From a virus, in IMG/VR virus record IMGVR_UViG_3300021964_007043: a stretch of DNA of 64,000 bases; one strand, written 5' to 3'. How positions within the stretch are numbered: the first letter of the stretch is position 1; each line of letters begins with the position of its first letter. The notes beneath the pieces were generated by a model. It searched no databases, was not told the DNA's origin, and worked only from the letters and a program-made list of their open reading frames with translations. Positions 1-64,000 of the stretch are shown one piece after another. Position numbers and translations under genes: made by a program.

Positions 1-475
1 CGTCGTCATCAGTAACTTGGGTTTCATAGTTAACTGTACCACTTACTGTAATAACTCCAGTACCACTGTTTATTAAATGTAAATCACTACCAGCAGTGTT
101 AATATGGTTTGTTCTAATGCCACTTACTGCACCGCTATCTAATCTAAATGCAAACAGACCTCCTGTATTAACAGGATCTGTAAGATTATCGTCATAGACC
201 ATAAATGCATTTAGTAAAGTGCCACGGTCAATTTCAATACCAGAACTGTTTGACGGATCTGTAATACCGGCGCCAACTTCTCCTTTATTAAGTACAATAA
301 TATTGTCCTCAATAGTCATATTAGTTGTATTAACTGTAGTAGTTTCTCCTAATACAGTTAAATCGCCGGTTATTACAACTGTTCCTTCTTCTGTGCCGGT
401 GTCGAGAGTTATTTGACCACCATTTTGTACTGTGATCTTATAATCTCCGCCATCAACTCTAAAGAACTTTGACAT
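1..475 (-). CDS. Virion structural / tail-fibre-like protein, truncated by the window edge (not in ORF track)
   Basis: ATG at 475, 10 nt after the stop of ORF 485..847, open to position 1. Translates MSKFFRVDGGDYKITVQNGGQITLDTG...GDLTVLGETTTVNTTNMTIEDNIIVLNKGE...SGIEIDRG. The GDLTV.G.TT.V...IED motif also occurs in ORF 50774..52681. Confidence 0.75.
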   Translation of the reverse strand, partial: MSKFFRVDGGDYKITVQNGGQITLDTGTEEGTVVITGDLTVLGETTTVNTTNMTIEDNIIVLNKGEVGAGITDPSNSSGIEIDRGTLLNAFMVYDDNLTDPVNTGGLFAFRLDSGAVSGIRTNHINTAGSDLHLINSGTGVITVSGTVNYETQVTDDD

Positions 476-484
476 GTGTTATCC

Positions 485-847
485 TTAGATTGCTGTTAGA
501 CGTAATACTGTGTCAGTTGAATCGTCTTCTAGTTCCCATGTATAACGAGTGTTATCAAAGTCGACTGCTGTTCTATTGAATAGTTTTTGTACTACTTTGC
601 GTCCGCCGCCTGTATCCATTGCTTCAATAACCATTTCGCCTGCTGCGATAGATGCTGTTGCTTTGTTAACTAAACGACATACTGCTGTTGCAGTACCTGC
701 ATTGTTAGATACTGTGAACTTGTTAGTTCCTCTTTGGTCTACAATGTATGCTTTTTCATCGATACCACCATCTACATATGCACGAACTGTAATGTTAGTG
801 CCGTCTGCTGGATCTCCGAAGTTTCTTTTATTTACTGGACGTCCCAT
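485..847 (-). CDS. Hypothetical late protein (120 aa), possibly structural
   Basis: AGGAGA RBS before the ATG; TAAATA late promoter about 90 nt upstream. Confidence 0.8.
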   Translation of the reverse strand: MGRPVNKRNFGDPADGTNITVRAYVDGGIDEKAYIVDQRGTNKFTVSNNAGTATAVCRLVNKATASIAAGEMVIEAMDTGGGRKVVQKLFNRTAVDFDNTRYTWELEDDSTDTVLRLTAI

Positions 848-849
848 TT

Positions 850-932
850 GTTTCTCCTATTTTGACGTTCTAAGTCTACGCGGTTGAACGATCTTCCGCA
901 TAAGTCCTCTTCATCGAGGCTCTTTCTCGACA
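850..932 (-). promoter_or_regulatory. Structured 5' UTR with alternative pairings (candidate translational switch)
   Basis: Stems UCGAG/CUCGA and UAUGCGG/CCGCGUA. The loop CGUUC can pair with downstream GAACG, which overlaps ACGUC, itself complementary to GACGU in codons 2-3. Confidence 0.4.
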
Positions 933-936
933 ATAG

Positions 937-944
937 TATTTATC
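937..944 (-). promoter_or_regulatory. T4-like late promoter (GATAAATA)
   Basis: TAAATA core just downstream of a terminator and upstream of ORF 485..847. Confidence 0.65.
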
Positions 945-950
945 AAATAA

Positions 951-984
951 AGAAAAAGCCCGACACAGTTAAGCATCGGGCTTT
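951..984 (-). terminator. Intrinsic terminator of the small RNA unit
   Basis: AAAGCCCGA/TCGGGCTTT stem followed by a U-tract on the minus strand. Confidence 0.8.
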
Positions 985-993
985 ATAAAATAA

Positions 994-1199
994 GGGTGGG
1001 TGAAGGACTTGGGTTTACCTCCAACTAAGCGTCCAGATACCGTTTCATCTATCGCCTAGAACCTCAGTTCTGCTTAGTATCGCAGTTTGCGTACTGCTTG
1101 TCTCCAAACTCTACGCCGGGCACTACCCCTAACCAAGTGCGCTTATCTCCTCTAGAGTGGAAATTATTAGCGCCAACCCATATAACAACGTCTTGTTAT
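994..1199 (-). ncRNA. Stand-alone structured RNA of about 200 nt (possibly manA-like)
   Basis: Lies between a sigma-70 promoter and a terminator, with no ORF in the track. Helices GCGCU/AGCGC, AUUUCC/GGAGAU, GCACU/AGUGC, GCAGU/ACUGC, and ACUAAGC/GCUUAGU enclosing AGAAC/GUUCU and AGAU/AUCU. Family label is from memory only. Confidence 0.7.
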
Positions 1200-1205
1200 A
1201 TTATT

Positions 1206-1233
1206 AATATAACATCATACAAATAAAAGTCAA
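1206..1233 (-). promoter_or_regulatory. Sigma-70-type promoter TTGACT-N16-TATATT
   Basis: Near-consensus -35 and -10 boxes directly upstream of the RNA; the -35 box overlaps the TGA stop of the 28-aa ORF. Confidence 0.6.
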
Positions 1234-1316
1234 CCTTTTTTTAATAAAAAGTTAATCTTTTTTTCACGATATTGTTTGATTAGTCTTTTGAAGTACCAAA
1301 ACGTTAATCGATCCAT
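1230..1316 (-). CDS. 28-aa basic peptide downstream of the glutamine riboswitch (MDRLTFWYFKRLIKQYREKKINFLLKKG)
   Basis: AGGAGAAG RBS just before the ATG; open frame to TGA; too short for the ORF track. Confidence 0.65.
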   Translation of the reverse strand: MDRLTFWYFKRLIKQYREKKINFLLKKG

Positions 1317-1344
1317 TACACTTCTCCTAGTTAAAGGTTAAAGT

Positions 1345-1388
1345 GCGTTCCTTCGCAGTATGCTACTTCCGTCCCGTAGGATGAACGT
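1345..1388 (-). ncRNA. Glutamine riboswitch aptamer (glnA class)
   Basis: ACGUUC-A-UCC(UACG)GGA-CGGAAGUA-GCA(UAC)UGC-GAAG-GAACGC: P1 CGUUC/GAACG, P2 with a UNCG tetraloop, the CGGAAGUA/GAAG E-loop core and P3. Matches the glnA-motif architecture. Confidence 0.85.
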
Positions 1389-1393
1389 AAAAA

Positions 1394-1399
1394 TATTTA
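1394..1399 (-). promoter_or_regulatory. T4-like late promoter (TAAATA) upstream of the riboswitch
   Basis: TAAATA 5 nt before the aptamer, right after the capsid-gene terminator. Confidence 0.65.
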
Positions 1400-1404
1400 G
1401 TCAT

Positions 1405-1431
1405 AAAAAAAGGCCCCGTAGGGCCTTTTTT
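1405..1431 (-). terminator. Intrinsic terminator after the major capsid gene
   Basis: AGGCCC(TACG)GGGCCT hairpin with a UNCG loop and a 7-U tract. Confidence 0.9.
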
Positions 1432-1451
1432 CGTTTTAGTTAAGTTATAAC

Positions 1452-2624
1452 TTAGCTGAAGCTTAGGTTACCACTGTTAACTTCTACCTTTTCTAGGTAG
1501 TCAGCTGCGTTACCTAGAGATGAAGCAGTATTTGATAGCTCAACATATCCATAACGTGTCATGAATGAAACTGTTGGCTCAAATGTGCCTGGATCTAGGA
1601 CAACACCTGAAGACATTAGTGGGATATATGGGCAGTAGAACGCTGCTGCGTCTGACTCGCTTGAACCCTTATAACCAACTAGTACGTCATCATCTGCTGC
1701 ATATGTGTTAACGTAAACTTTCATTGCGTTGTTCAATGTACCAACCATTTTAGTGTTTGTTGGTGCTTCGAATGTACCTTCAGTTGTACGTGCAAATGCT
1801 GATGTTGTTGCTGACTGTAGAACAGTTAGGATAGCTGGAGATACAACTGCCCAGTTACCTGCACCGCGTCTTGTACGCTGTGCAATACGGTTTGCTGCTC
1901 TGTTGACTAGAACTGCAAGTGCTGCATGCTCGTCACCAACAAAAGTAGCTGTACCGCTAACTGCTGCTTGGTTGAATGTATCTGTACCAGTACCAGCAAG
2001 AGTACTTAGAGATGCTAGGACCTCTTGGTCGATTTCAGCAGTAATCTCTTGAGCAAGTGCTGCCATGATTTCTGCTTCAACATCGATACCGTGCTGTGAC
2101 TGTGCATCCTGTGCTGATTCAAATGTCCAGCGAGCTGATAGCTTTCTGGATTTTGCTTCTACAGTTTGCTTCAAGATTTGAATGCTTAGTCTGTTTCCAG
2201 CTTCGCCTTCTAGTGCTGCTGTTGCATCAGCTTTTGCAGTTGTTGCATTACCTGAATATGCTTCAGCAATCTTGAATGGTGAAAGTGCTTCTTCACCAGC
2301 TACTGCACCAGCTGCACCTGTACCTGCTGTGTCGCTGTAGCGAACACGTAGAGTATGGATTTGACCAACTGGACCAGTCATTGGTTGTACACCAACAAGT
2401 TCATTTGCAATGACTGTTGGCATAACACGTCTGATCACTGGAAGGATCACACGATTTAGTGTTGCGACGTTACCGGCGGATGTAGCACCAGCTGTAGCAG
2501 TCTCTGACAAATACTGTCTTGTATTTTCTAGAGTAGCAGCCATAACTGACTTCTTGTTGCCTTGAAGGCCTTCAAGTAGTGCGCTCTTTGTATCCTGCCA
2601 GCGACTTTCTAGTAGTTCTGACAT
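1452..2624 (-). CDS. gp23: Major capsid protein (T4 gp23-like)
   Basis: Motifs LPVIRRVMPTVIANELVGVQPMTGPVGQI, AKSRKLSARWTFESAQD, YCPYIPL, FMTRYG. Confidence 0.97.
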   Translation of the reverse strand: MSELLESRWQDTKSALLEGLQGNKKSVMAATLENTRQYLSETATAGATSAGNVATLNRVILPVIRRVMPTVIANELVGVQPMTGPVGQIHTLRVRYSDTAGTGAAGAVAGEEALSPFKIAEAYSGNATTAKADATAALEGEAGNRLSIQILKQTVEAKSRKLSARWTFESAQDAQSQHGIDVEAEIMAALAQEITAEIDQEVLASLSTLAGTGTDTFNQAAVSGTATFVGDEHAALAVLVNRAANRIAQRTRRGAGNWAVVSPAILTVLQSATTSAFARTTEGTFEAPTNTKMVGTLNNAMKVYVNTYAADDDVLVGYKGSSESDAAAFYCPYIPLMSSGVVLDPGTFEPTVSFMTRYGYVELSNTASSLGNAADYLEKVEVNSGNLSFS

Positions 2625-2634
2625 TATTATCTCC

Positions 2635-3729
2635 TTAATTTAATCCAGCTAAACGACGAATGTCAACTACGACACCATCATCTGCTGTTGAACTAACGTT
2701 AGTTGTGTTTTCTCTATTGCCTGTTATTTCTTTTGCCTCTGATAGGACCTTCTTCTTGGCTGGAGTGTTACCGTCGATAACCGCTGGTAGGTACTTGTCA
2801 AACTGTGTACGTAAACGTGCAGTTTGAACTGATTCCAGTAAGTCTGTCATAATCTCTCGTTGGTCTTTGCCTAGTGGCGCAACCAACTCGTTCATAATCT
2901 TTTCACGTTGTGCTGATTCAACTAAACGCTGCTTTTCTTTGTTTGTTGATTCTGCTAGTGTCTTTGCTTTCGCAGCAAATGCTTTTGCTTCTGCAAGTTG
3001 CTTGTCTTTAGCAGTAAGTACTTGCATTAGTTTTGCAGTTTCTGAATTTTCATTTAAATATGAACTTCCATATTCTGCTGCAAATGCTTCGAAGATTTTA
3101 CGACCAAAGTCGTTTCTACGTGCTGTGTCAATATCTTCTTTAAGTGAGGTAATCTCTGCTTTAAGAGTTTTACCAACCATTTCTGATACTGCTGTAGCAC
3201 TTCTTTCGATAAAGTTAGCTTTAACTTTAGCGAAGTGATTCTTAGCTTCACGTACTAAACGTACTTTTGTTTCTGCTAAGTCTTTCTTGTCTTCGTAGAA
3301 CTCTGCAATTTCGTTCGATAGGGCGTCTACTACAAACTCTTCTAGCTTTGCATAATTCTTATGCATTGCTACTTTGTCTGTACGTAGTTCTTGGATTTCT
3401 TTTTGTAGTTGCTCTACAACAAAACCCTTTAACAGATCTGAATTTTCACGCATTGCAATAGCATATTTGGCTTTCGCCTCAGCTAGTTGCGCACGATCTT
3501 CTGCAAATTCAGTAATTTCTGCTTCTAGACGCTCAGAAAGCATCGAGTCGATAGCTTCAACCATAGTTGACTTATCATGCTCATACTTTGCTGCAAATTC
3601 TTCGCGGAGTTCGGCTGTTACGGCCTGCTTATTTTCACGAACTTTTGCTTCCCAAGCTTCTTCGATTTGTGCCCTGACTTCTTCGTTAACTACATCGTTT
3701 TCAAAGAGTGTCTTCAGTGCATCTATCAT
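2635..3729 (-). CDS. gp22: Prohead core scaffold protein (gp22-like)
   Basis: Coiled-coil, E/K-rich; lies between the protease and the capsid gene. Confidence 0.85.
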   Translation of the reverse strand: MIDALKTLFENDVVNEEVRAQIEEAWEAKVRENKQAVTAELREEFAAKYEHDKSTMVEAIDSMLSERLEAEITEFAEDRAQLAEAKAKYAIAMRENSDLLKGFVVEQLQKEIQELRTDKVAMHKNYAKLEEFVVDALSNEIAEFYEDKKDLAETKVRLVREAKNHFAKVKANFIERSATAVSEMVGKTLKAEITSLKEDIDTARRNDFGRKIFEAFAAEYGSSYLNENSETAKLMQVLTAKDKQLAEAKAFAAKAKTLAESTNKEKQRLVESAQREKIMNELVAPLGKDQREIMTDLLESVQTARLRTQFDKYLPAVIDGNTPAKKKVLSEAKEITGNRENTTNVSSTADDGVVVDIRRLAGLN

Positions 3730-3743
3730 TACATTCTCCTAGT

Positions 3744-4367
3744 TTATTGGAGTTTGTTGATTATGTTAATCAACGACTCTTTTAGATACTTTTGTGCCTT
3801 GTTATCATGTTTTGTTGCCTGAGCTAGTTCGTATGCCTGATATCCTCCGCGAGCGTTCATTAGGTGCTCGTAAATTGGTGTTGGATATGCACCAGGGGCG
3901 CTAGGCTGTGCCACAACGTCCACGGTGATTATTTCAAAGTCAGAGACGGTATTGCTACCGTCTTCTGAAACATTTCCGCTACCTCTTGATGAAACGCCTA
4001 GTTTGACGCCGCTTTCTAGCATTGTTTTAACTAGTTGTCCCATTGGAGTAGGTAAAATTTTAAGTTTACCGTAACCGTTTGCATCATCCATCCAGCATTC
4101 GCTGATCATATGACTTACACGGTCTAGGTTAATGTTAAGGCCTTCCGGATGATCAACTTCTCCGAGAACACTATATCCTCCTTGTATTTGATCATTGAGA
4201 GTTTTGACAGCCCTGCCAATTTCATTTACAGGATACACACGCTGATTAGCATTGCGTACTCCTCCTTGTATCATGATACCTTTCATGTACAAGTCTTTCC
4301 CTTCATTAGCAGACTCAACAACCAATTTAGCTTGGTCGAATGTCAAATGCTCTCGTAAGTTTCTCAT
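3744..4367 (-). CDS. gp21: Prohead protease (gp21-like)
   Basis: Motifs NANQRVYP, LGEVDHP, KLGVSSRGSG, DVVAQPSAPGA. Confidence 0.95.
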   Translation of the reverse strand: MRNLREHLTFDQAKLVVESANEGKDLYMKGIMIQGGVRNANQRVYPVNEIGRAVKTLNDQIQGGYSVLGEVDHPEGLNINLDRVSHMISECWMDDANGYGKLKILPTPMGQLVKTMLESGVKLGVSSRGSGNVSEDGSNTVSDFEIITVDVVAQPSAPGAYPTPIYEHLMNARGGYQAYELAQATKHDNKAQKYLKESLINIINKLQ

Positions 4368-4391
4368 TCAAACTTCCTTATATTATACTGC

Positions 4392-5369
4392 TTACTTGCC
4401 TACAATAGACTTTTTATTGTCAGCAGTCTCTGGCTTGCCCTTTTTCTCAGCGCCGTGGCCAGGTTCGGTTTTGCCAGCTTTCGCTGCTTTACCACCAGGA
4501 ACGTTAATGTTCTTGGTATTCATATCCTTAGCGTTCTGATCACTTAGTGCAGAACCTTTAAGGTTACCTTTGTTAGCTTCTACGCCTGCTTCTGTACCCG
4601 CTTTTGCGATGTTAGCAGTTGTTCCGCCCATGTCATTTTTACCAGCTACTATTGACTTAGCGTTTGCGCCGTTGTCGCCCATTGTTGCTGATACTTTATC
4701 TACATACTCACGCATTTGATCACGTGCGCTTTTTGGTTCGTTTGATGCTTCTTCAACTTCGTCATCTGACTCGTCAACTTCTTCATCTGCTGCTTCGTCA
4801 ACTTCTTCGTCGTCTGATTCAAATGCATATGCTTCTTCTTCTGGTGCTACGTCTGTTTCTAGATCATCAGCAGCATCGCCACCCATGTCATCATCGCCTT
4901 CGTCGTCACCTTCGTCGCCAGCCATCATTTTTTCAAATTCTGCTTTTAGATCTTCTAGCGCATCTTCTAGGTCTTCAACACGATCTTCAACATCGCCTTC
5001 GTCGCCTTCTTCGTCGCCTTCTTCACCTTCGTCTTCGTCATCGCCGCCCATGTCCATGTCCATGTCCATTGGGTCTGCTTCAACTTCAAACTCATCTAGA
5101 TCAAAGCCTTCGTCAACTTCTTCGTCTTCGTCGTCGTCTTCGTCTGCTGTTTCGTCTAGGTCTTCGTCTGACTCATCTACTTCTTCGTCAGCTGCTTCTT
5201 CTACATCTTCATCAGATGCTTCTTCAACGTCTGTTTCGTCTTCTAGTAGTGATTCGTAAATATCTCTTGATTTTTCTACCACAATCTCGTGGAATAGCTC
5301 TTCTGCGCCATCCTTATCTTCATTGATAAGACGCTCAAGCATTTCTTCAAATTTGTTGCGATCTGCCAT
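4392..5369 (-). CDS. Highly acidic prohead core protein (gp67-like by position)
   Basis: D/E-rich with repeated VDE/VEE motifs; lies between portal and protease; TAAATA at 5423-5428. Confidence 0.65.
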   Translation of the reverse strand: MADRNKFEEMLERLINEDKDGAEELFHEIVVEKSRDIYESLLEDETDVEEASDEDVEEAADEEVDESDEDLDETADEDDDEDEEVDEGFDLDEFEVEADPMDMDMDMGGDDEDEGEEGDEEGDEGDVEDRVEDLEDALEDLKAEFEKMMAGDEGDDEGDDDMGGDAADDLETDVAPEEEAYAFESDDEEVDEAADEEVDESDDEVEEASNEPKSARDQMREYVDKVSATMGDNGANAKSIVAGKNDMGGTTANIAKAGTEAGVEANKGNLKGSALSDQNAKDMNTKNINVPGGKAAKAGKTEPGHGAEKKGKPETADNKKSIVGK

Positions 5370-5489
5370 TTTTCAACTCCTATAAATGTTTGTACGCCTA
5401 CAAGGCGTGGGCTGTCATATATTATTTAACAAAAACTACGTATATATAGAGGAAATAGGCTCAAAACGAGCCGTTTTATATGCAGATTA

Positions 5490-6245
5490 TTAAATATTAA
5501 AGATTTTCTTAAAATCTTCAATACTTATATGCTCTAAGTTAGGTATTTTTTCAAACTCTTTAGGGATATAGTTTGGCTCCCCCAACACTCTTATATATCT
5601 CTTTTTACTAAATTTCTGGCAAGTTATACAAGTTTGTTTGAGCCAGTTACCGTGATAAGTTGCGCCATCATGTGGTTTTTTATAGTTAAAGGTTCCTGCA
5701 TATAAGTTATTAACTTTTGTATTGTTTTCTAAGCCTACATAATCAAAACCTAAAATATAGATTTCATTATTTTTATGTTCACTTGCTAAGTGTAAAGCTG
5801 TCGGGCCACTACTCCATCCTTTACTTGGACTAAAATAACTAAACCCTGTAAACTTAGTAAATGCTTTGTTAGGATTTGTCCATACTTCGTGATTTTTTTG
5901 ATAACCAGCTTTGTTTATTTCGATTATCATTTTAGTATCCACAGCAACTAGATAATCAGGTTCAAACTCCCTGTACATAGCATTGCAACCATATATTGTT
6001 CCGTAACTTTGTAAATGTTCTAAAGGAATACTAGCCCTACTATATCCATTTCCTATAACAAATGCAACTCCATTCTTTGGTCTAGGTTTACTAGTTGTAG
6101 GTATGGATTTTTTTGAAGATATGTGTTGAGCAGACTTTTCTTGAAGATCTTTTATTCTACGATCATTTGCTTTTTTCGCACGGCGCTCTTCGCGTATTTG
6201 CCGCCATTCTTCTTTTGTGTATTGAGACTTATCTACTTTTGCCAA
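5490..6245 (-). CDS. Maf/DUF115 (MptE-like) fold protein, putative nonulosonate-type glycosyltransferase
   Basis: Motifs FVIGNGYSR, YGCNAMY, PDYLVAVD, SSGPTALHLA, IYILGFDY; basic N-terminal extension. Confidence 0.55.
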   Translation of the reverse strand: MAKVDKSQYTKEEWRQIREERRAKKANDRRIKDLQEKSAQHISSKKSIPTTSKPRPKNGVAFVIGNGYSRASIPLEHLQSYGTIYGCNAMYREFEPDYLVAVDTKMIIEINKAGYQKNHEVWTNPNKAFTKFTGFSYFSPSKGWSSGPTALHLASEHKNNEIYILGFDYVGLENNTKVNNLYAGTFNYKKPHDGATYHGNWLKQTCITCQKFSKKRYIRVLGEPNYIPKEFEKIPNLEHISIEDFKKIFNI

Positions 6246-6248
6246 CTA

Positions 6249-6497
6249 TTACACTCCGCCAGCCTCTGCATTCGCAGCAATGCCGTACATCTGCTTAACG
6301 AACTCAAGATCTCTCTTGCTTTCTTCGTTATGTAGTTCACTTGCTTTACGTATGCGATTAATCTGACGTAGTGTTAGTTTTGTTTTACGAGTATCACTTT
6401 TCTTTACAATAGAGTCATCTGAATCAGCCTCGTAGCGTTTATCGTCTACAGGATCAATAGTTTCTCTATCAAAGTAAAAAAGTTCTCTTAGTATCAT
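6249..6497 (-). CDS. Small head-module protein (82 aa)
   Basis: ORF immediately after the portal; perfect TATAAATA at 6503-6510. Confidence 0.75.
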   Translation of the reverse strand: MILRELFYFDRETIDPVDDKRYEADSDDSIVKKSDTRKTKLTLRQINRIRKASELHNEESKRDLEFVKQMYGIAANAEAGGV

Positions 6498-6505
6498 GTT
6501 AGTAT

Positions 6506-8263
6506 TTATACAGTTTGGTCCGTTGCAGGTGCTGCTGCTGCGCCACCTACTGGTTGATCAGTTGCACTTTCAGGTCCTGCGCCTGCGCCTGCATCTACAG
6601 GTGCTTCGCCTCCTTCAGCTTCGTCTTCGATTCCTCCTAGGTCAGTTCCTAGTGCAGCACTAGATACGCCTCCGCCTCTTAGTTCTGCTGCGGCATCTCC
6701 AGGGATTGGATCTAAGTTCTCGTCATTTTCTTCACGCCACATACGTTCGTTTTCTGCAAGTTCCTCTTCTGTTAGTCCTAAGAAACGCTTTAGTGCAAAG
6801 CGATTTGAAATATAAGGTATTGCTGCCATTTGTGTATAAGTTGGTACACGAGCATTATCAATCTCTGATTGACGGTATGCAGCAAAGTTTTGTGGTGGTT
6901 GAAACTTAAGATCAAACATTGCTGTATCAATGTTGATTCCTTTTTCTAGTAAGTAGCGTTTAAACTCTTGGCTAAACTCTTCTACAACTAGATTTTGTAG
7001 TCTCTCACAATAAGTGTTAAATCTTAACTCTTGGATGTAAGCAGTTCCGACTCTTCCGTCATTGTACTGGCTAGCACTGTCGTCAGCGCCGGTAGGTAGG
7101 TAACTGCTAGGAATTCGTAAACCACGTACGAGCTTATTAGTAAAATATCTAAGATCATCAATCTCTCCAAGATTAGTTCCTCCTGGTAATGTTTCAACCT
7201 TTGATCCGCGACCTTCTGCAGTCTGCGGGAAGAAGTAATCTTCGTTGATTGACAGCGGATTGTATGAACTGTCTATGACATTAGTGCCTCCGCCTGTTGA
7301 CGATGGGATCCTTCTTTGATGGATTTCTGTCTTAACACGTTCTACAAACTGCATCGCTAAGTGCGATGGCATGTTACCCACATCAACGTAGAATACTCTG
7401 CGCTCTGGCGCACGTTGGACACGATAAATGATTATCGCATCTTCAAGCAGTTCTTTCTGCTTATAAACTTTAAAGATAGTTTCTAATAGACTGTTGCCAA
7501 ATGGATAGTTGTTGTCTAATCCTTCTGATAAACTTAGATGAACTACGTGTTGTGCATCAATAGTTACTTCGTTATCATCTGTGCTAAATCTTGTACCACT
7601 TGAACTTGCTTGTGGCTGTCCTACCATTCCTCTAGCATTACCTTGAGGCATATAATCTGTGCCATAACCTCTACCACCTGGGCCACTACCTGTAGTGTAC
7701 GGTGTAGTTGCTACCATTTCTTTGAAGTTAAGATTTATATTCTTAACAACATATTGTTCTGGTGTTTTGCCTTCTGATTCGTTTACAATAATACGTGTTA
7801 CGTTTGCAGGATCAATATGAAACCATTTCTTAGTTTCAGGATCTCTTACAAAAAACTGATCGCCATATTTAAATGAATTTCTTAGTATACGGAATATTCT
7901 TGTTTCAAACTTTTGTAACTTACACCATTGTTGTAAGTACTGTTGAATAATTTGTACTTCTGAGTTTGTTGCTTGCTGTTTAAAATCAATAAGAAATGGT
8001 GTTTCGTTTCTTTTATTTTTTTGTGTGCAAAACTCTGCAAGAATATCTAGTGCAGCATTTACTTCTGAATCCATATCCATAGTATTATACTGGCCGTAGC
8101 GTTCAATACGATTTGGTGTTCCTGTATATACATCTGGTAAGAAAGATGAATAGTTGCTTTTAGCAGGACCAGCTAAACCTCCACGATTACTTCCAAGAGG
8201 ACTATATGATCCGTCTATGTTATCTCCTGTTGGCACAGGTGTAAAATATTTTTTCCAACTCAT
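6506..8263 (-). CDS. gp20: Portal protein (gp20-like)
   Basis: Motifs LLEDAIIIYRVQRAPERRVFYVDVGNMP, EDYFFP, GSKVETLPGG, LRIPSSYL. Confidence 0.97.
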   Translation of the reverse strand: MSWKKYFTPVPTGDNIDGSYSPLGSNRGGLAGPAKSNYSSFLPDVYTGTPNRIERYGQYNTMDMDSEVNAALDILAEFCTQKNKRNETPFLIDFKQQATNSEVQIIQQYLQQWCKLQKFETRIFRILRNSFKYGDQFFVRDPETKKWFHIDPANVTRIIVNESEGKTPEQYVVKNINLNFKEMVATTPYTTGSGPGGRGYGTDYMPQGNARGMVGQPQASSSGTRFSTDDNEVTIDAQHVVHLSLSEGLDNNYPFGNSLLETIFKVYKQKELLEDAIIIYRVQRAPERRVFYVDVGNMPSHLAMQFVERVKTEIHQRRIPSSTGGGTNVIDSSYNPLSINEDYFFPQTAEGRGSKVETLPGGTNLGEIDDLRYFTNKLVRGLRIPSSYLPTGADDSASQYNDGRVGTAYIQELRFNTYCERLQNLVVEEFSQEFKRYLLEKGINIDTAMFDLKFQPPQNFAAYRQSEIDNARVPTYTQMAAIPYISNRFALKRFLGLTEEELAENERMWREENDENLDPIPGDAAAELRGGGVSSAALGTDLGGIEDEAEGGEAPVDAGAGAGPESATDQPVGGAAAAPATDQTV

Positions 8264-8273
8264 GTTCTTTCCA

Positions 8274-11207
8274 TCATGTTCTACTTACATAGCCGCCCGC
8301 TAAGTTGCCACTTGTGATTGCTTGTGTATTCTTTTCTACTTTTGTATTGATGTCCTTTACTTCGCCTAGTATTTGTAACATTGCTTGCATAGTACTATTT
8401 AACGATTCTATGCCAGCTGCACTACCACTACTGGACGTACTGATGCCATTTAATAGTTCACCTGCATCTGCTCTACTAGTCATTAGCGTATCGTTGTCTT
8501 GTTTTAATTCGTCATTTAATCTATCAAGAGCTTCTGTTAATCCTTCAATAGCTTCAGTATACTCAATAATGGGAGTTTTGTCAAGATCTACTTCTGTAAA
8601 TCCAGACAATGCTCCTGCCATTGTGCGTATAGCATTAGCATTTGTAGTTATTTGTTCAGTGTTAAGTTGCATTTCACCAAACTCTTTAACCTGTTCAAGA
8701 GGAGTATCAGCGCCAAAGAAACTTGCAATAGCATTACCTATTGCACCTATAGCATTTCCTGCGCCGCTTGCGGCTGCTCCGCCTCCTGCTACAGCCATTG
8801 CAGAACTAAATGCTGCCATTGCTTCTGCGTTTTGTTTTACTTTTGCTGTGTCAATATCATAACTTGCAAACTTAACCATATCTTCAAAGATATCGTCTGT
8901 AGTGTCGCCACCAAATAGTGCTCCAATACCGCCTGCGATGCCACTTACTAAACTACCTAATCCTTCAGCAGCACTTGCTCCTCCTGCTGCTGCCATTGCT
9001 GTACTAAATGCAACCATTGCTTCAGCATTTGTTTTTACTTTATCTGCATCAATATCTGCATCTGCAAAACGTTTTACTTTGTCTAAAGGATCTTCAGCAC
9101 CAAATAGTTTTCCTATTCCTTCAGTAATGCCACCTACTAGTGCGCCTAGTCCTGCAACTGCTGAACCTGCGCCAAATGCTACCATAGCACCACTTACTGC
9201 TAACATACCTACGGCTGCTGATTTTAGTTTGTCTCCGTCTATAGTTTCAAAACTTTTAATACCTTCAACAAGTGTTGGAAGTGCTTTACCTAGCAACCAA
9301 CTTGCGCCTGCAATAGCACCACCAATAACAAGTATTACACCTGCTACTACTGCTGCACCAATAGCAACTTGTGGATTAGCAAATGCTTTTAGTCCGCCTG
9401 CGATGCCTTTTAGTATGCCGCCACCTAGGTTTCCTAGTCCTTTACCAATGCCGCCGCCTGCTGCTGCTGCATTTTTTCCAAGAGCTGCGCCTGCTCTAGG
9501 AGCAGCTCTTCTAGTATTACCTCCTGCAACAGGTGCTTCACCACCTCCGAATATACTTGCAAGTTTATTTTCAATACCACGACTTGCTGCACCTGCTACA
9601 CTGCTTACAACTGCTTTTGCAGCTAACAATCCACCAATTCCTGCAACTAGTGCAGCAATAACACCTTTGTTTTCCCAAAGTCCGCCTAGTCCGTTTGTTA
9701 TAGCTGTAGTGATTGCATCAAACCATTTACCTTCTTTAAACAAGTTGACAACTTCAGTTAATCCTTCTCCAAAGCCTTGCAGTAGATCAGCAAATGCCGT
9801 TAATCCTATCTGTATAGCATCTAGCACACCACTTTCTAGTAGTGCCTTGGCTAGTGCTCCTCTGATCTCTTTCATTCTATCATCAAAGGTTGTCATTGTT
9901 TGTGTTAGTTCGTCAGTTTGTTTTTGTTGCGCTTGCATTTCTGTTAGATTTCTGCTTCCAACATCTAATAGTTTTGTTGCATCATCTAAGAAATCAGCCA
10001 TAGGATCGCCTGCTGCTCTCATCTGTTGGATTATTCTTGCTCTGGCAGTTGCATCTGCTCCTGCAAAGTTTTCAAGTGCTCCACCTGCGTTTTTAAATGC
10101 ATCTAACATAACCTGTGGATCAGCACCCTGTCCTATTTGTTTCATTGCATCTAAAACAGCAGGTCCTGACTGTCCTAGAATACCTAAAAGTTTACCTGCT
10201 TCTTCTGTTGGATTGCCAGTTAACATACCTTTAAGTGCTTCAGCAGTTGACCCGCCTATTTCATCTAGTAATCCCATACTTAATTGCAAGTTATTAAACT
10301 GTTCTGATCCTTCTTCAAACTGATTTAAAAGTGTACGTACAACACTGTCTTGTGCTTGTGCTGCAAGTGCCTTTTCAGCTTCTTCTCTTGTTTTTCCTGT
10401 AACTTTTGCTAGTCTGTCAATCTGCATCATATAGTTTGCACTACTTACTGCAAGATCTTTTGTGCTTCTGCCTTGTAATCTACCCATTCTAGCTTGTAAA
10501 CTAATATAGTCACCCATACCTTCGTTTACTTCTTCAATAGTAAATCCCATATTTTTTAACTGTGAAAAGTCGCCAGTAGCTTTAAGATTCTTGTTCATTG
10601 CAGCAAATCTGTTTACACCTTGCTGCACTGTTCCGCCTAATGATGCAAGTGCTTGTGAATTACTAGAAACAAAACTAGCCATTTCACCTAGATTAAGTTC
10701 TAAGTCTGCTGCTGTTCCTAGCATTTGTTCAATGCTGTTGCCAAAACTTGCACCAGTAGAACTTAAACTTCTAAATGTTCCTACTGAGTCATCTAAAAAT
10801 CCTGTAAGTGATCCTAAGTATCCACCAACTAGCGGAATATGTTTTGCAAAGTCGCTTATATTATCGCCGCCGCGTAAAAACTCGTTTGATAATCCTACGA
10901 TACTTCCGACTGTTTGACCTAATGCAGTTTTAAATGCACCAAGTGCTATAGTTCCAAGTTTGATATTTGCAGTGTTGTCGCTAACCGCTGCGGTGTTAAT
11001 TTTTGTACCATCAGTGTTTGCTTTAGTAGCATTAGTACCTTTAGTAAGTGTTTGATTGTATAGAGCTTGTACTTTTGAACCTTGGCCGCCGCCTTTGCCT
11101 TGCTCTCTTGCTAGTTTTTCAACAGCCGCAACGAGTTTCGCAAGCGTTTCTTCACTTGCAACGGTTCCGCCATTGCCAACGTTACTGATTTCGACTTCTT
11201 CTGCCAC
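8274..11207 (-). CDS. Tape measure protein (977 aa)
   Basis: Long A/G-rich helical protein with hydrophobic segments, divergent from the gp26-like gene; TATAAATA at 11265-11272. Confidence 0.75.
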   Translation of the reverse strand: MAEEVEISNVGNGGTVASEETLAKLVAAVEKLAREQGKGGGQGSKVQALYNQTLTKGTNATKANTDGTKINTAAVSDNTANIKLGTIALGAFKTALGQTVGSIVGLSNEFLRGGDNISDFAKHIPLVGGYLGSLTGFLDDSVGTFRSLSSTGASFGNSIEQMLGTAADLELNLGEMASFVSSNSQALASLGGTVQQGVNRFAAMNKNLKATGDFSQLKNMGFTIEEVNEGMGDYISLQARMGRLQGRSTKDLAVSSANYMMQIDRLAKVTGKTREEAEKALAAQAQDSVVRTLLNQFEEGSEQFNNLQLSMGLLDEIGGSTAEALKGMLTGNPTEEAGKLLGILGQSGPAVLDAMKQIGQGADPQVMLDAFKNAGGALENFAGADATARARIIQQMRAAGDPMADFLDDATKLLDVGSRNLTEMQAQQKQTDELTQTMTTFDDRMKEIRGALAKALLESGVLDAIQIGLTAFADLLQGFGEGLTEVVNLFKEGKWFDAITTAITNGLGGLWENKGVIAALVAGIGGLLAAKAVVSSVAGAASRGIENKLASIFGGGEAPVAGGNTRRAAPRAGAALGKNAAAAGGGIGKGLGNLGGGILKGIAGGLKAFANPQVAIGAAVVAGVILVIGGAIAGASWLLGKALPTLVEGIKSFETIDGDKLKSAAVGMLAVSGAMVAFGAGSAVAGLGALVGGITEGIGKLFGAEDPLDKVKRFADADIDADKVKTNAEAMVAFSTAMAAAGGASAAEGLGSLVSGIAGGIGALFGGDTTDDIFEDMVKFASYDIDTAKVKQNAEAMAAFSSAMAVAGGGAAASGAGNAIGAIGNAIASFFGADTPLEQVKEFGEMQLNTEQITTNANAIRTMAGALSGFTEVDLDKTPIIEYTEAIEGLTEALDRLNDELKQDNDTLMTSRADAGELLNGISTSSSGSAAGIESLNSTMQAMLQILGEVKDINTKVEKNTQAITSGNLAGGYVSRT

Positions 11208-11283
11208 TTATAAAAATCCAAGTTAAGTACGTACATAAATAATATGATACATACTATTATAATGTATTTATACGGAGACAAAG

Positions 11284-12165
11284 ATGGCAGAATTTAACCC
11301 AGAACAGTTTTCAGGAAACTTTGAGCAAAACCCTCTAAGAAAGTACTTTAGACAGCCAAAGATACATATTCCTTTGCCAAGCAAAGGACAATATTACCCT
11401 GAAGGTTCTATTGAAATGCCAGAAACAGGTGAAGTTCCAGTTTTTGCAATGACTGCAAAAGATGAACTTACTATGAAAACACCAGATGCACTATTAAATG
11501 GAGCAGCAACAGTTGACGTTATTAAAAGTTGTGTTCCTGCAATCAAAGATCCATGGAAGATGCCTACACTTGATCTTGATGCTCTTTTGATTGCAATAAG
11601 GATTGCTACCTATGGCGAAACAATGGAGATTTCAACTCCTATACCTGGTACAACTGAAAGTAGAAAGTTTGATGTTGATCTTAGAAAGATTTTAAACAAA
11701 CTTGTTTCGGCAACTTATATTGACACTGTAACAATGAATGAGTTAACAGTGTATACTAAACCTTTAACATATAGAGAGTTTACACAAACTAGTTTAAAAA
11801 CTTTTGAAGAGCAAAGAGTATTTGCTATCATTAACAATGACAACATGTCAGACGAAGAAAAAATTGACAAGTTTGGAGAAAGTTTTAAAAAACTTACAGA
11901 TCTTACTGTAAAAGTTCTTAACAAAAGTATTGCAAAGATTATTGTAGGCGACACCGAAGTAACTAATCAAAAACACATTGATGAGTTTATGGAAAACAGT
12001 GACAAAGAATTTTATAAGTTTATAATGGATCACCTTGAAGAACAAAGAAAAATGTTTGAGATAGAACCGTTAAAAGTTACTAGTACAGAAGAAGATCAAG
12101 CAAAAGGTGCTCCTGAAGAATGGGAAGTTCCCATTACATTTGATTCATCAAATTTTTTCGGATAA
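11284..12165 (+). CDS. gp26: Baseplate hub assembly protein (gp26-like)
   Basis: Motifs NPLRKYFRQPK, MTAKDELTMKTPDALLNG, DLDALLIAIRIATYG; C-terminal FDSSNFF; TAAATA at 11236-11241. Confidence 0.8.
   Translation: MAEFNPEQFSGNFEQNPLRKYFRQPKIHIPLPSKGQYYPEGSIEMPETGEVPVFAMTAKDELTMKTPDALLNGAATVDVIKSCVPAIKDPWKMPTLDLDALLIAIRIATYGETMEISTPIPGTTESRKFDVDLRKILNKLVSATYIDTVTMNELTVYTKPLTYREFTQTSLKTFEEQRVFAIINNDNMSDEEKIDKFGESFKKLTDLTVKVLNKSIAKIIVGDTEVTNQKHIDEFMENSDKEFYKFIMDHLEEQRKMFEIEPLKVTSTEEDQAKGAPEEWEVPITFDSSNFFG
12153..12159 (+). promoter_or_regulatory. Candidate -1 ribosomal frameshift site (T TTT TTC)
   Basis: X XXY YYZ heptamer one codon before the gp26-like stop; the -1 frame is open into ORF 12183..12389. 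Confidence 0.6.
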
Positions 12166-12182
12166 GGATCTTATCTCTGAGC

Positions 12183-12389
12183 GTGGATGAGATCCTAGCA
12201 ATAGTTAAAGAATACGAAGGCGAACAGAAAGAGCTCAAAAATGAATGCTTTAAACTTACGTGGTTTATGCGAGGTGGAGTATCTGTTGACGAAGTGTTTA
12301 CTTTAAGCTATGAAGATAGAAGTATTATTTCCGAAATAATCAAAGAAAATCTAGATACAACTAAAAAAACTGGACAGCCTTTCTTTTAG
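12183..12389 (+). CDS. gp51-like baseplate assembly chaperone (possibly the C-terminal part of a frameshift fusion)
   Basis: LTWFMRGG...LSYEDRSIISEIIKENL; GTG start with no well-spaced RBS. Confidence 0.65.
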   Translation: MDEILAIVKEYEGEQKELKNECFKLTWFMRGGVSVDEVFTLSYEDRSIISEIIKENLDTTKKTGQPFF

Positions 12390-14614
12390 GCTGTCGTTTT
12401 TGGCTTAGGTGCTACTGTTCCTGGCTTGGCAATACCTGCTTTAGGTTTATTTTGTGCTGCTGGTAATGCTTGAGTACCTTTTGCTCCTGCTTGTTTAGCA
12501 ACTTGAGCATCCTTAGTACCTGCTTTTACACCTTTACTGCTGATTTGATCTAGCACCATTGCCATTACATCTGGTCCTGCTGCTTTGACTGCATCACGTA
12601 CAGGGTCAATCTTAGGATGCGGTAGCCCCATATCTACAGTAGCTTGTACACCAACTGTGCGTCCTGTATCAAGATCAGTGTATAATGCACCTTCCCATCT
12701 GTACTGCTTTCCGTCTTTGCCTTTTACAACATCACCTTTTGCAACTGTTTTAGTTGCTTCAGGTTTGGCTGCGCCGCCACCTTGTGCTGCTGCGGCTTTT
12801 TTGATTGCAGCAATACCTTTTTTGTCATTAGGCTTAACGTTAGTTGGTTTGCCGTCTACACCTGCAATAACATCTTGACCGCTTGCACTTTTTACAACAC
12901 TTCCTGGTTCTGCTGGTGGTGCAGAGTCATCAGCGCCTGCTGCGTTTCCACCTTGTGCTGCTGAATCATCTGCGGGAGTATCTGTAGCAGTTGAAGCTGC
13001 TGGCTCGGCAGCTGGTGTTTCCGGATCACCTACGTTTTTCGCTACAAGTTCTACACCCTGCTCTTGGCCGACAGAGGAAATTTGTTCCGGAGTCATTCCC
13101 ATGCCTTGCAGAATATTTATTATCGAACCTGTGTCAGTTGGTTCGCCTGCTTTCTTCCAAGCACTCATCATTTTATTATAAGTTGCTTTGTTACCTAGTT
13201 CTTTACCTGCTGCTTTAGCACCTTTGGCAATAGCACCCCCGGCTGCTTTAGCACCTTGTGCAACTTTTCCTGCTGCACCTTTGATCATGTCACCAAAGCC
13301 TGCTTCTGCTAGATAGCGATCAAACTCTGATTGCATGTCAACAGATTCTCCTGCTGCTCTCATTATACCAGCTCGACCTTTTAGATCGCTCGGATCAACT
13401 GCTGTTGCTTTGCTGTCTACACCTGCAATCTTTTTATTGCCTGCTGCACTGTCTACAACATCTCCAGGCTTAACTTCGTCGCCGCCGACTTTAAATGCAC
13501 CCTTTTCGCCTTGCGACTGAATACTACCTTGTGCAACTGCTGCAATAGCCTGATTTGCCATTGTTAGGTTTTGTAAGAATGCATCATTCTGTGCTGCAAC
13601 GTTTTGTGCGATTTCATTTGCAAGATTCATATCTGCAATAAACTCTTTTGTATCAAATGATTTTGCAAAGGTCCACAGATCGTTAAATGCATCAATCGCA
13701 CCAGGGTCTGTTGTGCTTCCTGTTGCTGCTGTTGCATCTTTCATAGCATCTAGAAGTGATGTAAACTCTGCAACACGATCTTCAGGAACCACCATTGAAC
13801 CTAATTCTTTAACAGATTCAAATCCAGGCGATGTAAGTTCTTTTGTAAATCCTACTTCAAGTGTAGAAAGTCCTGGTGCTTTATCATATGGAACTGCGTC
13901 AAAGCGCAATCCTTCTAACCAATCACCAATACCTTGTAATGCCCAACCAGCAATAGCACCATAGGCAGCTGTCTTAACTGATTTACCAATAGCACTAGAA
14001 AGATCTTCACCTTTGAGTAACTCATTTGTTGAACGAAGTATTAAACCTGCTGCTGCACCGCCTGCTGGTCCGCCTGCAAAGGCTGCAATAGCTGTTAAGA
14101 TACCAACTGCAATACTTGCCTTGCCAGGATTTGCTTTTGCCCAGTCACTAACTTTAACAATACCTTGTACAATCTTATTGTCTGGTTTGTTTGCCATAAT
14201 ATCTGCTTTAAGATCATTAAACTTTTTGTCCATGTCCTTAACTGGTCCAGCTTCTTTAGCAGCTCTACCAAGTTCTTTAATTTTAGCATCAACTTTTTTA
14301 GCTAGTTCCGCAGTCATCTTAACGCCTGCAACAGCAGCGCCGCCTGCTTTAGCTGCTGCTGAACCTGCTTTACCTAGTGCATTTTGATTAGTGCCACTTG
14401 CCATTGCATTTGCTTCTGCACTTTTAAATATTGCTTGAATTTGATCTGCTGTTAGTTCTGCTTCTGCTAGTTTAACATATTGCTCTAGCAATGGAAATAG
14501 TTCACGTTCCCATCTTAACTGATACTTTTGTTGTGCTTCAGTAAGATCGTGCCAACCTTCTTTTAGTATTCTATGTGAACGATTTTCGTATAGTGTTACT
14601 TCTTGTAGTTTCAT
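12386..14614 (-). CDS. A/G/K-rich 742-aa protein, candidate internal head or ejection protein
   Basis: Low complexity; LKE-G and LAE-A motifs; hydrophobic segment ASIAVGILTAIAAFAGGPAGGAAAGLIL. Confidence 0.6.
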   Translation of the reverse strand: MKLQEVTLYENRSHRILKEGWHDLTEAQQKYQLRWERELFPLLEQYVKLAEAELTADQIQAIFKSAEANAMASGTNQNALGKAGSAAAKAGGAAVAGVKMTAELAKKVDAKIKELGRAAKEAGPVKDMDKKFNDLKADIMANKPDNKIVQGIVKVSDWAKANPGKASIAVGILTAIAAFAGGPAGGAAAGLILRSTNELLKGEDLSSAIGKSVKTAAYGAIAGWALQGIGDWLEGLRFDAVPYDKAPGLSTLEVGFTKELTSPGFESVKELGSMVVPEDRVAEFTSLLDAMKDATAATGSTTDPGAIDAFNDLWTFAKSFDTKEFIADMNLANEIAQNVAAQNDAFLQNLTMANQAIAAVAQGSIQSQGEKGAFKVGGDEVKPGDVVDSAAGNKKIAGVDSKATAVDPSDLKGRAGIMRAAGESVDMQSEFDRYLAEAGFGDMIKGAAGKVAQGAKAAGGAIAKGAKAAGKELGNKATYNKMMSAWKKAGEPTDTGSIINILQGMGMTPEQISSVGQEQGVELVAKNVGDPETPAAEPAASTATDTPADDSAAQGGNAAGADDSAPPAEPGSVVKSASGQDVIAGVDGKPTNVKPNDKKGIAAIKKAAAAQGGGAAKPEATKTVAKGDVVKGKDGKQYRWEGALYTDLDTGRTVGVQATVDMGLPHPKIDPVRDAVKAAGPDVMAMVLDQISSKGVKAGTKDAQVAKQAGAKGTQALPAAQNKPKAGIAKPGTVAPKPKTTA

Positions 14615-15342
14615 TTTAACATTCCTGCTAGTGCTTGTTTTTCAGTTGCTGATAGTGTGTCTAACATTTTTTGTACGTCTGGTGGTATTTCAGTTGCACC
14701 ACTCGCTGCTTGTTTAGCACCAGCTTGTGCAGCTGGCTTAGCGGCTGCGCCGCCTGCTGCTTTTTGATTTGCAGGAGCTGTTTTGCCACCTTGTGCTGTG
14801 CCTTGAGCATTGCCGCCTGGTGCTAGTGCTGGATCGCCTACAGCCTTTCCACCTGTGCCGCCTTGTTGCTGTCCGCCTTGTTGCTGTCCGCCTTGTTGCT
14901 GTCCGCCTTGTTGCTGTCCGCCTTGTTGCTGTCTGCCAGGAGCGGCTTGTCCGCCTCCGGCTCCTCCACCCTTGCCCATTTGAGCATAACCGTCTTTGGC
15001 CATTTGTGTAATAACATCATACACTTGCTGTTTGTTAAGAGTACCTTGAGGAACCTTTGCTTGATTATAGTTGTAGGTGTTTTGAAGAAAGTTTGCTAAA
15101 TCGTCACCTGTTGCAGTCTTTACATTTTTTTGCTGTGTTCCAAGATACTTGTTAAACTTAGTATAAACATCATTTGCTGTTTTACCAACTTCTGCTTTAC
15201 CTTGCAAGTTAGCCGCAGTATTTTTCATTCCAACAGCACCAGCAAGCCCAGCTCCAACTTTACGTCCTAGCTGTTTTAAAAAACCAGCAGGTGCTTCATC
15301 AATTTGTTTTTGTTCTAGTTCCGATATCTCAGCGATCTTCAT
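14611..15342 (-). CDS. A/G/Q/K-rich protein with GGQQQ repeats (probable start 15342)
   Basis: AAGGA RBS and TAAATA (15371-15376) precede the ATG at 15342 rather than the TTG at 15390; IDE-A motif near the N-terminus. Confidence 0.7.
   Translation of the reverse strand: MKIAEISELEQKQIDEAPAGFLKQLGRKVGAGLAGAVGMKNTAANLQGKAEVGKTANDVYTKFNKYLGTQQKNVKTATGDDLANFLQNTYNYNQAKVPQGTLNKQQVYDVITQMAKDGYAQMGKGGGAGGGQAAPGRQQQGGQQQGGQQQGGQQQGGQQQGGTGGKAVGDPALAPGGNAQGTAQGGKTAPANQKAAGGAAAKPAAQAGAKQAASGATEIPPDVQKMLDTLSATEKQALAGMLK
14858..14932. repeat. Five perfect copies of a 15-bp tandem repeat (CCGCCTTGTTGCTGT) encoding Gly/Gln repeats
   Basis: Read directly from the sequence. Confidence 0.95.
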
Positions 15343-15388
15343 GTCAAACGATTCCTTTGTGATTATAATGTATTTATTTAACTTTTTC

Positions 15389-15497
15389 AATATCTACTTC
15401 GTAGATATTTGTTTTCGCTAACGCTCAAACTATGCACTTCGTTTGTTGATAGAAGTAAATGATATAAAGATCAAATCGTTATTACGAAGTAATAACG
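15389..15497. repeat. Two 9-bp hairpins with C-GAA-G triloops on opposite strands
   Basis: AATATCTAC-TTC-GTAGATATT (15389-15409) and CGTTATTAC-GAA-GTAATAACG (15477-15497); a further ACTTCGT at 15436-15442. Confidence 0.9.
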
Positions 15498-15499
15498 TT

Positions 15500-15920
15500 T
15501 AAGCTTCATGTAGATTGTTTCAGTCAGACGGAACCTGTTACGGTTCCATCTAATCTCAAAACTTCATGTGAGTTCGTCACAGCCGAGACTTGGAAGTAGG
15601 TGTTTTCTGCTGTACAATGGGCTCTGACCTTTCCCAACCTACGTCGACATTGTGTACTATATAGAGTGCATAAGACGCTCTTATGCTTTCTGTATAATAC
15701 ATTACCCGTTGCTTCGTTCCTGTGCATACGGTTTTTATGTACTTTGCAGTTTTTCGACAGCCAACATTCCATCTATGTCAATCAAACACCCTACTACCGG
15801 ATGCCGCTCAACATGTTACGTGTGTTCCTATACGGAAACTTTTTCCACAGCGGTGTTTTCGAACTGGCCCGCCAACCTTAAGTGTTGGATTGTTTTGCCT
15901 TGATGCTATGTTCTAGCAAT
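15500..15920 (-). ncRNA. Candidate large structured ncRNA overlapping and following the GIY-YIG gene 3' end
   Basis: No credible ORF. Many helices: CCAAC/GUUGG, AAACACC/GGUGUUU, CCGCU/AGCGG, GCAUAAGA/UCUUAUGC, GUAGGU/ACCUAC, AGAUGGAACC/GGUUCCGUCU. Confidence 0.55.
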
Positions 15921-16327
15921 GCCTGTTTGAGTTTGTCTGATCCGCCTACTCTAACATTAATGATACCATTGTAGTAATCATCTGTTTCGAGTACACGCCT
16001 ATCAAACTGTTCTCTTGCCTCTATGTAGGACATTTCGCCCCTACCTTTACATAGGTATAATATTTCTCTTGTGAAGTGTTCTGGGCCTAGTGCTTCAACA
16101 TCAGCGTTAAGTCTATCAGATGATCCCCAATAGTCTTTCCAGTCTGATTCTTTGTAGCCTCTGCGTTTGTTCTTTTTGCCTTTAAGTGGTGGCTTTGTGG
16201 TTTTAAACTTTGCTAGTTTCTTGCCTATATACTTTTGCCCAGTCTTTAGATTGGTTATGAGATAAACAAATCCTTCATACTCGTCTGGTATAGTATCGAT
16301 TTGTTTCCCATCATAAGTCCATTGCAT
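15878..16327 (-). CDS. Stand-alone GIY-YIG nuclease (149 aa, catalytic domain only)
   Basis: GFVYLITN...KYIGKK, YWGSS, FTREIL, E..EQF, YYN; late-promoter variant TATAAGTA at 16333-16340. Confidence 0.85.
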   Translation of the reverse strand: MQWTYDGKQIDTIPDEYEGFVYLITNLKTGQKYIGKKLAKFKTTKPPLKGKKNKRRGYKESDWKDYWGSSDRLNADVEALGPEHFTREILYLCKGRGEMSYIEAREQFDRRVLETDDYYNGIINVRVGGSDKLKQALLEHSIKAKQSNT

Positions 16328-16335
16328 GAACTTAC

Positions 16336-16551
16336 TTATAGATTGCCTTTTTTCTGTGCCTCTTTTTTGGTTTGGTGTTTGTTATGTACTTCTTCCATCC
16401 GATCTTTTGCTAAACTACGAATGTCTCTGAGACATTTACGTACATAACGATGTGTGCGTACACTGTTACGTTTTTCAAACTGTTCGTTTGCACGGAAGTA
16501 TTCTAAATATGCCTGTGCTAACTGATCGTGTGTGTCTTCTTGTTCACTCAT
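16336..16551 (-). CDS. Small helical basic protein (71 aa), weak Hc1/histone-H1-like resemblance
   Basis: RYVRKCLRDIRSLAKDR helix; coupled to the gp46-like stop. Confidence 0.5.
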   Translation of the reverse strand: MSEQEDTHDQLAQAYLEYFRANEQFEKRNSVRTHRYVRKCLRDIRSLAKDRMEEVHNKHQTKKEAQKKGNL

Positions 16552-18320
16552 TCTACAATATCTATATCATTTGCGTAACTTGTAAATCCGTTTTCTTTAA
16601 CGACTTTAAGAACATGGTTAACTCTACCTACTAGTTCATCCTTGTGGCTGATCAAATAGATATTTTTATCACGTTCTCTTCCCATTTTCTTAAGAATGCC
16701 TAGTGAGTTTTCAACTCCAGCAGTGTCCATACCTGAATCAATCAACTCATCGATAAACAACAAGTTAATATTTTGGTATAGGCTTTCCCAAACATCACGG
16801 AATGCAAAACTTAGTCCGAGAATCAAGCGGTTGCGTTCACCTCTTGACAAGTTATCAAAGTCTAAGTCCTGTCCTAGTTGGGTAATTTCTACATTTAGAT
16901 CGTTTTGGAATACTACTTGGTGTGGTAAGCCTAGTTTATCAAGGTAATATGTGAGCCTGTTGTTCAAATATGCAAGATTCTGATCAATAATCTTCTTACG
17001 AATGAAACTATCTTTGTTTGTTAGTAGTTTTAATAAAAACTCTTGGTGTTCTTTGAACGAAGTAAGCTCATTTACAGTATCCCATTTGATTTCTTGGATA
17101 GCTGTGTTGTTTAAATCGTCGATTTGTACTTGATAAGGGTCTTCTTCTTGCTGTTTACTTATCAATGTTTGCTTTAAGTTATCTACGTTGTTTCTATGTT
17201 CATATGCTTCTTTTGCTGTTTCATAAAAAGTACTAGGACGACCGTTGATATCGCCGATATCATCCAACCCGTTCATAACTTCTTCTAGTTTTCCAGCAAC
17301 TTCTGTTTGGTATGCCATAGCATCTGTAAGTTCTTTAGTTTTTCGTGCTTCGATTTCTGCTTTTTTGTCGTCATGTAGTGCTTGTCCGCATGTATAACAA
17401 GTAGCATCGTCAAGATTTGCGATGTCTTTTTCAGCCTTTTCTACACTTTTAGTAGCACGTAGTAATGCACTCTCTAATGTGCTTTTTTCTTTATTAAGAG
17501 CCAAAATAGCATTGTTCATTTCTGTCCAGTTTGACAGTTTTTCATGTAGTTCTAGTTCTACATCAATGTCTAGTTGCTCTAATTCTTGTATTTTTTGTTC
17601 TAGTTTATCAACGGTTGACTGTTGTGATGTACGCCAGGCACGTTGTCTACTTACTAGGCTTTCAATAGTTGATTCAATCTTGCTATTTGCAGTTTGTATC
17701 GCATCGATACGCATTGTTTCTTCTGTGATAGCATCTCTTGTTTGTTTAACCTGTTCTTTTAGTAGTTCAGCCTTTTCAGAAAGCAGTGTAATACCTAGCA
17801 ACTGTTCAATAATAGCACGTTGATCGTTTTGTCGCATGCTTAAGAAAGGTTCTGAGTAGGTGTTTAGTGCAACAATGTGCTTAAACATGTCATGACTCAT
17901 GCCTAATAGGTCATTAATGCTTTCTTGTGTCTTACGACTGTCGCCTTGCGACTCGTCTGTAAGTTCTTGCTCATGTTCATCGATAAAGAACTTGAGTACA
18001 TTAGGAGAGCGTCCACGCTCAATCCGATAATCTACTCCATCTTTTTCGAAATGTAGGGTGACCAACATCCCCTTACTATTAGTTTTGTTAATAAGGTTGT
18101 TGCGTTTGATGTTGGTCAGTGCTTGACCGTACAGTGCATAGGATAATGCGTTGATTATCGTAGTTTTGCCTGTACCGTTTCGTGATCCTTGGTCGTCACC
18201 TCCTTGGTCTAAGTTTTCGCCAAGCACTAAAGTGAGCTGTTCACGGTTAAAGTCAACAGCTTGAGTTTGGTTGCCCACACTCATAAAGTTTTTTACGGTT
18301 AAATCTTTGATTCTAATCAT
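16548..18320 (-). CDS. gp46: Recombination endonuclease ATPase subunit (gp46/Rad50/SbcC-like)
   Basis: Walker A NGTGKT, central coiled coil with CYTC hook, signature LSRGE, Walker B LFIDE. Confidence 0.95.
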   Translation of the reverse strand: MIRIKDLTVKNFMSVGNQTQAVDFNREQLTLVLGENLDQGGDDQGSRNGTGKTTIINALSYALYGQALTNIKRNNLINKTNSKGMLVTLHFEKDGVDYRIERGRSPNVLKFFIDEHEQELTDESQGDSRKTQESINDLLGMSHDMFKHIVALNTYSEPFLSMRQNDQRAIIEQLLGITLLSEKAELLKEQVKQTRDAITEETMRIDAIQTANSKIESTIESLVSRQRAWRTSQQSTVDKLEQKIQELEQLDIDVELELHEKLSNWTEMNNAILALNKEKSTLESALLRATKSVEKAEKDIANLDDATCYTCGQALHDDKKAEIEARKTKELTDAMAYQTEVAGKLEEVMNGLDDIGDINGRPSTFYETAKEAYEHRNNVDNLKQTLISKQQEEDPYQVQIDDLNNTAIQEIKWDTVNELTSFKEHQEFLLKLLTNKDSFIRKKIIDQNLAYLNNRLTYYLDKLGLPHQVVFQNDLNVEITQLGQDLDFDNLSRGERNRLILGLSFAFRDVWESLYQNINLLFIDELIDSGMDTAGVENSLGILKKMGRERDKNIYLISHKDELVGRVNHVLKVVKENGFTSYANDIDIVE

Positions 18321-19330
18321 TCTAAACCATTATAGATGTCTAGCAACATCTTCTTGTTAAAGTTTTCAGTGTCAAGTTCTGCGATTTCACTTGCTACAAT
18401 CTGATCGACACTTTCAAACTGTGCAATATCTAAGTCTGTTGAGATTTCTTCAATCTGTTTTTGCGGTATTAGTGTAATTTCTCTACAACCGTACTGACTT
18501 ATAAATGTTTCTTTAAGGAAGTTTGCTTCTTCGTAACTAACTGGCAAGTCAAGTGTAACACGAAGATACATTTTAGGCTTGATTATTTCGTCTGTACGGT
18601 CAAGAAGCTCTGAAAGTTTAACTGTTCTATATTTAGGACAGTTCCACCAGTTCAAGTATTCAGGATCTTTACCATTTTCTTTGTCAAGAATCATCATACC
18701 ACGGTCATCATCCCAAGCATCTGCATAGTTATGTGGGAAAGCGTTACCAATATAATGTATCTTGCCTTGCTTTTGACGTTTGTGGAAGTGTCCTGAGAAC
18801 ACATAGTCTTGGTGTTTAAAGTGTCCAGGTTTTAGATCACCGTGGTCCGGCATCTGCACCATAGCGTTCATGTAGAAACTTGGTAGTTCAAAGTGACCAA
18901 ACAGATACTTGGCTTTGATCTTTTCCATTTTCTTCCATTCGTCACCTACTAGCCACGGAACAAGCGCAACATCATCCTCTACAGTAATCTTATCCACTAC
19001 TGTAATACCTGGAATATGTCTTGCAAACTCAGTTGAACTTACATCACGTTTGTCTTTGTAGTACAAATCATGGTTACCAACAAACATCAAGCATTGTTCA
19101 AACGCTTGTCCGAGCTTTTCCATGCTCCTAATGGTTGCATCCATAGTTGTAAGGTTAAGACTGTTACGGTTGTGATGCCAATCACCGCAAAAAATAGCAG
19201 TTTCGCAGTTATTTTCTTTTGCTTGTTCGATAAACCAATCAATAAACTCTTCACAGTCGTCATTATGCACCCGACTGTTGCCTTTGAGGCCGAAATGGAT
19301 GTCTGTAAACACCGCGGCTTTTTTAAACAA
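18317..19330 (-). CDS. gp47: Recombination endonuclease nuclease subunit (gp47/Mre11/SbcD-like)
   Basis: Metallophosphoesterase motifs DIHFG, GDWHH, GNHD, SGHFH. Confidence 0.95.
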   Translation of the reverse strand: MFKKAAVFTDIHFGLKGNSRVHNDDCEEFIDWFIEQAKENNCETAIFCGDWHHNRNSLNLTTMDATIRSMEKLGQAFEQCLMFVGNHDLYYKDKRDVSSTEFARHIPGITVVDKITVEDDVALVPWLVGDEWKKMEKIKAKYLFGHFELPSFYMNAMVQMPDHGDLKPGHFKHQDYVFSGHFHKRQKQGKIHYIGNAFPHNYADAWDDDRGMMILDKENGKDPEYLNWWNCPKYRTVKLSELLDRTDEIIKPKMYLRVTLDLPVSYEEANFLKETFISQYGCREITLIPQKQIEEISTDLDIAQFESVDQIVASEIAELDTENFNKKMLLDIYNGLE

Positions 19331-19357
19331 AGAATATCCTCCATATATACTTGTTAA

Positions 19358-19386
19358 AGTATACTATGTAATTACACACTTGTCAA
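19358..19386 (-). promoter_or_regulatory. Sigma-70 promoter TTGACA-N17-TATACT for gp47/gp46
   Basis: Near-perfect consensus with a 17-bp spacer. Confidence 0.85.
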
Positions 19387-20232
19387 CTATTTTTTCTCAG
19401 AAAAGACTGAAGCACTTGCTTCTTCGTTTCTCTTAACACTTGCTTCCCATTCTCCTTGGTGCTGTCTAGTGTACGAAGGATTTAGATCATTCATTTCAAG
19501 AATATCGTCTCGAATGTTCTGATTACGCTTTTCAATATTAATAACACGAACAAAACTGTTAGTAACTGCGGCAGTATAATATGCAAATGGGTTTTGCGAT
19601 TTACTTTCGTCAAACTGTAAGCCGATTTGTGCTAACTGTAGTATTGCTTGTCCTCGCATTTCGTCATTATATGTATATCCACGCACATTGCCTCTAGTTG
19701 CATAGCGTTCGCATAGTTTGATCCACATTAATGCAAGATTGTCTGTTGCTTTTCCATGTTCTTTTGAAAAATGTCCGTTTTCCATGCCACCTTCCCAGTG
19801 ACTCTTGCCTACACATACAAGTTCTCCATCATCGTTAAACTTGTAATGTTGAAAGGGGGGAAAGTTTAGTTTAGTTTTAGTATCTGCTACTGTTTTTGGA
19901 TTCTTTTTACGTCCTGGTTCTTCTGGGATATGATCAAAAGTCATAATACGAAAGATTAGTTCTTCTTTAGTAATAGACTTATAGTTTACTTCGCATTCTG
20001 CTTGCTTAACTTTTTCTCCAGCCATGCGTCTTGACTCATAATCTTCCGTGCTAAGGCGTTTTGCTTTGTTTCTCTTTGCTTCTGCTATAGTTCTAATGTT
20101 GATTTTGTCAACACTTTCAAGAATAATGTCATAACTAGCGTAGTCCTTTTCTACATAGCTGTTAAATGTGTTTTTTGATTTGTGTATTTCAGATAAAATG
20201 TCTCGATTATTAAGATAATTTCTTTTTCTCAT
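19387..20232 (-). CDS. gp55: Late transcription sigma factor (gp55-like)
   Basis: Motifs RGYTYNDEMRGQAILQL, FDESKSQNPFAYYTAAVTNSFVRVINIEKR. Confidence 0.9.
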   Translation of the reverse strand: MRKRNYLNNRDILSEIHKSKNTFNSYVEKDYASYDIILESVDKINIRTIAEAKRNKAKRLSTEDYESRRMAGEKVKQAECEVNYKSITKEELIFRIMTFDHIPEEPGRKKNPKTVADTKTKLNFPPFQHYKFNDDGELVCVGKSHWEGGMENGHFSKEHGKATDNLALMWIKLCERYATRGNVRGYTYNDEMRGQAILQLAQIGLQFDESKSQNPFAYYTAAVTNSFVRVINIEKRNQNIRDDILEMNDLNPSYTRQHQGEWEASVKRNEEASASVFSEKK

Positions 20233-20254
20233 ATGTTGTTGGCTCCGGTTAATG

Positions 20255-20290
20255 TATTTATATTATAATATACGTAGTTAAGTTTGTCAA
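20255..20290 (-). promoter_or_regulatory. Perfect sigma-70 promoter TTGACA-N17-TATAAT plus an adjacent TATAAATA late promoter for gp55
   Basis: -35 at 20285-20290, -10 at 20262-20267, TATAAATA at 20255-20262. Confidence 0.85.
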
Positions 20291-20316
20291 CTAAATACTA
20301 TAGGAGATATTAAAAT

Positions 20317-21144
20317 ATGGCAACAAGACCATCATACCAAGGTTCTAATATAGACCAAACTGTAGATTACACAGACAATGCTGATGCTTATACTGGTGGT
20401 TGGCAACCGCCATCGACTGCTGGAATAAGTCCTAGAAACGTAGGTACAGCAAATAGAATGGCACAAAATGCTACAGCAGGTGTTGGAGCACAAGCAAGAC
20501 CGCAACGACCTACTTTGGTTCAAGCACAAGTAGGCGAGTCTGCTAGAGAATCTGAAGATACAGACTGGAGAGTAAGTTTAAGTGTTCCTAGCCAGCTACA
20601 AGAATCAAATGTTTTTGCTCCTTTTGCTGAACTTAATAAACTAGTATTTCCTTTTAACCCAACTATATTGTTAGGTAGTAGTGCAAACTATACTAGTGTG
20701 CAACCAACACATACTAATCATCCTTTTTATGCTTATGAAAACAGTCAAATTGATCAGATTACAATCACAGGAGAGTTTATACAAGAAAATGAAAGAGACG
20801 CAAAATATTGGATTGCAGTCCTTCATTACTTTAGAACTATGACTAAAATGTTTTATGGCGAAAGCGATCCATTAGGCAATCCGCCAATGGTTGTAAGACT
20901 CAATGGTTACGGAAAACATGTTTTAAACAATATTCCTGTGGTAATAACAAACTTTACAACAGACATGCCACAAGATGTTGACTATATTGAATGTAAAGTT
21001 AATAATGAAGTAAACTTTGTTCCGATACAATCAACATTTACAGTTACAGTACAGCCACAATATGCAAGACGTAGTCATTCAAGATTTAGTTTAAATGATT
21101 ATATCAACGGAACACATATTGGTTCAAGCGAAGGATTTGTATAA
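20317..21144 (+). CDS. Baseplate / tail-tube junction protein (gp48/gp54-like)
   Basis: FPFNPTI, ITITGEF, PPMVVRLNGYG.HVLNNIPVVITNF; TAAATA at 20292-20297. Confidence 0.65.
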   Translation: MATRPSYQGSNIDQTVDYTDNADAYTGGWQPPSTAGISPRNVGTANRMAQNATAGVGAQARPQRPTLVQAQVGESARESEDTDWRVSLSVPSQLQESNVFAPFAELNKLVFPFNPTILLGSSANYTSVQPTHTNHPFYAYENSQIDQITITGEFIQENERDAKYWIAVLHYFRTMTKMFYGESDPLGNPPMVVRLNGYGKHVLNNIPVVITNFTTDMPQDVDYIECKVNNEVNFVPIQSTFTVTVQPQYARRSHSRFSLNDYINGTHIGSSEGFV

Positions 21145-21440
21145 TGCCTAGAAGTTTAAGTCCTTACAGTCAAACAGCAATAACCGGCTCAGGATATTTA
21201 GATATATTAAAACCTATACCTATACCAATAGCAGGCGACGATGTACTATATGCTATAAAACCTGCATACAATCATAGACCAGATTTACTTGCTTATGATT
21301 TATACGGCTACAAAGATTTATGGTGGGTATTTTCTCAAAGAAATCCTGACATTTTAAAAGATCCTGTTTTTGATTTTATAACCGGAACAGAAATATACTT
21401 GCCACAAGGTAAAAATCTAAGAGAGAGGCTAAACTATTAA
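21144..21440 (+). CDS. Baseplate wedge subunit (gp53/LysM-like)
   Basis: HRPDLLAYDLYGYKDLWWVF motif. Confidence 0.75.
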   Translation: MPRSLSPYSQTAITGSGYLDILKPIPIPIAGDDVLYAIKPAYNHRPDLLAYDLYGYKDLWWVFSQRNPDILKDPVFDFITGTEIYLPQGKNLRERLNY

Positions 21441-24400
21441 TGGCATTTAGGTTTAACAACCCATTAAGACAAGTTGCTAATACACAAACCGCTATTAATA
21501 GGGGACTAGGCCAGTTTGGTCAAGTTTCTCAAGGCCTTGCACAGTTTAACGATATCCAAAAAAACATAGGTAGAATAAGCAGCAGTATAGGACAAATAAC
21601 AGGAAACACTGGATCATTACAAGGAACTATTAGTAATATTAGTTCGGCAGGAGATTTAGTTAATACTCTAAGTGGAAATAGTTCTATACAAAACACTTTT
21701 AGAAGTGTAAGTGCATTAACTAGAGATGCACAATCGCTTATGCCTGGAAACTCGAGAGTAGTAGGTCAAGCAGCAACTTTATCTAAAAAAGCTGAAGACT
21801 TTTTTGCAAATACACAAAGAAATGCACAAGGTATAAGAGGTATTACCGGCGGTATTAGCGATGTACTTAATGGTACACTAGATGTAGGAAACTTGTCTGG
21901 TAGGAGTTTAGGCCCATTAACTGGTGGACTAAACTTAAATCAACTTACAAATGGACTTCCTGGTATTACAGGAGCAAGCGGACTAACAAGAAATATTGCT
22001 TCAGGGTTACAGTCTAGTGTTTCTAGTTTAGGATCAGGACAATCTATTAGTTCTAGTGTTTCTAGAGCAGTTGATAATATTGTAAGTTCTGCTCCTGAAC
22101 TACAAAGTATAAAAAATAATCCAATATCTGTAGTTCCAAGGAGTGTTGCAGAGCTCACTAGTGCTATAGGCGAAAGATATGATGGTTTAAGAGAACTATA
22201 CAACGAAGCACTACAGCAAAGTGAGTTTGCTGACTATGCTACTAGACTAAGTGCTCCTATACCGCAAGCAAGTTTAGGACAGTTTGAAGATCTTCCACAA
22301 CAAGCATGGGCAGGAGTACGAACAGGAGCCGGAACATCATTCAGTAAAATAGCAAATCCTTTAAGAAACTATTCGAGTTTTAACTATATTATTACTCTTG
22401 GTATTTTAAGTGCAGAAGAATACAACAATCCTGACGTTTACAGAAACGGTGGAGGATTTAGAAACTATATTATTAAAGGAGGCGGCGGCAACTACAATAA
22501 AAGATATCGTGTTGATTCAGAGTTTAACAATGATAATCCTGGACACGCAGAATATTTTATTGACAACTTAGAAATGGATGCAGTTATTGCACCTAACCAA
22601 AACACAAATGTTTCTCTAGGAACAAGTTTAACTTTTTCAGTACAAGAACCTTACAGTATGGGTAACTTTATTGAAGCAATAATAGGAGCTTCAGCTGAGT
22701 CAGGATTTTCAAACTACCTTGATGCACCGTTTTGTATAAGAATAGATTTTGTTGGATGGGATGAGTATGGAAATAGACCTCAAGAAAGAGTAATGAATCC
22801 TATATTCATTCCTATTAAGTTTACTAAAATGGACTTTAATGTAGATGGTAAAGGATCTATATATGAAGTTAAAGCAATACCTATGAGTGAAACAGGATTA
22901 GGTGATGATATTAATGAAATAAAAACACCTATAAATGCCAATGGCGATGTTGTTAGTACTGTTTTAGAAACAGGCGCACGAAGTGTAACAAATATTATGA
23001 ACGCTAGAATAAGTGCATTAGAAGAAAGCGGAACAATAGCACCTTATGATAGGTATGTTGTAATATTTCCAAAATCGAGACAAGAACTTAAAGATTATCT
23101 AGCAAGAGATGTAATCAGTGAAGATGCACTAAGAATAGACATTGACGAAAGAATAAGCGATGCTATCGGTGGAAATCCCGAACTTGCAGGATCTCCGCCA
23201 CCGGCTTTGGCACGTGCAGAACAAACTCTTCGAAGAAGATACGAAGATACAAATAATAATATTGTTAGTGCAACAATATCAAGTGTAGGCAGAGCTTATG
23301 CTAAGTTAAAAACATTTGCAGAAGATGTTAATGCAATGAACGAAATAGGAACAAGTGTTTTGGTAGAAGATGTTGCTGAAGGCGGAAACCAAGCACATGG
23401 ATCTCAAGCAGGAACATATGATGATGCTATACTTAGGACTACTCGAAACTCTCCTGAACTTGCACCAGCAGAACGTTCTAGAGATTATCAGTTTGCGCAA
23501 GGTATGAAAATTACTGAAGTAGTAGAAAGACTGGTTGTTAGCAGTAAGTATTGTAGAGATAGAGCAACAGAACCTGCCGAAAACGGTATAAGACAATGGT
23601 TTAAAATAGACACATATACCTTTATAGAAGAAAATCCTGCTACAGAAGCACAACTAGGACGTCCTCCTAGAGTTTATGTTTATAGTATAATACCTTATGA
23701 AGCAGACGAAGCTAAGTTCAATGCTCCAAATGAAAGACCTGCAAATACAGAACAACTAAAAGCAGCCTCAGCAAAAGAATATAACTATATCTATACAGGA
23801 AAAAATGAAGATATTTTAAACTTTGATATTTCGTTTAACAATGCATTTATGCAAACAGCATTTGCAAACTTTGGACAAAATGCAGGAGGTGTAGCAGGAG
23901 GAACATCAACGTCATCAGTTGCAAGAGATGTATCATCTGGATCGTCTTTGTCACAAAACTCTGGCACTGGAGGTGTTAGCTCGGGAGGACAAGTTGCAGA
24001 AGTTACAAATCCTCAATCTGGCGGATTTGGTGATATGACAGGCAGCGGTGATATAAAACGCAGAATAGCCGAAACATTTCATGATAGAATTATTAACCAA
24101 ACTATTGATATGGTTACAGCAGAAATGGAAATATTTGGTGATCCCTTCTTTATGCCGCAAGAAATGGGCAACTTTGTTGCAAGAAATGGCGACTCTCCAA
24201 ATGCTACACAAGAAGGTACTATGAGATACCAAGAAAATGAAGTATTTTGTGTTGTAAATTTCAAAACCCCATTTGATTACCAAGTTGAAGGCGCAACAAT
24301 GGAGTTTCCTAAAGTAGTTCCTCAGTTTAGTGGATTGTTTAGTGTTTGGGCAGTAACAAATAAATTTTCCGGCGGCAAGTTTACACAAACTCTTAAAATG

Positions 24401-24850
24401 ATTAGACGTAGAGGACAAGATGATCCACCTACAGATAATAACAGAGGTCCTGTACAAGAAAATCCAGAAACAGATATTACAGGTGCACAAGGTTCGGGAG
24501 AATCAGTAACAGGTAATACCACTCCAAATGCAGGAGTAGGAAGCGGCACAGCACCAACTACACCAAATCCACATGCTACTGGAGGAACAACTGTAAATAC
24601 TGCACCAACAACAGCAACTAGCCCTGAAGGTGTAAGATATGCTAGTATGGATCAAGCATTAAGTTCAGCAAGAGCTTATCAACAAGCTAATCCGGGTTAC
24701 ACATATGCAGTAAGTCAAGGTTCGAACGGAGGATGGACAATAGGTCCTAGACCTGCTGCACAGCAACCGAGTACTGTTACTGCACCTGATTTATCAAATC
24801 AAGTTGGTAGCGTTCCGCAAGCAACACAACCAACTAGCCCAGCGTGTTAA
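21440..24850 (+). CDS. Baseplate hub-like protein (gp27-like) with low-complexity termini
   Basis: Position before gp5; AEMEIFGDPFF, FSGLFSVWAVTNKFSGGKFTQTLKMIR. Confidence 0.6.
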   Translation: MAFRFNNPLRQVANTQTAINRGLGQFGQVSQGLAQFNDIQKNIGRISSSIGQITGNTGSLQGTISNISSAGDLVNTLSGNSSIQNTFRSVSALTRDAQSLMPGNSRVVGQAATLSKKAEDFFANTQRNAQGIRGITGGISDVLNGTLDVGNLSGRSLGPLTGGLNLNQLTNGLPGITGASGLTRNIASGLQSSVSSLGSGQSISSSVSRAVDNIVSSAPELQSIKNNPISVVPRSVAELTSAIGERYDGLRELYNEALQQSEFADYATRLSAPIPQASLGQFEDLPQQAWAGVRTGAGTSFSKIANPLRNYSSFNYIITLGILSAEEYNNPDVYRNGGGFRNYIIKGGGGNYNKRYRVDSEFNNDNPGHAEYFIDNLEMDAVIAPNQNTNVSLGTSLTFSVQEPYSMGNFIEAIIGASAESGFSNYLDAPFCIRIDFVGWDEYGNRPQERVMNPIFIPIKFTKMDFNVDGKGSIYEVKAIPMSETGLGDDINEIKTPINANGDVVSTVLETGARSVTNIMNARISALEESGTIAPYDRYVVIFPKSRQELKDYLARDVISEDALRIDIDERISDAIGGNPELAGSPPPALARAEQTLRRRYEDTNNNIVSATISSVGRAYAKLKTFAEDVNAMNEIGTSVLVEDVAEGGNQAHGSQAGTYDDAILRTTRNSPELAPAERSRDYQFAQGMKITEVVERLVVSSKYCRDRATEPAENGIRQWFKIDTYTFIEENPATEAQLGRPPRVYVYSIIPYEADEAKFNAPNERPANTEQLKAASAKEYNYIYTGKNEDILNFDISFNNAFMQTAFANFGQNAGGVAGGTSTSSVARDVSSGSSLSQNSGTGGVSSGGQVAEVTNPQSGGFGDMTGSGDIKRRIAETFHDRIINQTIDMVTAEMEIFGDPFFMPQEMGNFVARNGDSPNATQEGTMRYQENEVFCVVNFKTPFDYQVEGATMEFPKVVPQFSGLFSVWAVTNKFSGGKFTQTLKMIRRRGQDDPPTDNNRGPVQENPETDITGAQGSGESVTGNTTPNAGVGSGTAPTTPNPHATGGTTVNTAPTTATSPEGVRYASMDQALSSARAYQQANPGYTYAVSQGSNGGWTIGPRPAAQQPSTVTAPDLSNQVGSVPQATQPTSPAC

Positions 24851-24859
24851 GGAAGAAAA

Positions 24860-25939
24860 ATGTCAAGAAATTTACCTTTAGATGCAAATGATGAAGATTT
24901 AATCCAAAGAGGACTTAGACGTCCAAGTTTAGACGATGTTTTATTACCAGTACAAAATACTTTTACAGCGGTAAGAGCACAATATGATAATGCTGCTGCT
25001 GGTTTAGTGAGTGTGGATAATATTTGGCCTATTAGACATGCTGAAGAACTTGCTAATCTCGATGCTGCGCAAAGAAGAGAATATCTAGAACAAAGAGGTT
25101 TAGTTCCTCCTATAGACAGTATTCCTTACGATCAAGTTTTATCTAATGTAGATGAAGTAGTATCAACTTTAGGTAATCCTACAGAAGCAATAGAAAGTTT
25201 AAACACAAGACTTGATGCAGCACTTAATCCTCCTAGAGATAGTTACGGACAGCCATTAACAGGACCAACAGTACAACCTACTCCTATAACTGCTCCTCCT
25301 CCAGGAGGATCTTATACTCCCCCGGGAACACAACCTACTACTGGAGGCACCGGTAGCGTTTATAACTATACTCCGATTGACTTATACGATGATAGATATG
25401 ATTTTAACACAGGACAAGTAGTACGTAAAGGGGTCGCTACAGGTGCAAAAGGCGGCGTAGGTCAAGAAGACAGACCTGGAAATACAGTATCTCCTCAAGG
25501 ACAAGCAGGAACTCAACAAGAACCTGTTAGTTTACCTCCTAATGTTACTCAAAATGATACAACACCAGGACAATATGATGATGCAATCTTAAGACAAGCA
25601 AGAGCTCAAGAATACAGTAGTCCTACGGTTAATAATGAAACTACAGCAAGAGTAGCTCAACAAGAAGATCAAACAGTAGACTATACAGATAATACAGAAG
25701 CAGATACAGGGAATTGGACACCACCTGCTAGAACAACAGAAACAGCACCTCCAGTACAGCGAGCTTCAAGAGCTGAAATACAAAACAGTAGAACACAGAC
25801 TAGCCAAGATATTAAAGAAGCAAGACGTAACGGAGTTGTACTATCTAGACAACGTAGACCAGACGGTACTTATTATGCAGCCCCGGCAAGCGATATTTCT
25901 AATAATAAAAACTTGCCGCAACGAATAAGAGATTTTTAA
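24860..25939 (+). CDS. P/T/Q-rich hypothetical protein (359 aa)
   Basis: ORF with phage-like codon use; shares short motifs with neighbouring baseplate proteins. Confidence 0.65.
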   Translation: MSRNLPLDANDEDLIQRGLRRPSLDDVLLPVQNTFTAVRAQYDNAAAGLVSVDNIWPIRHAEELANLDAAQRREYLEQRGLVPPIDSIPYDQVLSNVDEVVSTLGNPTEAIESLNTRLDAALNPPRDSYGQPLTGPTVQPTPITAPPPGGSYTPPGTQPTTGGTGSVYNYTPIDLYDDRYDFNTGQVVRKGVATGAKGGVGQEDRPGNTVSPQGQAGTQQEPVSLPPNVTQNDTTPGQYDDAILRQARAQEYSSPTVNNETTARVAQQEDQTVDYTDNTEADTGNWTPPARTTETAPPVQRASRAEIQNSRTQTSQDIKEARRNGVVLSRQRRPDGTYYAAPASDISNNKNLPQRIRDF

Positions 25940-25971
25940 TATATCTATAACTATTATAAACAGGATAAACA

Positions 25972-28458
25972 ATGGCAACAACAGGAAACTATACTAGATC
26001 ACCGTCCAGAGGAAATACTCTAAAAGATCCAGGCCCCTACGAAGCCATTGTGGTTAACCATCTTGATAGAAAATATATGGGTGGCTTAGAAGTAGAAATA
26101 CTTAGATATACCGGATCTGGTAGTACGCCTGAAAGAACAGGTCAGTTAGCAAACGTTCGTTACCTAATGCCTTTTTATGGTGTTACACCTAACAAAGGCC
26201 TAACAGATAATGACGGATACCAGTTTACACAAAAATCTTATGGCATGTGGATGGTACCACCGGATATCGGAACTAAGGTTCTTTGTATATTTGCTGAAGG
26301 TGATCTAAACATGGGTTACTGGATTGGATGTATTCCTGAAGATTATATGAACTTTATGGTTCCAGACGGTCGTGCAAGCACAGAGCGTACAACGGAACAA
26401 ACTCCTCCAAACTTAAAAGGAGCAAAACTACCTGTAGGTGAATACAATAAAAAAGTGGAAAAGGGAGAACTTATAGATCCTACACTTTTTAACAAACCTT
26501 TTAACAAAGATTTTACAAATGTACTAGAAACACAAGGTTTAATTTTTGACGAGGTAAGAGGAACAACTACTTCTAGTGCCAGACGAGAAGTTCCTAGTGC
26601 AGTTTTTGGCATCAACACGCCGGGAACAAAAGATAGAAGACAAGGTTCACCAAAGTTTGAAGTTGGTGCAGCACCAGAAAAAACAAATGCCCCGTACAAC
26701 CGACTAGGCGGACATAGTTTTGTTATGGATGATGGTGATGACAAGTTTATAAGAAAAACACACGCAGAAGATGGACCTCCTATCTATGTAAACAAAGAAA
26801 TAGGTGATCTCGGTGGCGACGAGACTATTCCTCAAAATGAAGTTATGCGTTTCAGAACACGCACCGGACACCAAATACTTTTACATAACTCAGAAGATTT
26901 AATTTATATTGGTAACAGCAGAGGAACAGCATGGATTGAACTTACAAGTGACGGTAAAATAGACATTCATGCAGATGATAGTATTAGTATTATGACTGAT
27001 AATGATTTAAACATTACTGCCGAAAGAGATATTAACTTTGAAGCTGGTCGTAATATTAACATGAAAGCCACAGCAAGATACAGCAAAGGTGCAGAAACTG
27101 ATGCTAGAAGTTTGGAAAGTGGTAGAATACAGTTTGAAGCACAACATAACTACAACTTAATGGTAGGCAAAGATTCTAAAATTACAGTAGGTAGAGACCA
27201 ACATAACGGCGTTGGTAGAGATAGTTATCATACAAACGGTAGATTTTATCATCTAAACAGTACTCAAGATAATAGATTTAGCACACAAGGATCGACACAT
27301 ATAAGCAGTTCTAGAGAACATAGAGAAACTGCTACATATATTCATATGAATGGTCCAGGAGCAGCACCTGCTAGCCAAGCAAAAACTGTAGATCCGTTAA
27401 GTACTACTACATTACCTTATGTTATACCTGGCGGACAAAAGCCAGTTGCTTACCAAAGTATTTTAACAAGAGCTCCGCAACACGAACCATGGCCTCATCA
27501 TGAGAATATGGATCCTTTATCTTACAAAAAACCTGAAACAGATAGAGAATCACCAGGAGGCCTTGCTACAGCAGATAGAGTTATTACTCCTGATACATTT
27601 GCTAAAAACAAAGGTAACAGAGCATGTTCAGCATATGTAGCAGGCAGCGGAGGAAATATTAGTTCTGGAAACTACGATAGTAGAGCAGGCGGCTCGGGCT
27701 CAGGTACAGGTACAGTGCCACAAGGCGACTATACAAGTAGTGTACAACTTCCTGACACTGGAGATTATAGATTAGGTACATTATCAGCTTCTTACGAGTC
27801 AGGAAGAGAAGGCCCTATTGCTATTGGGTGGGATAGTACCGGCGGCTGGAGTTATGGACAGTACCAGCTTGCTGCTAAAACAGGTGCAGTCGGCGAATAT
27901 GTAAGTTGGTGTCAGACTAATGCTACATCAGTATACGAATCATTGTCGAGAGCTGGCGGTGATGGTGCAGCAAGAGATGGAAATGAAACCTTTAAACAAA
28001 CATGGCGCACATTAATGTCAGATGCACATGCTGCTGAAACACAGCATGAATACATTGCAAACAAATACTATGGAGGAGGATTAAGAGCTATACAACGTAG
28101 AACAGGTGTTGATTTAAGTTCTCGTTCTCCTATTGTCGGTGATGTTATCTGGAGTACAAGTGTTCAACATGGCGCAGGAGGTTGTGCAAGAATATTTGAA
28201 AGAGCATTTCAAGCATTAGGTACTACAAACCCGAGCGATAGTGCTATTATTGAAGCAGTGTACAATGAAAGAGGTAGGAATAACGGACAAGCATACTTTG
28301 GTAGAAGCACTGCTGCTGTTAGATCAAGTGTAGTAAGGCGTTTCCAAAATGAAAAAGCAGATGCATTACGTTATCTAGCACAGTGGACTGAATCACAAGG
28401 CCGACCTACACTTAATAGTGGTGATACAGTAGATGGAACCACTCCAACAGTAGGTTAA
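25972..28458 (+). CDS. gp5: Baseplate hub / spike protein (gp5/VgrG-like) with a C-terminal lysozyme-like domain
   Basis: OB-fold motif GMWMVPPDIGTKVLCIF; RTRTGHQILLHNSEDLIYI beta-helix region; C-terminal YESG...GGWSYGQYQ...WSTSVQHG. Confidence 0.8.
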   Translation: MATTGNYTRSPSRGNTLKDPGPYEAIVVNHLDRKYMGGLEVEILRYTGSGSTPERTGQLANVRYLMPFYGVTPNKGLTDNDGYQFTQKSYGMWMVPPDIGTKVLCIFAEGDLNMGYWIGCIPEDYMNFMVPDGRASTERTTEQTPPNLKGAKLPVGEYNKKVEKGELIDPTLFNKPFNKDFTNVLETQGLIFDEVRGTTTSSARREVPSAVFGINTPGTKDRRQGSPKFEVGAAPEKTNAPYNRLGGHSFVMDDGDDKFIRKTHAEDGPPIYVNKEIGDLGGDETIPQNEVMRFRTRTGHQILLHNSEDLIYIGNSRGTAWIELTSDGKIDIHADDSISIMTDNDLNITAERDINFEAGRNINMKATARYSKGAETDARSLESGRIQFEAQHNYNLMVGKDSKITVGRDQHNGVGRDSYHTNGRFYHLNSTQDNRFSTQGSTHISSSREHRETATYIHMNGPGAAPASQAKTVDPLSTTTLPYVIPGGQKPVAYQSILTRAPQHEPWPHHENMDPLSYKKPETDRESPGGLATADRVITPDTFAKNKGNRACSAYVAGSGGNISSGNYDSRAGGSGSGTGTVPQGDYTSSVQLPDTGDYRLGTLSASYESGREGPIAIGWDSTGGWSYGQYQLAAKTGAVGEYVSWCQTNATSVYESLSRAGGDGAARDGNETFKQTWRTLMSDAHAAETQHEYIANKYYGGGLRAIQRRTGVDLSSRSPIVGDVIWSTSVQHGAGGCARIFERAFQALGTTNPSDSAIIEAVYNERGRNNGQAYFGRSTAAVRSSVVRRFQNEKADALRYLAQWTESQGRPTLNSGDTVDGTTPTVG

Positions 28459-28465
28459 ATACAGT

Positions 28466-28903
28466 ATGAGCGATTTAGAAAAAAACTTATATAAACGAGT
28501 AACTGTTCCTGCAAAAAGCAAAACAGCAACTTCAGGACGAGCATACAGGGGATTCAGCACAGTTGCATCTGAAACTAACGACTGGACACTGTATGATTTT
28601 GAACTTGTTAAACAAGATTTAATAAATCATTTTCATATTCGTCAAGGCGAAAAACTAAGCGATCCTCAGTTTGGATGTATTATTTGGGATCTTCTTTTTG
28701 AACCTTTTACACAAGAAACACGAACTGCTATTATTGAAAATGTTACAGAAATTATTAACTATGATCCTAGATTACAAGCTAGAGATGTAATAGTAGATAC
28801 TTATGAGAATGGCATACAAGTAGAAGCAAGCGTTACTTTTATAAACTACAATATTTCGGATACACTAAAGTTTAAGTTTGATCAAACTATTGGCCTAAGT
28901 TAA
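28466..28903 (+). CDS. gp25: Baseplate wedge protein (gp25-like)
   Basis: KQDLINHFHIRQGEKLSDPQFGCIIWDLLFEP; TAAATA at 28456-28461. Confidence 0.9.
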   Translation: MSDLEKNLYKRVTVPAKSKTATSGRAYRGFSTVASETNDWTLYDFELVKQDLINHFHIRQGEKLSDPQFGCIIWDLLFEPFTQETRTAIIENVTEIINYDPRLQARDVIVDTYENGIQVEASVTFINYNISDTLKFKFDQTIGLS

Positions 28904-28952
28904 ACGCTCGGTTAATAGATCAGATAAATATCATAGTATAGAAGGAAATGCC

Positions 28953-31900
28953 ATGTCATCAACAGATAGACAATCTAGATTATTAGTTGCAGAGGATTGG
29001 AAACGCATTTATCAGTCATTTAGAAATGCTGATTTCCAAAGCTATGACTTTGATAACTTAAGACGCACTATGATTCAATATTTGCGTCAAAACTACCCTG
29101 AAGATTTTAATGATTATATTGAGTCAAGCGAGTTCCTTGCTTTAATAGATATGATAGCATATCTAGGACAAAACCTTTCCTTCAGAATAGATTTAAATGC
29201 AAGAGAAAACTTTTTAGAAACAGCTGAACGCAGAGAAAGCATCTTGCGTCTTGCAAGAATGTTAGCATATAATCCAAGAAGAAATCAATGTGCAAATGGT
29301 TTACTTAAAATATCAACAGTAAAAACTACTGAAAGCATTTTCGATTCAAACGGGTTAAATCTTGCAAATACAGTTATTAAATGGAATGACCAATCTAACT
29401 CAAGTTATTTTGAACAGTTTATTAAAGTTTTAAATGCAGCACTACCTGTACAAAACACTATCGGTAATCCTTTAAAAACGGCAACAATCAATGACATTGT
29501 AACACAAAAGTATCGTATAAATGCTACTAATACAAAACAAGCAATATATCCTTTTAGTAAAAGAATAGAAGGTAGTACAACTAGATTTGAAGTTGTTAGT
29601 GTTGATATACAAGATCAGTCTTTAGTTGAAGAGCCACCTCTACCAGGCAATAGTTTAGCATATGTTTTTAGAGATGACGGGCAAGGCGCAGCAAGTATTA
29701 ATACAGGATTCTTTTGCCAGTTCCGTCAAGGTAAACTAGATGAAGGGTCATTTGGTATAACTAATCCAACACCTAATCAAGCAGTTGCTATTGATGCACA
29801 AAATATTAATGATACAGATATTTGGCTTTATGGTGTAGATACTGTTGGTGTAGAAGTTGCGCCCTGGACAAAGATTGACAGCGTAGAAGGTAACAACATT
29901 ATATACAATAATCTTTTCCAAGGTATTAAAGATGTATTTGCTGTTAATACAAGAGTTGGCGATAGAATCAGTTTAATCTTTAGCGATGGAGTGTTTGGCA
30001 ATCTTCCTAGCGGAAACTTTAAGACATATTATAGAACAAGTGCAAATAGAAGCATGGTAGTTACTCCTAGTGCAATAGGTAGAATAGATATTGAAATACC
30101 TTATCAAGGAAGAAACGGAAATCTAGAAACATTGTTTTTTGGATTAGAACTTAAAACTACAGTATCTAATAGTTCTCCTAGTGAAACTAATGATGAAATA
30201 AGAACAAATGCACCTGCAACTTATTATACACAAAATAGGCTAATAACCGGCGAAGATTATAATATTGGACCGCTGGCAATAAGTCAAGATATTATTAAAA
30301 CAAAAAGTACAAATAGAATAAGTGCAGGAATAAGTAGATATCTTGATTTAAAAGACGTAAGCGGAAAATATAGCAATACTGATTTGTTCTCTACAGATGG
30401 TATTGTCTATAAAGAAGAGTTTGAAGAAAAAACAAAGTTTAGTTTTAATACACAAAGTGATATTGAAGGTATTGTTAATAATGCAGTCGAAGGTATTATT
30501 TCAGGCACTTATTTAAGAAACTATTATTTAGATAAGTTTCCAAGAAATATTGTAAGTGATCTTTCTGTTTCTTGGAACGCAGCTACAGAAGCAACTAACT
30601 TTTACACAGGTACAGTAAAAGATATCGACGATGCTATTGTCCAAGTAGGATCGTTTACAGCTAATGCTCTTAGATATCTTGAAAGCGGAGCACTTGTTAA
30701 GTTTGTTCCACCTGAAGGATATTACTTTGATAAAAATAACGATCTTGTGTTAGGAACAGCTACAACTAAAAACTCTAAAACTTACATTTGGACAAAAGTT
30801 GTTAGTGTAGTTGACGATGGTACAGCAATAGATAATAACGGTTTTGGAGCAATCACAGTAAATGACGATATTCCACAGGATGCATTATTATCAGAGATTA
30901 TTCCAAAGTTTAACCGCTCTTTAAATAACGATGTGAAGGCACAAATTATTGATCAAACTTTTAACTATAATGATTATGCACTTAGATACGATACTGAATC
31001 TAGAGAATGGAAGTTAATTCTTGGAGAAAATATAAACACTGCAAGCGATTTTGCAGTAGGTAAATCAGGCGATGACAGCGGACAAAATCTTGATGCAAGC
31101 TGGTTATTACGTTTTAAAACAGACGGACAAACATACGAAGTATTTTATAGAAATCTTCGTTTTGTATTTGAAAGTGATACTGAGATTAAGTTTTTCTTTG
31201 ACAGTTCGGATAAAGTTTATGATGTAAAAACCGGAAAAACCTATAGAGATAAAATTGATATTTTAAGTATTAATACAGTACAAGGATCAACTGATGCATA
31301 TACAAGAGATTTTACTTGGACTATCCAGGATGCATATAGAGATATAGAAGGTTATGTTGATAACAAAAAAATAGTTATTACATATTTAGATTCAGACGAT
31401 GACGGAGTAGTTGATGATCCTGAACTTTTTGACATTTTAGTTGACTATGATAACACACTTGTTGCTAATGAAGATAAAATAGTTTTCCAAGAAAGATATT
31501 ATACATCAGACGGCGTAGAAAACTACAAATATTTTCCTAATACTGATAACACTATTTTGATTGTAGAAAACGAAGCAGCAGTTGCTCCTTATAGTTCTAG
31601 AACTGAAGGACAAATATTTTATTTGCTTGAAGAAAAAGTATTTAAAAAACTTAATAAAGCAGCAAATAATTTAAGTCTTGTAGTTGAATATAAAGCATAT
31701 GAAGGAAGATCTAATCTAAAGTTCCACTATTCGCATGTTGCAGATAGCAACTATAGAATAGATCCTGCTGTAAGTAATATTATAGATACATATGTGTTAA
31801 CAAAAAGTTATGATACTCGACTTAGAACCTGGCTTAAAGAAGAGAATACAACAAAGCCATTGCCACCAAGTAACGACGAACTATATAGACAGTTTGGATC

Positions 31901-32483
31901 TAAAATCAATGCAATAAAGTCAATAAGTGACGAAGTCATTTATCATCCAACGAGGTATAAAATATTGTTTGGAACAAAAGCAAAGGAAGATTTGCAAGTT
32001 ATTTTTAAAATAGTAAAAAATCCGGATTTAGTAACTAATAATAACGAACTTAAAGCAGACATTATTAGTGCGATTGATAGATTCTTTGCACTTGAAAACT
32101 GGGACTTTGGAGAAACTTTCTACTTCCAAGAACTTAGTACATATGTTTTATCACAACTAAGTCCAAAACTTGTTAGTTTCTTAATGATACCGAAACAAGA
32201 AACACAAAGTTTTGGTAGTTTATTCCAGATTAAATCAGAACAAGATGAAATACTTATAAGTGGAGCTACTGTAGACGATGTTGAAATTATTGACGAGATA
32301 ACAGCAGCATCATTACAAGCAAGCGGCGCAGTTATACAAAGTTCTGATAATACAAACTATACAGCAATACAAAGTAGTTCTAGTTCTAGAACTACGTATT
32401 CATCAAACACAACTTCTAGTTCATCTAGTTCTAGTTCATCTAGTTCTAGTTCATCTTCAACAGGCGGAGGCTATAGTTACTAA
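28953..32483 (+). CDS. gp6: Baseplate wedge protein (gp6-like), Ser-rich tail
   Basis: SYDFDNLR, DYIESSEFLALIDMIAYLGQNLSFRIDLNARENFLETAERRESILRLA, QNRLITGEDY. Confidence 0.9.
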   Translation: MSSTDRQSRLLVAEDWKRIYQSFRNADFQSYDFDNLRRTMIQYLRQNYPEDFNDYIESSEFLALIDMIAYLGQNLSFRIDLNARENFLETAERRESILRLARMLAYNPRRNQCANGLLKISTVKTTESIFDSNGLNLANTVIKWNDQSNSSYFEQFIKVLNAALPVQNTIGNPLKTATINDIVTQKYRINATNTKQAIYPFSKRIEGSTTRFEVVSVDIQDQSLVEEPPLPGNSLAYVFRDDGQGAASINTGFFCQFRQGKLDEGSFGITNPTPNQAVAIDAQNINDTDIWLYGVDTVGVEVAPWTKIDSVEGNNIIYNNLFQGIKDVFAVNTRVGDRISLIFSDGVFGNLPSGNFKTYYRTSANRSMVVTPSAIGRIDIEIPYQGRNGNLETLFFGLELKTTVSNSSPSETNDEIRTNAPATYYTQNRLITGEDYNIGPLAISQDIIKTKSTNRISAGISRYLDLKDVSGKYSNTDLFSTDGIVYKEEFEEKTKFSFNTQSDIEGIVNNAVEGIISGTYLRNYYLDKFPRNIVSDLSVSWNAATEATNFYTGTVKDIDDAIVQVGSFTANALRYLESGALVKFVPPEGYYFDKNNDLVLGTATTKNSKTYIWTKVVSVVDDGTAIDNNGFGAITVNDDIPQDALLSEIIPKFNRSLNNDVKAQIIDQTFNYNDYALRYDTESREWKLILGENINTASDFAVGKSGDDSGQNLDASWLLRFKTDGQTYEVFYRNLRFVFESDTEIKFFFDSSDKVYDVKTGKTYRDKIDILSINTVQGSTDAYTRDFTWTIQDAYRDIEGYVDNKKIVITYLDSDDDGVVDDPELFDILVDYDNTLVANEDKIVFQERYYTSDGVENYKYFPNTDNTILIVENEAAVAPYSSRTEGQIFYLLEEKVFKKLNKAANNLSLVVEYKAYEGRSNLKFHYSHVADSNYRIDPAVSNIIDTYVLTKSYDTRLRTWLKEENTTKPLPPSNDELYRQFGSKINAIKSISDEVIYHPTRYKILFGTKAKEDLQVIFKIVKNPDLVTNNNELKADIISAIDRFFALENWDFGETFYFQELSTYVLSQLSPKLVSFLMIPKQETQSFGSLFQIKSEQDEILISGATVDDVEIIDEITAASLQASGAVIQSSDNTNYTAIQSSSSSRTTYSSNTTSSSSSSSSSSSSSSSTGGGYSY
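32415..32456 (+). repeat. TCTAGTTCATCTAGT tandem repeat (~2.8 copies) encoding poly-Ser
   Basis: Read directly from the sequence. Confidence 0.85.
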
Positions 32484-35400
32484 TGGCTTTTAATGACGAT
32501 AACGAAACAAATCAGTCTAACTCAAAAATAACAAGTTCAGACTTTTTGCCAAAGTTTTTTAGAACTAATGCTAATAAAAAGTTTTTACAAGCAACATTAG
32601 ACCAACTTATACAACCTGGCGAAGCTGAAAAAATAGAAGGTTATTTTGGCAGAACCAATGCTAAAGCATTTAAGGCTACAGATAACTATATTGAAGATTT
32701 TTCAGACGAAAGAAAAAACTATCAGCTGGAACCTGCGTTAGTTTCGAAAGACGAGTTTGATAATGTTACTTTTTATAAAGATTATAATGATTACGTAAAT
32801 CAACTTAAAGTGTTTGGCGCAGACACTAGAAACCACAGCATTCTTAATAGTCAAGAAACTTATCCTTGGAATCCTAATATTGATTGGGATAAGTTTGTAA
32901 ACTTTAGAGAATATTATTGGTTGCCAAATGGTCCTCAAACTGTTAATGTTAGAGGACAAGCAAAAGAAGTTGTTAGTACATATACCGTAACTACAGTTGA
33001 TGACGACGATAACACATCATATGTTTTTAATGATGGTTTAACAAGGAACCCTACACTTACTCTTTACAGAGGTCAAACGTACCGATTTGAAGTAGATGTT
33101 CCAGGAAACCCTATTGCTTTTGCAATCAGTAGGACTTTTACTCCTGGTGCAGCAATACTTGTTGCTGGCACAGAAGGTATAAGAGCAAATGGTCTATATG
33201 ACGGAACTCTTTACGACGAAGAAGATGCAAACTATGATTTAGGCGAGTTTATTGTTTTACCAAGTGGCGGCAGTGTTACCTTTGAAGAAGATGAAAACGT
33301 AAGCACAATTTATCCAGACGGTATTAGAAAGTTTGGAGAAGAAGGTGAAGAAGTAGCAACAGTATACCTAGAAAAAGGAACAATAGAGCTTACTATTCCG
33401 GAAAATGCTCCAGAAAGATTGTTTTATGTTAGTAAAAATAATATTGATACTAGTGGATATGTAAAAATAGCCGACATTGAAGAAAACACTTTCTTGAATG
33501 TTACAAGTGATATTTTAGGTAAAAAAACATATACTAGTGCCAATGGTATAGAGTTTACTAACGGACTTAAAATAAGATTTCAAGGCGATGTAACTCCAGA
33601 TATATATGAAACTGATAACTGGTATGTAGAAGGTGTCGGATCGAATATTAAACTAATCAATGAAAAAGACTTGATTATTCCAGCAGCATATGCTGAAGAC
33701 AACTTTGTTCCTTTTGATAGAGAAAGTTTTGATACATTACCTTTTAGTAGAGCAAATAGTTATACTGGAACAAAAGATTATCTAGTTATTAACCGTGCAA
33801 GTCAAGATAGAAATGCGTGGAGTAGATATAATAAATGGTTCCACAAAGATGTTATATTAAAAAGTGTAGAATATAACGGAACAGAGAATACAACAGACGA
33901 AAGTTTTAGAGCAAAACGTCCTATTATTGAGTTTGAAGCAGGACTTAAACTTAACAACTATGGAGTCTATGCAAAACAAGATGTTGATTTAATCGATACT
34001 GTAACAACTGATGTGTTTTCAAATATTGAAGGCCAGGTTGGATATAGAGTAGACGGTGTAAGTCTTGCTGATAATATGAGAGTTCTTTTTGTTGCTGATC
34101 CTGATATCTTAGTAAACGGAAAAATTTATATTGTTAAGTTTATAAGAATAGGCAACAAACGTCAAATCAATCTTATAGAAGCAACTGATGCAACACCACA
34201 ATCTTTAGAAACTGTATTAGTTACCAGTGGTAATAAAAACGCAGGTAAAAGTTATTTTTACAATGGATCATCTTGGCAACTTTGCCAAGAAAAAATTGAA
34301 ACTAACCAAGAACCTCTTTTTGATGTATTTGACATTGACAAAAATAGTTTTAGTGATACCCAGACGTATAACTCTTCTACTTTTGTAGGAACTAAACTGT
34401 TTTCTTACAAAAGAGGAACTGGTAGTAATGATACAGAACTAGGATTTCCTTTAAGTTATAGGAATATTAATAATAGTGGAGATATTGTATTTGACTTTAA
34501 TCTTATGTTGGATACATTTACATATGAACAGGATACAGATTTTTTTCAAAAATCTATAAATCCGGGATTTTTGAAAAAGTATAAAAATCTTACTGACTTT
34601 GAATGGGTAAATGGATTATCTAAAACTCCTCAAAAAAGTATCCAAAAAGTTATACGCCAATACGTAGTAGATGAATTTGAAAATCAATCATTTGAAATAG
34701 ATGTGTATAATAATGCGGCCACACTATCTGATCTTGTAGTTAATGTACTTGTTAATAATAAGCTAAGAAAAGATTATATTATTGATCGTACAAATAATAG
34801 TGCATATGTTGTTTTTAACGAAGAACTTTCCGATGGTGATAATGTTATTATAAAAACAAGAAGTTCAGCTAAAAAGAATATAAATGGGTATTATGATTTT
34901 CCAATAAACTTAGAAAGAAATCCGCAAAACGAAGATTTTACAGAGTTTACATTAGGCGAAGTTATTGATCATGTTGATACAATGATCGAAGATTTACGTA
35001 GTTTTGAAGGTGTATATCCTGGAACAAGTAATCTTAGAGATATCGGCGATATAGATGTATACGGAAAGAGATTTGTAAAACATGCAGGTCCTATTAACTT
35101 ATCTTCGTATCATGTAACTAATAAGAACTATAACTTAATTAAAGCTCTTAACTACAGTAGAAGAGAGTATGCTCGTTTTAAAAGAAACTTTATCGAAGTA
35201 TCTACTGGGTTAGGTATAGATACTAATACAAAGCAACATGTTGATTTAATACTTAAAGATCTTAACAAGGATAAGCTAAAAACTGAACCATTTTATTTTA
35301 GTGATACTCTTGCATATCAATCAGCAAACGTTATTGAATATACTATTTTAGATGTTAGAACTAGAAGCTATGCATTATCGCAAGAGTTTAATCTGTTAGA

Positions 35401-38400
35401 TCTTACGAATAAAAGTGTAAATGTTTACTTAAACGGCGAACAACTTATACACGGTGTTGATTATGATTTTAGTAATCCGGGGTTTGTTGATGTATTTGCA
35501 GATTTTTTACAAGAAGGCGATATATTAGAAATATATGAATATGACTCAACAGATGGCAGTTTTATACCTCCTACTCCTACAAAGTTAGGATTATATCCTA
35601 AGTATGCTCCTGCACTTACGTATGATGATACTTTTAGACCTGAAGCAGGCGAAAGACCTGAAGACAATATTGGTTATAAGATTTATGCCCAGTCAGAAGA
35701 AGGATATAATGCTGCTGGAAAAATTGGTTGGTTCTATCCTTTATATACAACTTTACAAGCAGCACAAGATAAAGATTTGTCATTAGGCGGCTCGGGATCT
35801 GCACACAAGCATATGTTTAAAGGCTCAAACATTATATTGTACATGCCTAATACAAATGCAGTTCATGCTGGAGTAGATACTAACGTTTATGATGCATATC
35901 CTGTAGGACAACCTATGGTGAAAGGGCACGACGGAAGTTATGTAAGATGCTTTTATGATTACAGAGACAATCTATTACTAGAACTAGAAAAAAGATTATT
36001 TAATAATATTAAAAATGATTATAATAAAGAAATCCTTAATGTACAGGATTTTATAGGCGGCGAGTTTAGAAATAGTGATTATACTAGAGAAGAAGTAAAC
36101 AGTGTATTGCTAAGAGACTTTGCAGATTGGCTAACAATAGTTAACAATGACTATTCAGATCATTATTTCTATTTGAGACAGGACGAGTTTACTTTTAACT
36201 ATTCTTCTATGAAGTCTTATAATGGAAATACAATGCCAGGATTTTGGAGAGGCATCTATCAACATATTTTTGATACAGATCGTCCTCATACACATCCTTG
36301 GGAAATGTTAGGATTTACAATTAAGCCAACATGGTGGAATGATGTTTATGGACCTGCTCCATATACAGCAGATAACTTAATACTTTGGGAAGATTTACAA
36401 GAAGGCAAAATAGCAGAACCTGGAAATATTAGATATGATAACAAATATACTAGAAAAGATTTGTTACTTCATATTCCAGTAAACTCAGACGGTAGTTTAA
36501 AAACTCCTCTAGAAGCAAATATTCCTGATAACTTTGTTTTAAGACCTACAACTAATAACTTTAGTTTTGGAGATTGGGCACCTGTAGAAAATGCATGGCG
36601 TAGAAGTTCTGAATATCCGTTTGCTGTACTTACTGCAATGGTACTTAATAAACCTGCTGAAACAATAGGCTTAGGTTTTGACATTAGCAGAATACAGCGT
36701 AACTTTGTAGGTCAATACATTTATAATCCTACCAGTAAAACAATTAAACTAGATGATATATTACTACCTAATACAGTACAATCTTCACAACGTGTTATGA
36801 CAGCTGGTCTTGCAAACTATATTTCAAATCTTATATCGAGTAATATCTTGAAAGTGTACGAAGACTACCAAACTGAACTGAAGTCTATAACAAACCAGTT
36901 AGGTCTAAAAATCGGCGGCTTTACTGATAAAAATAAGGTTAAGATTATTCTTGATAGCAGAAGTATTGTAGAAGATCAGAGTCAAAATGGCGTTTTTGTA
37001 CCTGAAGAAAACTACGATGTATTTTTAAACACTAGTTCTCCAACAGACTTGATTACTTACAGTGGATTGATTATAGAAAAAGTTTCAAACGGATTTAACA
37101 TTAGAGGATATAGTAAAGACAATCCTTATTTTGATTATTACTTGCCACTTACAGGAACTAGATCGGTTGATATTACTGTCGGCGGCATCGGCGAAGCTAC
37201 CACGGATTGGGCAAGTAGAAAGATTTTTGCTAAAGGCGAAGTAGCTGAAAACGGAGGAAAGTATTATAGAGTTACTGCTGATTTTACTTCTGGCGCAACA
37301 TTTGATACAGAAAATCTAGCATTATTACCTAAGTTACCTGTTGTAGGCGGAAAAACTGCAAACTTTAAGCGTAACTTTAGTAAACAAAGTATTGAAAGAA
37401 TACCTTACGGTCATAGATTTACAACTAGCCAACAAGTAGTTGATTTTATACTTGGATATGGAGAGCGTTTAAAAGACATTGGTTTTGATTTTAGCTACAC
37501 TATAAACGGACGTCAAATAGATGACTGGAATGACAGTGCTAAAGAGTTTTTATTCTGGACAACACAAGGATGGGCAAGTGGAACATTATTAACTATAAGT
37601 CCTGCTGCTAACCAACTTTATTTTGACAGAGACTATCATGTTGTTGACAGCCTAAGCGACCCATTTTACGGATATACTATATTTGATGAAAACGGCCAAC
37701 CATTAGATTTGAGATTTAATAGTATACTTAGAGATCAAAATAGTTTTGGTATCGAGGTAGTCAATACCGATCACGGATTATATCATGTTGCACTTCCTAT
37801 TGTTCAGAAAGAACATGTTGTATTATTTGATAACAAAACAGTGTTTAACGACATTATATACCAGCCGTCTACAGGCTATAGACAAGAACGTCTAAAAATA
37901 AATGCTTATAGAACTGACAACTGGCAAGGTGGGTTTAATGTTCCAGGATTTATTTTTGATGACGGACAGTACACTTCGTGGTCAGAATATAAAGATTATA
38001 AAATAGGCGACATGGTAAAATATCGCCAGTATTATTATATTGCTACACAAAATATACCTGGTACAAATATTTTTAATGACTCACAATGGTATAGATTAAA
38101 TGAAGAACCAGAAAAGAAACTATTAACAAACTTTGACTACCGAATCAATCAGTTTATGGACTTTTATGATTTAGACAATGCAGGGTTTGACGAAAGTCAA
38201 CAAGAGCTTGCACAGCACTTAGTCGGTTACCAAAAAAGACAGTACCTAGCAAATATTATAAACGATGATGTAAGTCAGTTTAAGTTCTATAATGGGTTCA
38301 TTCAAGATAAAGGTACAATGAATGCTGTAGTAAAACTATTTGACAGTTTATCTGATAACGAAGAAGATAAAGTAAAGCTATACGAAGAATGGGCAGTACA

Positions 38401-41400
38401 GCTTGGTAGATATGGTTCTATCGATAACGAAAAACAAATTGAGTACAAACTTACAGATGATAAGTTAGAAGAAGCCCCTCAAATATTTGAGATTGTAAAC
38501 TCTGATCCTAAAGTTATCGATAAGATTTATAGATTATTACCAGCAGATGTTAACGATAAGCCTGAAGGCTATATTCATGAGTCTGCAATGCCTGTTAAGG
38601 CTGTAAGAGAATATTTGAAAACAGGTGGCTATGTAAACCAGGATCATGTAACCTATATTGCTTATGACAAAGAAGAACTAGCAAATACTGATGTAAACTT
38701 AGTTAAGCTAGGAGATTATATCTGGTTAATAGAAACCGGCGCAGATGATTGGACTGTTTACCAAATAATAGATACAAAGATAAAAGCAATAGACCTAGAA
38801 CCTAACACTGGTGATTTTACAGAAGATAACGATCCGCTTATAGAAATAACACTAGATAAGTGGACAAAAAATAATATACAAGTAGGCGAAATATTTGGAG
38901 TATTAGGTGCTTCATCTTATGAGTTAGAAGGACTTTATGAAGTTCAAAAAGCAGAACTTAACAAAATAAAGTTTGTGTCTACAACTACTCCAACTAACTT
39001 TGAAAATCAAGAGTTAGCTTTAGTAAAACTTAGACCTGTAAGAGTTACAAAATCTTCTGAAATAAATGATGTTGTTAAAGAGTCATTATTAAACGATCAG
39101 CGTTTTTGGGTAGATGATTTTAATAATGGGTCGTGGGCAGTTGTTGAAAATAATCCGGTTTATAGCCAGCGTCAAGTAGTTGCTAATCCAAGTGATTGGG
39201 ATAGTACAGATCAAGAGTTTGGAAAAACTATGGCTGTTACCGCAAATAACAGAACTATGGTTATAGGTGCACCAGGTGACGAAAATGGTAAGATAACAGT
39301 ATATCAAAGACCTAGAGAAAATAGTAACTTTATTGTTAACCAGGAAATAACATTTACTGAAGAAGATAAGTTTGATGTTACTGATAGTAGATTTTCACAA
39401 TCTGTGGATATTTCACCCGACGGAGAATATATTGTTGTAGGTATACCTAATGCCTCTAATGTAAAGACAAAATATAAAGGAGAGTTTAATCCTACTTTGG
39501 GTTATGTTAAAGGAGATATTGTAAAATATAGAGAAAGTTTATGGCAAGCTCTCCGAGAAATACAACCGAAAACTGTTTCCCAAGATTTCTCAACTTTTGA
39601 TAACTATCAAAATATCATCCAAGATCCATCCGTCGATTCAACAAACTTAACATTACTTGTGTCCGGTGATCCGGGATTAGAAAATAACTATGTAGATCAC
39701 TTCTTAGTAAGAGCACCGCTTGATATGTACTTAGGTACAAAATCAAGAAACTTTGAAACAGACGAGTCGGGAGATTTTGTAAGCCTTATTTGGAATCAGC
39801 GCAGTTTTGCATATCCAACACTTGATAACTATCAACCGTTTAACGGAGCATTTCCAAATCTAAATGCTTCTTGGTTAACAAATACATTGCATGAGATTAT
39901 TCATAAAGTAGATGCTGTATTGCAAATACCGACATTTATTGCCCTTCCTGATGTCGGAGATTTTGTAACATCAAACACAGGTAGAGCAGAAGTTGTCTAT
40001 GTTTCTACAGCAGAAGACAGTGCAGTGATATATGTTAAAGAAATAAATGGTATATTTGAAATAACAGGAGAGCTTTTTGTTAACGAAACAGAGTTTATAG
40101 GACTTTATTCATTAGAAGAAACCTTTACTACTAGCGATTTGCTAGGCGGATATTGGGTATTCAAAACTTATAATTCAGATGCAGCACCTGTATCGGGTTG
40201 GGAAAGCGAAATAGTAGATGTTGACGGATTTACGTATAGAAACTTATCAAGTTTTTATGATGTTGGCCAGGGGTTGACAGTTTCAGATGTTATTATTGCT
40301 GCTGAAGAAGGAAGAGCAGTTAGAAGATACTATAATGTTCAAGACGATGTAGGAGAAATAGGTGAATATGTTAACTTAAAAAACAGAGTAAGTTTTATGA
40401 CACAACTGTCCTACACCGGTGATCCAACAGATGCAGACGGCCAAGATGGAACAGAACTAGTCCGTATTACAAATAAATGGGTAGTAAGAGTTGGAAAGCA
40501 ATTTTCAAATGATTTAAGTCCTGGAGATAGTTTTAATCTACAAATATATGATGTCGATGTAGACATTAATTATGATGGAACACTATTATCAGACTCGATA
40601 GTAAACACTGAACAAACTATCTCAGAAATTTGGGATGGATATATCGATTGTGAACTATCTAGGTTTGACGCTTCTGGATTCCCCTTCCAGCCACAAGGAA
40701 GATATTATCATGACGGAACCATTTTACAAACTAGAGATCGAGGCGATGTGATTATTGATGTACAAACAGCAAGTGACGGGTCTGGAGGACTTGCTGTTAG
40801 TGCATTGGCTCCTAATAGTGCTGCCGAAGTAATGTATGTGCAGCGTGATTTTAATAAACTAAGATTATACGTTCGATTACTTGATGAATACACAGAAGCA
40901 GATGGAACTGTTGTATCAGTAAGCGGAACTTTTGAAGAACTTAATAATATTGGAAGGTATGAACTAAAACGGTTAGCCAATGATGATATTAGAGGCAGCG
41001 GCGATGTTGACAGAGTATTTGGAGAAGTCGAGTCTTCTCAAAACGATATAGTTGTAGGAACAAGTGTTGTAGGAAAGTTACTAGTGTTTGAAGCAGATTC
41101 TGATTTTGTAAACTCTAGTAATTCTTGGACAGATACTCCTATATTATCAGACATAGAATATTATTTCTTTAGAGAAGGAATAAATCCTGGTATACCTCTT
41201 GATGAAAATCCGCCTTATAGTTTAAATAAGGATTACCGACAGTTGTTCAATATGCCTGTAGATGAGTTTGGTACTTCAAATGGCTTTGCTAACGAAGGAG
41301 TAATAGCAATATACAGGCGTAAAAATGATTCCACTTATGCTTTACAAAAAACCCTTGCAAGTTTATATTTTAAAGAAGATAGACAGTTTGGGTCTAAAGT

Positions 41401-44400
41401 TAGAATCGTACAAAATAACAAGTATTATACCTTATTAGTATCTGCAAGTGGATCAGGTACTAAAGAAAATGCAGGACAAATAGAAATATTTAGACACGGT
41501 ATTAGACCGACAGACGCCTTTAGCGGAGATTACCAAGTTAGAGATTATGAAATAGACGAAATAGTTTATTATAAAGATGAATATTATGAAGCTATTAGAT
41601 CTGTGCCTAGCATAGTTATTCCTACAGATCCAGTTTATTGGAGAAATATAAGTTGGAGATATGGTAAAGACGTTAACTACAGAGGCGAATGGAATAATGC
41701 TTACAGCTATGCAGAAGACAATATTGTACTCAAAGACAATACTCTTTATAAAGCAACTACTAATATAAGTCAAGATGTTCCTTTTACCACTAGTGATTGG
41801 ACTGAAGTTGATAGTAGAATAGACTATGTAGGGTATTTGCCTAATCTAACTGGACAAACGTTATACGATGAAGACATCTATGATCCAGCAACTGATGTTT
41901 TACAGTTTACACAAACATTTGATATAAGCGACGATGCTGAAGTATTAGTTGTAAAATCAGAACTTGCTGCTAGTGATAGTACTACTAAAAAGCGCATAGT
42001 TGTTTACCGTGCTATAGACAATAAGTTTGCTGTTGACCAGATTATAGAATCTCCTAATAATGATACAGAATGGGGCGAAAACATCAGTCTTAATCCGCAA
42101 GGTGACAAGTTTGCAGTAAGTGCGTCTAAAAATGATGAAGCTGGTACAGACAAAGGAATAGTTTATATTTACAAACTACAAAACGGACAGTTTGTATTAG
42201 ATCAAATGCTAACTAGTCAGCAAAACGAAGTAGCAGAAGAGTTTGGACATGCACTAGACTTTGGTAGTGAAAACTTATTGATTAGCAGTCTTAATGGCGA
42301 TCAAAAAATTCCAACTACATTTGACAGCGAAACAACATTCTTTGATAGTAGATTTACTAAGTTTGAAAATATTAAACTAGATAAAGGTGTGATTTATATC
42401 TACGAAGATTTAAACAACGAACTTGTTTATTCTGAAAACATAATATATCCGAGTGTACAAGCAACATTTGGCGAAAACTTATACAATGTTAAAAACCATA
42501 TCTATGTTGGTATCCCTCTACAAAGTTCTGGAACATGGGACGCAGAAAATGATACACTTGACGGATATAGAGGACAAGTAGTAAACTTTAGAAAAGATGT
42601 TGGTTCAACAGCATGGGAAAGATTAGACACACAAGTACTTCCTGTTGATGTTGATAAGATTTCTGGAATAACTTTGTATAACAAGAGAACTAATACTTTT
42701 ATATCAAGACTAGACTATATCGATCCCTTACAAGGAAAAATAGCAGGCCCTGCAGAACAAGAAATAGATTACAAAGCTGGGTTTGATCCTGCAAACTATA
42801 ATACAGGACTAGCAAGCGATTTCTTAGTAGACCCTGCAAGATATTGGGGGAAAGAGCATGTCGGTGAAACATGGTGGGCAACTAACGGCGCAAGATTTAC
42901 ATATCCATACCGTGGCTCTATTAATGATCAAAAACGTGATTGGAATAAACTTATTAGAGGTTCTAGTATAGATATTTTTGAATGGGTAGAAAGCGATTAC
43001 GTACCACAAGTTTGGGACGAACTTGCAGATACTGACAATGGATTAAAACTCGGAATAAGTGGACAAAGTGTTTACGGAAATACTCGTTACAGCACACAGT
43101 TAACATATGATAAAATATCTCAAAACTTTAGAGCAAAATACTATTTCTGGGTGCAAAATAAACGTACAATACCTACAGATTATAAACCTAAGAGAAAACT
43201 AAACTGTGTAGATATTTCAAACTTAATAGAAAATCCTAGATTGCAGGGTTATAAGTATGCAAGTCTTATAGGCGCAAATAGATTTATTCTTAATAACTGT
43301 AATGATCTTATACAAGGTGACGATGTTATACTTCAAATAAGATATAAAGAAGATACTGAAAATGTTATCAATAGACATAACGAATATCAAATCTTAAGTG
43401 AAGGTTTAGAAACTAGCTTTATTCACCCTGACATAGAAAGAAAATGGTGGGACAGTCTTATTGGGTTTGACACCAACTTAAGGCCTGTTCCGGATTTAGG
43501 CATCCCTGCTAACAAGAGATATGGTATACAGAATAGACCTAGGCAGAGTATGTTTAAAAATCGTTTCGAAGCACTGAAACAAACAATCGAGCGTGTAAAC
43601 TTAGCAGTAGAATCTCAACTACTTATTGATAGTTACGATTTATCAAGGTTGCTAGAAAAAGAGGCACAACCTCTAGAAACAACAGGGCAATATGATACTA
43701 AGATTACAAACTATAGTGATATCCGATTTGTTAGTACAAATAAAGTACAACAAGCTGAGATTGACTTAGTTATTAGTAATGGGCGTATTGTAAGTGCAAA
43801 TATTATTAATGCCGGACGTGGTTACAAAGTTGCTCCGTCGTTTGATATAGAAGGACCAGGATCTGGTGTTATTATTGATTTTACAATCAATAATCTAGGA
43901 CAAATAACTGCGGTGAATATCTCAAATAGCGGCTCAGGATATCTTGATACTACTAGACTGATAGTAAGACCATTTAGTGTTCTTGTAGAAACAAATGAAA
44001 ACCTATATGGTAAGTGGACCATTTACAGTTGGAATGGTAGTTCTTGGTATGTTAGAAGTATACAAGATTATGATGTTTCTAACTATTGGGAATATCAAGA
44101 TTGGTATGCTGAAGGATTTAACCAGTTCTCAACTATCAACTATTCAGTAAAAGGAACATACTTATTACCTAGTCTAACTGATCAGTTAGGAGACATTGTA
44201 AAAGTTGAGTCTACTGGTTCAGGCGGCTGGATACTTTTACAAAAAGTTGCTTCTGGTTATACTGAGGATTATACTGAAAACTACAATGTTGTTGGTAGAG
44301 AAAAAGGAACTATATATTTTAAAGAATCTTTATACGACTATAGTGTAAATGCTGTAGGATTTGATAATAGATCTTTCGACAGTTTCTTTTACGATAATAA

Positions 44401-47400
44401 TCCAGTAAAAGAGTTGCGTATTATATTAGAAACACTTAGAGATGATATATTTGTTAATGATCTAGCAGCAGAATATAATAACTTATTCTTTGTTTCGGTA
44501 AGATATGCTCTTGCAGAGCAGCCTGGTTTAGATTGGATATTTAAAACTAGTTTCGTAAAAGCAAAATATAATGTTAGCGAACTTAGAAATGATTTAACGT
44601 TTAACAGCGATAATCTTAAGAGTTTTGAAGATTATTTGAAAGAAGTAAAACCTTATAAAACAAAAATAAGAGAATACGTTGACGTTTATGATAAAGTAGA
44701 TCCTACAAATACTAGTGTTACAGATTTTGATCTACCACCATTTTATAGTGTTTCAGACGGTACTATTGTACCAAATAGAAGTGTAGTAAAGAACAGCAAT
44801 ATTGATACTGTAAACACTACTGAGTTTGACGAATATCCGAGAAAACATTTTATTGAAAATGTAGGCTACACCGTTACCGAAATAAAAATAAAAGACGGAG
44901 GAAGCGGTTATACATTTACTCCTAAGATTAACATTATCGGAGAAAGCACAAGACAAGCTAAAGCAGTTGCATATATTGGTTACGGAAAGATTACAAATGT
45001 AAAAATAACAGACCCTGGTAGTGGATATATCACAAGTCCTATTGTTGAAATACAAGGAGCCCAAACAGATGACGGCACTCCTGCAAGACTTAGTGTAATA
45101 TTAGGCGATAGTCCGATAAGAACAGCACACCTGCGTATTAAGTTTGATAGACATTCTGGAACAGTGTTTATTGAAGAACTCCAAGAAGTTGAAACATTTA
45201 CTGGGAATAATGTGCAAGCACAGTTTGAACTAGAATGGCCAATGGATGTTGATCGTAAGAAAGTTTCAATCACAATAGATGGTAAAGAACTTTTAAACAG
45301 TGCATATACATACGAAAACGTAGAAAATACAGATAAGACTTATACAAGACAAAATGGTAAGATTACGTTTGCTACACCTCCTTTACAAGGAGAACAGATT
45401 GTAGTTAGTTATTATAAGCCTATTGATATGTTAGCAGCACAAGATAGAATACATCATTTTTACGAACCAATGACAGGAATGCTAGGCAAAGATTTTTCAC
45501 AGTTAATGAAAGGTATTGATTACGGTGGAGTAGAAGTTAAGTCAATTGATTTTGCAGGACCAAGTGGTTGGGATACAGCAGGATGGTATACTGACACTTG
45601 GGATACATTTGATAATACTTATGAAGATGAAGTATTTGTTGCAGATGGATCTACTATATTTGTAGAACTAAGTAAGCCATTGGAAAGTGGTATTATTTAT
45701 AATGTTTACAAAGGTGAATCAGGATCAGTTAATCTTGTAAGACTTGATGACCCTAACTTTGGAACTGAACAGCAAGTAAATGAAGATGCTATTATAGAAA
45801 GTATTACTGGTGACAGCACAACTACAGTTATTGATCTTGATACATTGGGTATTAGCTTTAATGACGGCGAAACACTTGTTGTAAGAAAAGTTTCAAGTGA
45901 TGGTTCGATTACACCTGATCCTACAAGCTATGACACACAAATAAGCGGTGGCGATTTACCATATGCAACGGCAAAAGGTGTAAATGCTGAAGAAATAGTT
46001 GTTGATGGCGACGGATTTATTAATCCTGTAACACATGCAGGCCCTGAAGAACTTATTCCTGGATTAGTTACAGATGCACTTGATATTAAAGTATACACTA
46101 GAGATCAAGACGGCAACGGAGTTATTCATAGTCAAAGTTATACAACTGATGGAATAAGAACTAAGTTTAGTTTAGGAACAATACCTTCTACAAAATATGC
46201 AGTATTTGTAAAAATAAATGATATCTTAGTTGTAGATACAGAGTATACAATAGATTGGACTAATAATATTTTAACACTTAACAGTGTTCCAGCAGCAAAT
46301 CAGGAACTTAATATTATTGCTCAGTCTTTGGGTACTAATAGCTTGCTAGATTATGGAAAACATATTACAGACGGGTCGACTTCTGAAATCATAACAACTG
46401 TTGATTGGGTTGACGGAGCAAGTGTAAGTGCATCAGTTGATGGCGAGCCTATAGATATTATTGTATTCAATAGCAAGGATGAAGGATACGATTTACCTAA
46501 TCCTAAAGTTGGAATTAGGTTTGAGGAAATCTTGTTAGAAGACAGGGTTGTACACTATGCAGTATTTTCTTCAAACGATATTACAAACTACAGTAGAGTT
46601 ATTGTTAGTAACTTTATCGGAGACGGATCAAGAACGGCGTTTACACTAGATGACGTTCCATTTACAGCAGTACCATTAGAACATAAAATAATTGTAAAAG
46701 TTGGAAACAAGATTTTAAATCCGGGATACAATATTAAGTTTACAATACCTGAAAATAATCAAAGAACTTATGCATTTGAATCATTCCAACAAGCAATAGG
46801 AACACTAGATGTTGAAGAATTAAAAGTATTCTTAAATGGCGAAGAAATATTTTCTCCTATAGATTGGAGATATGATGTTGCAAATGCTACTATTTTATTG
46901 ACAGATAATACCGGACAACCAGGAGATACATTGGAAATATTTGCTATTGCAGACGGTGAATATGCGTTTGGATATTTAAACGGTTCGGATGTGTGGATTG
47001 ATACTCCAGGAACCTTACATCTAGACACACCACCATTGTTAGGTGAAGAACTTGAAGTATATCAGTTCAGTAATCATGATTTCTTGGGCATTGAACGCAT
47101 AAATTATGATGTAGTTGATAGAGGTTCTAGATCTATTGCAAGCGAGGTTACAACTTACAGATTATTAAAATCTGGAACTATTAGACTACGCGAGCCTGCA
47201 GTTGATGCACAGTATGTTTGGGTAAGCAAAAATAACGAGCTGCTTACTCCGAGTGTGGATTATTATATAAACGATGATAAGACTGAAGTGAAACTAGTTC
47301 AAACTCCTGCTGATGATGATGTTATAGATATATTACACTTTACAGCACCAGTTGGTGCAGCTAAGTTTGCATATCGTCAGTTTAAAGATATGCTTAATAG

Positions 47401-48055
47401 AACACATTATAAGCGTTTAGATAAAGCAGAGGTTACACTACGCCAGCCATTAAACTATTATGATCAGCGAATCGAAGTTAGAAAAGGCAATCTATTAGCA
47501 GAACCAAATAAAGGTAAAAACTTACCAGGCATTATTTGGATTAATGGAGAGCGTATAGAGTACTTTGTTAAAGAAGAAAACACTCTACGTCAGCTTCGTA
47601 GAGGTACATTAGGTACAGGTATTAAAAATATTCATGAGGAAGGTTCTGAGGTTTATGACCAAAATGTTAGTAAAACTGTTCCTTATCAGGATATTACAGT
47701 GAGCAAAGCATTTATAGCAGATGGCGTAACAACAGATTTTGAACCAGGATTTGAAATATCTAATATAAACGAAGTAGAAGTATTTGCAGGCGGAACAAGA
47801 TTGCGCAAAGCATCTATAGAAGTATTTGATCCTACAGTTGCCCAAGACAGTCCAGAAGGTGACAGTACTGAATCTGCAGAGTTTAGTGTAGAAAACAATA
47901 TTGTTAGTATTGTAAATATACCAGCAGATGAAACACAAGTTATGATAGTTAAAAAGACAGGTTCTTTATGGAGCCCCGAAGGTGAACAGTTAGCACAGAC
48001 AGAAAATAACATTGCAAGATTCTTACGTGCAGGCACAAGTGAGTTACCAGAATAA
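32483..48055 (+). CDS. Giant baseplate wedge / adhesin-like protein (gp7-like, 5190 aa)
   Basis: Follows gp6; N-terminal LPKFFRT..NKKFL and WDKFVNFREYYW; repeated CBM-like, FG-GAP-like, GSGY and F.GDG..T.F modules. Confidence 0.75.
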   Translation: MAFNDDNETNQSNSKITSSDFLPKFFRTNANKKFLQATLDQLIQPGEAEKIEGYFGRTNAKAFKATDNYIEDFSDERKNYQLEPALVSKDEFDNVTFYKDYNDYVNQLKVFGADTRNHSILNSQETYPWNPNIDWDKFVNFREYYWLPNGPQTVNVRGQAKEVVSTYTVTTVDDDDNTSYVFNDGLTRNPTLTLYRGQTYRFEVDVPGNPIAFAISRTFTPGAAILVAGTEGIRANGLYDGTLYDEEDANYDLGEFIVLPSGGSVTFEEDENVSTIYPDGIRKFGEEGEEVATVYLEKGTIELTIPENAPERLFYVSKNNIDTSGYVKIADIEENTFLNVTSDILGKKTYTSANGIEFTNGLKIRFQGDVTPDIYETDNWYVEGVGSNIKLINEKDLIIPAAYAEDNFVPFDRESFDTLPFSRANSYTGTKDYLVINRASQDRNAWSRYNKWFHKDVILKSVEYNGTENTTDESFRAKRPIIEFEAGLKLNNYGVYAKQDVDLIDTVTTDVFSNIEGQVGYRVDGVSLADNMRVLFVADPDILVNGKIYIVKFIRIGNKRQINLIEATDATPQSLETVLVTSGNKNAGKSYFYNGSSWQLCQEKIETNQEPLFDVFDIDKNSFSDTQTYNSSTFVGTKLFSYKRGTGSNDTELGFPLSYRNINNSGDIVFDFNLMLDTFTYEQDTDFFQKSINPGFLKKYKNLTDFEWVNGLSKTPQKSIQKVIRQYVVDEFENQSFEIDVYNNAATLSDLVVNVLVNNKLRKDYIIDRTNNSAYVVFNEELSDGDNVIIKTRSSAKKNINGYYDFPINLERNPQNEDFTEFTLGEVIDHVDTMIEDLRSFEGVYPGTSNLRDIGDIDVYGKRFVKHAGPINLSSYHVTNKNYNLIKALNYSRREYARFKRNFIEVSTGLGIDTNTKQHVDLILKDLNKDKLKTEPFYFSDTLAYQSANVIEYTILDVRTRSYALSQEFNLLDLTNKSVNVYLNGEQLIHGVDYDFSNPGFVDVFADFLQEGDILEIYEYDSTDGSFIPPTPTKLGLYPKYAPALTYDDTFRPEAGERPEDNIGYKIYAQSEEGYNAAGKIGWFYPLYTTLQAAQDKDLSLGGSGSAHKHMFKGSNIILYMPNTNAVHAGVDTNVYDAYPVGQPMVKGHDGSYVRCFYDYRDNLLLELEKRLFNNIKNDYNKEILNVQDFIGGEFRNSDYTREEVNSVLLRDFADWLTIVNNDYSDHYFYLRQDEFTFNYSSMKSYNGNTMPGFWRGIYQHIFDTDRPHTHPWEMLGFTIKPTWWNDVYGPAPYTADNLILWEDLQEGKIAEPGNIRYDNKYTRKDLLLHIPVNSDGSLKTPLEANIPDNFVLRPTTNNFSFGDWAPVENAWRRSSEYPFAVLTAMVLNKPAETIGLGFDISRIQRNFVGQYIYNPTSKTIKLDDILLPNTVQSSQRVMTAGLANYISNLISSNILKVYEDYQTELKSITNQLGLKIGGFTDKNKVKIILDSRSIVEDQSQNGVFVPEENYDVFLNTSSPTDLITYSGLIIEKVSNGFNIRGYSKDNPYFDYYLPLTGTRSVDITVGGIGEATTDWASRKIFAKGEVAENGGKYYRVTADFTSGATFDTENLALLPKLPVVGGKTANFKRNFSKQSIERIPYGHRFTTSQQVVDFILGYGERLKDIGFDFSYTINGRQIDDWNDSAKEFLFWTTQGWASGTLLTISPAANQLYFDRDYHVVDSLSDPFYGYTIFDENGQPLDLRFNSILRDQNSFGIEVVNTDHGLYHVALPIVQKEHVVLFDNKTVFNDIIYQPSTGYRQERLKINAYRTDNWQGGFNVPGFIFDDGQYTSWSEYKDYKIGDMVKYRQYYYIATQNIPGTNIFNDSQWYRLNEEPEKKLLTNFDYRINQFMDFYDLDNAGFDESQQELAQHLVGYQKRQYLANIINDDVSQFKFYNGFIQDKGTMNAVVKLFDSLSDNEEDKVKLYEEWAVQLGRYGSIDNEKQIEYKLTDDKLEEAPQIFEIVNSDPKVIDKIYRLLPADVNDKPEGYIHESAMPVKAVREYLKTGGYVNQDHVTYIAYDKEELANTDVNLVKLGDYIWLIETGADDWTVYQIIDTKIKAIDLEPNTGDFTEDNDPLIEITLDKWTKNNIQVGEIFGVLGASSYELEGLYEVQKAELNKIKFVSTTTPTNFENQELALVKLRPVRVTKSSEINDVVKESLLNDQRFWVDDFNNGSWAVVENNPVYSQRQVVANPSDWDSTDQEFGKTMAVTANNRTMVIGAPGDENGKITVYQRPRENSNFIVNQEITFTEEDKFDVTDSRFSQSVDISPDGEYIVVGIPNASNVKTKYKGEFNPTLGYVKGDIVKYRESLWQALREIQPKTVSQDFSTFDNYQNIIQDPSVDSTNLTLLVSGDPGLENNYVDHFLVRAPLDMYLGTKSRNFETDESGDFVSLIWNQRSFAYPTLDNYQPFNGAFPNLNASWLTNTLHEIIHKVDAVLQIPTFIALPDVGDFVTSNTGRAEVVYVSTAEDSAVIYVKEINGIFEITGELFVNETEFIGLYSLEETFTTSDLLGGYWVFKTYNSDAAPVSGWESEIVDVDGFTYRNLSSFYDVGQGLTVSDVIIAAEEGRAVRRYYNVQDDVGEIGEYVNLKNRVSFMTQLSYTGDPTDADGQDGTELVRITNKWVVRVGKQFSNDLSPGDSFNLQIYDVDVDINYDGTLLSDSIVNTEQTISEIWDGYIDCELSRFDASGFPFQPQGRYYHDGTILQTRDRGDVIIDVQTASDGSGGLAVSALAPNSAAEVMYVQRDFNKLRLYVRLLDEYTEADGTVVSVSGTFEELNNIGRYELKRLANDDIRGSGDVDRVFGEVESSQNDIVVGTSVVGKLLVFEADSDFVNSSNSWTDTPILSDIEYYFFREGINPGIPLDENPPYSLNKDYRQLFNMPVDEFGTSNGFANEGVIAIYRRKNDSTYALQKTLASLYFKEDRQFGSKVRIVQNNKYYTLLVSASGSGTKENAGQIEIFRHGIRPTDAFSGDYQVRDYEIDEIVYYKDEYYEAIRSVPSIVIPTDPVYWRNISWRYGKDVNYRGEWNNAYSYAEDNIVLKDNTLYKATTNISQDVPFTTSDWTEVDSRIDYVGYLPNLTGQTLYDEDIYDPATDVLQFTQTFDISDDAEVLVVKSELAASDSTTKKRIVVYRAIDNKFAVDQIIESPNNDTEWGENISLNPQGDKFAVSASKNDEAGTDKGIVYIYKLQNGQFVLDQMLTSQQNEVAEEFGHALDFGSENLLISSLNGDQKIPTTFDSETTFFDSRFTKFENIKLDKGVIYIYEDLNNELVYSENIIYPSVQATFGENLYNVKNHIYVGIPLQSSGTWDAENDTLDGYRGQVVNFRKDVGSTAWERLDTQVLPVDVDKISGITLYNKRTNTFISRLDYIDPLQGKIAGPAEQEIDYKAGFDPANYNTGLASDFLVDPARYWGKEHVGETWWATNGARFTYPYRGSINDQKRDWNKLIRGSSIDIFEWVESDYVPQVWDELADTDNGLKLGISGQSVYGNTRYSTQLTYDKISQNFRAKYYFWVQNKRTIPTDYKPKRKLNCVDISNLIENPRLQGYKYASLIGANRFILNNCNDLIQGDDVILQIRYKEDTENVINRHNEYQILSEGLETSFIHPDIERKWWDSLIGFDTNLRPVPDLGIPANKRYGIQNRPRQSMFKNRFEALKQTIERVNLAVESQLLIDSYDLSRLLEKEAQPLETTGQYDTKITNYSDIRFVSTNKVQQAEIDLVISNGRIVSANIINAGRGYKVAPSFDIEGPGSGVIIDFTINNLGQITAVNISNSGSGYLDTTRLIVRPFSVLVETNENLYGKWTIYSWNGSSWYVRSIQDYDVSNYWEYQDWYAEGFNQFSTINYSVKGTYLLPSLTDQLGDIVKVESTGSGGWILLQKVASGYTEDYTENYNVVGREKGTIYFKESLYDYSVNAVGFDNRSFDSFFYDNNPVKELRIILETLRDDIFVNDLAAEYNNLFFVSVRYALAEQPGLDWIFKTSFVKAKYNVSELRNDLTFNSDNLKSFEDYLKEVKPYKTKIREYVDVYDKVDPTNTSVTDFDLPPFYSVSDGTIVPNRSVVKNSNIDTVNTTEFDEYPRKHFIENVGYTVTEIKIKDGGSGYTFTPKINIIGESTRQAKAVAYIGYGKITNVKITDPGSGYITSPIVEIQGAQTDDGTPARLSVILGDSPIRTAHLRIKFDRHSGTVFIEELQEVETFTGNNVQAQFELEWPMDVDRKKVSITIDGKELLNSAYTYENVENTDKTYTRQNGKITFATPPLQGEQIVVSYYKPIDMLAAQDRIHHFYEPMTGMLGKDFSQLMKGIDYGGVEVKSIDFAGPSGWDTAGWYTDTWDTFDNTYEDEVFVADGSTIFVELSKPLESGIIYNVYKGESGSVNLVRLDDPNFGTEQQVNEDAIIESITGDSTTTVIDLDTLGISFNDGETLVVRKVSSDGSITPDPTSYDTQISGGDLPYATAKGVNAEEIVVDGDGFINPVTHAGPEELIPGLVTDALDIKVYTRDQDGNGVIHSQSYTTDGIRTKFSLGTIPSTKYAVFVKINDILVVDTEYTIDWTNNILTLNSVPAANQELNIIAQSLGTNSLLDYGKHITDGSTSEIITTVDWVDGASVSASVDGEPIDIIVFNSKDEGYDLPNPKVGIRFEEILLEDRVVHYAVFSSNDITNYSRVIVSNFIGDGSRTAFTLDDVPFTAVPLEHKIIVKVGNKILNPGYNIKFTIPENNQRTYAFESFQQAIGTLDVEELKVFLNGEEIFSPIDWRYDVANATILLTDNTGQPGDTLEIFAIADGEYAFGYLNGSDVWIDTPGTLHLDTPPLLGEELEVYQFSNHDFLGIERINYDVVDRGSRSIASEVTTYRLLKSGTIRLREPAVDAQYVWVSKNNELLTPSVDYYINDDKTEVKLVQTPADDDVIDILHFTAPVGAAKFAYRQFKDMLNRTHYKRLDKAEVTLRQPLNYYDQRIEVRKGNLLAEPNKGKNLPGIIWINGERIEYFVKEENTLRQLRRGTLGTGIKNIHEEGSEVYDQNVSKTVPYQDITVSKAFIADGVTTDFEPGFEISNINEVEVFAGGTRLRKASIEVFDPTVAQDSPEGDSTESAEFSVENNIVSIVNIPADETQVMIVKKTGSLWSPEGEQLAQTENNIARFLRAGTSELPE

Positions 48056-48074
48056 ATACAGTATAGGAAAAGTG

Positions 48075-48674
48075 ATGAGTAACATGCAAGACACAAACAA
48101 TTTTTTGGTTCAAGGACATATTAAAATCTTTGATCCTCAAACACAAGAGATTCTAGTAAACAAGCGTAATGCAATACATTATGAAAATATGAGTATTGCA
48201 ATGGCAGAAAGTCTAGGAAACGAAGGACAAGGATATATTTCAACCATGGCACTAGGCAATGGCGGAACAAGTGTTGATCCTACAGGTATTATTACATACC
48301 TTACACCAAACAGTACAGGTGCAAATGCAAGTTTGTATAACGAAACATATACTAAGATTGTAGATGATAGAAATGTTAATAACACTGATCCAGCACGTAA
48401 TAAAATAGAAATAAGACACTTGAGCGGTACTTCCTATACTGATATTGTTGTAAGCTGTTTATTAGATTACGGTGAGCCAGACGGACAGCAAGCGTTCGAT
48501 ACTGCAACAGGATCTGATAATGCTTATGTCTTTGATGAACTAGGATTAAAAAGTTACTCTGCAACAGGCGAAGGAAGATTACTAACACATGTTATTTTCC
48601 ATCCTGTACAAAAGTCATTAAACAGACTTATACAGATAGATTATACAGTGCGTGTACAGAGTTTAACAGGGTAA
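48075..48674 (+). CDS. Conserved virion structural protein (probable start 48075)
   Basis: TAAATA at 48053-48058 places the start downstream of the track's 48012; motifs KRNAIHYENMSIAMAESL, VFDELGL, THVIFHPVQKSLNR. Confidence 0.7.
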   Translation: MSNMQDTNNFLVQGHIKIFDPQTQEILVNKRNAIHYENMSIAMAESLGNEGQGYISTMALGNGGTSVDPTGIITYLTPNSTGANASLYNETYTKIVDDRNVNNTDPARNKIEIRHLSGTSYTDIVVSCLLDYGEPDGQQAFDTATGSDNAYVFDELGLKSYSATGEGRLLTHVIFHPVQKSLNRLIQIDYTVRVQSLTG

Positions 48675-48684
48675 GGAATAAAAT

Positions 48685-50772
48685 ATGGCATATGAAATAA
48701 ACTATACTGACTCTGTTAACAAAGGTACTATTGTTATAGAAGACGGCACCCTTAACCAGGATACTAGTTTACAGTTTCCTGGAAGACAGAGAACTGATTA
48801 TGGTTCGGCTATTAACACAAACTTTTTACATTTATTAGAAAACTTTGCAAATAGTTCGGCTCCTGCTAGTCCTGTAGAAGGACAGTTATGGTATGATAAT
48901 ACAGACGGTATTGACCAGTTAAAGATTTATGACGGTACACAGTGGGTAACTGCTGGCGGACTTAAAAAAGCAGGAAGTGCTCCGGAAGTAGCAAACTCTA
49001 ACCCAGGCGATTTATGGGCTAATACAGCTACACAGCAGTTATACTTGTTTACAGGATCAAACTGGATATTAGTTGGTCCTGAGTTTAGTGACGGATTGCT
49101 TACAGGTACAGCAGCAGAAAATATTCTTGGTGACGACGATGTTGCATACAATATACTAACAGTAAAGATTGAAGACGAAGTTGCTGCAATTTTTAGTGCG
49201 CAAGAGTTTGTTCCAAAAGTTACAATACCAGGATTTAGATCAGGGGTTAAGGCAGGTTTAAATCTTAGTGACGAAGCACTAGTTGGTACAGAAACATTAA
49301 AATATTATGGAACAGCTGAAAAAGCAGAAGCACTTGTAATAGGCGGAGAATCAGTACCTGCAAGTAACTTCTTAAGAAGTAACTCAAGTTCAACTACTAA
49401 CTTTGATTTAAAAGTTAAAAATAATGAAGGTATTCAAATTGGAACAGGTGGACAACTTGGTCTTTTAGTAAGCGGACAAGCAGGCGTTATTCAACATAAC
49501 ACTTCAGGTTCAAATATTGACTTTCGTTTACGTAACGGAGATTTAATACCTACGGTAATGCGCTTAGATTCTGCAGGAAATGTAGGTATTAATACAGGTG
49601 CTCCAGAACAGAAACTTGAAGTTTCTGGAAATATAAAAGTTAACCCAGAATCGGGTGTTCCGGATAGCGGATTTATACAAGTAGAAAGTACAGTCCAATC
49701 TTCGAACATTAGTACAGGTTCTATTAGAACTAAAGGCGGACTAGGTGTAGCTAGAGATACGTTCATAGGCGGAAATCTTACAGTTGAAGGAGCAACAACA
49801 ACTGCTAATATTGCTCCAGATAACCCTGCTTCAAGGAATATAGGTACTGCAAACAATAAGTTTGATCAAGTTTATGCAAATAACTTTATAGGAAATTTGC
49901 AAGGTAACGTTAGTGGTACAGTTTCGGGCAGAGCTGGATCTGCTGATAAACTTGCTAGTGCTACTACATTTTCTGCAACAGGTGATGTTGACAATGTAAG
50001 TTTTGAGTTTGACGGACAATCTGGCGGCAGCACTAAAACATTTAACTTAAGAGTTTCAAACAGTTTTATTAGTAATAAAAACGTTACTTATGATGCTGGA
50101 AATGCAGACGAGTTATTACTTAATGTTAAAACAGGAACAACTGGGGTATATAGAATTACTAAACGTAACTTCTTAAAAACAATACCTTTAAATCCACCAG
50201 GTATTATATTACCATTTGGTGGAGAAGAATCACCAGACGGGTGGTTATTATGCGATGGTAGTGAAGTTAAGATTTCAGACTATACTGCGCTGTTTAATGT
50301 AATCAGGTATAACTTTAAAGATGCAAGTTTGCTTGCTGACGAAGGTGTGAATAGTTTTGCATTGCCTGATATGAGAGGACGTTTTCCATTAGGCCTGGAT
50401 AACATGGGCGGGCCTAGTATAAACAGAGTTACAGATATTGCTGCTGACTCAATAGGTGGTAATGCTGGTGACGAAGGTGCAACTATTGAACTTGAAAACT
50501 TACCAGAACATGAACACGACATGGAAGGCGATTCAGGTACACAGTACTATGCAACACGAGTTGGCTCCGGAGCAGTTCTAGACGATGAAGCAGTTTCATT
50601 GACTATTGAACCAGGAGCAGGAGGCACACAAGGGTATGCATCAAGTGGCGGTGTTAAACAACCAAATACAGTAACAGATTCACTGGGTAACATTGTTCCT
50701 CGACTAGGCGAAGAACTTAATGTTATGAATCCTTACTTAGCATTAAATTATATTATCTATACTGGAGAATAA
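48685..50772 (+). CDS. Tail fibre protein with a tail-collar domain
   Basis: C-terminal PPGIILPFGG...GWLLCDG...F.LPDMRGRFPLG...MNPYLALNYII. Confidence 0.85.
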   Translation: MAYEINYTDSVNKGTIVIEDGTLNQDTSLQFPGRQRTDYGSAINTNFLHLLENFANSSAPASPVEGQLWYDNTDGIDQLKIYDGTQWVTAGGLKKAGSAPEVANSNPGDLWANTATQQLYLFTGSNWILVGPEFSDGLLTGTAAENILGDDDVAYNILTVKIEDEVAAIFSAQEFVPKVTIPGFRSGVKAGLNLSDEALVGTETLKYYGTAEKAEALVIGGESVPASNFLRSNSSSTTNFDLKVKNNEGIQIGTGGQLGLLVSGQAGVIQHNTSGSNIDFRLRNGDLIPTVMRLDSAGNVGINTGAPEQKLEVSGNIKVNPESGVPDSGFIQVESTVQSSNISTGSIRTKGGLGVARDTFIGGNLTVEGATTTANIAPDNPASRNIGTANNKFDQVYANNFIGNLQGNVSGTVSGRAGSADKLASATTFSATGDVDNVSFEFDGQSGGSTKTFNLRVSNSFISNKNVTYDAGNADELLLNVKTGTTGVYRITKRNFLKTIPLNPPGIILPFGGEESPDGWLLCDGSEVKISDYTALFNVIRYNFKDASLLADEGVNSFALPDMRGRFPLGLDNMGGPSINRVTDIAADSIGGNAGDEGATIELENLPEHEHDMEGDSGTQYYATRVGSGAVLDDEAVSLTIEPGAGGTQGYASSGGVKQPNTVTDSLGNIVPRLGEELNVMNPYLALNYIIYTGE

Positions 50773-50773
50773 A

Positions 50774-52681
50774 GTGAGTTATCAGTTAAACAAAACAAAT
50801 GGAGATTTATTAACAGACCTAGTAGACGGACAAATAGATAATAGTTCTACAAACTTAGTACTAGTAGGACGCAACTATAGCGGATATGGTGAATATTTTA
50901 ACGAAAACTTTATCAAGCTATTAGAAAATTTTGCAAACACAGCAGCTCCTAGTAATCCTTTACAAGGTCAAACTTGGTGGGATAATACTGAACAACGGTT
51001 AAAAGTTTATGATGGCACACAGTGGAAAGCCTCCGGCGGCCCTTTTGTTCAAGACGATCAACCCCAAATGGTTGCAGGTGATTTATGGATTGATAATCTA
51101 AAAAATCAAATGTATGCATTTGACGGAACAGATTTATTTTTAGTAGGTCCTCAATATACAACAGCACAAGGCAAAAGTGGATTTGAAATAGGAAGTTTGC
51201 TAGATGAACAAAGTAGATCTAGAACAGTAGTTTATCTTTATGCAGCAAATACATTATTAGCAGTTATTAGTTATCTTGACTTTACACCTATTTACAGTCA
51301 AAGAATATTAGGACTAGTTACAGATGCTAATCCGGACGGTAGAATATTTACTGGATTTAATATTATTGATAAAGACAATTTTAAATACAGAGGTATTGCA
51401 GAGTCAGCAAACGCACTTGTAACAGGTGCCGGAGTTGTAAGAACTGCTGATTCATTCTTACCATCAAATGCTAATGGTGAGACAGTTGGTACATTGAAGA
51501 TACTTAACAATGGTGGTCTAACTATTGGTGCTTCACAAGCAAACGTACAAAAAGTAGTTGGTCCTAGATTTTATATTGAAAACCAGCTTAATGACGATGA
51601 TATAAGTCTACGTGTTAGTTCATCTAGTTATGGTAGTATTACCGTTGATGCACTTTATATTGATGCTAGTGAAGGGCGTGTAGGTATATTTACTACTGAA
51701 AGATTGCCTGAATATACACTTGATGTTGAAGGCGATTTAAGAGTTACAGGAAACTTGCTAGTAGAAGGTGAAACAACTAGTATAGATGTTTCTACACTTC
51801 GTGTTGAAGATAAAAACATTGAAATAGCTAAGACTAGTGACGGAGATATATTAGATGCAGTTGACGCTGACGGCGCCGGATTGACACTAGAAACAAATGA
51901 TGATGGATCTAAGACATGGACATGGATTAATGTACAAGATTCTTGGACATCAAATGTACATATTAATTTAAGTGACGATACAAAAACTTATAAAATAGGC
52001 GGTCAGCCAAAACTTACAGATACAAGTTTAACAAATATTACAGATGCAACAGATCTTGTAAGAATAAGTTCAACATTAGAATATTTAAATATTGACGATA
52101 TAAACATAAATGGCGCTACTATTACAAATAGTGCAATAGCACTAAGTCCGTTAACATTTACATCTTCAACAGGTTTAAATATTACAGCTGGCGGTGACAT
52201 TGCGATACAAGATAGTCAGAAGATTACAGGACTTGCAGACCCCACTGATAATCAGGATGCTGCTACAAAGTTTTATGTAGATGATCAGATCGCAACAGAA
52301 ACTATTGTATTTTCTCTAGACATTACAGGCTTATTAGATCCAAATCCGATTGGAACATCGGATGGTCCTATTAACGATGTTGCAGCAATATTACAATCAT
52401 TATATCCTGCACAAGGTCAAAATAATGGTAAGATTGCAAGGATACATGCAACATCGTATGCAGGTGCAAGTGCAACATTGGCAGCAGCAGATATTAACGC
52501 TGCAATCAACTATAGTAGAATAGATGTTGATTCAAACGGCACACAAAATGAATCTGTTGTACAAGACTTTACATTTAGTAACATTGACGGTGATGTTACA
52601 CTAATACCTTCAAGGTATACACTAATATTTGAATCAAACGGTTCATCATGGTCACATGTGTCAACAGCGGCATATACATAA
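50774..52681 (+). CDS. Tail fibre / structural protein, N-terminus paralogous to its neighbours
   Basis: LVGRNYSGYGEYFNENFIKLLENFAN...P.NPLQGQTWWD. Confidence 0.75.
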   Translation: MSYQLNKTNGDLLTDLVDGQIDNSSTNLVLVGRNYSGYGEYFNENFIKLLENFANTAAPSNPLQGQTWWDNTEQRLKVYDGTQWKASGGPFVQDDQPQMVAGDLWIDNLKNQMYAFDGTDLFLVGPQYTTAQGKSGFEIGSLLDEQSRSRTVVYLYAANTLLAVISYLDFTPIYSQRILGLVTDANPDGRIFTGFNIIDKDNFKYRGIAESANALVTGAGVVRTADSFLPSNANGETVGTLKILNNGGLTIGASQANVQKVVGPRFYIENQLNDDDISLRVSSSSYGSITVDALYIDASEGRVGIFTTERLPEYTLDVEGDLRVTGNLLVEGETTSIDVSTLRVEDKNIEIAKTSDGDILDAVDADGAGLTLETNDDGSKTWTWINVQDSWTSNVHINLSDDTKTYKIGGQPKLTDTSLTNITDATDLVRISSTLEYLNIDDININGATITNSAIALSPLTFTSSTGLNITAGGDIAIQDSQKITGLADPTDNQDAATKFYVDDQIATETIVFSLDITGLLDPNPIGTSDGPINDVAAILQSLYPAQGQNNGKIARIHATSYAGASATLAAADINAAINYSRIDVDSNGTQNESVVQDFTFSNIDGDVTLIPSRYTLIFESNGSSWSHVSTAAYT

Positions 52682-52718
52682 ATGGATAAATAATATTATA
52701 ACACTAGGGGTTACATAA

Positions 52719-54212
52719 ATGGCGTATCAAATTGATAGATATAATAATACACTGTTAACAAGTGTAGAAGACGGCACAATAGATCAAACTACTGACCTTA
52801 AGTTCATTGGTAAGAACTATGCTGGTTACGGTGAAATACAAAACGAAAACTTTTTGTTCTTGCTAGAAAACTTTAGCGGAGCAAATCAACCTTCAAGACC
52901 AATAAGCGGTCAAAACTGGTTTGATAGTGGTGCAAGTAAAATGAAGTTTTACGATGGCACACAATGGAGAACTTCGGGTGGTGCTGAAGTAAGTGCAACT
53001 GAACCTTCAGGATTAGCAGAAGGTGATTTTTGGTGGGATAACCAAAACGAACAACTATATGCACAAGGTTCAAGCGGATTTGTACTAGTAGGACCGCAAA
53101 CAGCAGGCGAAGGTGTAACCCAAATGCAAAGCCTGTCGGTGCAAGATTTAAGCGGCACCGCTAAAATTATTATTGCTGCTACTATTGAAGATACTATAGT
53201 ATACGTTATTAGTCCAGATGAGTTTACACTAAACGCAGTAACGCCATTAGAAGGTTTTGATAGAATCAAAAAAGGTTTGACCCTAAAGTGGACAAAAGCA
53301 GCTGACAATGGTGTTACAAATAGTGCATCAGTAAGCGGCCAAGATTTTTATTATTGGGGTACTGCTTCAAACTCTGAAAAGTTAGGCGGATTACCAGCAA
53401 GCAGTTTTGTACAAGTTTCGTCAGGATCAAACACTGTTTTTAACGAAGCAGTTGAGTTTCCAGATAGCGGTGTACTTGTTGGTGACAGCCAAGATTTTCA
53501 GCTTATAGTTGAAAACGGAGACGAAGGTGTCATCCAAAATATTTCCGGAACAAATAGTATTGTAAAAGTAAAAGTTACAGACGGTACTGGCTCATTAACT
53601 CATATGGCTACATTTAATATTAATGGCCTTATTCCAGCAGCAGACAATACTTTTGATATTGGTAGCTCAAGTTTAGCATGGAAAAACATACATGCATATA
53701 GTTTTGTAGGTGAAGCAACTAAAGCAACATCGGTGCGTGTCGGAACAGACTTCCGTACAGCAAGCGTAAGTGCATCAAATAATACTGTAGCAGTACGTGA
53801 TGCAACTGGCAACTTAGCAGCAAATCTATTCCAAGGTACTGCTACACAAGCACGTTACGCTGACTTAGCAGAAAAATATACAACAGAATCAGAGTATGCA
53901 GTAGGTACTGTAGTAGCAGTTTGTGCTCATGAAGAACATGAGATGGCACTTGCTACTCCAGCAAGCATTGTTTCAGGTGTTATTTCCGACAAGCCTGCTT
54001 ACTTAATGAATGCAGAAGCAGAAGGACAAGCTATTGCACTAGTCGGAAGAGTTCCTGTGAGAGTAACTGGTCCGGTAAATAAAGGTGATGCAGTAAAAGT
54101 TTTTGCTGATGGTATTGCTTCTGTTGATGGATTAGGAGATATGGTCGGCGTTGCGTTAGAGTCTAACAGCGACGAGGCCGAAAAACTAGTAGAGTGCATA
54201 TTAAAAGTTTAA
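52719..54212 (+). CDS. Tail fibre / structural protein with a chaperone-like C-terminus
   Basis: Same N-terminal domain; C-terminal ARYADLAEKY...ALVGRVPVRV; TAAATA at 52687-52692. Confidence 0.75.
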   Translation: MAYQIDRYNNTLLTSVEDGTIDQTTDLKFIGKNYAGYGEIQNENFLFLLENFSGANQPSRPISGQNWFDSGASKMKFYDGTQWRTSGGAEVSATEPSGLAEGDFWWDNQNEQLYAQGSSGFVLVGPQTAGEGVTQMQSLSVQDLSGTAKIIIAATIEDTIVYVISPDEFTLNAVTPLEGFDRIKKGLTLKWTKAADNGVTNSASVSGQDFYYWGTASNSEKLGGLPASSFVQVSSGSNTVFNEAVEFPDSGVLVGDSQDFQLIVENGDEGVIQNISGTNSIVKVKVTDGTGSLTHMATFNINGLIPAADNTFDIGSSSLAWKNIHAYSFVGEATKATSVRVGTDFRTASVSASNNTVAVRDATGNLAANLFQGTATQARYADLAEKYTTESEYAVGTVVAVCAHEEHEMALATPASIVSGVISDKPAYLMNAEAEGQAIALVGRVPVRVTGPVNKGDAVKVFADGIASVDGLGDMVGVALESNSDEAEKLVECILKV

Positions 54213-54223
54213 GGATATTATAG

Positions 54224-55156
54224 ATGGCTATTATTGACTCCGCCCGATTTAACAACTTACAATCAAGAATCGAACTTATTTTCGGAAATGGTGCAGGACA
54301 AAACGGATACGGACAAACACTATCCAGTGCAAACGTTACTGCTGACGGAAGTGATGTAGTTGAAGCCACAGATATCAATAAAATATATGCAGATATGCTT
54401 AAAGCAAGAGTACACCAAGTTGGACCCGGAGATATAAGCATAGCTCAAATGACACAAAACTTAAATGTTGTTGCAGAAGATGAAAGTTTTTTTGTAGATG
54501 ACGCCGGAGCAACAACAGCAGATCCAGACGGTGCTAAAAAAGGTTTAACAGACTTTGAAGATCTTATGACAACTATTGAAACTGACAAGTTTCTAGTACA
54601 CTCTAGCCAAGCTGATTTAGACTCAGCTATCAGCAGTGTAAGAACTACAGCATGGAATGGTTTAATATATCACGAAATCGTTGTAACATTTGATGATGCA
54701 GATCATCGTAGACATTTTTTCAATACAGGCGGCCAAATAAGATTTAGTGCAAACAATACTTTAGCAGCCCAAGCTAAAGGCCTAGATTGGGCAGAGCTTT
54801 GTTCAGAGATTGGTACAGTTGTGTTTAACTATGATGCAACAACTTCTACAGGTGACGGCTCAGAATCGTCTATAGGAAACTATGATTTAACAGGCGCTGA
54901 CCAAGTAATATATCAAAAAGTGGGTGCAGGAACCTATAGCGGTATATACGCTGGAAACTTGTATACTATTAAAGCAAGAACAGACGGAGATAACAGAATA
55001 GTTTTCCGTATCGAGTTCAATGACGTTGTCACTGACCCTGCAATCGATAACAATGTAGACGGAAGACTAGAAAGTGTTGTTCAATACTATAGAGCTTACG
55101 GTTCTTATGTGGATGTTGCAGCACCTAGTTTTTATAACAATAATACACTGGCTTAA
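54224..55156 (+). CDS. Virion structural protein
   Basis: RHFFNTGGQIRFSA motif shared with the next ORF. Confidence 0.65.
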   Translation: MAIIDSARFNNLQSRIELIFGNGAGQNGYGQTLSSANVTADGSDVVEATDINKIYADMLKARVHQVGPGDISIAQMTQNLNVVAEDESFFVDDAGATTADPDGAKKGLTDFEDLMTTIETDKFLVHSSQADLDSAISSVRTTAWNGLIYHEIVVTFDDADHRRHFFNTGGQIRFSANNTLAAQAKGLDWAELCSEIGTVVFNYDATTSTGDGSESSIGNYDLTGADQVIYQKVGAGTYSGIYAGNLYTIKARTDGDNRIVFRIEFNDVVTDPAIDNNVDGRLESVVQYYRAYGSYVDVAAPSFYNNNTLA

Positions 55157-55225
55157 AAAGAACTTGTTCTTTTTAAGGGGTTGTGTTATAGTAAGAAAGT
55201 AAATACTATGGTGGAGACATAATAA

Positions 55226-56878
55226 ATGGCAGTCGCAGCAAGTCCTATATTATATTTAGATCGTGCATTAGGCACTACAGATCAGGCCGGCAACTACACC
55301 ATTACCTATACTAATACAGATATCTATACAGATAATAGTGCATATTTTAACTTTGATGCTGAAGAACAAGTAGCATTCACAGCAACCCCTGATAGTACAT
55401 TCATTACGTTAAGTAGAAACGCAAGTTCTTTCAGTGTTTGGTTTAAAACTAATACAGATTATTCTAATAAAGGTAACTACACAGGTAGAGGAACTATTTT
55501 AGGTGTCGGCGGCGCCTCATGGCCTTTATACTCTCTTTGGGTACAAAACAGTCCTCCGTATAGAATATTCGGAGAAACAACTACAAACAACGAAGAATAT
55601 ATAGATATTGCTGGAGCTATTCCTGGAGATACATGGACAAACGTAACTGTAGTATGCGACAGTGGTGTAGCAACAGCATATATAAACAATATTGAGCGCG
55701 GTCAGAAAACTATTACAGGGGACTTGCGGTTTTCTACTTTAAGTGCAATTATTCCGGGTAGTATCGGCTTTGATGTAGACTATAGAGGTAACATAGGTCC
55801 TGTTCAGTTTTGGGACAGAACACTTACAAGAGCAGAAGTAAGAGACAACTATAACCACTATGCTCCGACATTTGGCAGAGTTCTTACAAGTATCGATACA
55901 ACAAGATACAATACATTAAGAGATGAATGTAACTTAGTTTTAGGTAACTCTAACACTCCAACTCCAACATTCGGTTATGGTGAATCTACAGGAACAACTG
56001 CGGTAACAGGAGATTATGACACTAACTTATCTGCTACTGACAAAATTACTGCACAGCAATATGCTGATCTATACATTGATCTGATTAGAGCTAGAGCACA
56101 CCAAGTTGGAACAACAGCTCTTTCAATCGCCCCGTATTTAATCGGTGATTATGAAACTAACTTGGTAGATACAGATAAGGTAGAACTTACACACATAGAA
56201 GCATTAGAAAATCTAGGTGCAAATATTACTACTGATAGATTTGAAATAGACGCTACTGGACAAGCACAAGTAATAAATCTTGAAACGACCAGCAGCGTAC
56301 CTATTGTTAGTACACGACTTAATGCAGGCAGCGGAGCATGGAATGGTACTATTAGCCATATCTTTACTGTAACTTTCAATAATGCTCAACAAAGACGACA
56401 GTTCTTTAATGCAGGAGGCCAAGTAAGATTTAGTGCTAGAGTAGATTATTCTGGCTCTCAAGCAAAAACAGTAGATTGGCAAACAGAAATGTCAGATATG
56501 GGTGTAACTAGTTTTAGAGCAACCAACACTATCAACAACAACGGCGAAGGCACTGGTTCTAATATAGGAAACTTTGATTTAACATCTACTTACCAAGTTT
56601 GCTACAGCAAATCAGGCGGCGCAAGTTATGTTCGTAACGATTACAGAGTGTTAGCACAAAATGTAAATGATACTGTAATACGGTTTAAAGCTGAGTTTAG
56701 AGACAATCAACCAAACGATCTTACCTGGGGTATTGACGAACCGGTATACGGAGATTTCAACAGTATTATTGAACTTCTCCAACCTATTGGAACAGTAACT
56801 ATCAATGGCACTATATATGATACAGTTGAAATACCGGATAACGAACTGCCTTCAGGTGCTACTACTTCAAATCTTTGA
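55226..56878 (+). CDS. Virion structural protein with an N-terminal LamG/concanavalin-like domain
   Basis: SFSVWFK, WTNVTVV, AYINN, VQFWDRTLT..EV..NY; C-terminal RQFFNAGGQVRFSA; TAAATA at 55200-55205. Confidence 0.7.
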   Translation: MAVAASPILYLDRALGTTDQAGNYTITYTNTDIYTDNSAYFNFDAEEQVAFTATPDSTFITLSRNASSFSVWFKTNTDYSNKGNYTGRGTILGVGGASWPLYSLWVQNSPPYRIFGETTTNNEEYIDIAGAIPGDTWTNVTVVCDSGVATAYINNIERGQKTITGDLRFSTLSAIIPGSIGFDVDYRGNIGPVQFWDRTLTRAEVRDNYNHYAPTFGRVLTSIDTTRYNTLRDECNLVLGNSNTPTPTFGYGESTGTTAVTGDYDTNLSATDKITAQQYADLYIDLIRARAHQVGTTALSIAPYLIGDYETNLVDTDKVELTHIEALENLGANITTDRFEIDATGQAQVINLETTSSVPIVSTRLNAGSGAWNGTISHIFTVTFNNAQQRRQFFNAGGQVRFSARVDYSGSQAKTVDWQTEMSDMGVTSFRATNTINNNGEGTGSNIGNFDLTSTYQVCYSKSGGASYVRNDYRVLAQNVNDTVIRFKAEFRDNQPNDLTWGIDEPVYGDFNSIIELLQPIGTVTINGTIYDTVEIPDNELPSGATTSNL

Positions 56879-56907
56879 TTGACAAATCTTACAAAACCAT
56901 ATATACT
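56879..56907 (+). promoter_or_regulatory. Sigma-70 promoter TTGACA-N17-TATACT for the modification cluster
   Basis: Near-perfect consensus upstream of ORF 56928. Confidence 0.85.
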
Positions 56908-56927
56908 TAACAGTATAGGAGTATTAT

Positions 56928-57275
56928 ATGGACGAAAAACTTTCCAAAGCACTAGACTTTGCAAACTATACCAGAACATTTGAAGATCAAAAAACTCAAA
57001 TCAAAGAAAAGTACTTTGATAGTTTAGTGTATTTTTATAATGGCGGCCAGTTTACTGTTGATAAAACACTAGTAACTTTTGTTAGTTTACTTAGTAGTAA
57101 ACAAGAGTCTGCTATACTAATCGATGACAATGACAATCCTCTTAAAATAGACAACCTACAAGATTTTCTTGATTCTATTTTAGATTTGTATTTCCAATCT
57201 TCTAATGCATATTTTACAAAACTTACTGAACTTAAAACTAAACGGTCTATAGAAAAACTAGTAGAATATGACTAA
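56928..57275 (+). CDS. Hypothetical protein (115 aa)
   Basis: TAGGAG RBS; first gene after the promoter. Confidence 0.75.
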   Translation: MDEKLSKALDFANYTRTFEDQKTQIKEKYFDSLVYFYNGGQFTVDKTLVTFVSLLSSKQESAILIDDNDNPLKIDNLQDFLDSILDLYFQSSNAYFTKLTELKTKRSIEKLVEYD

Positions 57276-58104
57276 GGGATATTTGCTTATTGCACAAAAC
57301 AACAGTGCAAATAACTATGTAAAACAAGCAGTATATTGTGCAAAGCGAATAAAGAAGTTTTGTAACAATGCTTCTGTATCTATTGTGACTAAAGATACAG
57401 ACTATTTAGAAAAAAACTTTGACAGTTCAATATTTGATTATGTCATTGACGGTACTGTTCTACCTTCAAGAACTAACAACAGAATAATATTTGATGGTGC
57501 GTTGTCTAACAAAACAGTTCAGTGGAAAAATGTTGGAAGAGATATGGCGTACGATCTTACGCCATACGATGAAACTATTCTATTAGACACTGATTACATA
57601 TTTTCTAACAACTTATTAGATCAATGTTTTGGTAGCGTTAACGATATTATGATGTATAAAAAGTCAGAATATTTAGGATATATAAAAACAGACGAGTTTA
57701 AAAGATGTAGCGATCAAAGTATTGATTTTTATTGGGCAACGGTAATTTATTTTAAAAAGAATAATAACACAAAAATATTTTTTGATCTAGTATCTCATCT
57801 ACGAGAAAACTGGTCTTACTATAACTCACTTTACCAGATAAGTAGTCCTAACTTTAGAAATGACTTTGCATTTAGTATGGCTATACACATAATGAATGAT
57901 ATGAAGTCAGGATCTTTTATGTCTGAGTTACCTGGTAAGATGTATTATATAAAAGATCAAGATTTTTTACATAATATTAAATCCGATAAGATGACATTTT
58001 TGTTAGGTAAAAAAGATCACCTAGGAGAATATACACTTTGTTCCACGCAAGGATTAAATGTCCATGTTCTAAATAAAGCAAGTTTGGAGAGAGAAATTGG
58101 ATAA
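57268..58104 (+). CDS. Putative GT-A fold glycosyltransferase (GT8-like)
   Basis: DxD motif in TPYDETILLDTDY. Confidence 0.6.
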   Translation: MTKGYLLIAQNNSANNYVKQAVYCAKRIKKFCNNASVSIVTKDTDYLEKNFDSSIFDYVIDGTVLPSRTNNRIIFDGALSNKTVQWKNVGRDMAYDLTPYDETILLDTDYIFSNNLLDQCFGSVNDIMMYKKSEYLGYIKTDEFKRCSDQSIDFYWATVIYFKKNNNTKIFFDLVSHLRENWSYYNSLYQISSPNFRNDFAFSMAIHIMNDMKSGSFMSELPGKMYYIKDQDFLHNIKSDKMTFLLGKKDHLGEYTLCSTQGLNVHVLNKASLEREIG

Positions 58105-58930
58105 AGGTATTTTATTAGTTGCACAAAATAATAAAGATGACAACTATGTAGAGCAAGCATCTGCACTAGCAATGAGTTTAAAAAAGTTTAACAACGTATC
58201 AGTATCCTTAGTTACTGACGACGATGTTTCTTCGGTCGAAAAATATTTTGATAATATCTATCCTATTGCTTGGGGAGATATGGCAAGCGAAAGCGACTGG
58301 AAAGTAGAAAATAGATGGAAGGTTTTTCATCAAACACCATACAAAGAAACAATAGTTATGGATACGGACATGCTAGTTTTTCAAAATATTGATAACTTAT
58401 GGAACTTCTATTCTAACTATGATTTGTTCTTTACTACTTCACCTGTTACATATAGAAATGAAGCAGTAGATTCTAACTATTATAGAAAAATGTTTGTTGA
58501 AAATAATCTTCCTAATATCTATTGTGCATTGTACTACTTTAAGAAAACAGAGTTTACGCACAACTTTTTTGCATACTTAGAACTAGTAATAAAAAACTTT
58601 AAAGATTTTCAAAAAGAACTTTGCCCAAAACTAATACAAGAGCATGTAAGTATGGATGTTGCTATAGCAATGACAGTTAAGTTGATGGGAATAGAAAATC
58701 AAGTTACGAATAAAAAGAATATGTTGTCTAAGTTTGTACATATGAAACCTTATGTACAGAACTGGCACAAGCATAGAAATAGCTGGCAAAAAACTGTTCC
58801 TTCTTTTTTAACAAAAAATATAGAACTTTTTGTAGGCGGTTATAAACAAGATGGTATTTTTCATTATACCGAAAAAGATTTTTTACATAATGTCGGTGCC
58901 TTAACAAAACTAGGAGACACATATGTCTGA
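58097..58930 (+). CDS. Putative GT-A fold glycosyltransferase, paralog of the preceding ORF
   Basis: TPYKETIVMDTDM; similar N-terminal KG.LL.AQNN. Confidence 0.6.
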   Translation: MDKGILLVAQNNKDDNYVEQASALAMSLKKFNNVSVSLVTDDDVSSVEKYFDNIYPIAWGDMASESDWKVENRWKVFHQTPYKETIVMDTDMLVFQNIDNLWNFYSNYDLFFTTSPVTYRNEAVDSNYYRKMFVENNLPNIYCALYYFKKTEFTHNFFAYLELVIKNFKDFQKELCPKLIQEHVSMDVAIAMTVKLMGIENQVTNKKNMLSKFVHMKPYVQNWHKHRNSWQKTVPSFLTKNIELFVGGYKQDGIFHYTEKDFLHNVGALTKLGDTYV

Positions 58931-59510
58931 TAGTATTTTAGATTTGCTTTCAAAGTTGAAAGTTGAGAATACACAAAAACAACAACATTATGTTTATTAC
59001 AACTCTGATACAATGGCTATAACAAAAATATCTCCAGTAAAAAAAGATTCGGAATATAAAGTTTTTGCTATAGATTCAGAAAGAGTTGAATCTATATTAT
59101 TAGGAACATCTAAACTTGACGATTACATAGTATTTTTTGATTACAATACTAAAGACTATAATATCAAAAAGAAAAAATCCCAAAACATAGACACTATTCC
59201 TTTAATTGAAGTAGGAGAAAAGTTATCTAACTTTGATTTAGAAGTCGTGTTAACATTAACTAATATTGCTTTTGTAGTTAACCGAGATCTTATCGAACAT
59301 ATTAAAGATGATACAGGAACAATGATGTTTGTGTTTACAGAACAAAATAATCCTTACAAAATGTATTCAAATATTGAAATACAAACAAAAGATCTACTCG
59401 ACAACAATGCTTATGAGCATCACTTAACACCGCAGCAAATAGAAAATGGTGTAAGTATATACACAAATAAAATATTTGAAAAATATAGCCTTGAGGTAAC
59501 TAATGACTAA
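58923..59510 (+). CDS. Hypothetical protein (195 aa)
   Basis: Overlap-coupled ORF within the operon. Confidence 0.65.
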   Translation: MSDSILDLLSKLKVENTQKQQHYVYYNSDTMAITKISPVKKDSEYKVFAIDSERVESILLGTSKLDDYIVFFDYNTKDYNIKKKKSQNIDTIPLIEVGEKLSNFDLEVVLTLTNIAFVVNRDLIEHIKDDTGTMMFVFTEQNNPYKMYSNIEIQTKDLLDNNAYEHHLTPQQIENGVSIYTNKIFEKYSLEVTND

Positions 59511-60444
59511 AAAATTCCGTCCAGTAGAATACGACATCATATATCTTTCTTATGATGAACCTAATGCAGAAGAAAACTATGCGGACTTGTGTAGTAAAGT
59601 ACCTTGGGCAAAACGTGTACACGGAGTAGAAGGATCAGATGCCGCACACAAAGCCTGTGCAGAACTAAGTGAGACTGACCGTTTTATCACAATCGATGGT
59701 GATAATAAAATCCGTGATGGGTTTTTAGACCAAGAAATTGATATTGAAGATTTTCAAGTTTTAGAAAGCAGTGTTATTAGTTGGTGCGGACAGAATGTAA
59801 TCAATAATCTTATGTACGGCAACGGCGGTATCAAATGCTGGCCCAAAGAATATGTGCTTAAAATGCGTACACACGAAAACGCAGACCCAAATAACAAACA
59901 AGCACAAGTAGATTTTTGCTGGGACGTAAACTACATTCAGCAAAATAGTTGTTTTTCAGATGTATATAATAATGCTACTGCACAACAAGCATGGAGAGCA
60001 GGTTTTCGTGAAGGTGTAAAAATGGCATTAGATAGAGGTATTAAAGTTGAAAGTGCAGAAGCTCTACGCAACAGCCATTGGAAAAACTTACATAGATTGT
60101 ATATCTGGACAATGTTAGGTGCAGACGTTGAAAACGGCTTGTGGGCAGTATACGGCGCTAGAGAAGGCCTGTACAAAACTATGTGTACAGATTGGGATTA
60201 TGTAAATGTACGTGATTTTAAATATTTGAATAATCTATGGGATACCAAATACAGTAAAATTACAGAAGAAAGTTTACGTTATGAAATAATGGGTCTAGGC
60301 GAAACACTAAAGTATGAACTTGACATTCCTATTGCAACAGATCCTCTTGATCCTGAACAGAGCAAGTTTTTTAAGACAGTTTATATTAATCCTTCACGCA
60401 ACTCTAATAAGCTCATTGATGTAGAAGATGGTGCAAATGGATGA
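59503..60444 (+). CDS. Putative glycosyltransferase-like protein
   Basis: IIYLSYDEPNAE, RFITIDGDN (DxD), AWRAGFREGVKM. Confidence 0.55.
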   Translation: MTKKFRPVEYDIIYLSYDEPNAEENYADLCSKVPWAKRVHGVEGSDAAHKACAELSETDRFITIDGDNKIRDGFLDQEIDIEDFQVLESSVISWCGQNVINNLMYGNGGIKCWPKEYVLKMRTHENADPNNKQAQVDFCWDVNYIQQNSCFSDVYNNATAQQAWRAGFREGVKMALDRGIKVESAEALRNSHWKNLHRLYIWTMLGADVENGLWAVYGAREGLYKTMCTDWDYVNVRDFKYLNNLWDTKYSKITEESLRYEIMGLGETLKYELDIPIATDPLDPEQSKFFKTVYINPSRNSNKLIDVEDGANG

Positions 60445-61598
60445 GCGAAAGTTCAAGACCCTATAGTAAACTATCTGATGGTAGGACTGTAGATCCTTTG
60501 TTTGGACCTGTATGGATCAAAGAAACAAAGGGAATGGAATCATCAAAAAAAGATCTATCCGGAAAGTATTGTAATAAACTTTATACATGGTTAGAGTTTG
60601 ATATGTTTGGCAAAGCATGGATGTGTTGTCCAAGTTGGTTACCTTATCCTATAGGTAATGTGCTAACACAAACATTAGACGAAATATGGAACGGCAAAAG
60701 AGCTCAAGAACTACGAAATCAAATATTTACAGGAGATTGGAAGTATTGCCAACACGAGTTTTGTCCTCTTATTGCAGGTGATAATCTACCTAATCTTAAT
60801 ACTATAGATAATCCTCCAACAAGTACAGTTGCAGATCTTCCGACTATGTTTAACTTTTCAAATGACGAAAGTTGCAATCTTCGCTGTCCGAGTTGTAGAG
60901 TTGATAAACTTCTTTATACTGAAGGTCCATTGTACGACAGACGAAAAGAAGTAAATGACAAAATATTTAATATGTTATTTAAAGAGCCAACTGATAGGCA
61001 TTTTAGTATACATGTAACCGGAAGCGGCGATCCTTTTGCAAGCAAAATATATAGAGATATGTTACAAAAAATAGATGGGGACCTTTTTCCTAACCTAGAA
61101 GTTAACTTACAAACTAATGGTACAATGTTTACTCCTACAAATTGGAGACGTATATCTAAAATACATAAAAATCTAAGAAGGTGTGCTATTAGTTTTGATG
61201 CTGGAACAAAAGAAACATATGAAAATAAAACTCGTCTAGGAGGCGATTGGGATCTACTAATAGAAAATTGTAAATATTTAGATAATAAGGTGTTAGAATA
61301 TCCTAACTTTAAAATAGCATATGACTTTGTTGTACAATCAGATAACTATACTGAAATGAGACGGTATATACGTTTAATAGAGAATCAACTTCCTAATGCA
61401 GAAAGTATTAACTTTAGTCTTGTAACCGACTGGGGCACTTGGCCTAAAGAAGTGTACGAAGAAAAATGTATATGGAAGGATAGTCATCCAGAGCATAGTA
61501 AACTATTAACAGTTTTACAAGATAACATATTCAAAAATCCTAAAGTTCGTTTAGGAAATCTTAAGCCTATTTGGAAAAAAGCAAATGGACTTCGATAA
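60441..61598 (+). CDS. Radical SAM protein with an N-terminal SPASM/Twitch-like domain
   Basis: CNLRCPSC; C...MCC...GNV...EIWNG...C..C; TGSGDPF, TNGT. Confidence 0.9.
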   Translation: MSESSRPYSKLSDGRTVDPLFGPVWIKETKGMESSKKDLSGKYCNKLYTWLEFDMFGKAWMCCPSWLPYPIGNVLTQTLDEIWNGKRAQELRNQIFTGDWKYCQHEFCPLIAGDNLPNLNTIDNPPTSTVADLPTMFNFSNDESCNLRCPSCRVDKLLYTEGPLYDRRKEVNDKIFNMLFKEPTDRHFSIHVTGSGDPFASKIYRDMLQKIDGDLFPNLEVNLQTNGTMFTPTNWRRISKIHKNLRRCAISFDAGTKETYENKTRLGGDWDLLIENCKYLDNKVLEYPNFKIAYDFVVQSDNYTEMRRYIRLIENQLPNAESINFSLVTDWGTWPKEVYEEKCIWKDSHPEHSKLLTVLQDNIFKNPKVRLGNLKPIWKKANGLR

Positions 61599-62862
61599 AA
61601 CACCAAAAGAAATATATAAAGCTACAAAGCATTATTGCCCGTTGCTATGGAATCATTTGCATATAAACACCGAAGGTGATGTACAGCCTTGTTGTATGGC
61701 ACCTTTTGGTACAAGTTTAGGAAATATAAACGAAAAACCTTTAGATGAAATTTGGAATGGTCGTGCTATGAAAAAAGCACGTAGACGCTTGCTAAAAGAT
61801 ATGCCGTTAAGCACATGTACCGGTTGCTATGAAAAAGAACGCAGTAGTGATTGGAGTTTGAGAAAAGCAAGTATAATGAAATATCACGACAGCGTCAAAC
61901 CTTTATTAGAAACTACATTTGAAGATGGTGCAAGTTTAGATAGTAAACCTACATATTGGGATATACGTTTTTCAAATATATGCAATATGCGTTGCAGAAT
62001 GTGCGGACATTTTAGCAGTAGCAAGTGGTTTGCTGATGCAAAAAAACTAGCAGAAGAATATGATAATCCGGGTTACCTAGGAAATAAAGACAGAGCTATT
62101 ATTCATGCTGTAGAAGATACAGAAGGATTGCTTTCAAGATTAGATGAGTATCTGCCGCATATACAAGAAATATATTTTGCAGGCGGCGAACCTATGATAA
62201 TGGAAGAACATTATCGTATACTTAAAAGATTATCTAAACTAAAACTTTACAATACTTTTATTAGATACAATACAAACTTTTTGCAGTTATATTACAAAGA
62301 CAAAGATATTTTAGAGTTATGGAAAGACTTTAATAATGTACATTGTACAATAAGTGTTGATACTTACGGAGAGAGAGCTGAGATACTAAGGCATGATACT
62401 GTATGGTCCACAATAGAAGATAATGTAAAACGTGTAAAAGCAGAAGCGCCGCACATTAGATTTAATATCGCACCAACTATACAGATACTTAATGTTTTAA
62501 CTATTCCAGAACTACACAAGCAATGGTGCCAAAAAGGATGGCTAAAGCCAAATGATTTATTTTTAAACATTTTACATGATCCTAGTTTTTATAATATAAA
62601 AGCATTACCGCAGCATCTAAAAGAACAAGCAAAACAAAAGTTTGAAGAACACATTGATTGGTTATCAAAAACCTATACAGATAACTTGTATAGTGTAAAA
62701 AATACAATAAATAACTCTATAAACTATATGATGAGTGAACAACTAGAAGAAGAAAGACTGTACGAAATGTGCAAACAAACTAAACAGTTAGATATAATAA
62801 GAAACCAAAATACACCTGCTACATTTCCTGAACTTGAATACATATGGAGTAACTATGCTTAA
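61585..62862 (+). CDS. Radical SAM protein with an N-terminal SPASM/Twitch-like domain
   Basis: CNMRCRMC; CPLLW...QPCC...EIWNG...CTGC; FAGGEP, YNTN. Confidence 0.9.
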   Translation: MDFDKTPKEIYKATKHYCPLLWNHLHINTEGDVQPCCMAPFGTSLGNINEKPLDEIWNGRAMKKARRRLLKDMPLSTCTGCYEKERSSDWSLRKASIMKYHDSVKPLLETTFEDGASLDSKPTYWDIRFSNICNMRCRMCGHFSSSKWFADAKKLAEEYDNPGYLGNKDRAIIHAVEDTEGLLSRLDEYLPHIQEIYFAGGEPMIMEEHYRILKRLSKLKLYNTFIRYNTNFLQLYYKDKDILELWKDFNNVHCTISVDTYGERAEILRHDTVWSTIEDNVKRVKAEAPHIRFNIAPTIQILNVLTIPELHKQWCQKGWLKPNDLFLNILHDPSFYNIKALPQHLKEQAKQKFEEHIDWLSKTYTDNLYSVKNTINNSINYMMSEQLEEERLYEMCKQTKQLDIIRNQNTPATFPELEYIWSNYA

Positions 62863-63391
62863 ACCGATTAAACTTGATTATGATTTTAGCATCTTCTTAG
62901 ATGCAGATTATAGCGTACACGAAGGTAGCTGTATAGCACACCAAGTTCATGAGTTAACAGACATACATGAAGAATATGGTGGTTTTCCAGATAGCTATGA
63001 AAGTGAGAATACGAAAATAAGACAGTTGTGGTGGAACGAATCACAAGTAGACTTTGAAAAGATAGGTCAGCAACTTGATATGCAAGTTGTAACAGTTAGT
63101 TCAATATTGCAACCTCCAGGAAATACTATTCCTATTCATAGAGATACTTTTTTTCAGATTAACAAACGATATCCTGATGATACTAGATTAAAAGTAAGAG
63201 CTAATATGTATCTTGAAGATTGGAAAGTAGGACATTTTCTACAGTATCAGGATGCAGATAAAGAATGGTATAACAGCACTCATTGGAAACAAGGTGAAGG
63301 TTGGATGTGGGATAGTAAACACTTGCATCTTAGTTCTAACGCAGGAATGAAACCAAAGTATACTTTACAAGTAAGTGGATTTTTAAATTAG
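62855..63391 (+). CDS. Putative 2OG-Fe(II) oxygenase (probable start 62855)
   Basis: PGNTIPIHRD (HxD), later HLHLSSNAG...YTLQVSG. Confidence 0.6.
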   Translation: MLKPIKLDYDFSIFLDADYSVHEGSCIAHQVHELTDIHEEYGGFPDSYESENTKIRQLWWNESQVDFEKIGQQLDMQVVTVSSILQPPGNTIPIHRDTFFQINKRYPDDTRLKVRANMYLEDWKVGHFLQYQDADKEWYNSTHWKQGEGWMWDSKHLHLSSNAGMKPKYTLQVSGFLN

Positions 63392-63982
63392 TTTTTTGCC
63401 TCTTACTTTTTTAAGTTCTGTAATCCAAAATCTAGGTGCCCGATTTGCATAATATAGATATAACTCTTGATTGTAGTCAAGTGTATCTTGCATTTCTTCC
63501 CACATAGTATCACACTCTTGTATAGACATATTGTCTATACGCCTAATAACACGCATGATTTTTTCAATATGTATTTTAACATCACCTTCTTCTGCAAAAT
63601 CTTCGTTCCACCAACGATCGAAAGTTTTGAATCCTAGTCGATGTAACTCGTCATATAACCCGGGATTAGCACTTGTAATAAACGGACGTCTAGCAAGTAT
63701 AGGTTTACATATTTTTTCTGTTATAAACAAATCGTTATGATATGGGCCTTCTCTTTCGTTATATGTTTCACAACTTATATCTATAAACGCTCTAGAATAA
63801 TGTGTTGGATTTGGCAACCAAAACCATTTTAAATGATGATAGTCGATATTTCCTTCTTGTATTTCTTTTGGAAATGTATTAATAGGAAGTTTATGGTATA
63901 ACTCTATCATATTTTCGATATCAGTTCTGTGATAGTGCGACCTTTTGAACAATCTTTGCTGATATGCTTGGTGATATTGCAT
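63383..63982 (-). CDS. Hypothetical protein, GT10-like C-terminal motif
   Basis: FITEKICKPILARRPFI...LHRLGFKTFDRWWNEDF...YNQEL. Confidence 0.45.
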   Translation of the reverse strand: MQYHQAYQQRLFKRSHYHRTDIENMIELYHKLPINTFPKEIQEGNIDYHHLKWFWLPNPTHYSRAFIDISCETYNEREGPYHNDLFITEKICKPILARRPFITSANPGLYDELHRLGFKTFDRWWNEDFAEEGDVKIHIEKIMRVIRRIDNMSIQECDTMWEEMQDTLDYNQELYLYYANRAPRFWITELKKVRGKKLI

Positions 63983-64000
63983 TATTTCTTTTATTTCTAC

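Follow-up and report, generated by a model that had tools for sequence, protein, structure and literature searches.

The locus behind the capsid gene

The window, by which we mean the whole 64-kb stretch of DNA that was analyzed, carries on its minus strand a major capsid protein gene (1452–2624) whose best isolate matches are jumbo T4-like phages, with 65–70% identity to Sinorhizobium phage Phosso, Vibrio 2.275.O, PA5oct and Serratia BF. The source phage is an uncultured phage of the T4-like jumbo type, and relatives of 175–186 kb were rated about half complete. A 5190-aa open reading frame (ORF; 32483–48055, plus strand) lies among the structural genes. Reading away from the capsid gene on the minus strand, the order is the terminator of that gene (1431–1406, a hairpin with U-tract and A/T tracts flanking both sides), a TAAATA box (1399–1394), a glutamine aptamer (1387–1345), a Shine-Dalgarno sequence (SD, 1328–1324) and a short ORF (1316–1230). 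An earlier note on this DNA had listed a TAAATA, an aptamer, a ribosome binding site and an ORF directly after the capsid-gene terminator, and all of them were found in place on the minus strand, the terminator hairpin included.

Further 3′ on the same strand follow a sigma-70-type promoter, a manA RNA, a terminator (984–955), a second TAAATA and a freshwater-2-like leader. The promoter belongs to manA (1206–1233, TTGACT-16-TG-TATATT) and its −35 box holds the stop codon of the peptide gene. The manA RNA itself (RF01745, 992–1198, 89.3 bits) is a neighbor of the switch and not a part of it. Since the intrinsic terminator at 955–984 is the first one after the peptide gene, the late transcript probably ends there. 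From 955 to 1233 manA forms a stand-alone promoter-to-terminator unit without an ORF and is not the 5′ leader as which Rfam lists it; in relatives, manA or other structured RNAs are found behind the same promoter. manA RNAs were shown to form closed cages of up to 60-mers (2026 preprint, 10.64898/2026.07.01.735769). The second TAAATA (942–937) and the freshwater-2-like leader of a 120-aa gene together cover 845–942. The leader match (845–920) scores 41.2 bits, below the cut-off of 49.9, and the element is fixed before the 120-aa gene in relatives, where it reaches 54–77 bits. The earlier note had drawn all this together as a 600-bp RNA-rich regulatory island. The two RNA elements are present downstream but are separate units and not parts of the switch, and the region is better described as a slot in which independent units are swapped: L014 has manA but no switch, whereas L013 and L018 have the switch but no manA.

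The TAAATA box lies 6 nt before the aptamer and is a putative late promoter. In 67/113 cases TAAATA is found within 22 nt upstream of the first viral aptamer, with a spacing peak at 6 nt as in the window, compared with 8/118 bacterial aptamers at the same placement; this geometry backs the earlier assignment as a late-type promoter. The capsid terminator is followed by TAAATA in 42/66 relatives, whichever cargo comes next, and several structural genes of the window are preceded by it too. Across all non-coding DNA, TAAATA is enriched no more than other A/T hexamers. Its placement agrees with that of T4-type late promoters, a TAAATA core about 6 nt before late units, and we take it to be a likeness of the T4 late box. 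By this analogy the cassette would be expressed late.

The aptamer and its expression platform

The Rfam covariance model Glutamine (RF01739) matches 1342–1389 with 49.7 bits (E 6.7e-8 for the whole window, gathering cut-off 35 bits), the single such aptamer in the window. This cmscan-type search, proposed in the earlier note, agrees with the glnA-class assignment made there. From C1 to the linchpin C60 (base numbering after PMC6212724) the aptamer occupies 1345–1387 and consists of P1 (CGUUC/GAACG), P2 with a cUACGg loop, CGGAAGUA, a 3-bp P3 and GAAG; the architecture is the one previously described, while the length is 42–43 nt and not 44 nt. The three-way junction of P1, P2 and P3 with its E-loop is the aptamer's own minimum free energy structure, and G23 and C60 are both present. 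P2 and P3 covary with 100% of cells paired in 59 homologues; the invariance of P1 and the core is no evidence, because both were in the search pattern. Glutamine-II/Downstream-peptide (RF01704) scored 11.3 bits in the window, below its cut-off of 33. Judged by covariance model and fold, the RNA is a type-1 glutamine aptamer, with glutamine binding itself predicted. A variant of the aptamer in which G replaces A24 (GGGAGUA) occurs at L004:5238–5278 and in L042 and still scores 43 bits.

The SD (AGGAG, 1324–1328) lies 16 nt behind the aptamer and 7 nt before the AUG, and the AUG lies 28–29 nt from the aptamer, in place of the 24-nt spacer stated earlier. Folding and covariation indicate an anti-SD hairpin at 1318–1346 on the minus strand, with 7 bp (1346–1340/1324–1318) and an inner CCU/AGG, in which the aptamer's last two bases face the end of the SD and the SD–AUG spacer. 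The alternative pairing that had been suggested as a possible expression platform thus exists and covaries, but it includes the last base of P1 (G59) and the linchpin C60 and does not start only after P1. Both bases are needed in the bound state, G59 at the end of P1 and C60 in the linchpin pair with G23, so that hairpin and bound state compete. Alone the hairpin folds at −9.7 kcal/mol (z −3.2), and within the whole leader its pairs have probabilities of 0.89–0.99. Across the 59 homologues pairing in the helix reaches 94.6%, against 41–70% when it is slid, and two-sided changes number 24, against 9.4 in shuffles. As the aligned sequences were selected by their linker type and are relatives of one another, this covariation is supportive and not a probability. 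Opening the SD–AUG region is predicted to cost 7.9 kcal/mol in the free state versus 5.8 with P1 locked, which is the right direction but modest in size; the swing is only about 2 kcal/mol because, according to ViennaRNA, most of the SD stays paired even with P1 locked. The aptamer has a leader position behind a predicted transcription start, and the platform overlaps it, as is characteristic of RF01739. On these models, the anti-SD hairpin is a probable translational ON switch. For the gifB switch the same mechanism was postulated and ON polarity was shown (Klahn et al. 2018, PMC6212724), and we infer ON polarity in the window switch.

A micro-protein family in phages and bacteria

The gene behind the switch (1230–1316, minus strand; AUG at 1316, 28 codons, stop at 1232–1230) encodes a basic amphipathic peptide of 28 aa (3.7 kDa, pI 10.5) from a conserved family. 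Its last codons (K-K-G) and its stop are at the same time promoter sequence, the stop lying inside the −35 box TTGACT (1233–1228). Eleven close homologues give a pN/pS of 0.37 in frame, against 1.17 and 0.97 for the other two frames, which are interrupted by stops in 11/11; pairs that include the window copy give 0.23–0.55. The 28-codon ORF, noted earlier as unannotated, is real and under purifying selection. This coding selection rules out a chance ORF (6% of shuffled sequences stay open). An attenuator-type leader sensing Gln codons was likewise rejected, with one Gln in 28 residues and a mean of 5.9% over all peptides. The basic charge is partly an effect of A-richness (0.16 per residue vs 0.10 in shuffles). 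The N-terminal half of the window peptide is amphipathic, the peptide holds no hydrophobic stretch of transmembrane length, and the nearly invariant Cys of the family is missing from it; a host family member is predicted as a single helix (pLDDT 89). Translation of the peptide is predicted, and a working switch with a translated peptide is very likely.

A profile search of 1.8 billion representatives yielded only 23 short family members. Pfam and NCBIfam held no family match for any of 30 members, and the ESM Atlas no usable match for the peptide. The earlier note had pointed to the inactivating factor IF17, which such an aptamer controls in cyanobacteria; as a protein the window peptide has no sequence link to IF7/IF17, with an hhalign probability of 0.2% against natural IF7 cores from sequences that NCBIfam confirmed as IF7A. 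A by-eye motif match to IF7 is ruled out by the same comparison. Natural IF7 homologues keep R8, R21 and R28, and the peptide family does not. The DUF4278 domain of IF17 was not found in the peptide, nor did the PirA profile NF050139 match any of the 30 members.

Among isolates, the window riboswitch is best matched by that of the OM43 phage Melnitz (84% DNA identity over aptamer and linker), for which control of the upstream tmRNA gene was reported (Buchholz et al. 2022, PMC9004378). In Melnitz the 3′ end of ssrA holds the aptamer. Downstream on that strand come the same platform as in the window, an SD and an unannotated ORF of 32 codons (L321:2571–2669, plus strand; MZ577097.1 46469–46567); in the Melnitz record the CDS annotated there is on the opposite strand. 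The Melnitz and window peptide groups match with an hhalign probability of 85% and are beaten by 0–1/300 shuffles. The two loci share the aptamer class, the platform and a same-strand SD with a homologous ORF, but Melnitz is a 141-kb Kyanoviridae phage with its cassette after ssrA, whereas that of the window follows the capsid gene. This sequence evidence says that the unit regulated by the Melnitz riboswitch would be an overlooked micro-protein gene and not tmRNA.

In related phages the cassette is optional. It is present in 8/66 capsid relatives, 6 with the same peptide family and 2 with other peptides behind the same aptamer, so the synteny that the earlier note had proposed to check is found for the family in 6/66, while the cassette is not fixed. 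The post-capsid slot of relatives holds many different small genes, including other basic peptides. Across 120 viral contigs, 107/108 terminal aptamers have an SD and a start 19–45 nt downstream; the ORFs behind viral aptamers encode 9–81 aa, are all net basic and fall into about 11 families, of which several show DUF4278-like YRG motifs, and many cassettes adjoin tmRNA, tRNA or manA. L094 and L138, two jumbo relatives with 76% capsid identity, hold a host-type cassette in the same slot with 82–88% DNA identity to chromosomal copies, and cassette versions therefore appear exchangeable, moving between phage and host. One chromosomal copy (L334:1260–1475, minus strand), which has a TATAAATA box and a peptide containing an internal duplication, is 88–91% identical to phage L138 and, by its sequence, looks like a phage-to-host transfer. 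Phage pqqA genes (TIGR02107) lie in or beside the slot at L018:5456–5524 (plus), L080:5322–5393 (plus) and L049/L050:5239–5307 (minus) and in L167, L130, L135, L163 and L164. In the last four, contigs from a different type of phage, the pqqA gene and the stop of the riboswitch peptide overlap, and in L018 pqqA follows the peptide. The window has no pqqA; its presence in relatives suggests PQQ-using hosts.

Bacterial copies of the aptamer are frequent in streamlined genomes, those of SAR11-like, SAR86, SAR116 and SAR92 bacteria among them. The anti-SD helix is found in 23/28 bacterial aptamers before small ORFs and in 3/72 before amtB, glnA, gltB/gltD or circularly permuted ATP-grasp (cpATP-grasp) genes, a split that fits the logic of an inhibitor turned on while assimilation genes use another platform. 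At many alphaproteobacterial loci (among L201–L318) the aptamers before amtB/glnA have a different conserved 3′ tail ending in CATARCTARGCATGA, possibly a distinct OFF platform or an aptamer extension. L202, L273 and 13 other loci of streamlined marine bacteria have aptamers directly upstream of cpATP-grasp genes, a position that ties this family to nitrogen status. SAR86 chromosomes (L266, L267, L287, L316, L208, L320) have tandem aptamers with basic peptides of 46–54 aa that end in a PYYL/NPFYP-like motif, as also seen in phage contigs. A cyanobacterial DUF4278–PirA fusion lies behind a type-1 glutamine riboswitch at L319:2172–2588 (minus strand).

Eight genomes of a betaproteobacterial clade (UBA3031 and kin) carry tandem aptamers with a peptide of 35–72 aa. 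Their cassettes mostly have a TTGACA promoter and their own terminator, and sit among housekeeping genes with nothing downstream. This host group matches the Melnitz group with an hhalign probability of 92%. Its direct link to the window group is weak, at an hhalign probability of 27% and with 86/300 shuffles scoring above the window peptide, so that the window-to-host family link holds only via intermediates. A similar-looking Rhodospirillaceae peptide (L274) was not significant (9/300 shuffles) and was not counted.

GlnE was found in 0/8 betaproteobacterial carriers vs 48/53 relatives and in 0/4 Porticoccaceae-like carriers vs 43/47 relatives (pooled 0/12 vs 91/100), contrasts that amount to two clade-level events in incomplete and streamlined assemblies, are confounded by streamlining and are overstated by Fisher test values. 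Among assemblies of up to 2.1 Mb the counts are 0/12 carriers vs 11/17 relatives, and GlnE was not found in a further 22 aptamer-bearing genomes (0/22). One GlnE-positive count comes from genome G074, and leaving it out alters nothing. In the Porticoccaceae-like carriers the switch controls a DUF4278-like protein, DUF4278 being the N-terminal domain of IF17. PII was found in 16/16 peptide-bearing hosts tested and in 13/14 controls. The SAR86 carriers have no GSI over the cut-off, only a GS-like frame of about 330 aa.

Proposed function and its alternatives

Late in infection, a short leader would be transcribed from TAAATA. Without glutamine, G59–C60 and the next five bases would be taken up in a helix with the spacer and the last bases of the SD, keeping translation low; with glutamine bound, C1–G59 and G23–C60 would be locked, the hairpin weakened and translation of the 28-aa basic helix raised. 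The peptide would serve as a host-type signal of nitrogen excess that binds and damps a nitrogen-assimilation protein of the host, most likely glutamine synthetase (GS), acting like cyanobacterial IF7/IF17 by analogy, not homology, in hosts without GlnE adenylylation. The phage would presumably benefit, with ATP and glutamate saved once nitrogen is plentiful. An inhibitor of nitrogen assimilation is suggested by the ON switch, the basic helical micro-protein, the stand-alone host copies and the missing GlnE taken together, and genomic context supports a role in nitrogen regulation. As a whole, a glutamine ON switch for a peptide that brakes host nitrogen assimilation is our preferred but tentative explanation, with a chance that we put a little below even. 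Given a working switch and a translated peptide, a nitrogen-assimilation target is reasonably likely, GS being about three times as likely as PII. IF7/IF17 bind GS via basic residues (PMC6316151). A predicted complex of the L340 peptide (alignment A3) with two GS copies from the same genome scored 0.00, which is uninformative either way. Against GS as the target stands OM43, reported to be without glnA as well as without the riboswitch (PMC9004378).

The closest known system is the gifB (IF17) leader of Synechocystis sp. PCC 6803 (PMC6212724), which shares the aptamer class, the pairing of C60 and the next bases with the ribosome binding region, a small basic product and possibly a host without adenylylation control. 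The window switch differs in that it lies in a non-cyanobacterial jumbo phage behind a late-type promoter and that its 28-aa product has neither DUF4278 nor an IF7 motif; outside unassigned marine metagenome DNA, type-1 switches had been found in cyanobacterial genomes alone (PMC6212724). IF7 and IF17 (GifA/GifB; NF052599 in NCBIfam; PMC6316151) are small, basic and helical and are made under nitrogen excess. The window peptide is small and basic as they are, and GlnE was not found in hosts of its distant family members, but it has no detectable homology to them, lacks their three essential arginines, and its GS binding is putative. PirA (NF050139), a PII-binding cyanobacterial protein, is also a small basic helical protein of nitrogen excess, although its profile does not match the peptide family. 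Downstream-peptide/glutamine-II (RF01704; Weinberg et al. 2010, PMC2864571) similarly places a glutamine aptamer before ORFs of 17–100 aa, but this is another aptamer class, picocyanobacterial, with ORFs that are mostly DUF4278.

With the same switch, the peptide might bind PII (GlnB/GlnK) as PirA does and redirect nitrogen flux or ammonium uptake. All peptide-bearing hosts tested have PII, the SAR86 carriers lack a GSI-type enzyme over the cut-off, and the DUF4278–PirA fusion in L319 stands behind the same riboswitch class. However, PII is near-universal, so that its presence says little, none of the 30 members matches the PirA profile, and the GlnE pattern points at GS; we consider a PII target unlikely. 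The pI of 10.5 would also suit an RNA- or ribosome-binding helix, and the stretch between peptide gene and manA, free of any terminator, would allow translation to be coupled to the next unit, by read-through into manA here or into the pqqA that overlaps or follows the peptide in relatives, so that glutamine would tune the downstream unit; tmRNA, tRNA or manA are near many cassettes. Yet the downstream neighbors are freely variable, manA has a promoter to itself and is also found where the cassette is missing, each host cassette is closed by a terminator of its own, and the amino acids are conserved and not just the open frame, all of which makes this improbable.

The late-type promoter, the placement of the cassette after capsid genes in two or more phage types and the amphipathic N-half would be in keeping with a peptide that acts on a phage process, such as lysis delay or assembly rate, and ties the burst to nitrogen supply. 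The earlier note had named virion output and lysis timing as possible points of action. Such direct roles lose likelihood in view of the relatives, which stand alone in the chromosomes of 7–8 bacterial genomes, with housekeeping neighbors, a sigma-70 promoter and a terminator; the cassette is also confined to 8/66 close phages and its product lacks a transmembrane-length hydrophobic stretch, and we regard this reading as quite unlikely. It is also rather improbable that the mobile cassette is near-neutral cargo of a recombination slot with no current benefit to the phage. The variety of the slot, the lost Cys and the overlap of the last residues with a promoter are compatible with it, but phage copies are under purifying selection, pairs with the window included, the phage promoter is kept at a fixed spacing and the platform is maintained by compensatory change.

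Glutamine riboswitches in cyanophages and Melnitz-like phages have already been published (PMC9004378, PMC9964418). The literature covered, with most subscription papers outside it, holds no description of the peptide family, the Melnitz ORF or the cassettes in GlnE-less proteobacteria. The new part is what the phage glutamine switch controls, on this evidence an overlooked micro-protein gene, and this corrects the published reading of Melnitz, which together with OM43 offers a cultured phage–host pair for the question. In a wider scheme, which we consider possible rather than likely and which rests on analogy, streamlined aquatic proteobacteria without GlnE would control GS by riboswitch-gated micro-proteins, convergent with the cyanobacterial IF system, and several phage lineages would have captured such cassettes under late promoters to throttle host nitrogen assimilation, with the window and Melnitz peptides as members. 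Control of nitrogen assimilation by inhibitor proteins has been described as unique to cyanobacteria (PMC6212724). If the peptide damps GS or PII, this type of control would also exist in GlnE-less heterotrophs and in the viruses that infect them, and the cassette would be a metabolite-sensing auxiliary gene of only 170 bases that gene callers miss.

Follow-up and report, generated by a model that had tools for sequence, protein, structure and literature searches.

A twin-box pseudoknotted RNA beside a SegE-type GIY-YIG nuclease gene in jumbo phages, a candidate RNA-primed replication origin

The Locus and Its Neighbours

The window, a stretch of 64,000 nucleotides, comes from an uncultured T4-like jumbo phage and carries on its minus strand a nuclease gene (16327-15878) followed by a structured RNA (about 15890-15503). 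Upstream and on the same strand, the list of open reading frames and the family profiles show an operon (16336-20232) with the late sigma factor, gp47 (SbcD-like), gp46 (SbcC-like), and a 71-residue ORF. The cultured gp46 proteins nearest to that of the window belong to PA5oct, Phosso, Atu_ph07, and the GAP32 group. The 71-residue helical ORF (16336-16551, minus strand) is conserved after gp46 and kept in resolvase-bearing relatives, and no family match was found for it. Its stop codon is overlapped by TATAAGTA (16340-16333, minus strand), to which the first-pass annotation had drawn attention as a late-promoter variant just upstream of the nuclease gene. The word is present at this place as a candidate variant of the T4-type late promoter, and in 77 of 130 relatives a TAAGTA-like word is found no more than 45 nt from the start. 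Behind the nuclease, the region without genes extends to 15390 or 15342, that is, about 490-535 nt.

The RNA is present as a single copy in a complete genome of 347 kb, about 5 kb from the main switch of gene orientation, as it is in the window. Strand and GC skew followed gene direction, and a clean origin signal was not found in them. Two other features of the window were registered, namely, an ORF of 5190 residues on the plus strand (32483-48055), probably a giant tail or virion protein, and a short Gln/Gly tandem repeat of about five 15-nt units (14900-14975) in the gene downstream of the RNA.

The GIY-YIG Nuclease

By profile, predicted fold, and invariant residues, the gene at 15878-16327 (minus strand) encodes a 149-residue nuclease of the SegE type (phrog_447). 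Pfam SegE_GIY-YIG (PF19835) matched residues 3-123 with an E value of 4e-35, and a sequence search of the PDB gave no match. The structure model (pLDDT 96.7) was closest to the catalytic domain of I-TevI (Z 8.1, rmsd 2.6 over 82 residues), followed by PD-T4-3, UvrC, and T4 EndoII (Z 5.3 for EndoII), and the basic stretch was modelled as a long β-hairpin with strands at residues 40-45 and 55-60. Profile and fold agree with the earlier description of a GIY-YIG catalytic domain with a basic insertion and without a C-terminal DNA-binding domain. Y22, Y33, G35, E103, and N120 were invariant in 103 homologues, among which K37 was nearly invariant and no invariant Arg followed the YIG motif.

The family counts 826 cultured phage records; "NAD synthetase" is a widespread wrong annotation of it. 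Considering that the family is large, that identity among the 80 closest contigs is 88-96%, and that the gene is single-copy per genome, besides being syntenic, the nuclease appears to behave as a conserved gene and not as a homing endonuclease. A free-standing homing endonuclease was discarded as a candidate also because the 149 residues hold no C-terminal DNA-binding module and the distribution is conserved and syntenic, not patchy or mobile. In relatives (L415, L304, L365, and L430, and also GAP32, PA5oct, and Phosso) the slot after gp46 is occupied by a GIY-YIG nuclease, a RusA-like resolvase, or EndoVII. The presence of resolvases in the same slot hints that the GIY-YIG protein may cut branched DNA.

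The AGGC Leader

The word AGGC(A) forms a cluster of 11 copies between 15897 and 16361, all on the sense (minus) strand, with first bases at 16361, 16348, 16226, 16181, 16160, 16088, 16020, 16000, 15947, 15924, and 15900, the last word lying 12 nt before the first helix of the RNA. Nine copies were observed within the nuclease gene against 2.3 expected, a number reached in 0 of 20000 synonymous resamplings; among the 31 other genes only the adjacent 71-residue ORF was enriched. Over 117 marine loci the mean was 7.8 against 1.9, and in 42 diverse genes AGGC was the top 4-mer. The word is also enriched in most of the unrelated ORFs that are inserted at this place, 3-4 copies are found in the noncoding leader where the RNA has its own promoter, and in 117 of 134 loci one copy stands 9-15 nt before the first helix. 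Five of six nuclease homologues that lack the RNA had AGGC at background level, the sixth having 56% G+C. Taken together, these distributions indicate that the leader belongs to the RNA locus and not to the protein.

A spacing of 23-24 nt between the words was only apparent, as it reflects shared codon positions, and a literature search for AGGCA as a primase site gave nothing. It was also observed that the nuclease mRNA (15900-16340, minus strand) folds better than its shuffles (z -4.4).

Structure and Covariation of the RNA

In a shuffle test the fold of the RNA region gave z -3.7 on the minus strand and z -1.5 on the plus strand, and homologues of the RNA were found in more than 100 viral contigs. 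A model was built from mutual information and pair counts with 43 sequences of less than 80% mutual identity. The resulting RNA, here called type A (about 390 nt, 15503-15890, minus strand), has 12 helices and is triply pseudoknotted, and 98.6% of the cells are paired in the 43 homologues. Two-sided changes occurred at 23 of 58 pairs and in 231 cells; shuffles gave 67 such cells and slid controls no more than 24. By these counts the RNA is real.

The 5′ domain (15761-15888), which is exchangeable among phages (L157, L159, and L434 carry others), is closed by a helix between 15888-15883 and 15766-15761 that is 99.6% paired with three covarying pairs; within it covariation supports 15872-69/15853-50, 15848-46/15822-20, 15839-37/15826-24, and 15814-08/15781-75. 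The middle part (15612-15742) is spanned by a pseudoknot, 15742-15738/15616-15612, in which all five pairs covary, and contains a helix with an invariant loop (15731-28/15709-06) and a variable arm (about 15702-15652), both placed by mutual information and covariation. An invariant core (15523-15642) follows, with helices 15642-37/15601-596 and 15636-33/15621-18 and a hairpin at 15547-42/15535-30. The core is 97-100% paired with almost no variation, so its helices are weakly tested by covariation, and two further pseudoknots that we propose for it, 15720-17/15595-92 and 15628-23/15528-23, are compatible with the data. A near-invariant self-complementary hexamer, GUCGAC (about 15648-15643, minus strand), may be a dimer contact; in the type P RNAs described below a different palindromic hexamer lies at a similar place.

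The 5′ boundary near 15890 is unchanged behind ORFs of 60-105 residues that are inserted after the nuclease. These ORFs are of several kinds (L062, L095, L097, L101, L104, L119, L137, L138, L158, and L176) and are mostly AGGC-rich.

All the helices that the first-pass annotation had drawn can be written in this one sequence, and four of them were not conserved in relatives. Close relatives have lost the structure (15918-15904) that was said to begin inside the last codons, and the RNA starts at about 15890 whatever ORF precedes it. The hairpin around the stop codon is paired in only 82%, its bases 15888-15883 being engaged in the long-range helix with 15766-15761. AAACACC/GGUGUUU (39-59% paired) and CCGCU/AGCGG (61%) are not conserved, nor can one nest in the other, since they share bases 15853-15852. 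The GCAUAAGA/UCUUAUGC helix is the tip of a dispensable variable arm that is absent in about half of the rows. The 3′ hairpin holds in relatives, and so does GUAGGU/ACCUAC (99.6% paired); the UGGGAA/UUCCAA stem of the suggested pseudoknot has one position that is never paired, and there is better support for other pseudoknots. An alternative pairing of GUAGGU with the region of box 2 was also tried and dropped, as it had no two-sided change and in L185 GUAGGU follows ACCUAC.

The RNA had been taken for one outside the known families. Rfam, including group I and II introns, RNase P, and small ribozymes, gave no match to it at E≤5 over 13000-19000, and neither type A nor type P RNAs matched cultured phages by blastn. 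A group I or II intron was discarded, considering that the RNA is intergenic, that its flanking genes vary, and that Rfam did not match; likenesses to RNase P P4, group I P7, and the hammerhead core had no Rfam support and the wrong order of elements. Type A is a large, uncatalogued family of pseudoknotted RNA with invariant motifs, and this stands even if the reading as an origin, given below, fails.

Twin Boxes and Downstream Hairpins

The aligned loci show the same heptamer, ACAUGAA, at two places of the RNA (minus strand). Box 1 (15563-15569) follows an invariant CUC and box 2 (15505-15511), 58 nt after box 1, follows an invariant AUCU. Twin-box loci were chosen at 6 of 7 matches, one near miss being left out as a chance match, and the two boxes were equal in 306 of 312 loci, with more than 15 box variants. 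At each position, 124-126 of 126 clustered representatives agreed between boxes, compared with 59-124 expected from column composition, and single-base changes shared by both boxes were seen at six of the seven positions. A co-varying complement of the box was not found within -2.5/+1.5 kb in 18 loci, and one near the start codon of the nuclease was rejected because it is not conserved across box variants. Neither does the box track the sequence of the nuclease, as 331 nuclease pairs of at least 90% identity have different boxes.

Two words that change together without a complement on the same strand are most simply explained if one of them pairs with the strand complementary to the other. As the boxes change together and no complementary partner is seen on the RNA strand, we infer that box 1 may pair with the template DNA of box 2. 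A wobble test of this direction of pairing was weak, with five G/A and two A/T mismatches inside the 7-mer; position 8 was explained by ancestry, and one GAP32-type RNA (see below) has the opposite mismatch. An RNA-DNA hybrid of 7-9 bp is short.

The partner of a box could also be a copy of the other one. Co-changing direct repeats would suit annealing between a copy of one box and the other box, as in template-jumping synthesis of the DRT2, DRT10, or retron kind, in which the RNA would be a ribozyme or a template and the boxes sites of splicing, circularisation, or jumping, and the invariant, ribozyme-like core with variable peripheral arms would agree with this. However, a search for reverse transcriptase (PF00078), which could supply a cDNA partner, found none in four RNA-bearing genomes (one of them complete) or in the small phages described below, and retrons and DRT systems were discarded for want of a linked one. 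Besides, neither group I or II introns nor RNase P nor small ribozymes match the RNA, and tandem box-to-box units were not seen. We consider this explanation highly improbable.

Within 120 nt after box 2 lie several hairpins and an A+T-rich spacer. A hairpin scan of the window gave a 9-bp hairpin with a GAA loop on the template strand (15477-15497, plus strand). The A+T-rich spacer (15430-15476) is a candidate unwinding element by its composition. It is followed on the sense (minus) strand by a GC-GNNA-GC mini-hairpin (15424-15417) and by a 9-bp C-GAA-G hairpin (15409-15389), both with loops of the DNA type. The 64-kb window has two 9-bp C-GAA-G hairpins only, both at this locus. Counts of four-base loops on the sense strand were GTTA 38, GATA 35, and GTAA 21, against 3 on the antisense strand. 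GTTA and GATA, the commonest, are not GNRA loops of RNA, and they suit sheared G-A pairs in DNA. From their sequences, the downstream hairpins appear to be of the DNA type and strand-polarised.

The same elements could be read as parts of a large noncoding RNA that acts freely in trans, as scaffold, sponge, or regulator in the manner of GOLLD, ROOL, or OLE, with boxes and AGGC words as protein sites and hairpins that end transcription or serve the next gene. Its size and complexity, and its own promoter and leader in several phages, are consistent with this; two molecules could be joined through the invariant self-complementary hexamer at about 15648-15643, and the A-rich context of AGGC suits single-stranded RNA binding. 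Degenerate protein binding, however, does not demand paired single-base changes at six of seven positions of the boxes, and the downstream loops are of the DNA type and strand-polarised. We regard a trans-acting RNA as unlikely, although it deserves some weight.

RNA Families and Their Relation to the Nuclease

In freshwater, homologues of the nuclease precede either a type A RNA or other RNAs (type P), and some type P RNAs match Polynucleobacter-1 (RF01718) with 85-118 bits. The RNA of the window is not a member of RF01718, as the 141-nt model had no hit in 13000-19000 at E≤5. All RNA types end in the same manner, with CUC-box, hairpin, and AUCU-box. The layout CUC-box/hairpin/UCU-box with equal boxes 48-68 nt apart, the GNA/GNNA hairpins, and the same nuclease family are found together, so that type A appears, from these sequences, to be part of a twin-box superfamily that includes Polynucleobacter-1.

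Weinberg et al. (2010) described Polynucleobacter-1 behind a single gene family and did not see it in cultured phages (PMC2864571); that paper mentions neither the twin box nor a function. We found no other paper mentioning it, an orphan since 2010. The raw alignments of PMC2864571 show the C terminus of the nuclease and the same 3′ layout as type A, and loci L217, L226, L236, L241, and L271 have CUC-box, hairpin, and AUCU-box and then GNNA/GNA hairpins, like type A. The motif differs in the 5′ part, since RF01718 covers 141 nt that are absent from type A, whose 5′ domain and core are of another kind.

In 238 of 259 loci the nuclease is found upstream of the RNA, at no more than 1.2 kb. Among the others are loci with longer insertions, loci with a RusA-like resolvase in the same slot, and loci with unrelated genes and an own promoter. 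The frequency of this arrangement, together with a minimal nuclease that has a basic hairpin and no DNA-binding domain and with the adjacency of both in reverse order in small phages, would suit an obligate ribonucleoprotein in which the GIY-YIG protein gets its scaffold or its target specificity from the RNA, as had been proposed for this locus by likeness to TnpB and IscB. Against it, RNA and nuclease are separable. L278 and L279 have identical nucleases followed by a type P and a type A RNA, respectively, and in general nucleases of 99-100% identity precede unrelated RNA types and different boxes. The RNA occurs without the nuclease, the GAP32-type RNA lies beside EndoVII, and the nuclease occurs without a large gap behind it in Melnitz, S-SRM01, phiN3, P-HM1, ACP17, and a Felixounavirus; in several marine lineages it is inverted beside gp46 and the twin box was not detected. 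A conserved-to-variable boundary, as a guide would have, is missing: conserved elements flank both ends, the ends are without insertion-site variation, and the variable parts are self-paired arms.

Considering this separability and the lack of a variable end, an obligate role of the RNA as guide or scaffold of the nuclease is unlikely on the loci compared, and the obligate particle as a whole seems to us very improbable. From the earlier proposal there stands the ornate, uncatalogued RNA, with covariation and no Rfam match, and not its service to the nuclease. The nuclease may still have a looser and optional part at the locus, given that small phages carry it and the RNA side by side in reverse order.

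L421/G005, at first sight an RNA without nuclease in a complete genome, was a chance pattern match, and chance matches also dominated a 15-mer scan of prokaryote genomes. The one true match, L458, is a phage-like MAG contig binned as Crocinitomicaceae that carries a nuclease-RNA locus; it may be a mis-binned phage or a hint of the host.

Counterparts in Cultured Jumbo Phages

Cultured jumbo phages have a gap of 0.7-1 kb free of genes in this slot, adjoining a resolvase gene; in PA5oct, Phosso, and GAP32 it lies after gp46 and before the baseplate hub. The gap of GAP32 is conserved in 72 records. An alignment of seven copies (GAP32, fHe-Yen9-04, BF, 7t3, 121Q, XaC1, and CMSTMSU) had two-sided changes at 38 of 87 predicted pairs, a sigma-70-like -10 box, a hairpin like that of type P, and downstream GAA/GTA hairpins. 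Its twin words also change together, being CGTCAG in three phages and CGTCAA in four. Rfam gave no match to this RNA either, and from its position and layout, blastn against cultured phages being without a match, we infer that it is homologous to type A.

The GAP32-type RNA (L682:7651-8456, also L683-L688) is an unannotated conserved RNA of about 570 nt over which some records annotate short spurious ORFs, and blastn matches it at 4-5 places per genome, so parts of it recur elsewhere. Phosso has a structured gap (L680:8410-9425) between a Holliday-junction resolvase and RNase HI, in which a 9-bp hairpin at 9097 has its GAA loop on the template strand, and PA5oct has a structured gap free of genes in the same slot (L679:8867-9531). 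The four noncoding RNAs reported for PA5oct lie elsewhere than this gap (PMC7318152). No mapped origin was found in the literature for this clade of jumbo phages.

Small Phages That Carry the RNA

Two complete siphovirus-like genomes, G011 (31,398 bp) and G016 (31,125 bp, with direct terminal repeats), carry an RNA with 77-80% identity to its counterparts in jumbo phages from fresh water. Their genes are siphovirus-like head, tail, and terminase genes, a methyltransferase, and small ORFs, and the nuclease stands downstream of the RNA. The RNA forms a separate transcription unit, with a terminator on one side and a late promoter on the other, within the sole nonstructural module. Helicase, primase, polymerase, initiator, integrase, and sigma factor were not recognised in a scan that excluded four large ORFs of G016, and an initiator hidden among the small ORFs is possible; a PHROG match to a DNA helicase proved to be the methyltransferase. 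TAAATA stands before most genes that have a gap in front of them, and G016 has a full late promoter ahead of the RNA. Two further relatives, L116 and L124, have the RNA and no nuclease in the 8 kb examined. In all, this freshwater group of about 31 kb comprises G011 (L593-L594), G016 (L677-L678), L600, L601, L422, L116, L124, and L412; it has T4-type late promoters, its replication, integration, and sigma genes were not recognised, and no description of it was found in the literature. By their gene content, the small phages may be satellites of jumbo phages, having borrowed what a genome without replication genes needs in cis.

The locus could also be a cis site for packaging or for recombination-dependent initiation, at which a nuclease (GIY-YIG, RusA-like, or EndoVII) together with gp46/47 would make ends for terminase or strand invasion. 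It is consistent with this that the slot always adjoins a nuclease or resolvase and gp46/47, that it has a late promoter, that few genes separate it from the terminase genes in the small phages, and that many contigs end inside the RNA. The small phages, however, encode their own terminase and capsid and need no helper packaging site, the contig ends are also explained by conserved mosaic sequence common to co-occurring phages, and the termini of G003 and G016 are elsewhere. We consider a site of this kind quite unlikely, somewhat more so than the trans-acting RNA, which in turn leaves unexplained why phages without replication genes keep the hairpins too.

A Possible Origin of Replication

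The small phages are the strongest circumstantial argument for an origin, and at the same time the best hint that the nuclease is useful near the RNA. Since phages without recognisable replication genes carry the same RNA, we propose, with about even confidence, that the locus is a ColE1-like, RNA-primed replication origin of jumbo phages of the PA5oct/GAP32/Atu_ph07 kind. An RNA-primed origin beside gp46/47 had been the second idea of the first-pass annotation. Transcription, from an own promoter in the small phages, would run through the AGGC-rich leader and the structured RNA, and the knotted scaffold, whose fold is shown by covariation, would present box 1. Box 1 would then pair with the template DNA of box 2 and anchor a persistent RNA-DNA hybrid. 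The A+T-rich stretch would open, the hairpins at its edges, on both strands, would load helicase or primase, and the 3′ end of the RNA, or a cut in the hybrid, would prime synthesis. The AGGC words might be binding or priming sites of some factor, read as RNA or as single-stranded DNA. The GIY-YIG protein, a conserved neighbour of gp46/47 that the RNA does not require, may process branched DNA at the origin. Firing from a late promoter would be out of the ordinary for an origin.

A broader proposal, which we put forward tentatively and hold to be doubtful, is that the jumbo clade starts replication with a pseudoknotted RNA of 350-570 nt that uses a self-guide of 7-9 nt onto its own DNA. The RNA types would be swappable replicon cassettes, and the 31-kb satellites would have captured the origin and the minimal GIY-YIG gene to use the replication and late-transcription machinery of the jumbo phage, while the nuclease may cut a branched RNA-DNA structure to make the primer. 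If the reading as an origin holds, a very abundant family of aquatic RNAs would gain a function, a natural RNA would be seen to target its own DNA with no Cas-like protein, and the small phages would point to a new kind of jumbo-phage satellite. The counterparts in the cultured phages 121Q, PBECO4, GAP32, BF, and fHe-Yen9-04 make the origin reading testable.

Comparison with Known Systems

In the catalytic domains of I-TevI and T4 EndoII the same fold and the same catalytic Tyr, Gly, Glu, and Asn are found as in the nuclease, whose activity is predicted. I-TevI has an Arg helix where the nuclease has Lys37 and the basic hairpin, and the nuclease lacks a DNA-binding module; unlike homing endonucleases, it is about 90% conserved and syntenic. 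With the OMEGA systems (IscB-ωRNA/HEARO, TnpB-reRNA) the locus shares a compact nuclease gene abutting a large structured RNA. It has GIY-YIG only, without RuvC/HNH, transposon ends, variable guide, or one-to-one pairing of RNA and protein. GOLLD, ROOL, and OLE have in common with type A the size class, the pseudoknots, and the association with phages; in type A, unlike in them, boxes, DNA hairpins, and AGGC leader form a constant setting in cis, and Rfam did not match it.

The G-runs of ColE1 lie about 250 nt apart. A search for homology to RNA II or its antisense RNA I at the locus found none (no Rfam hit), and plus-strand sigma-70-like sites for an antisense RNA I were two, weak, and at chance level. 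In ColE1 a persistent hybrid forms between an rG stretch of RNA II and a dC stretch of the template, RNase H generates the primer, and helicase is loaded on the displaced strand, while oriF and oriG of T4 are R-loop origins (PMC4412123, PMC5043065). Read as an origin, the locus would share with these systems a long structured transcript and putative signals downstream on the displaced strand, and one relative has an RNase H gene nearby. It also has an upstream RNA word equal to a downstream one, with whose template strand it could pair. It differs from ColE1 in having a mixed-sequence 7-mer 58 nt apart in place of G-runs and in belonging to a phage and not to a plasmid, and from the T4 origins in that the twin-box RNA is far more ornate.
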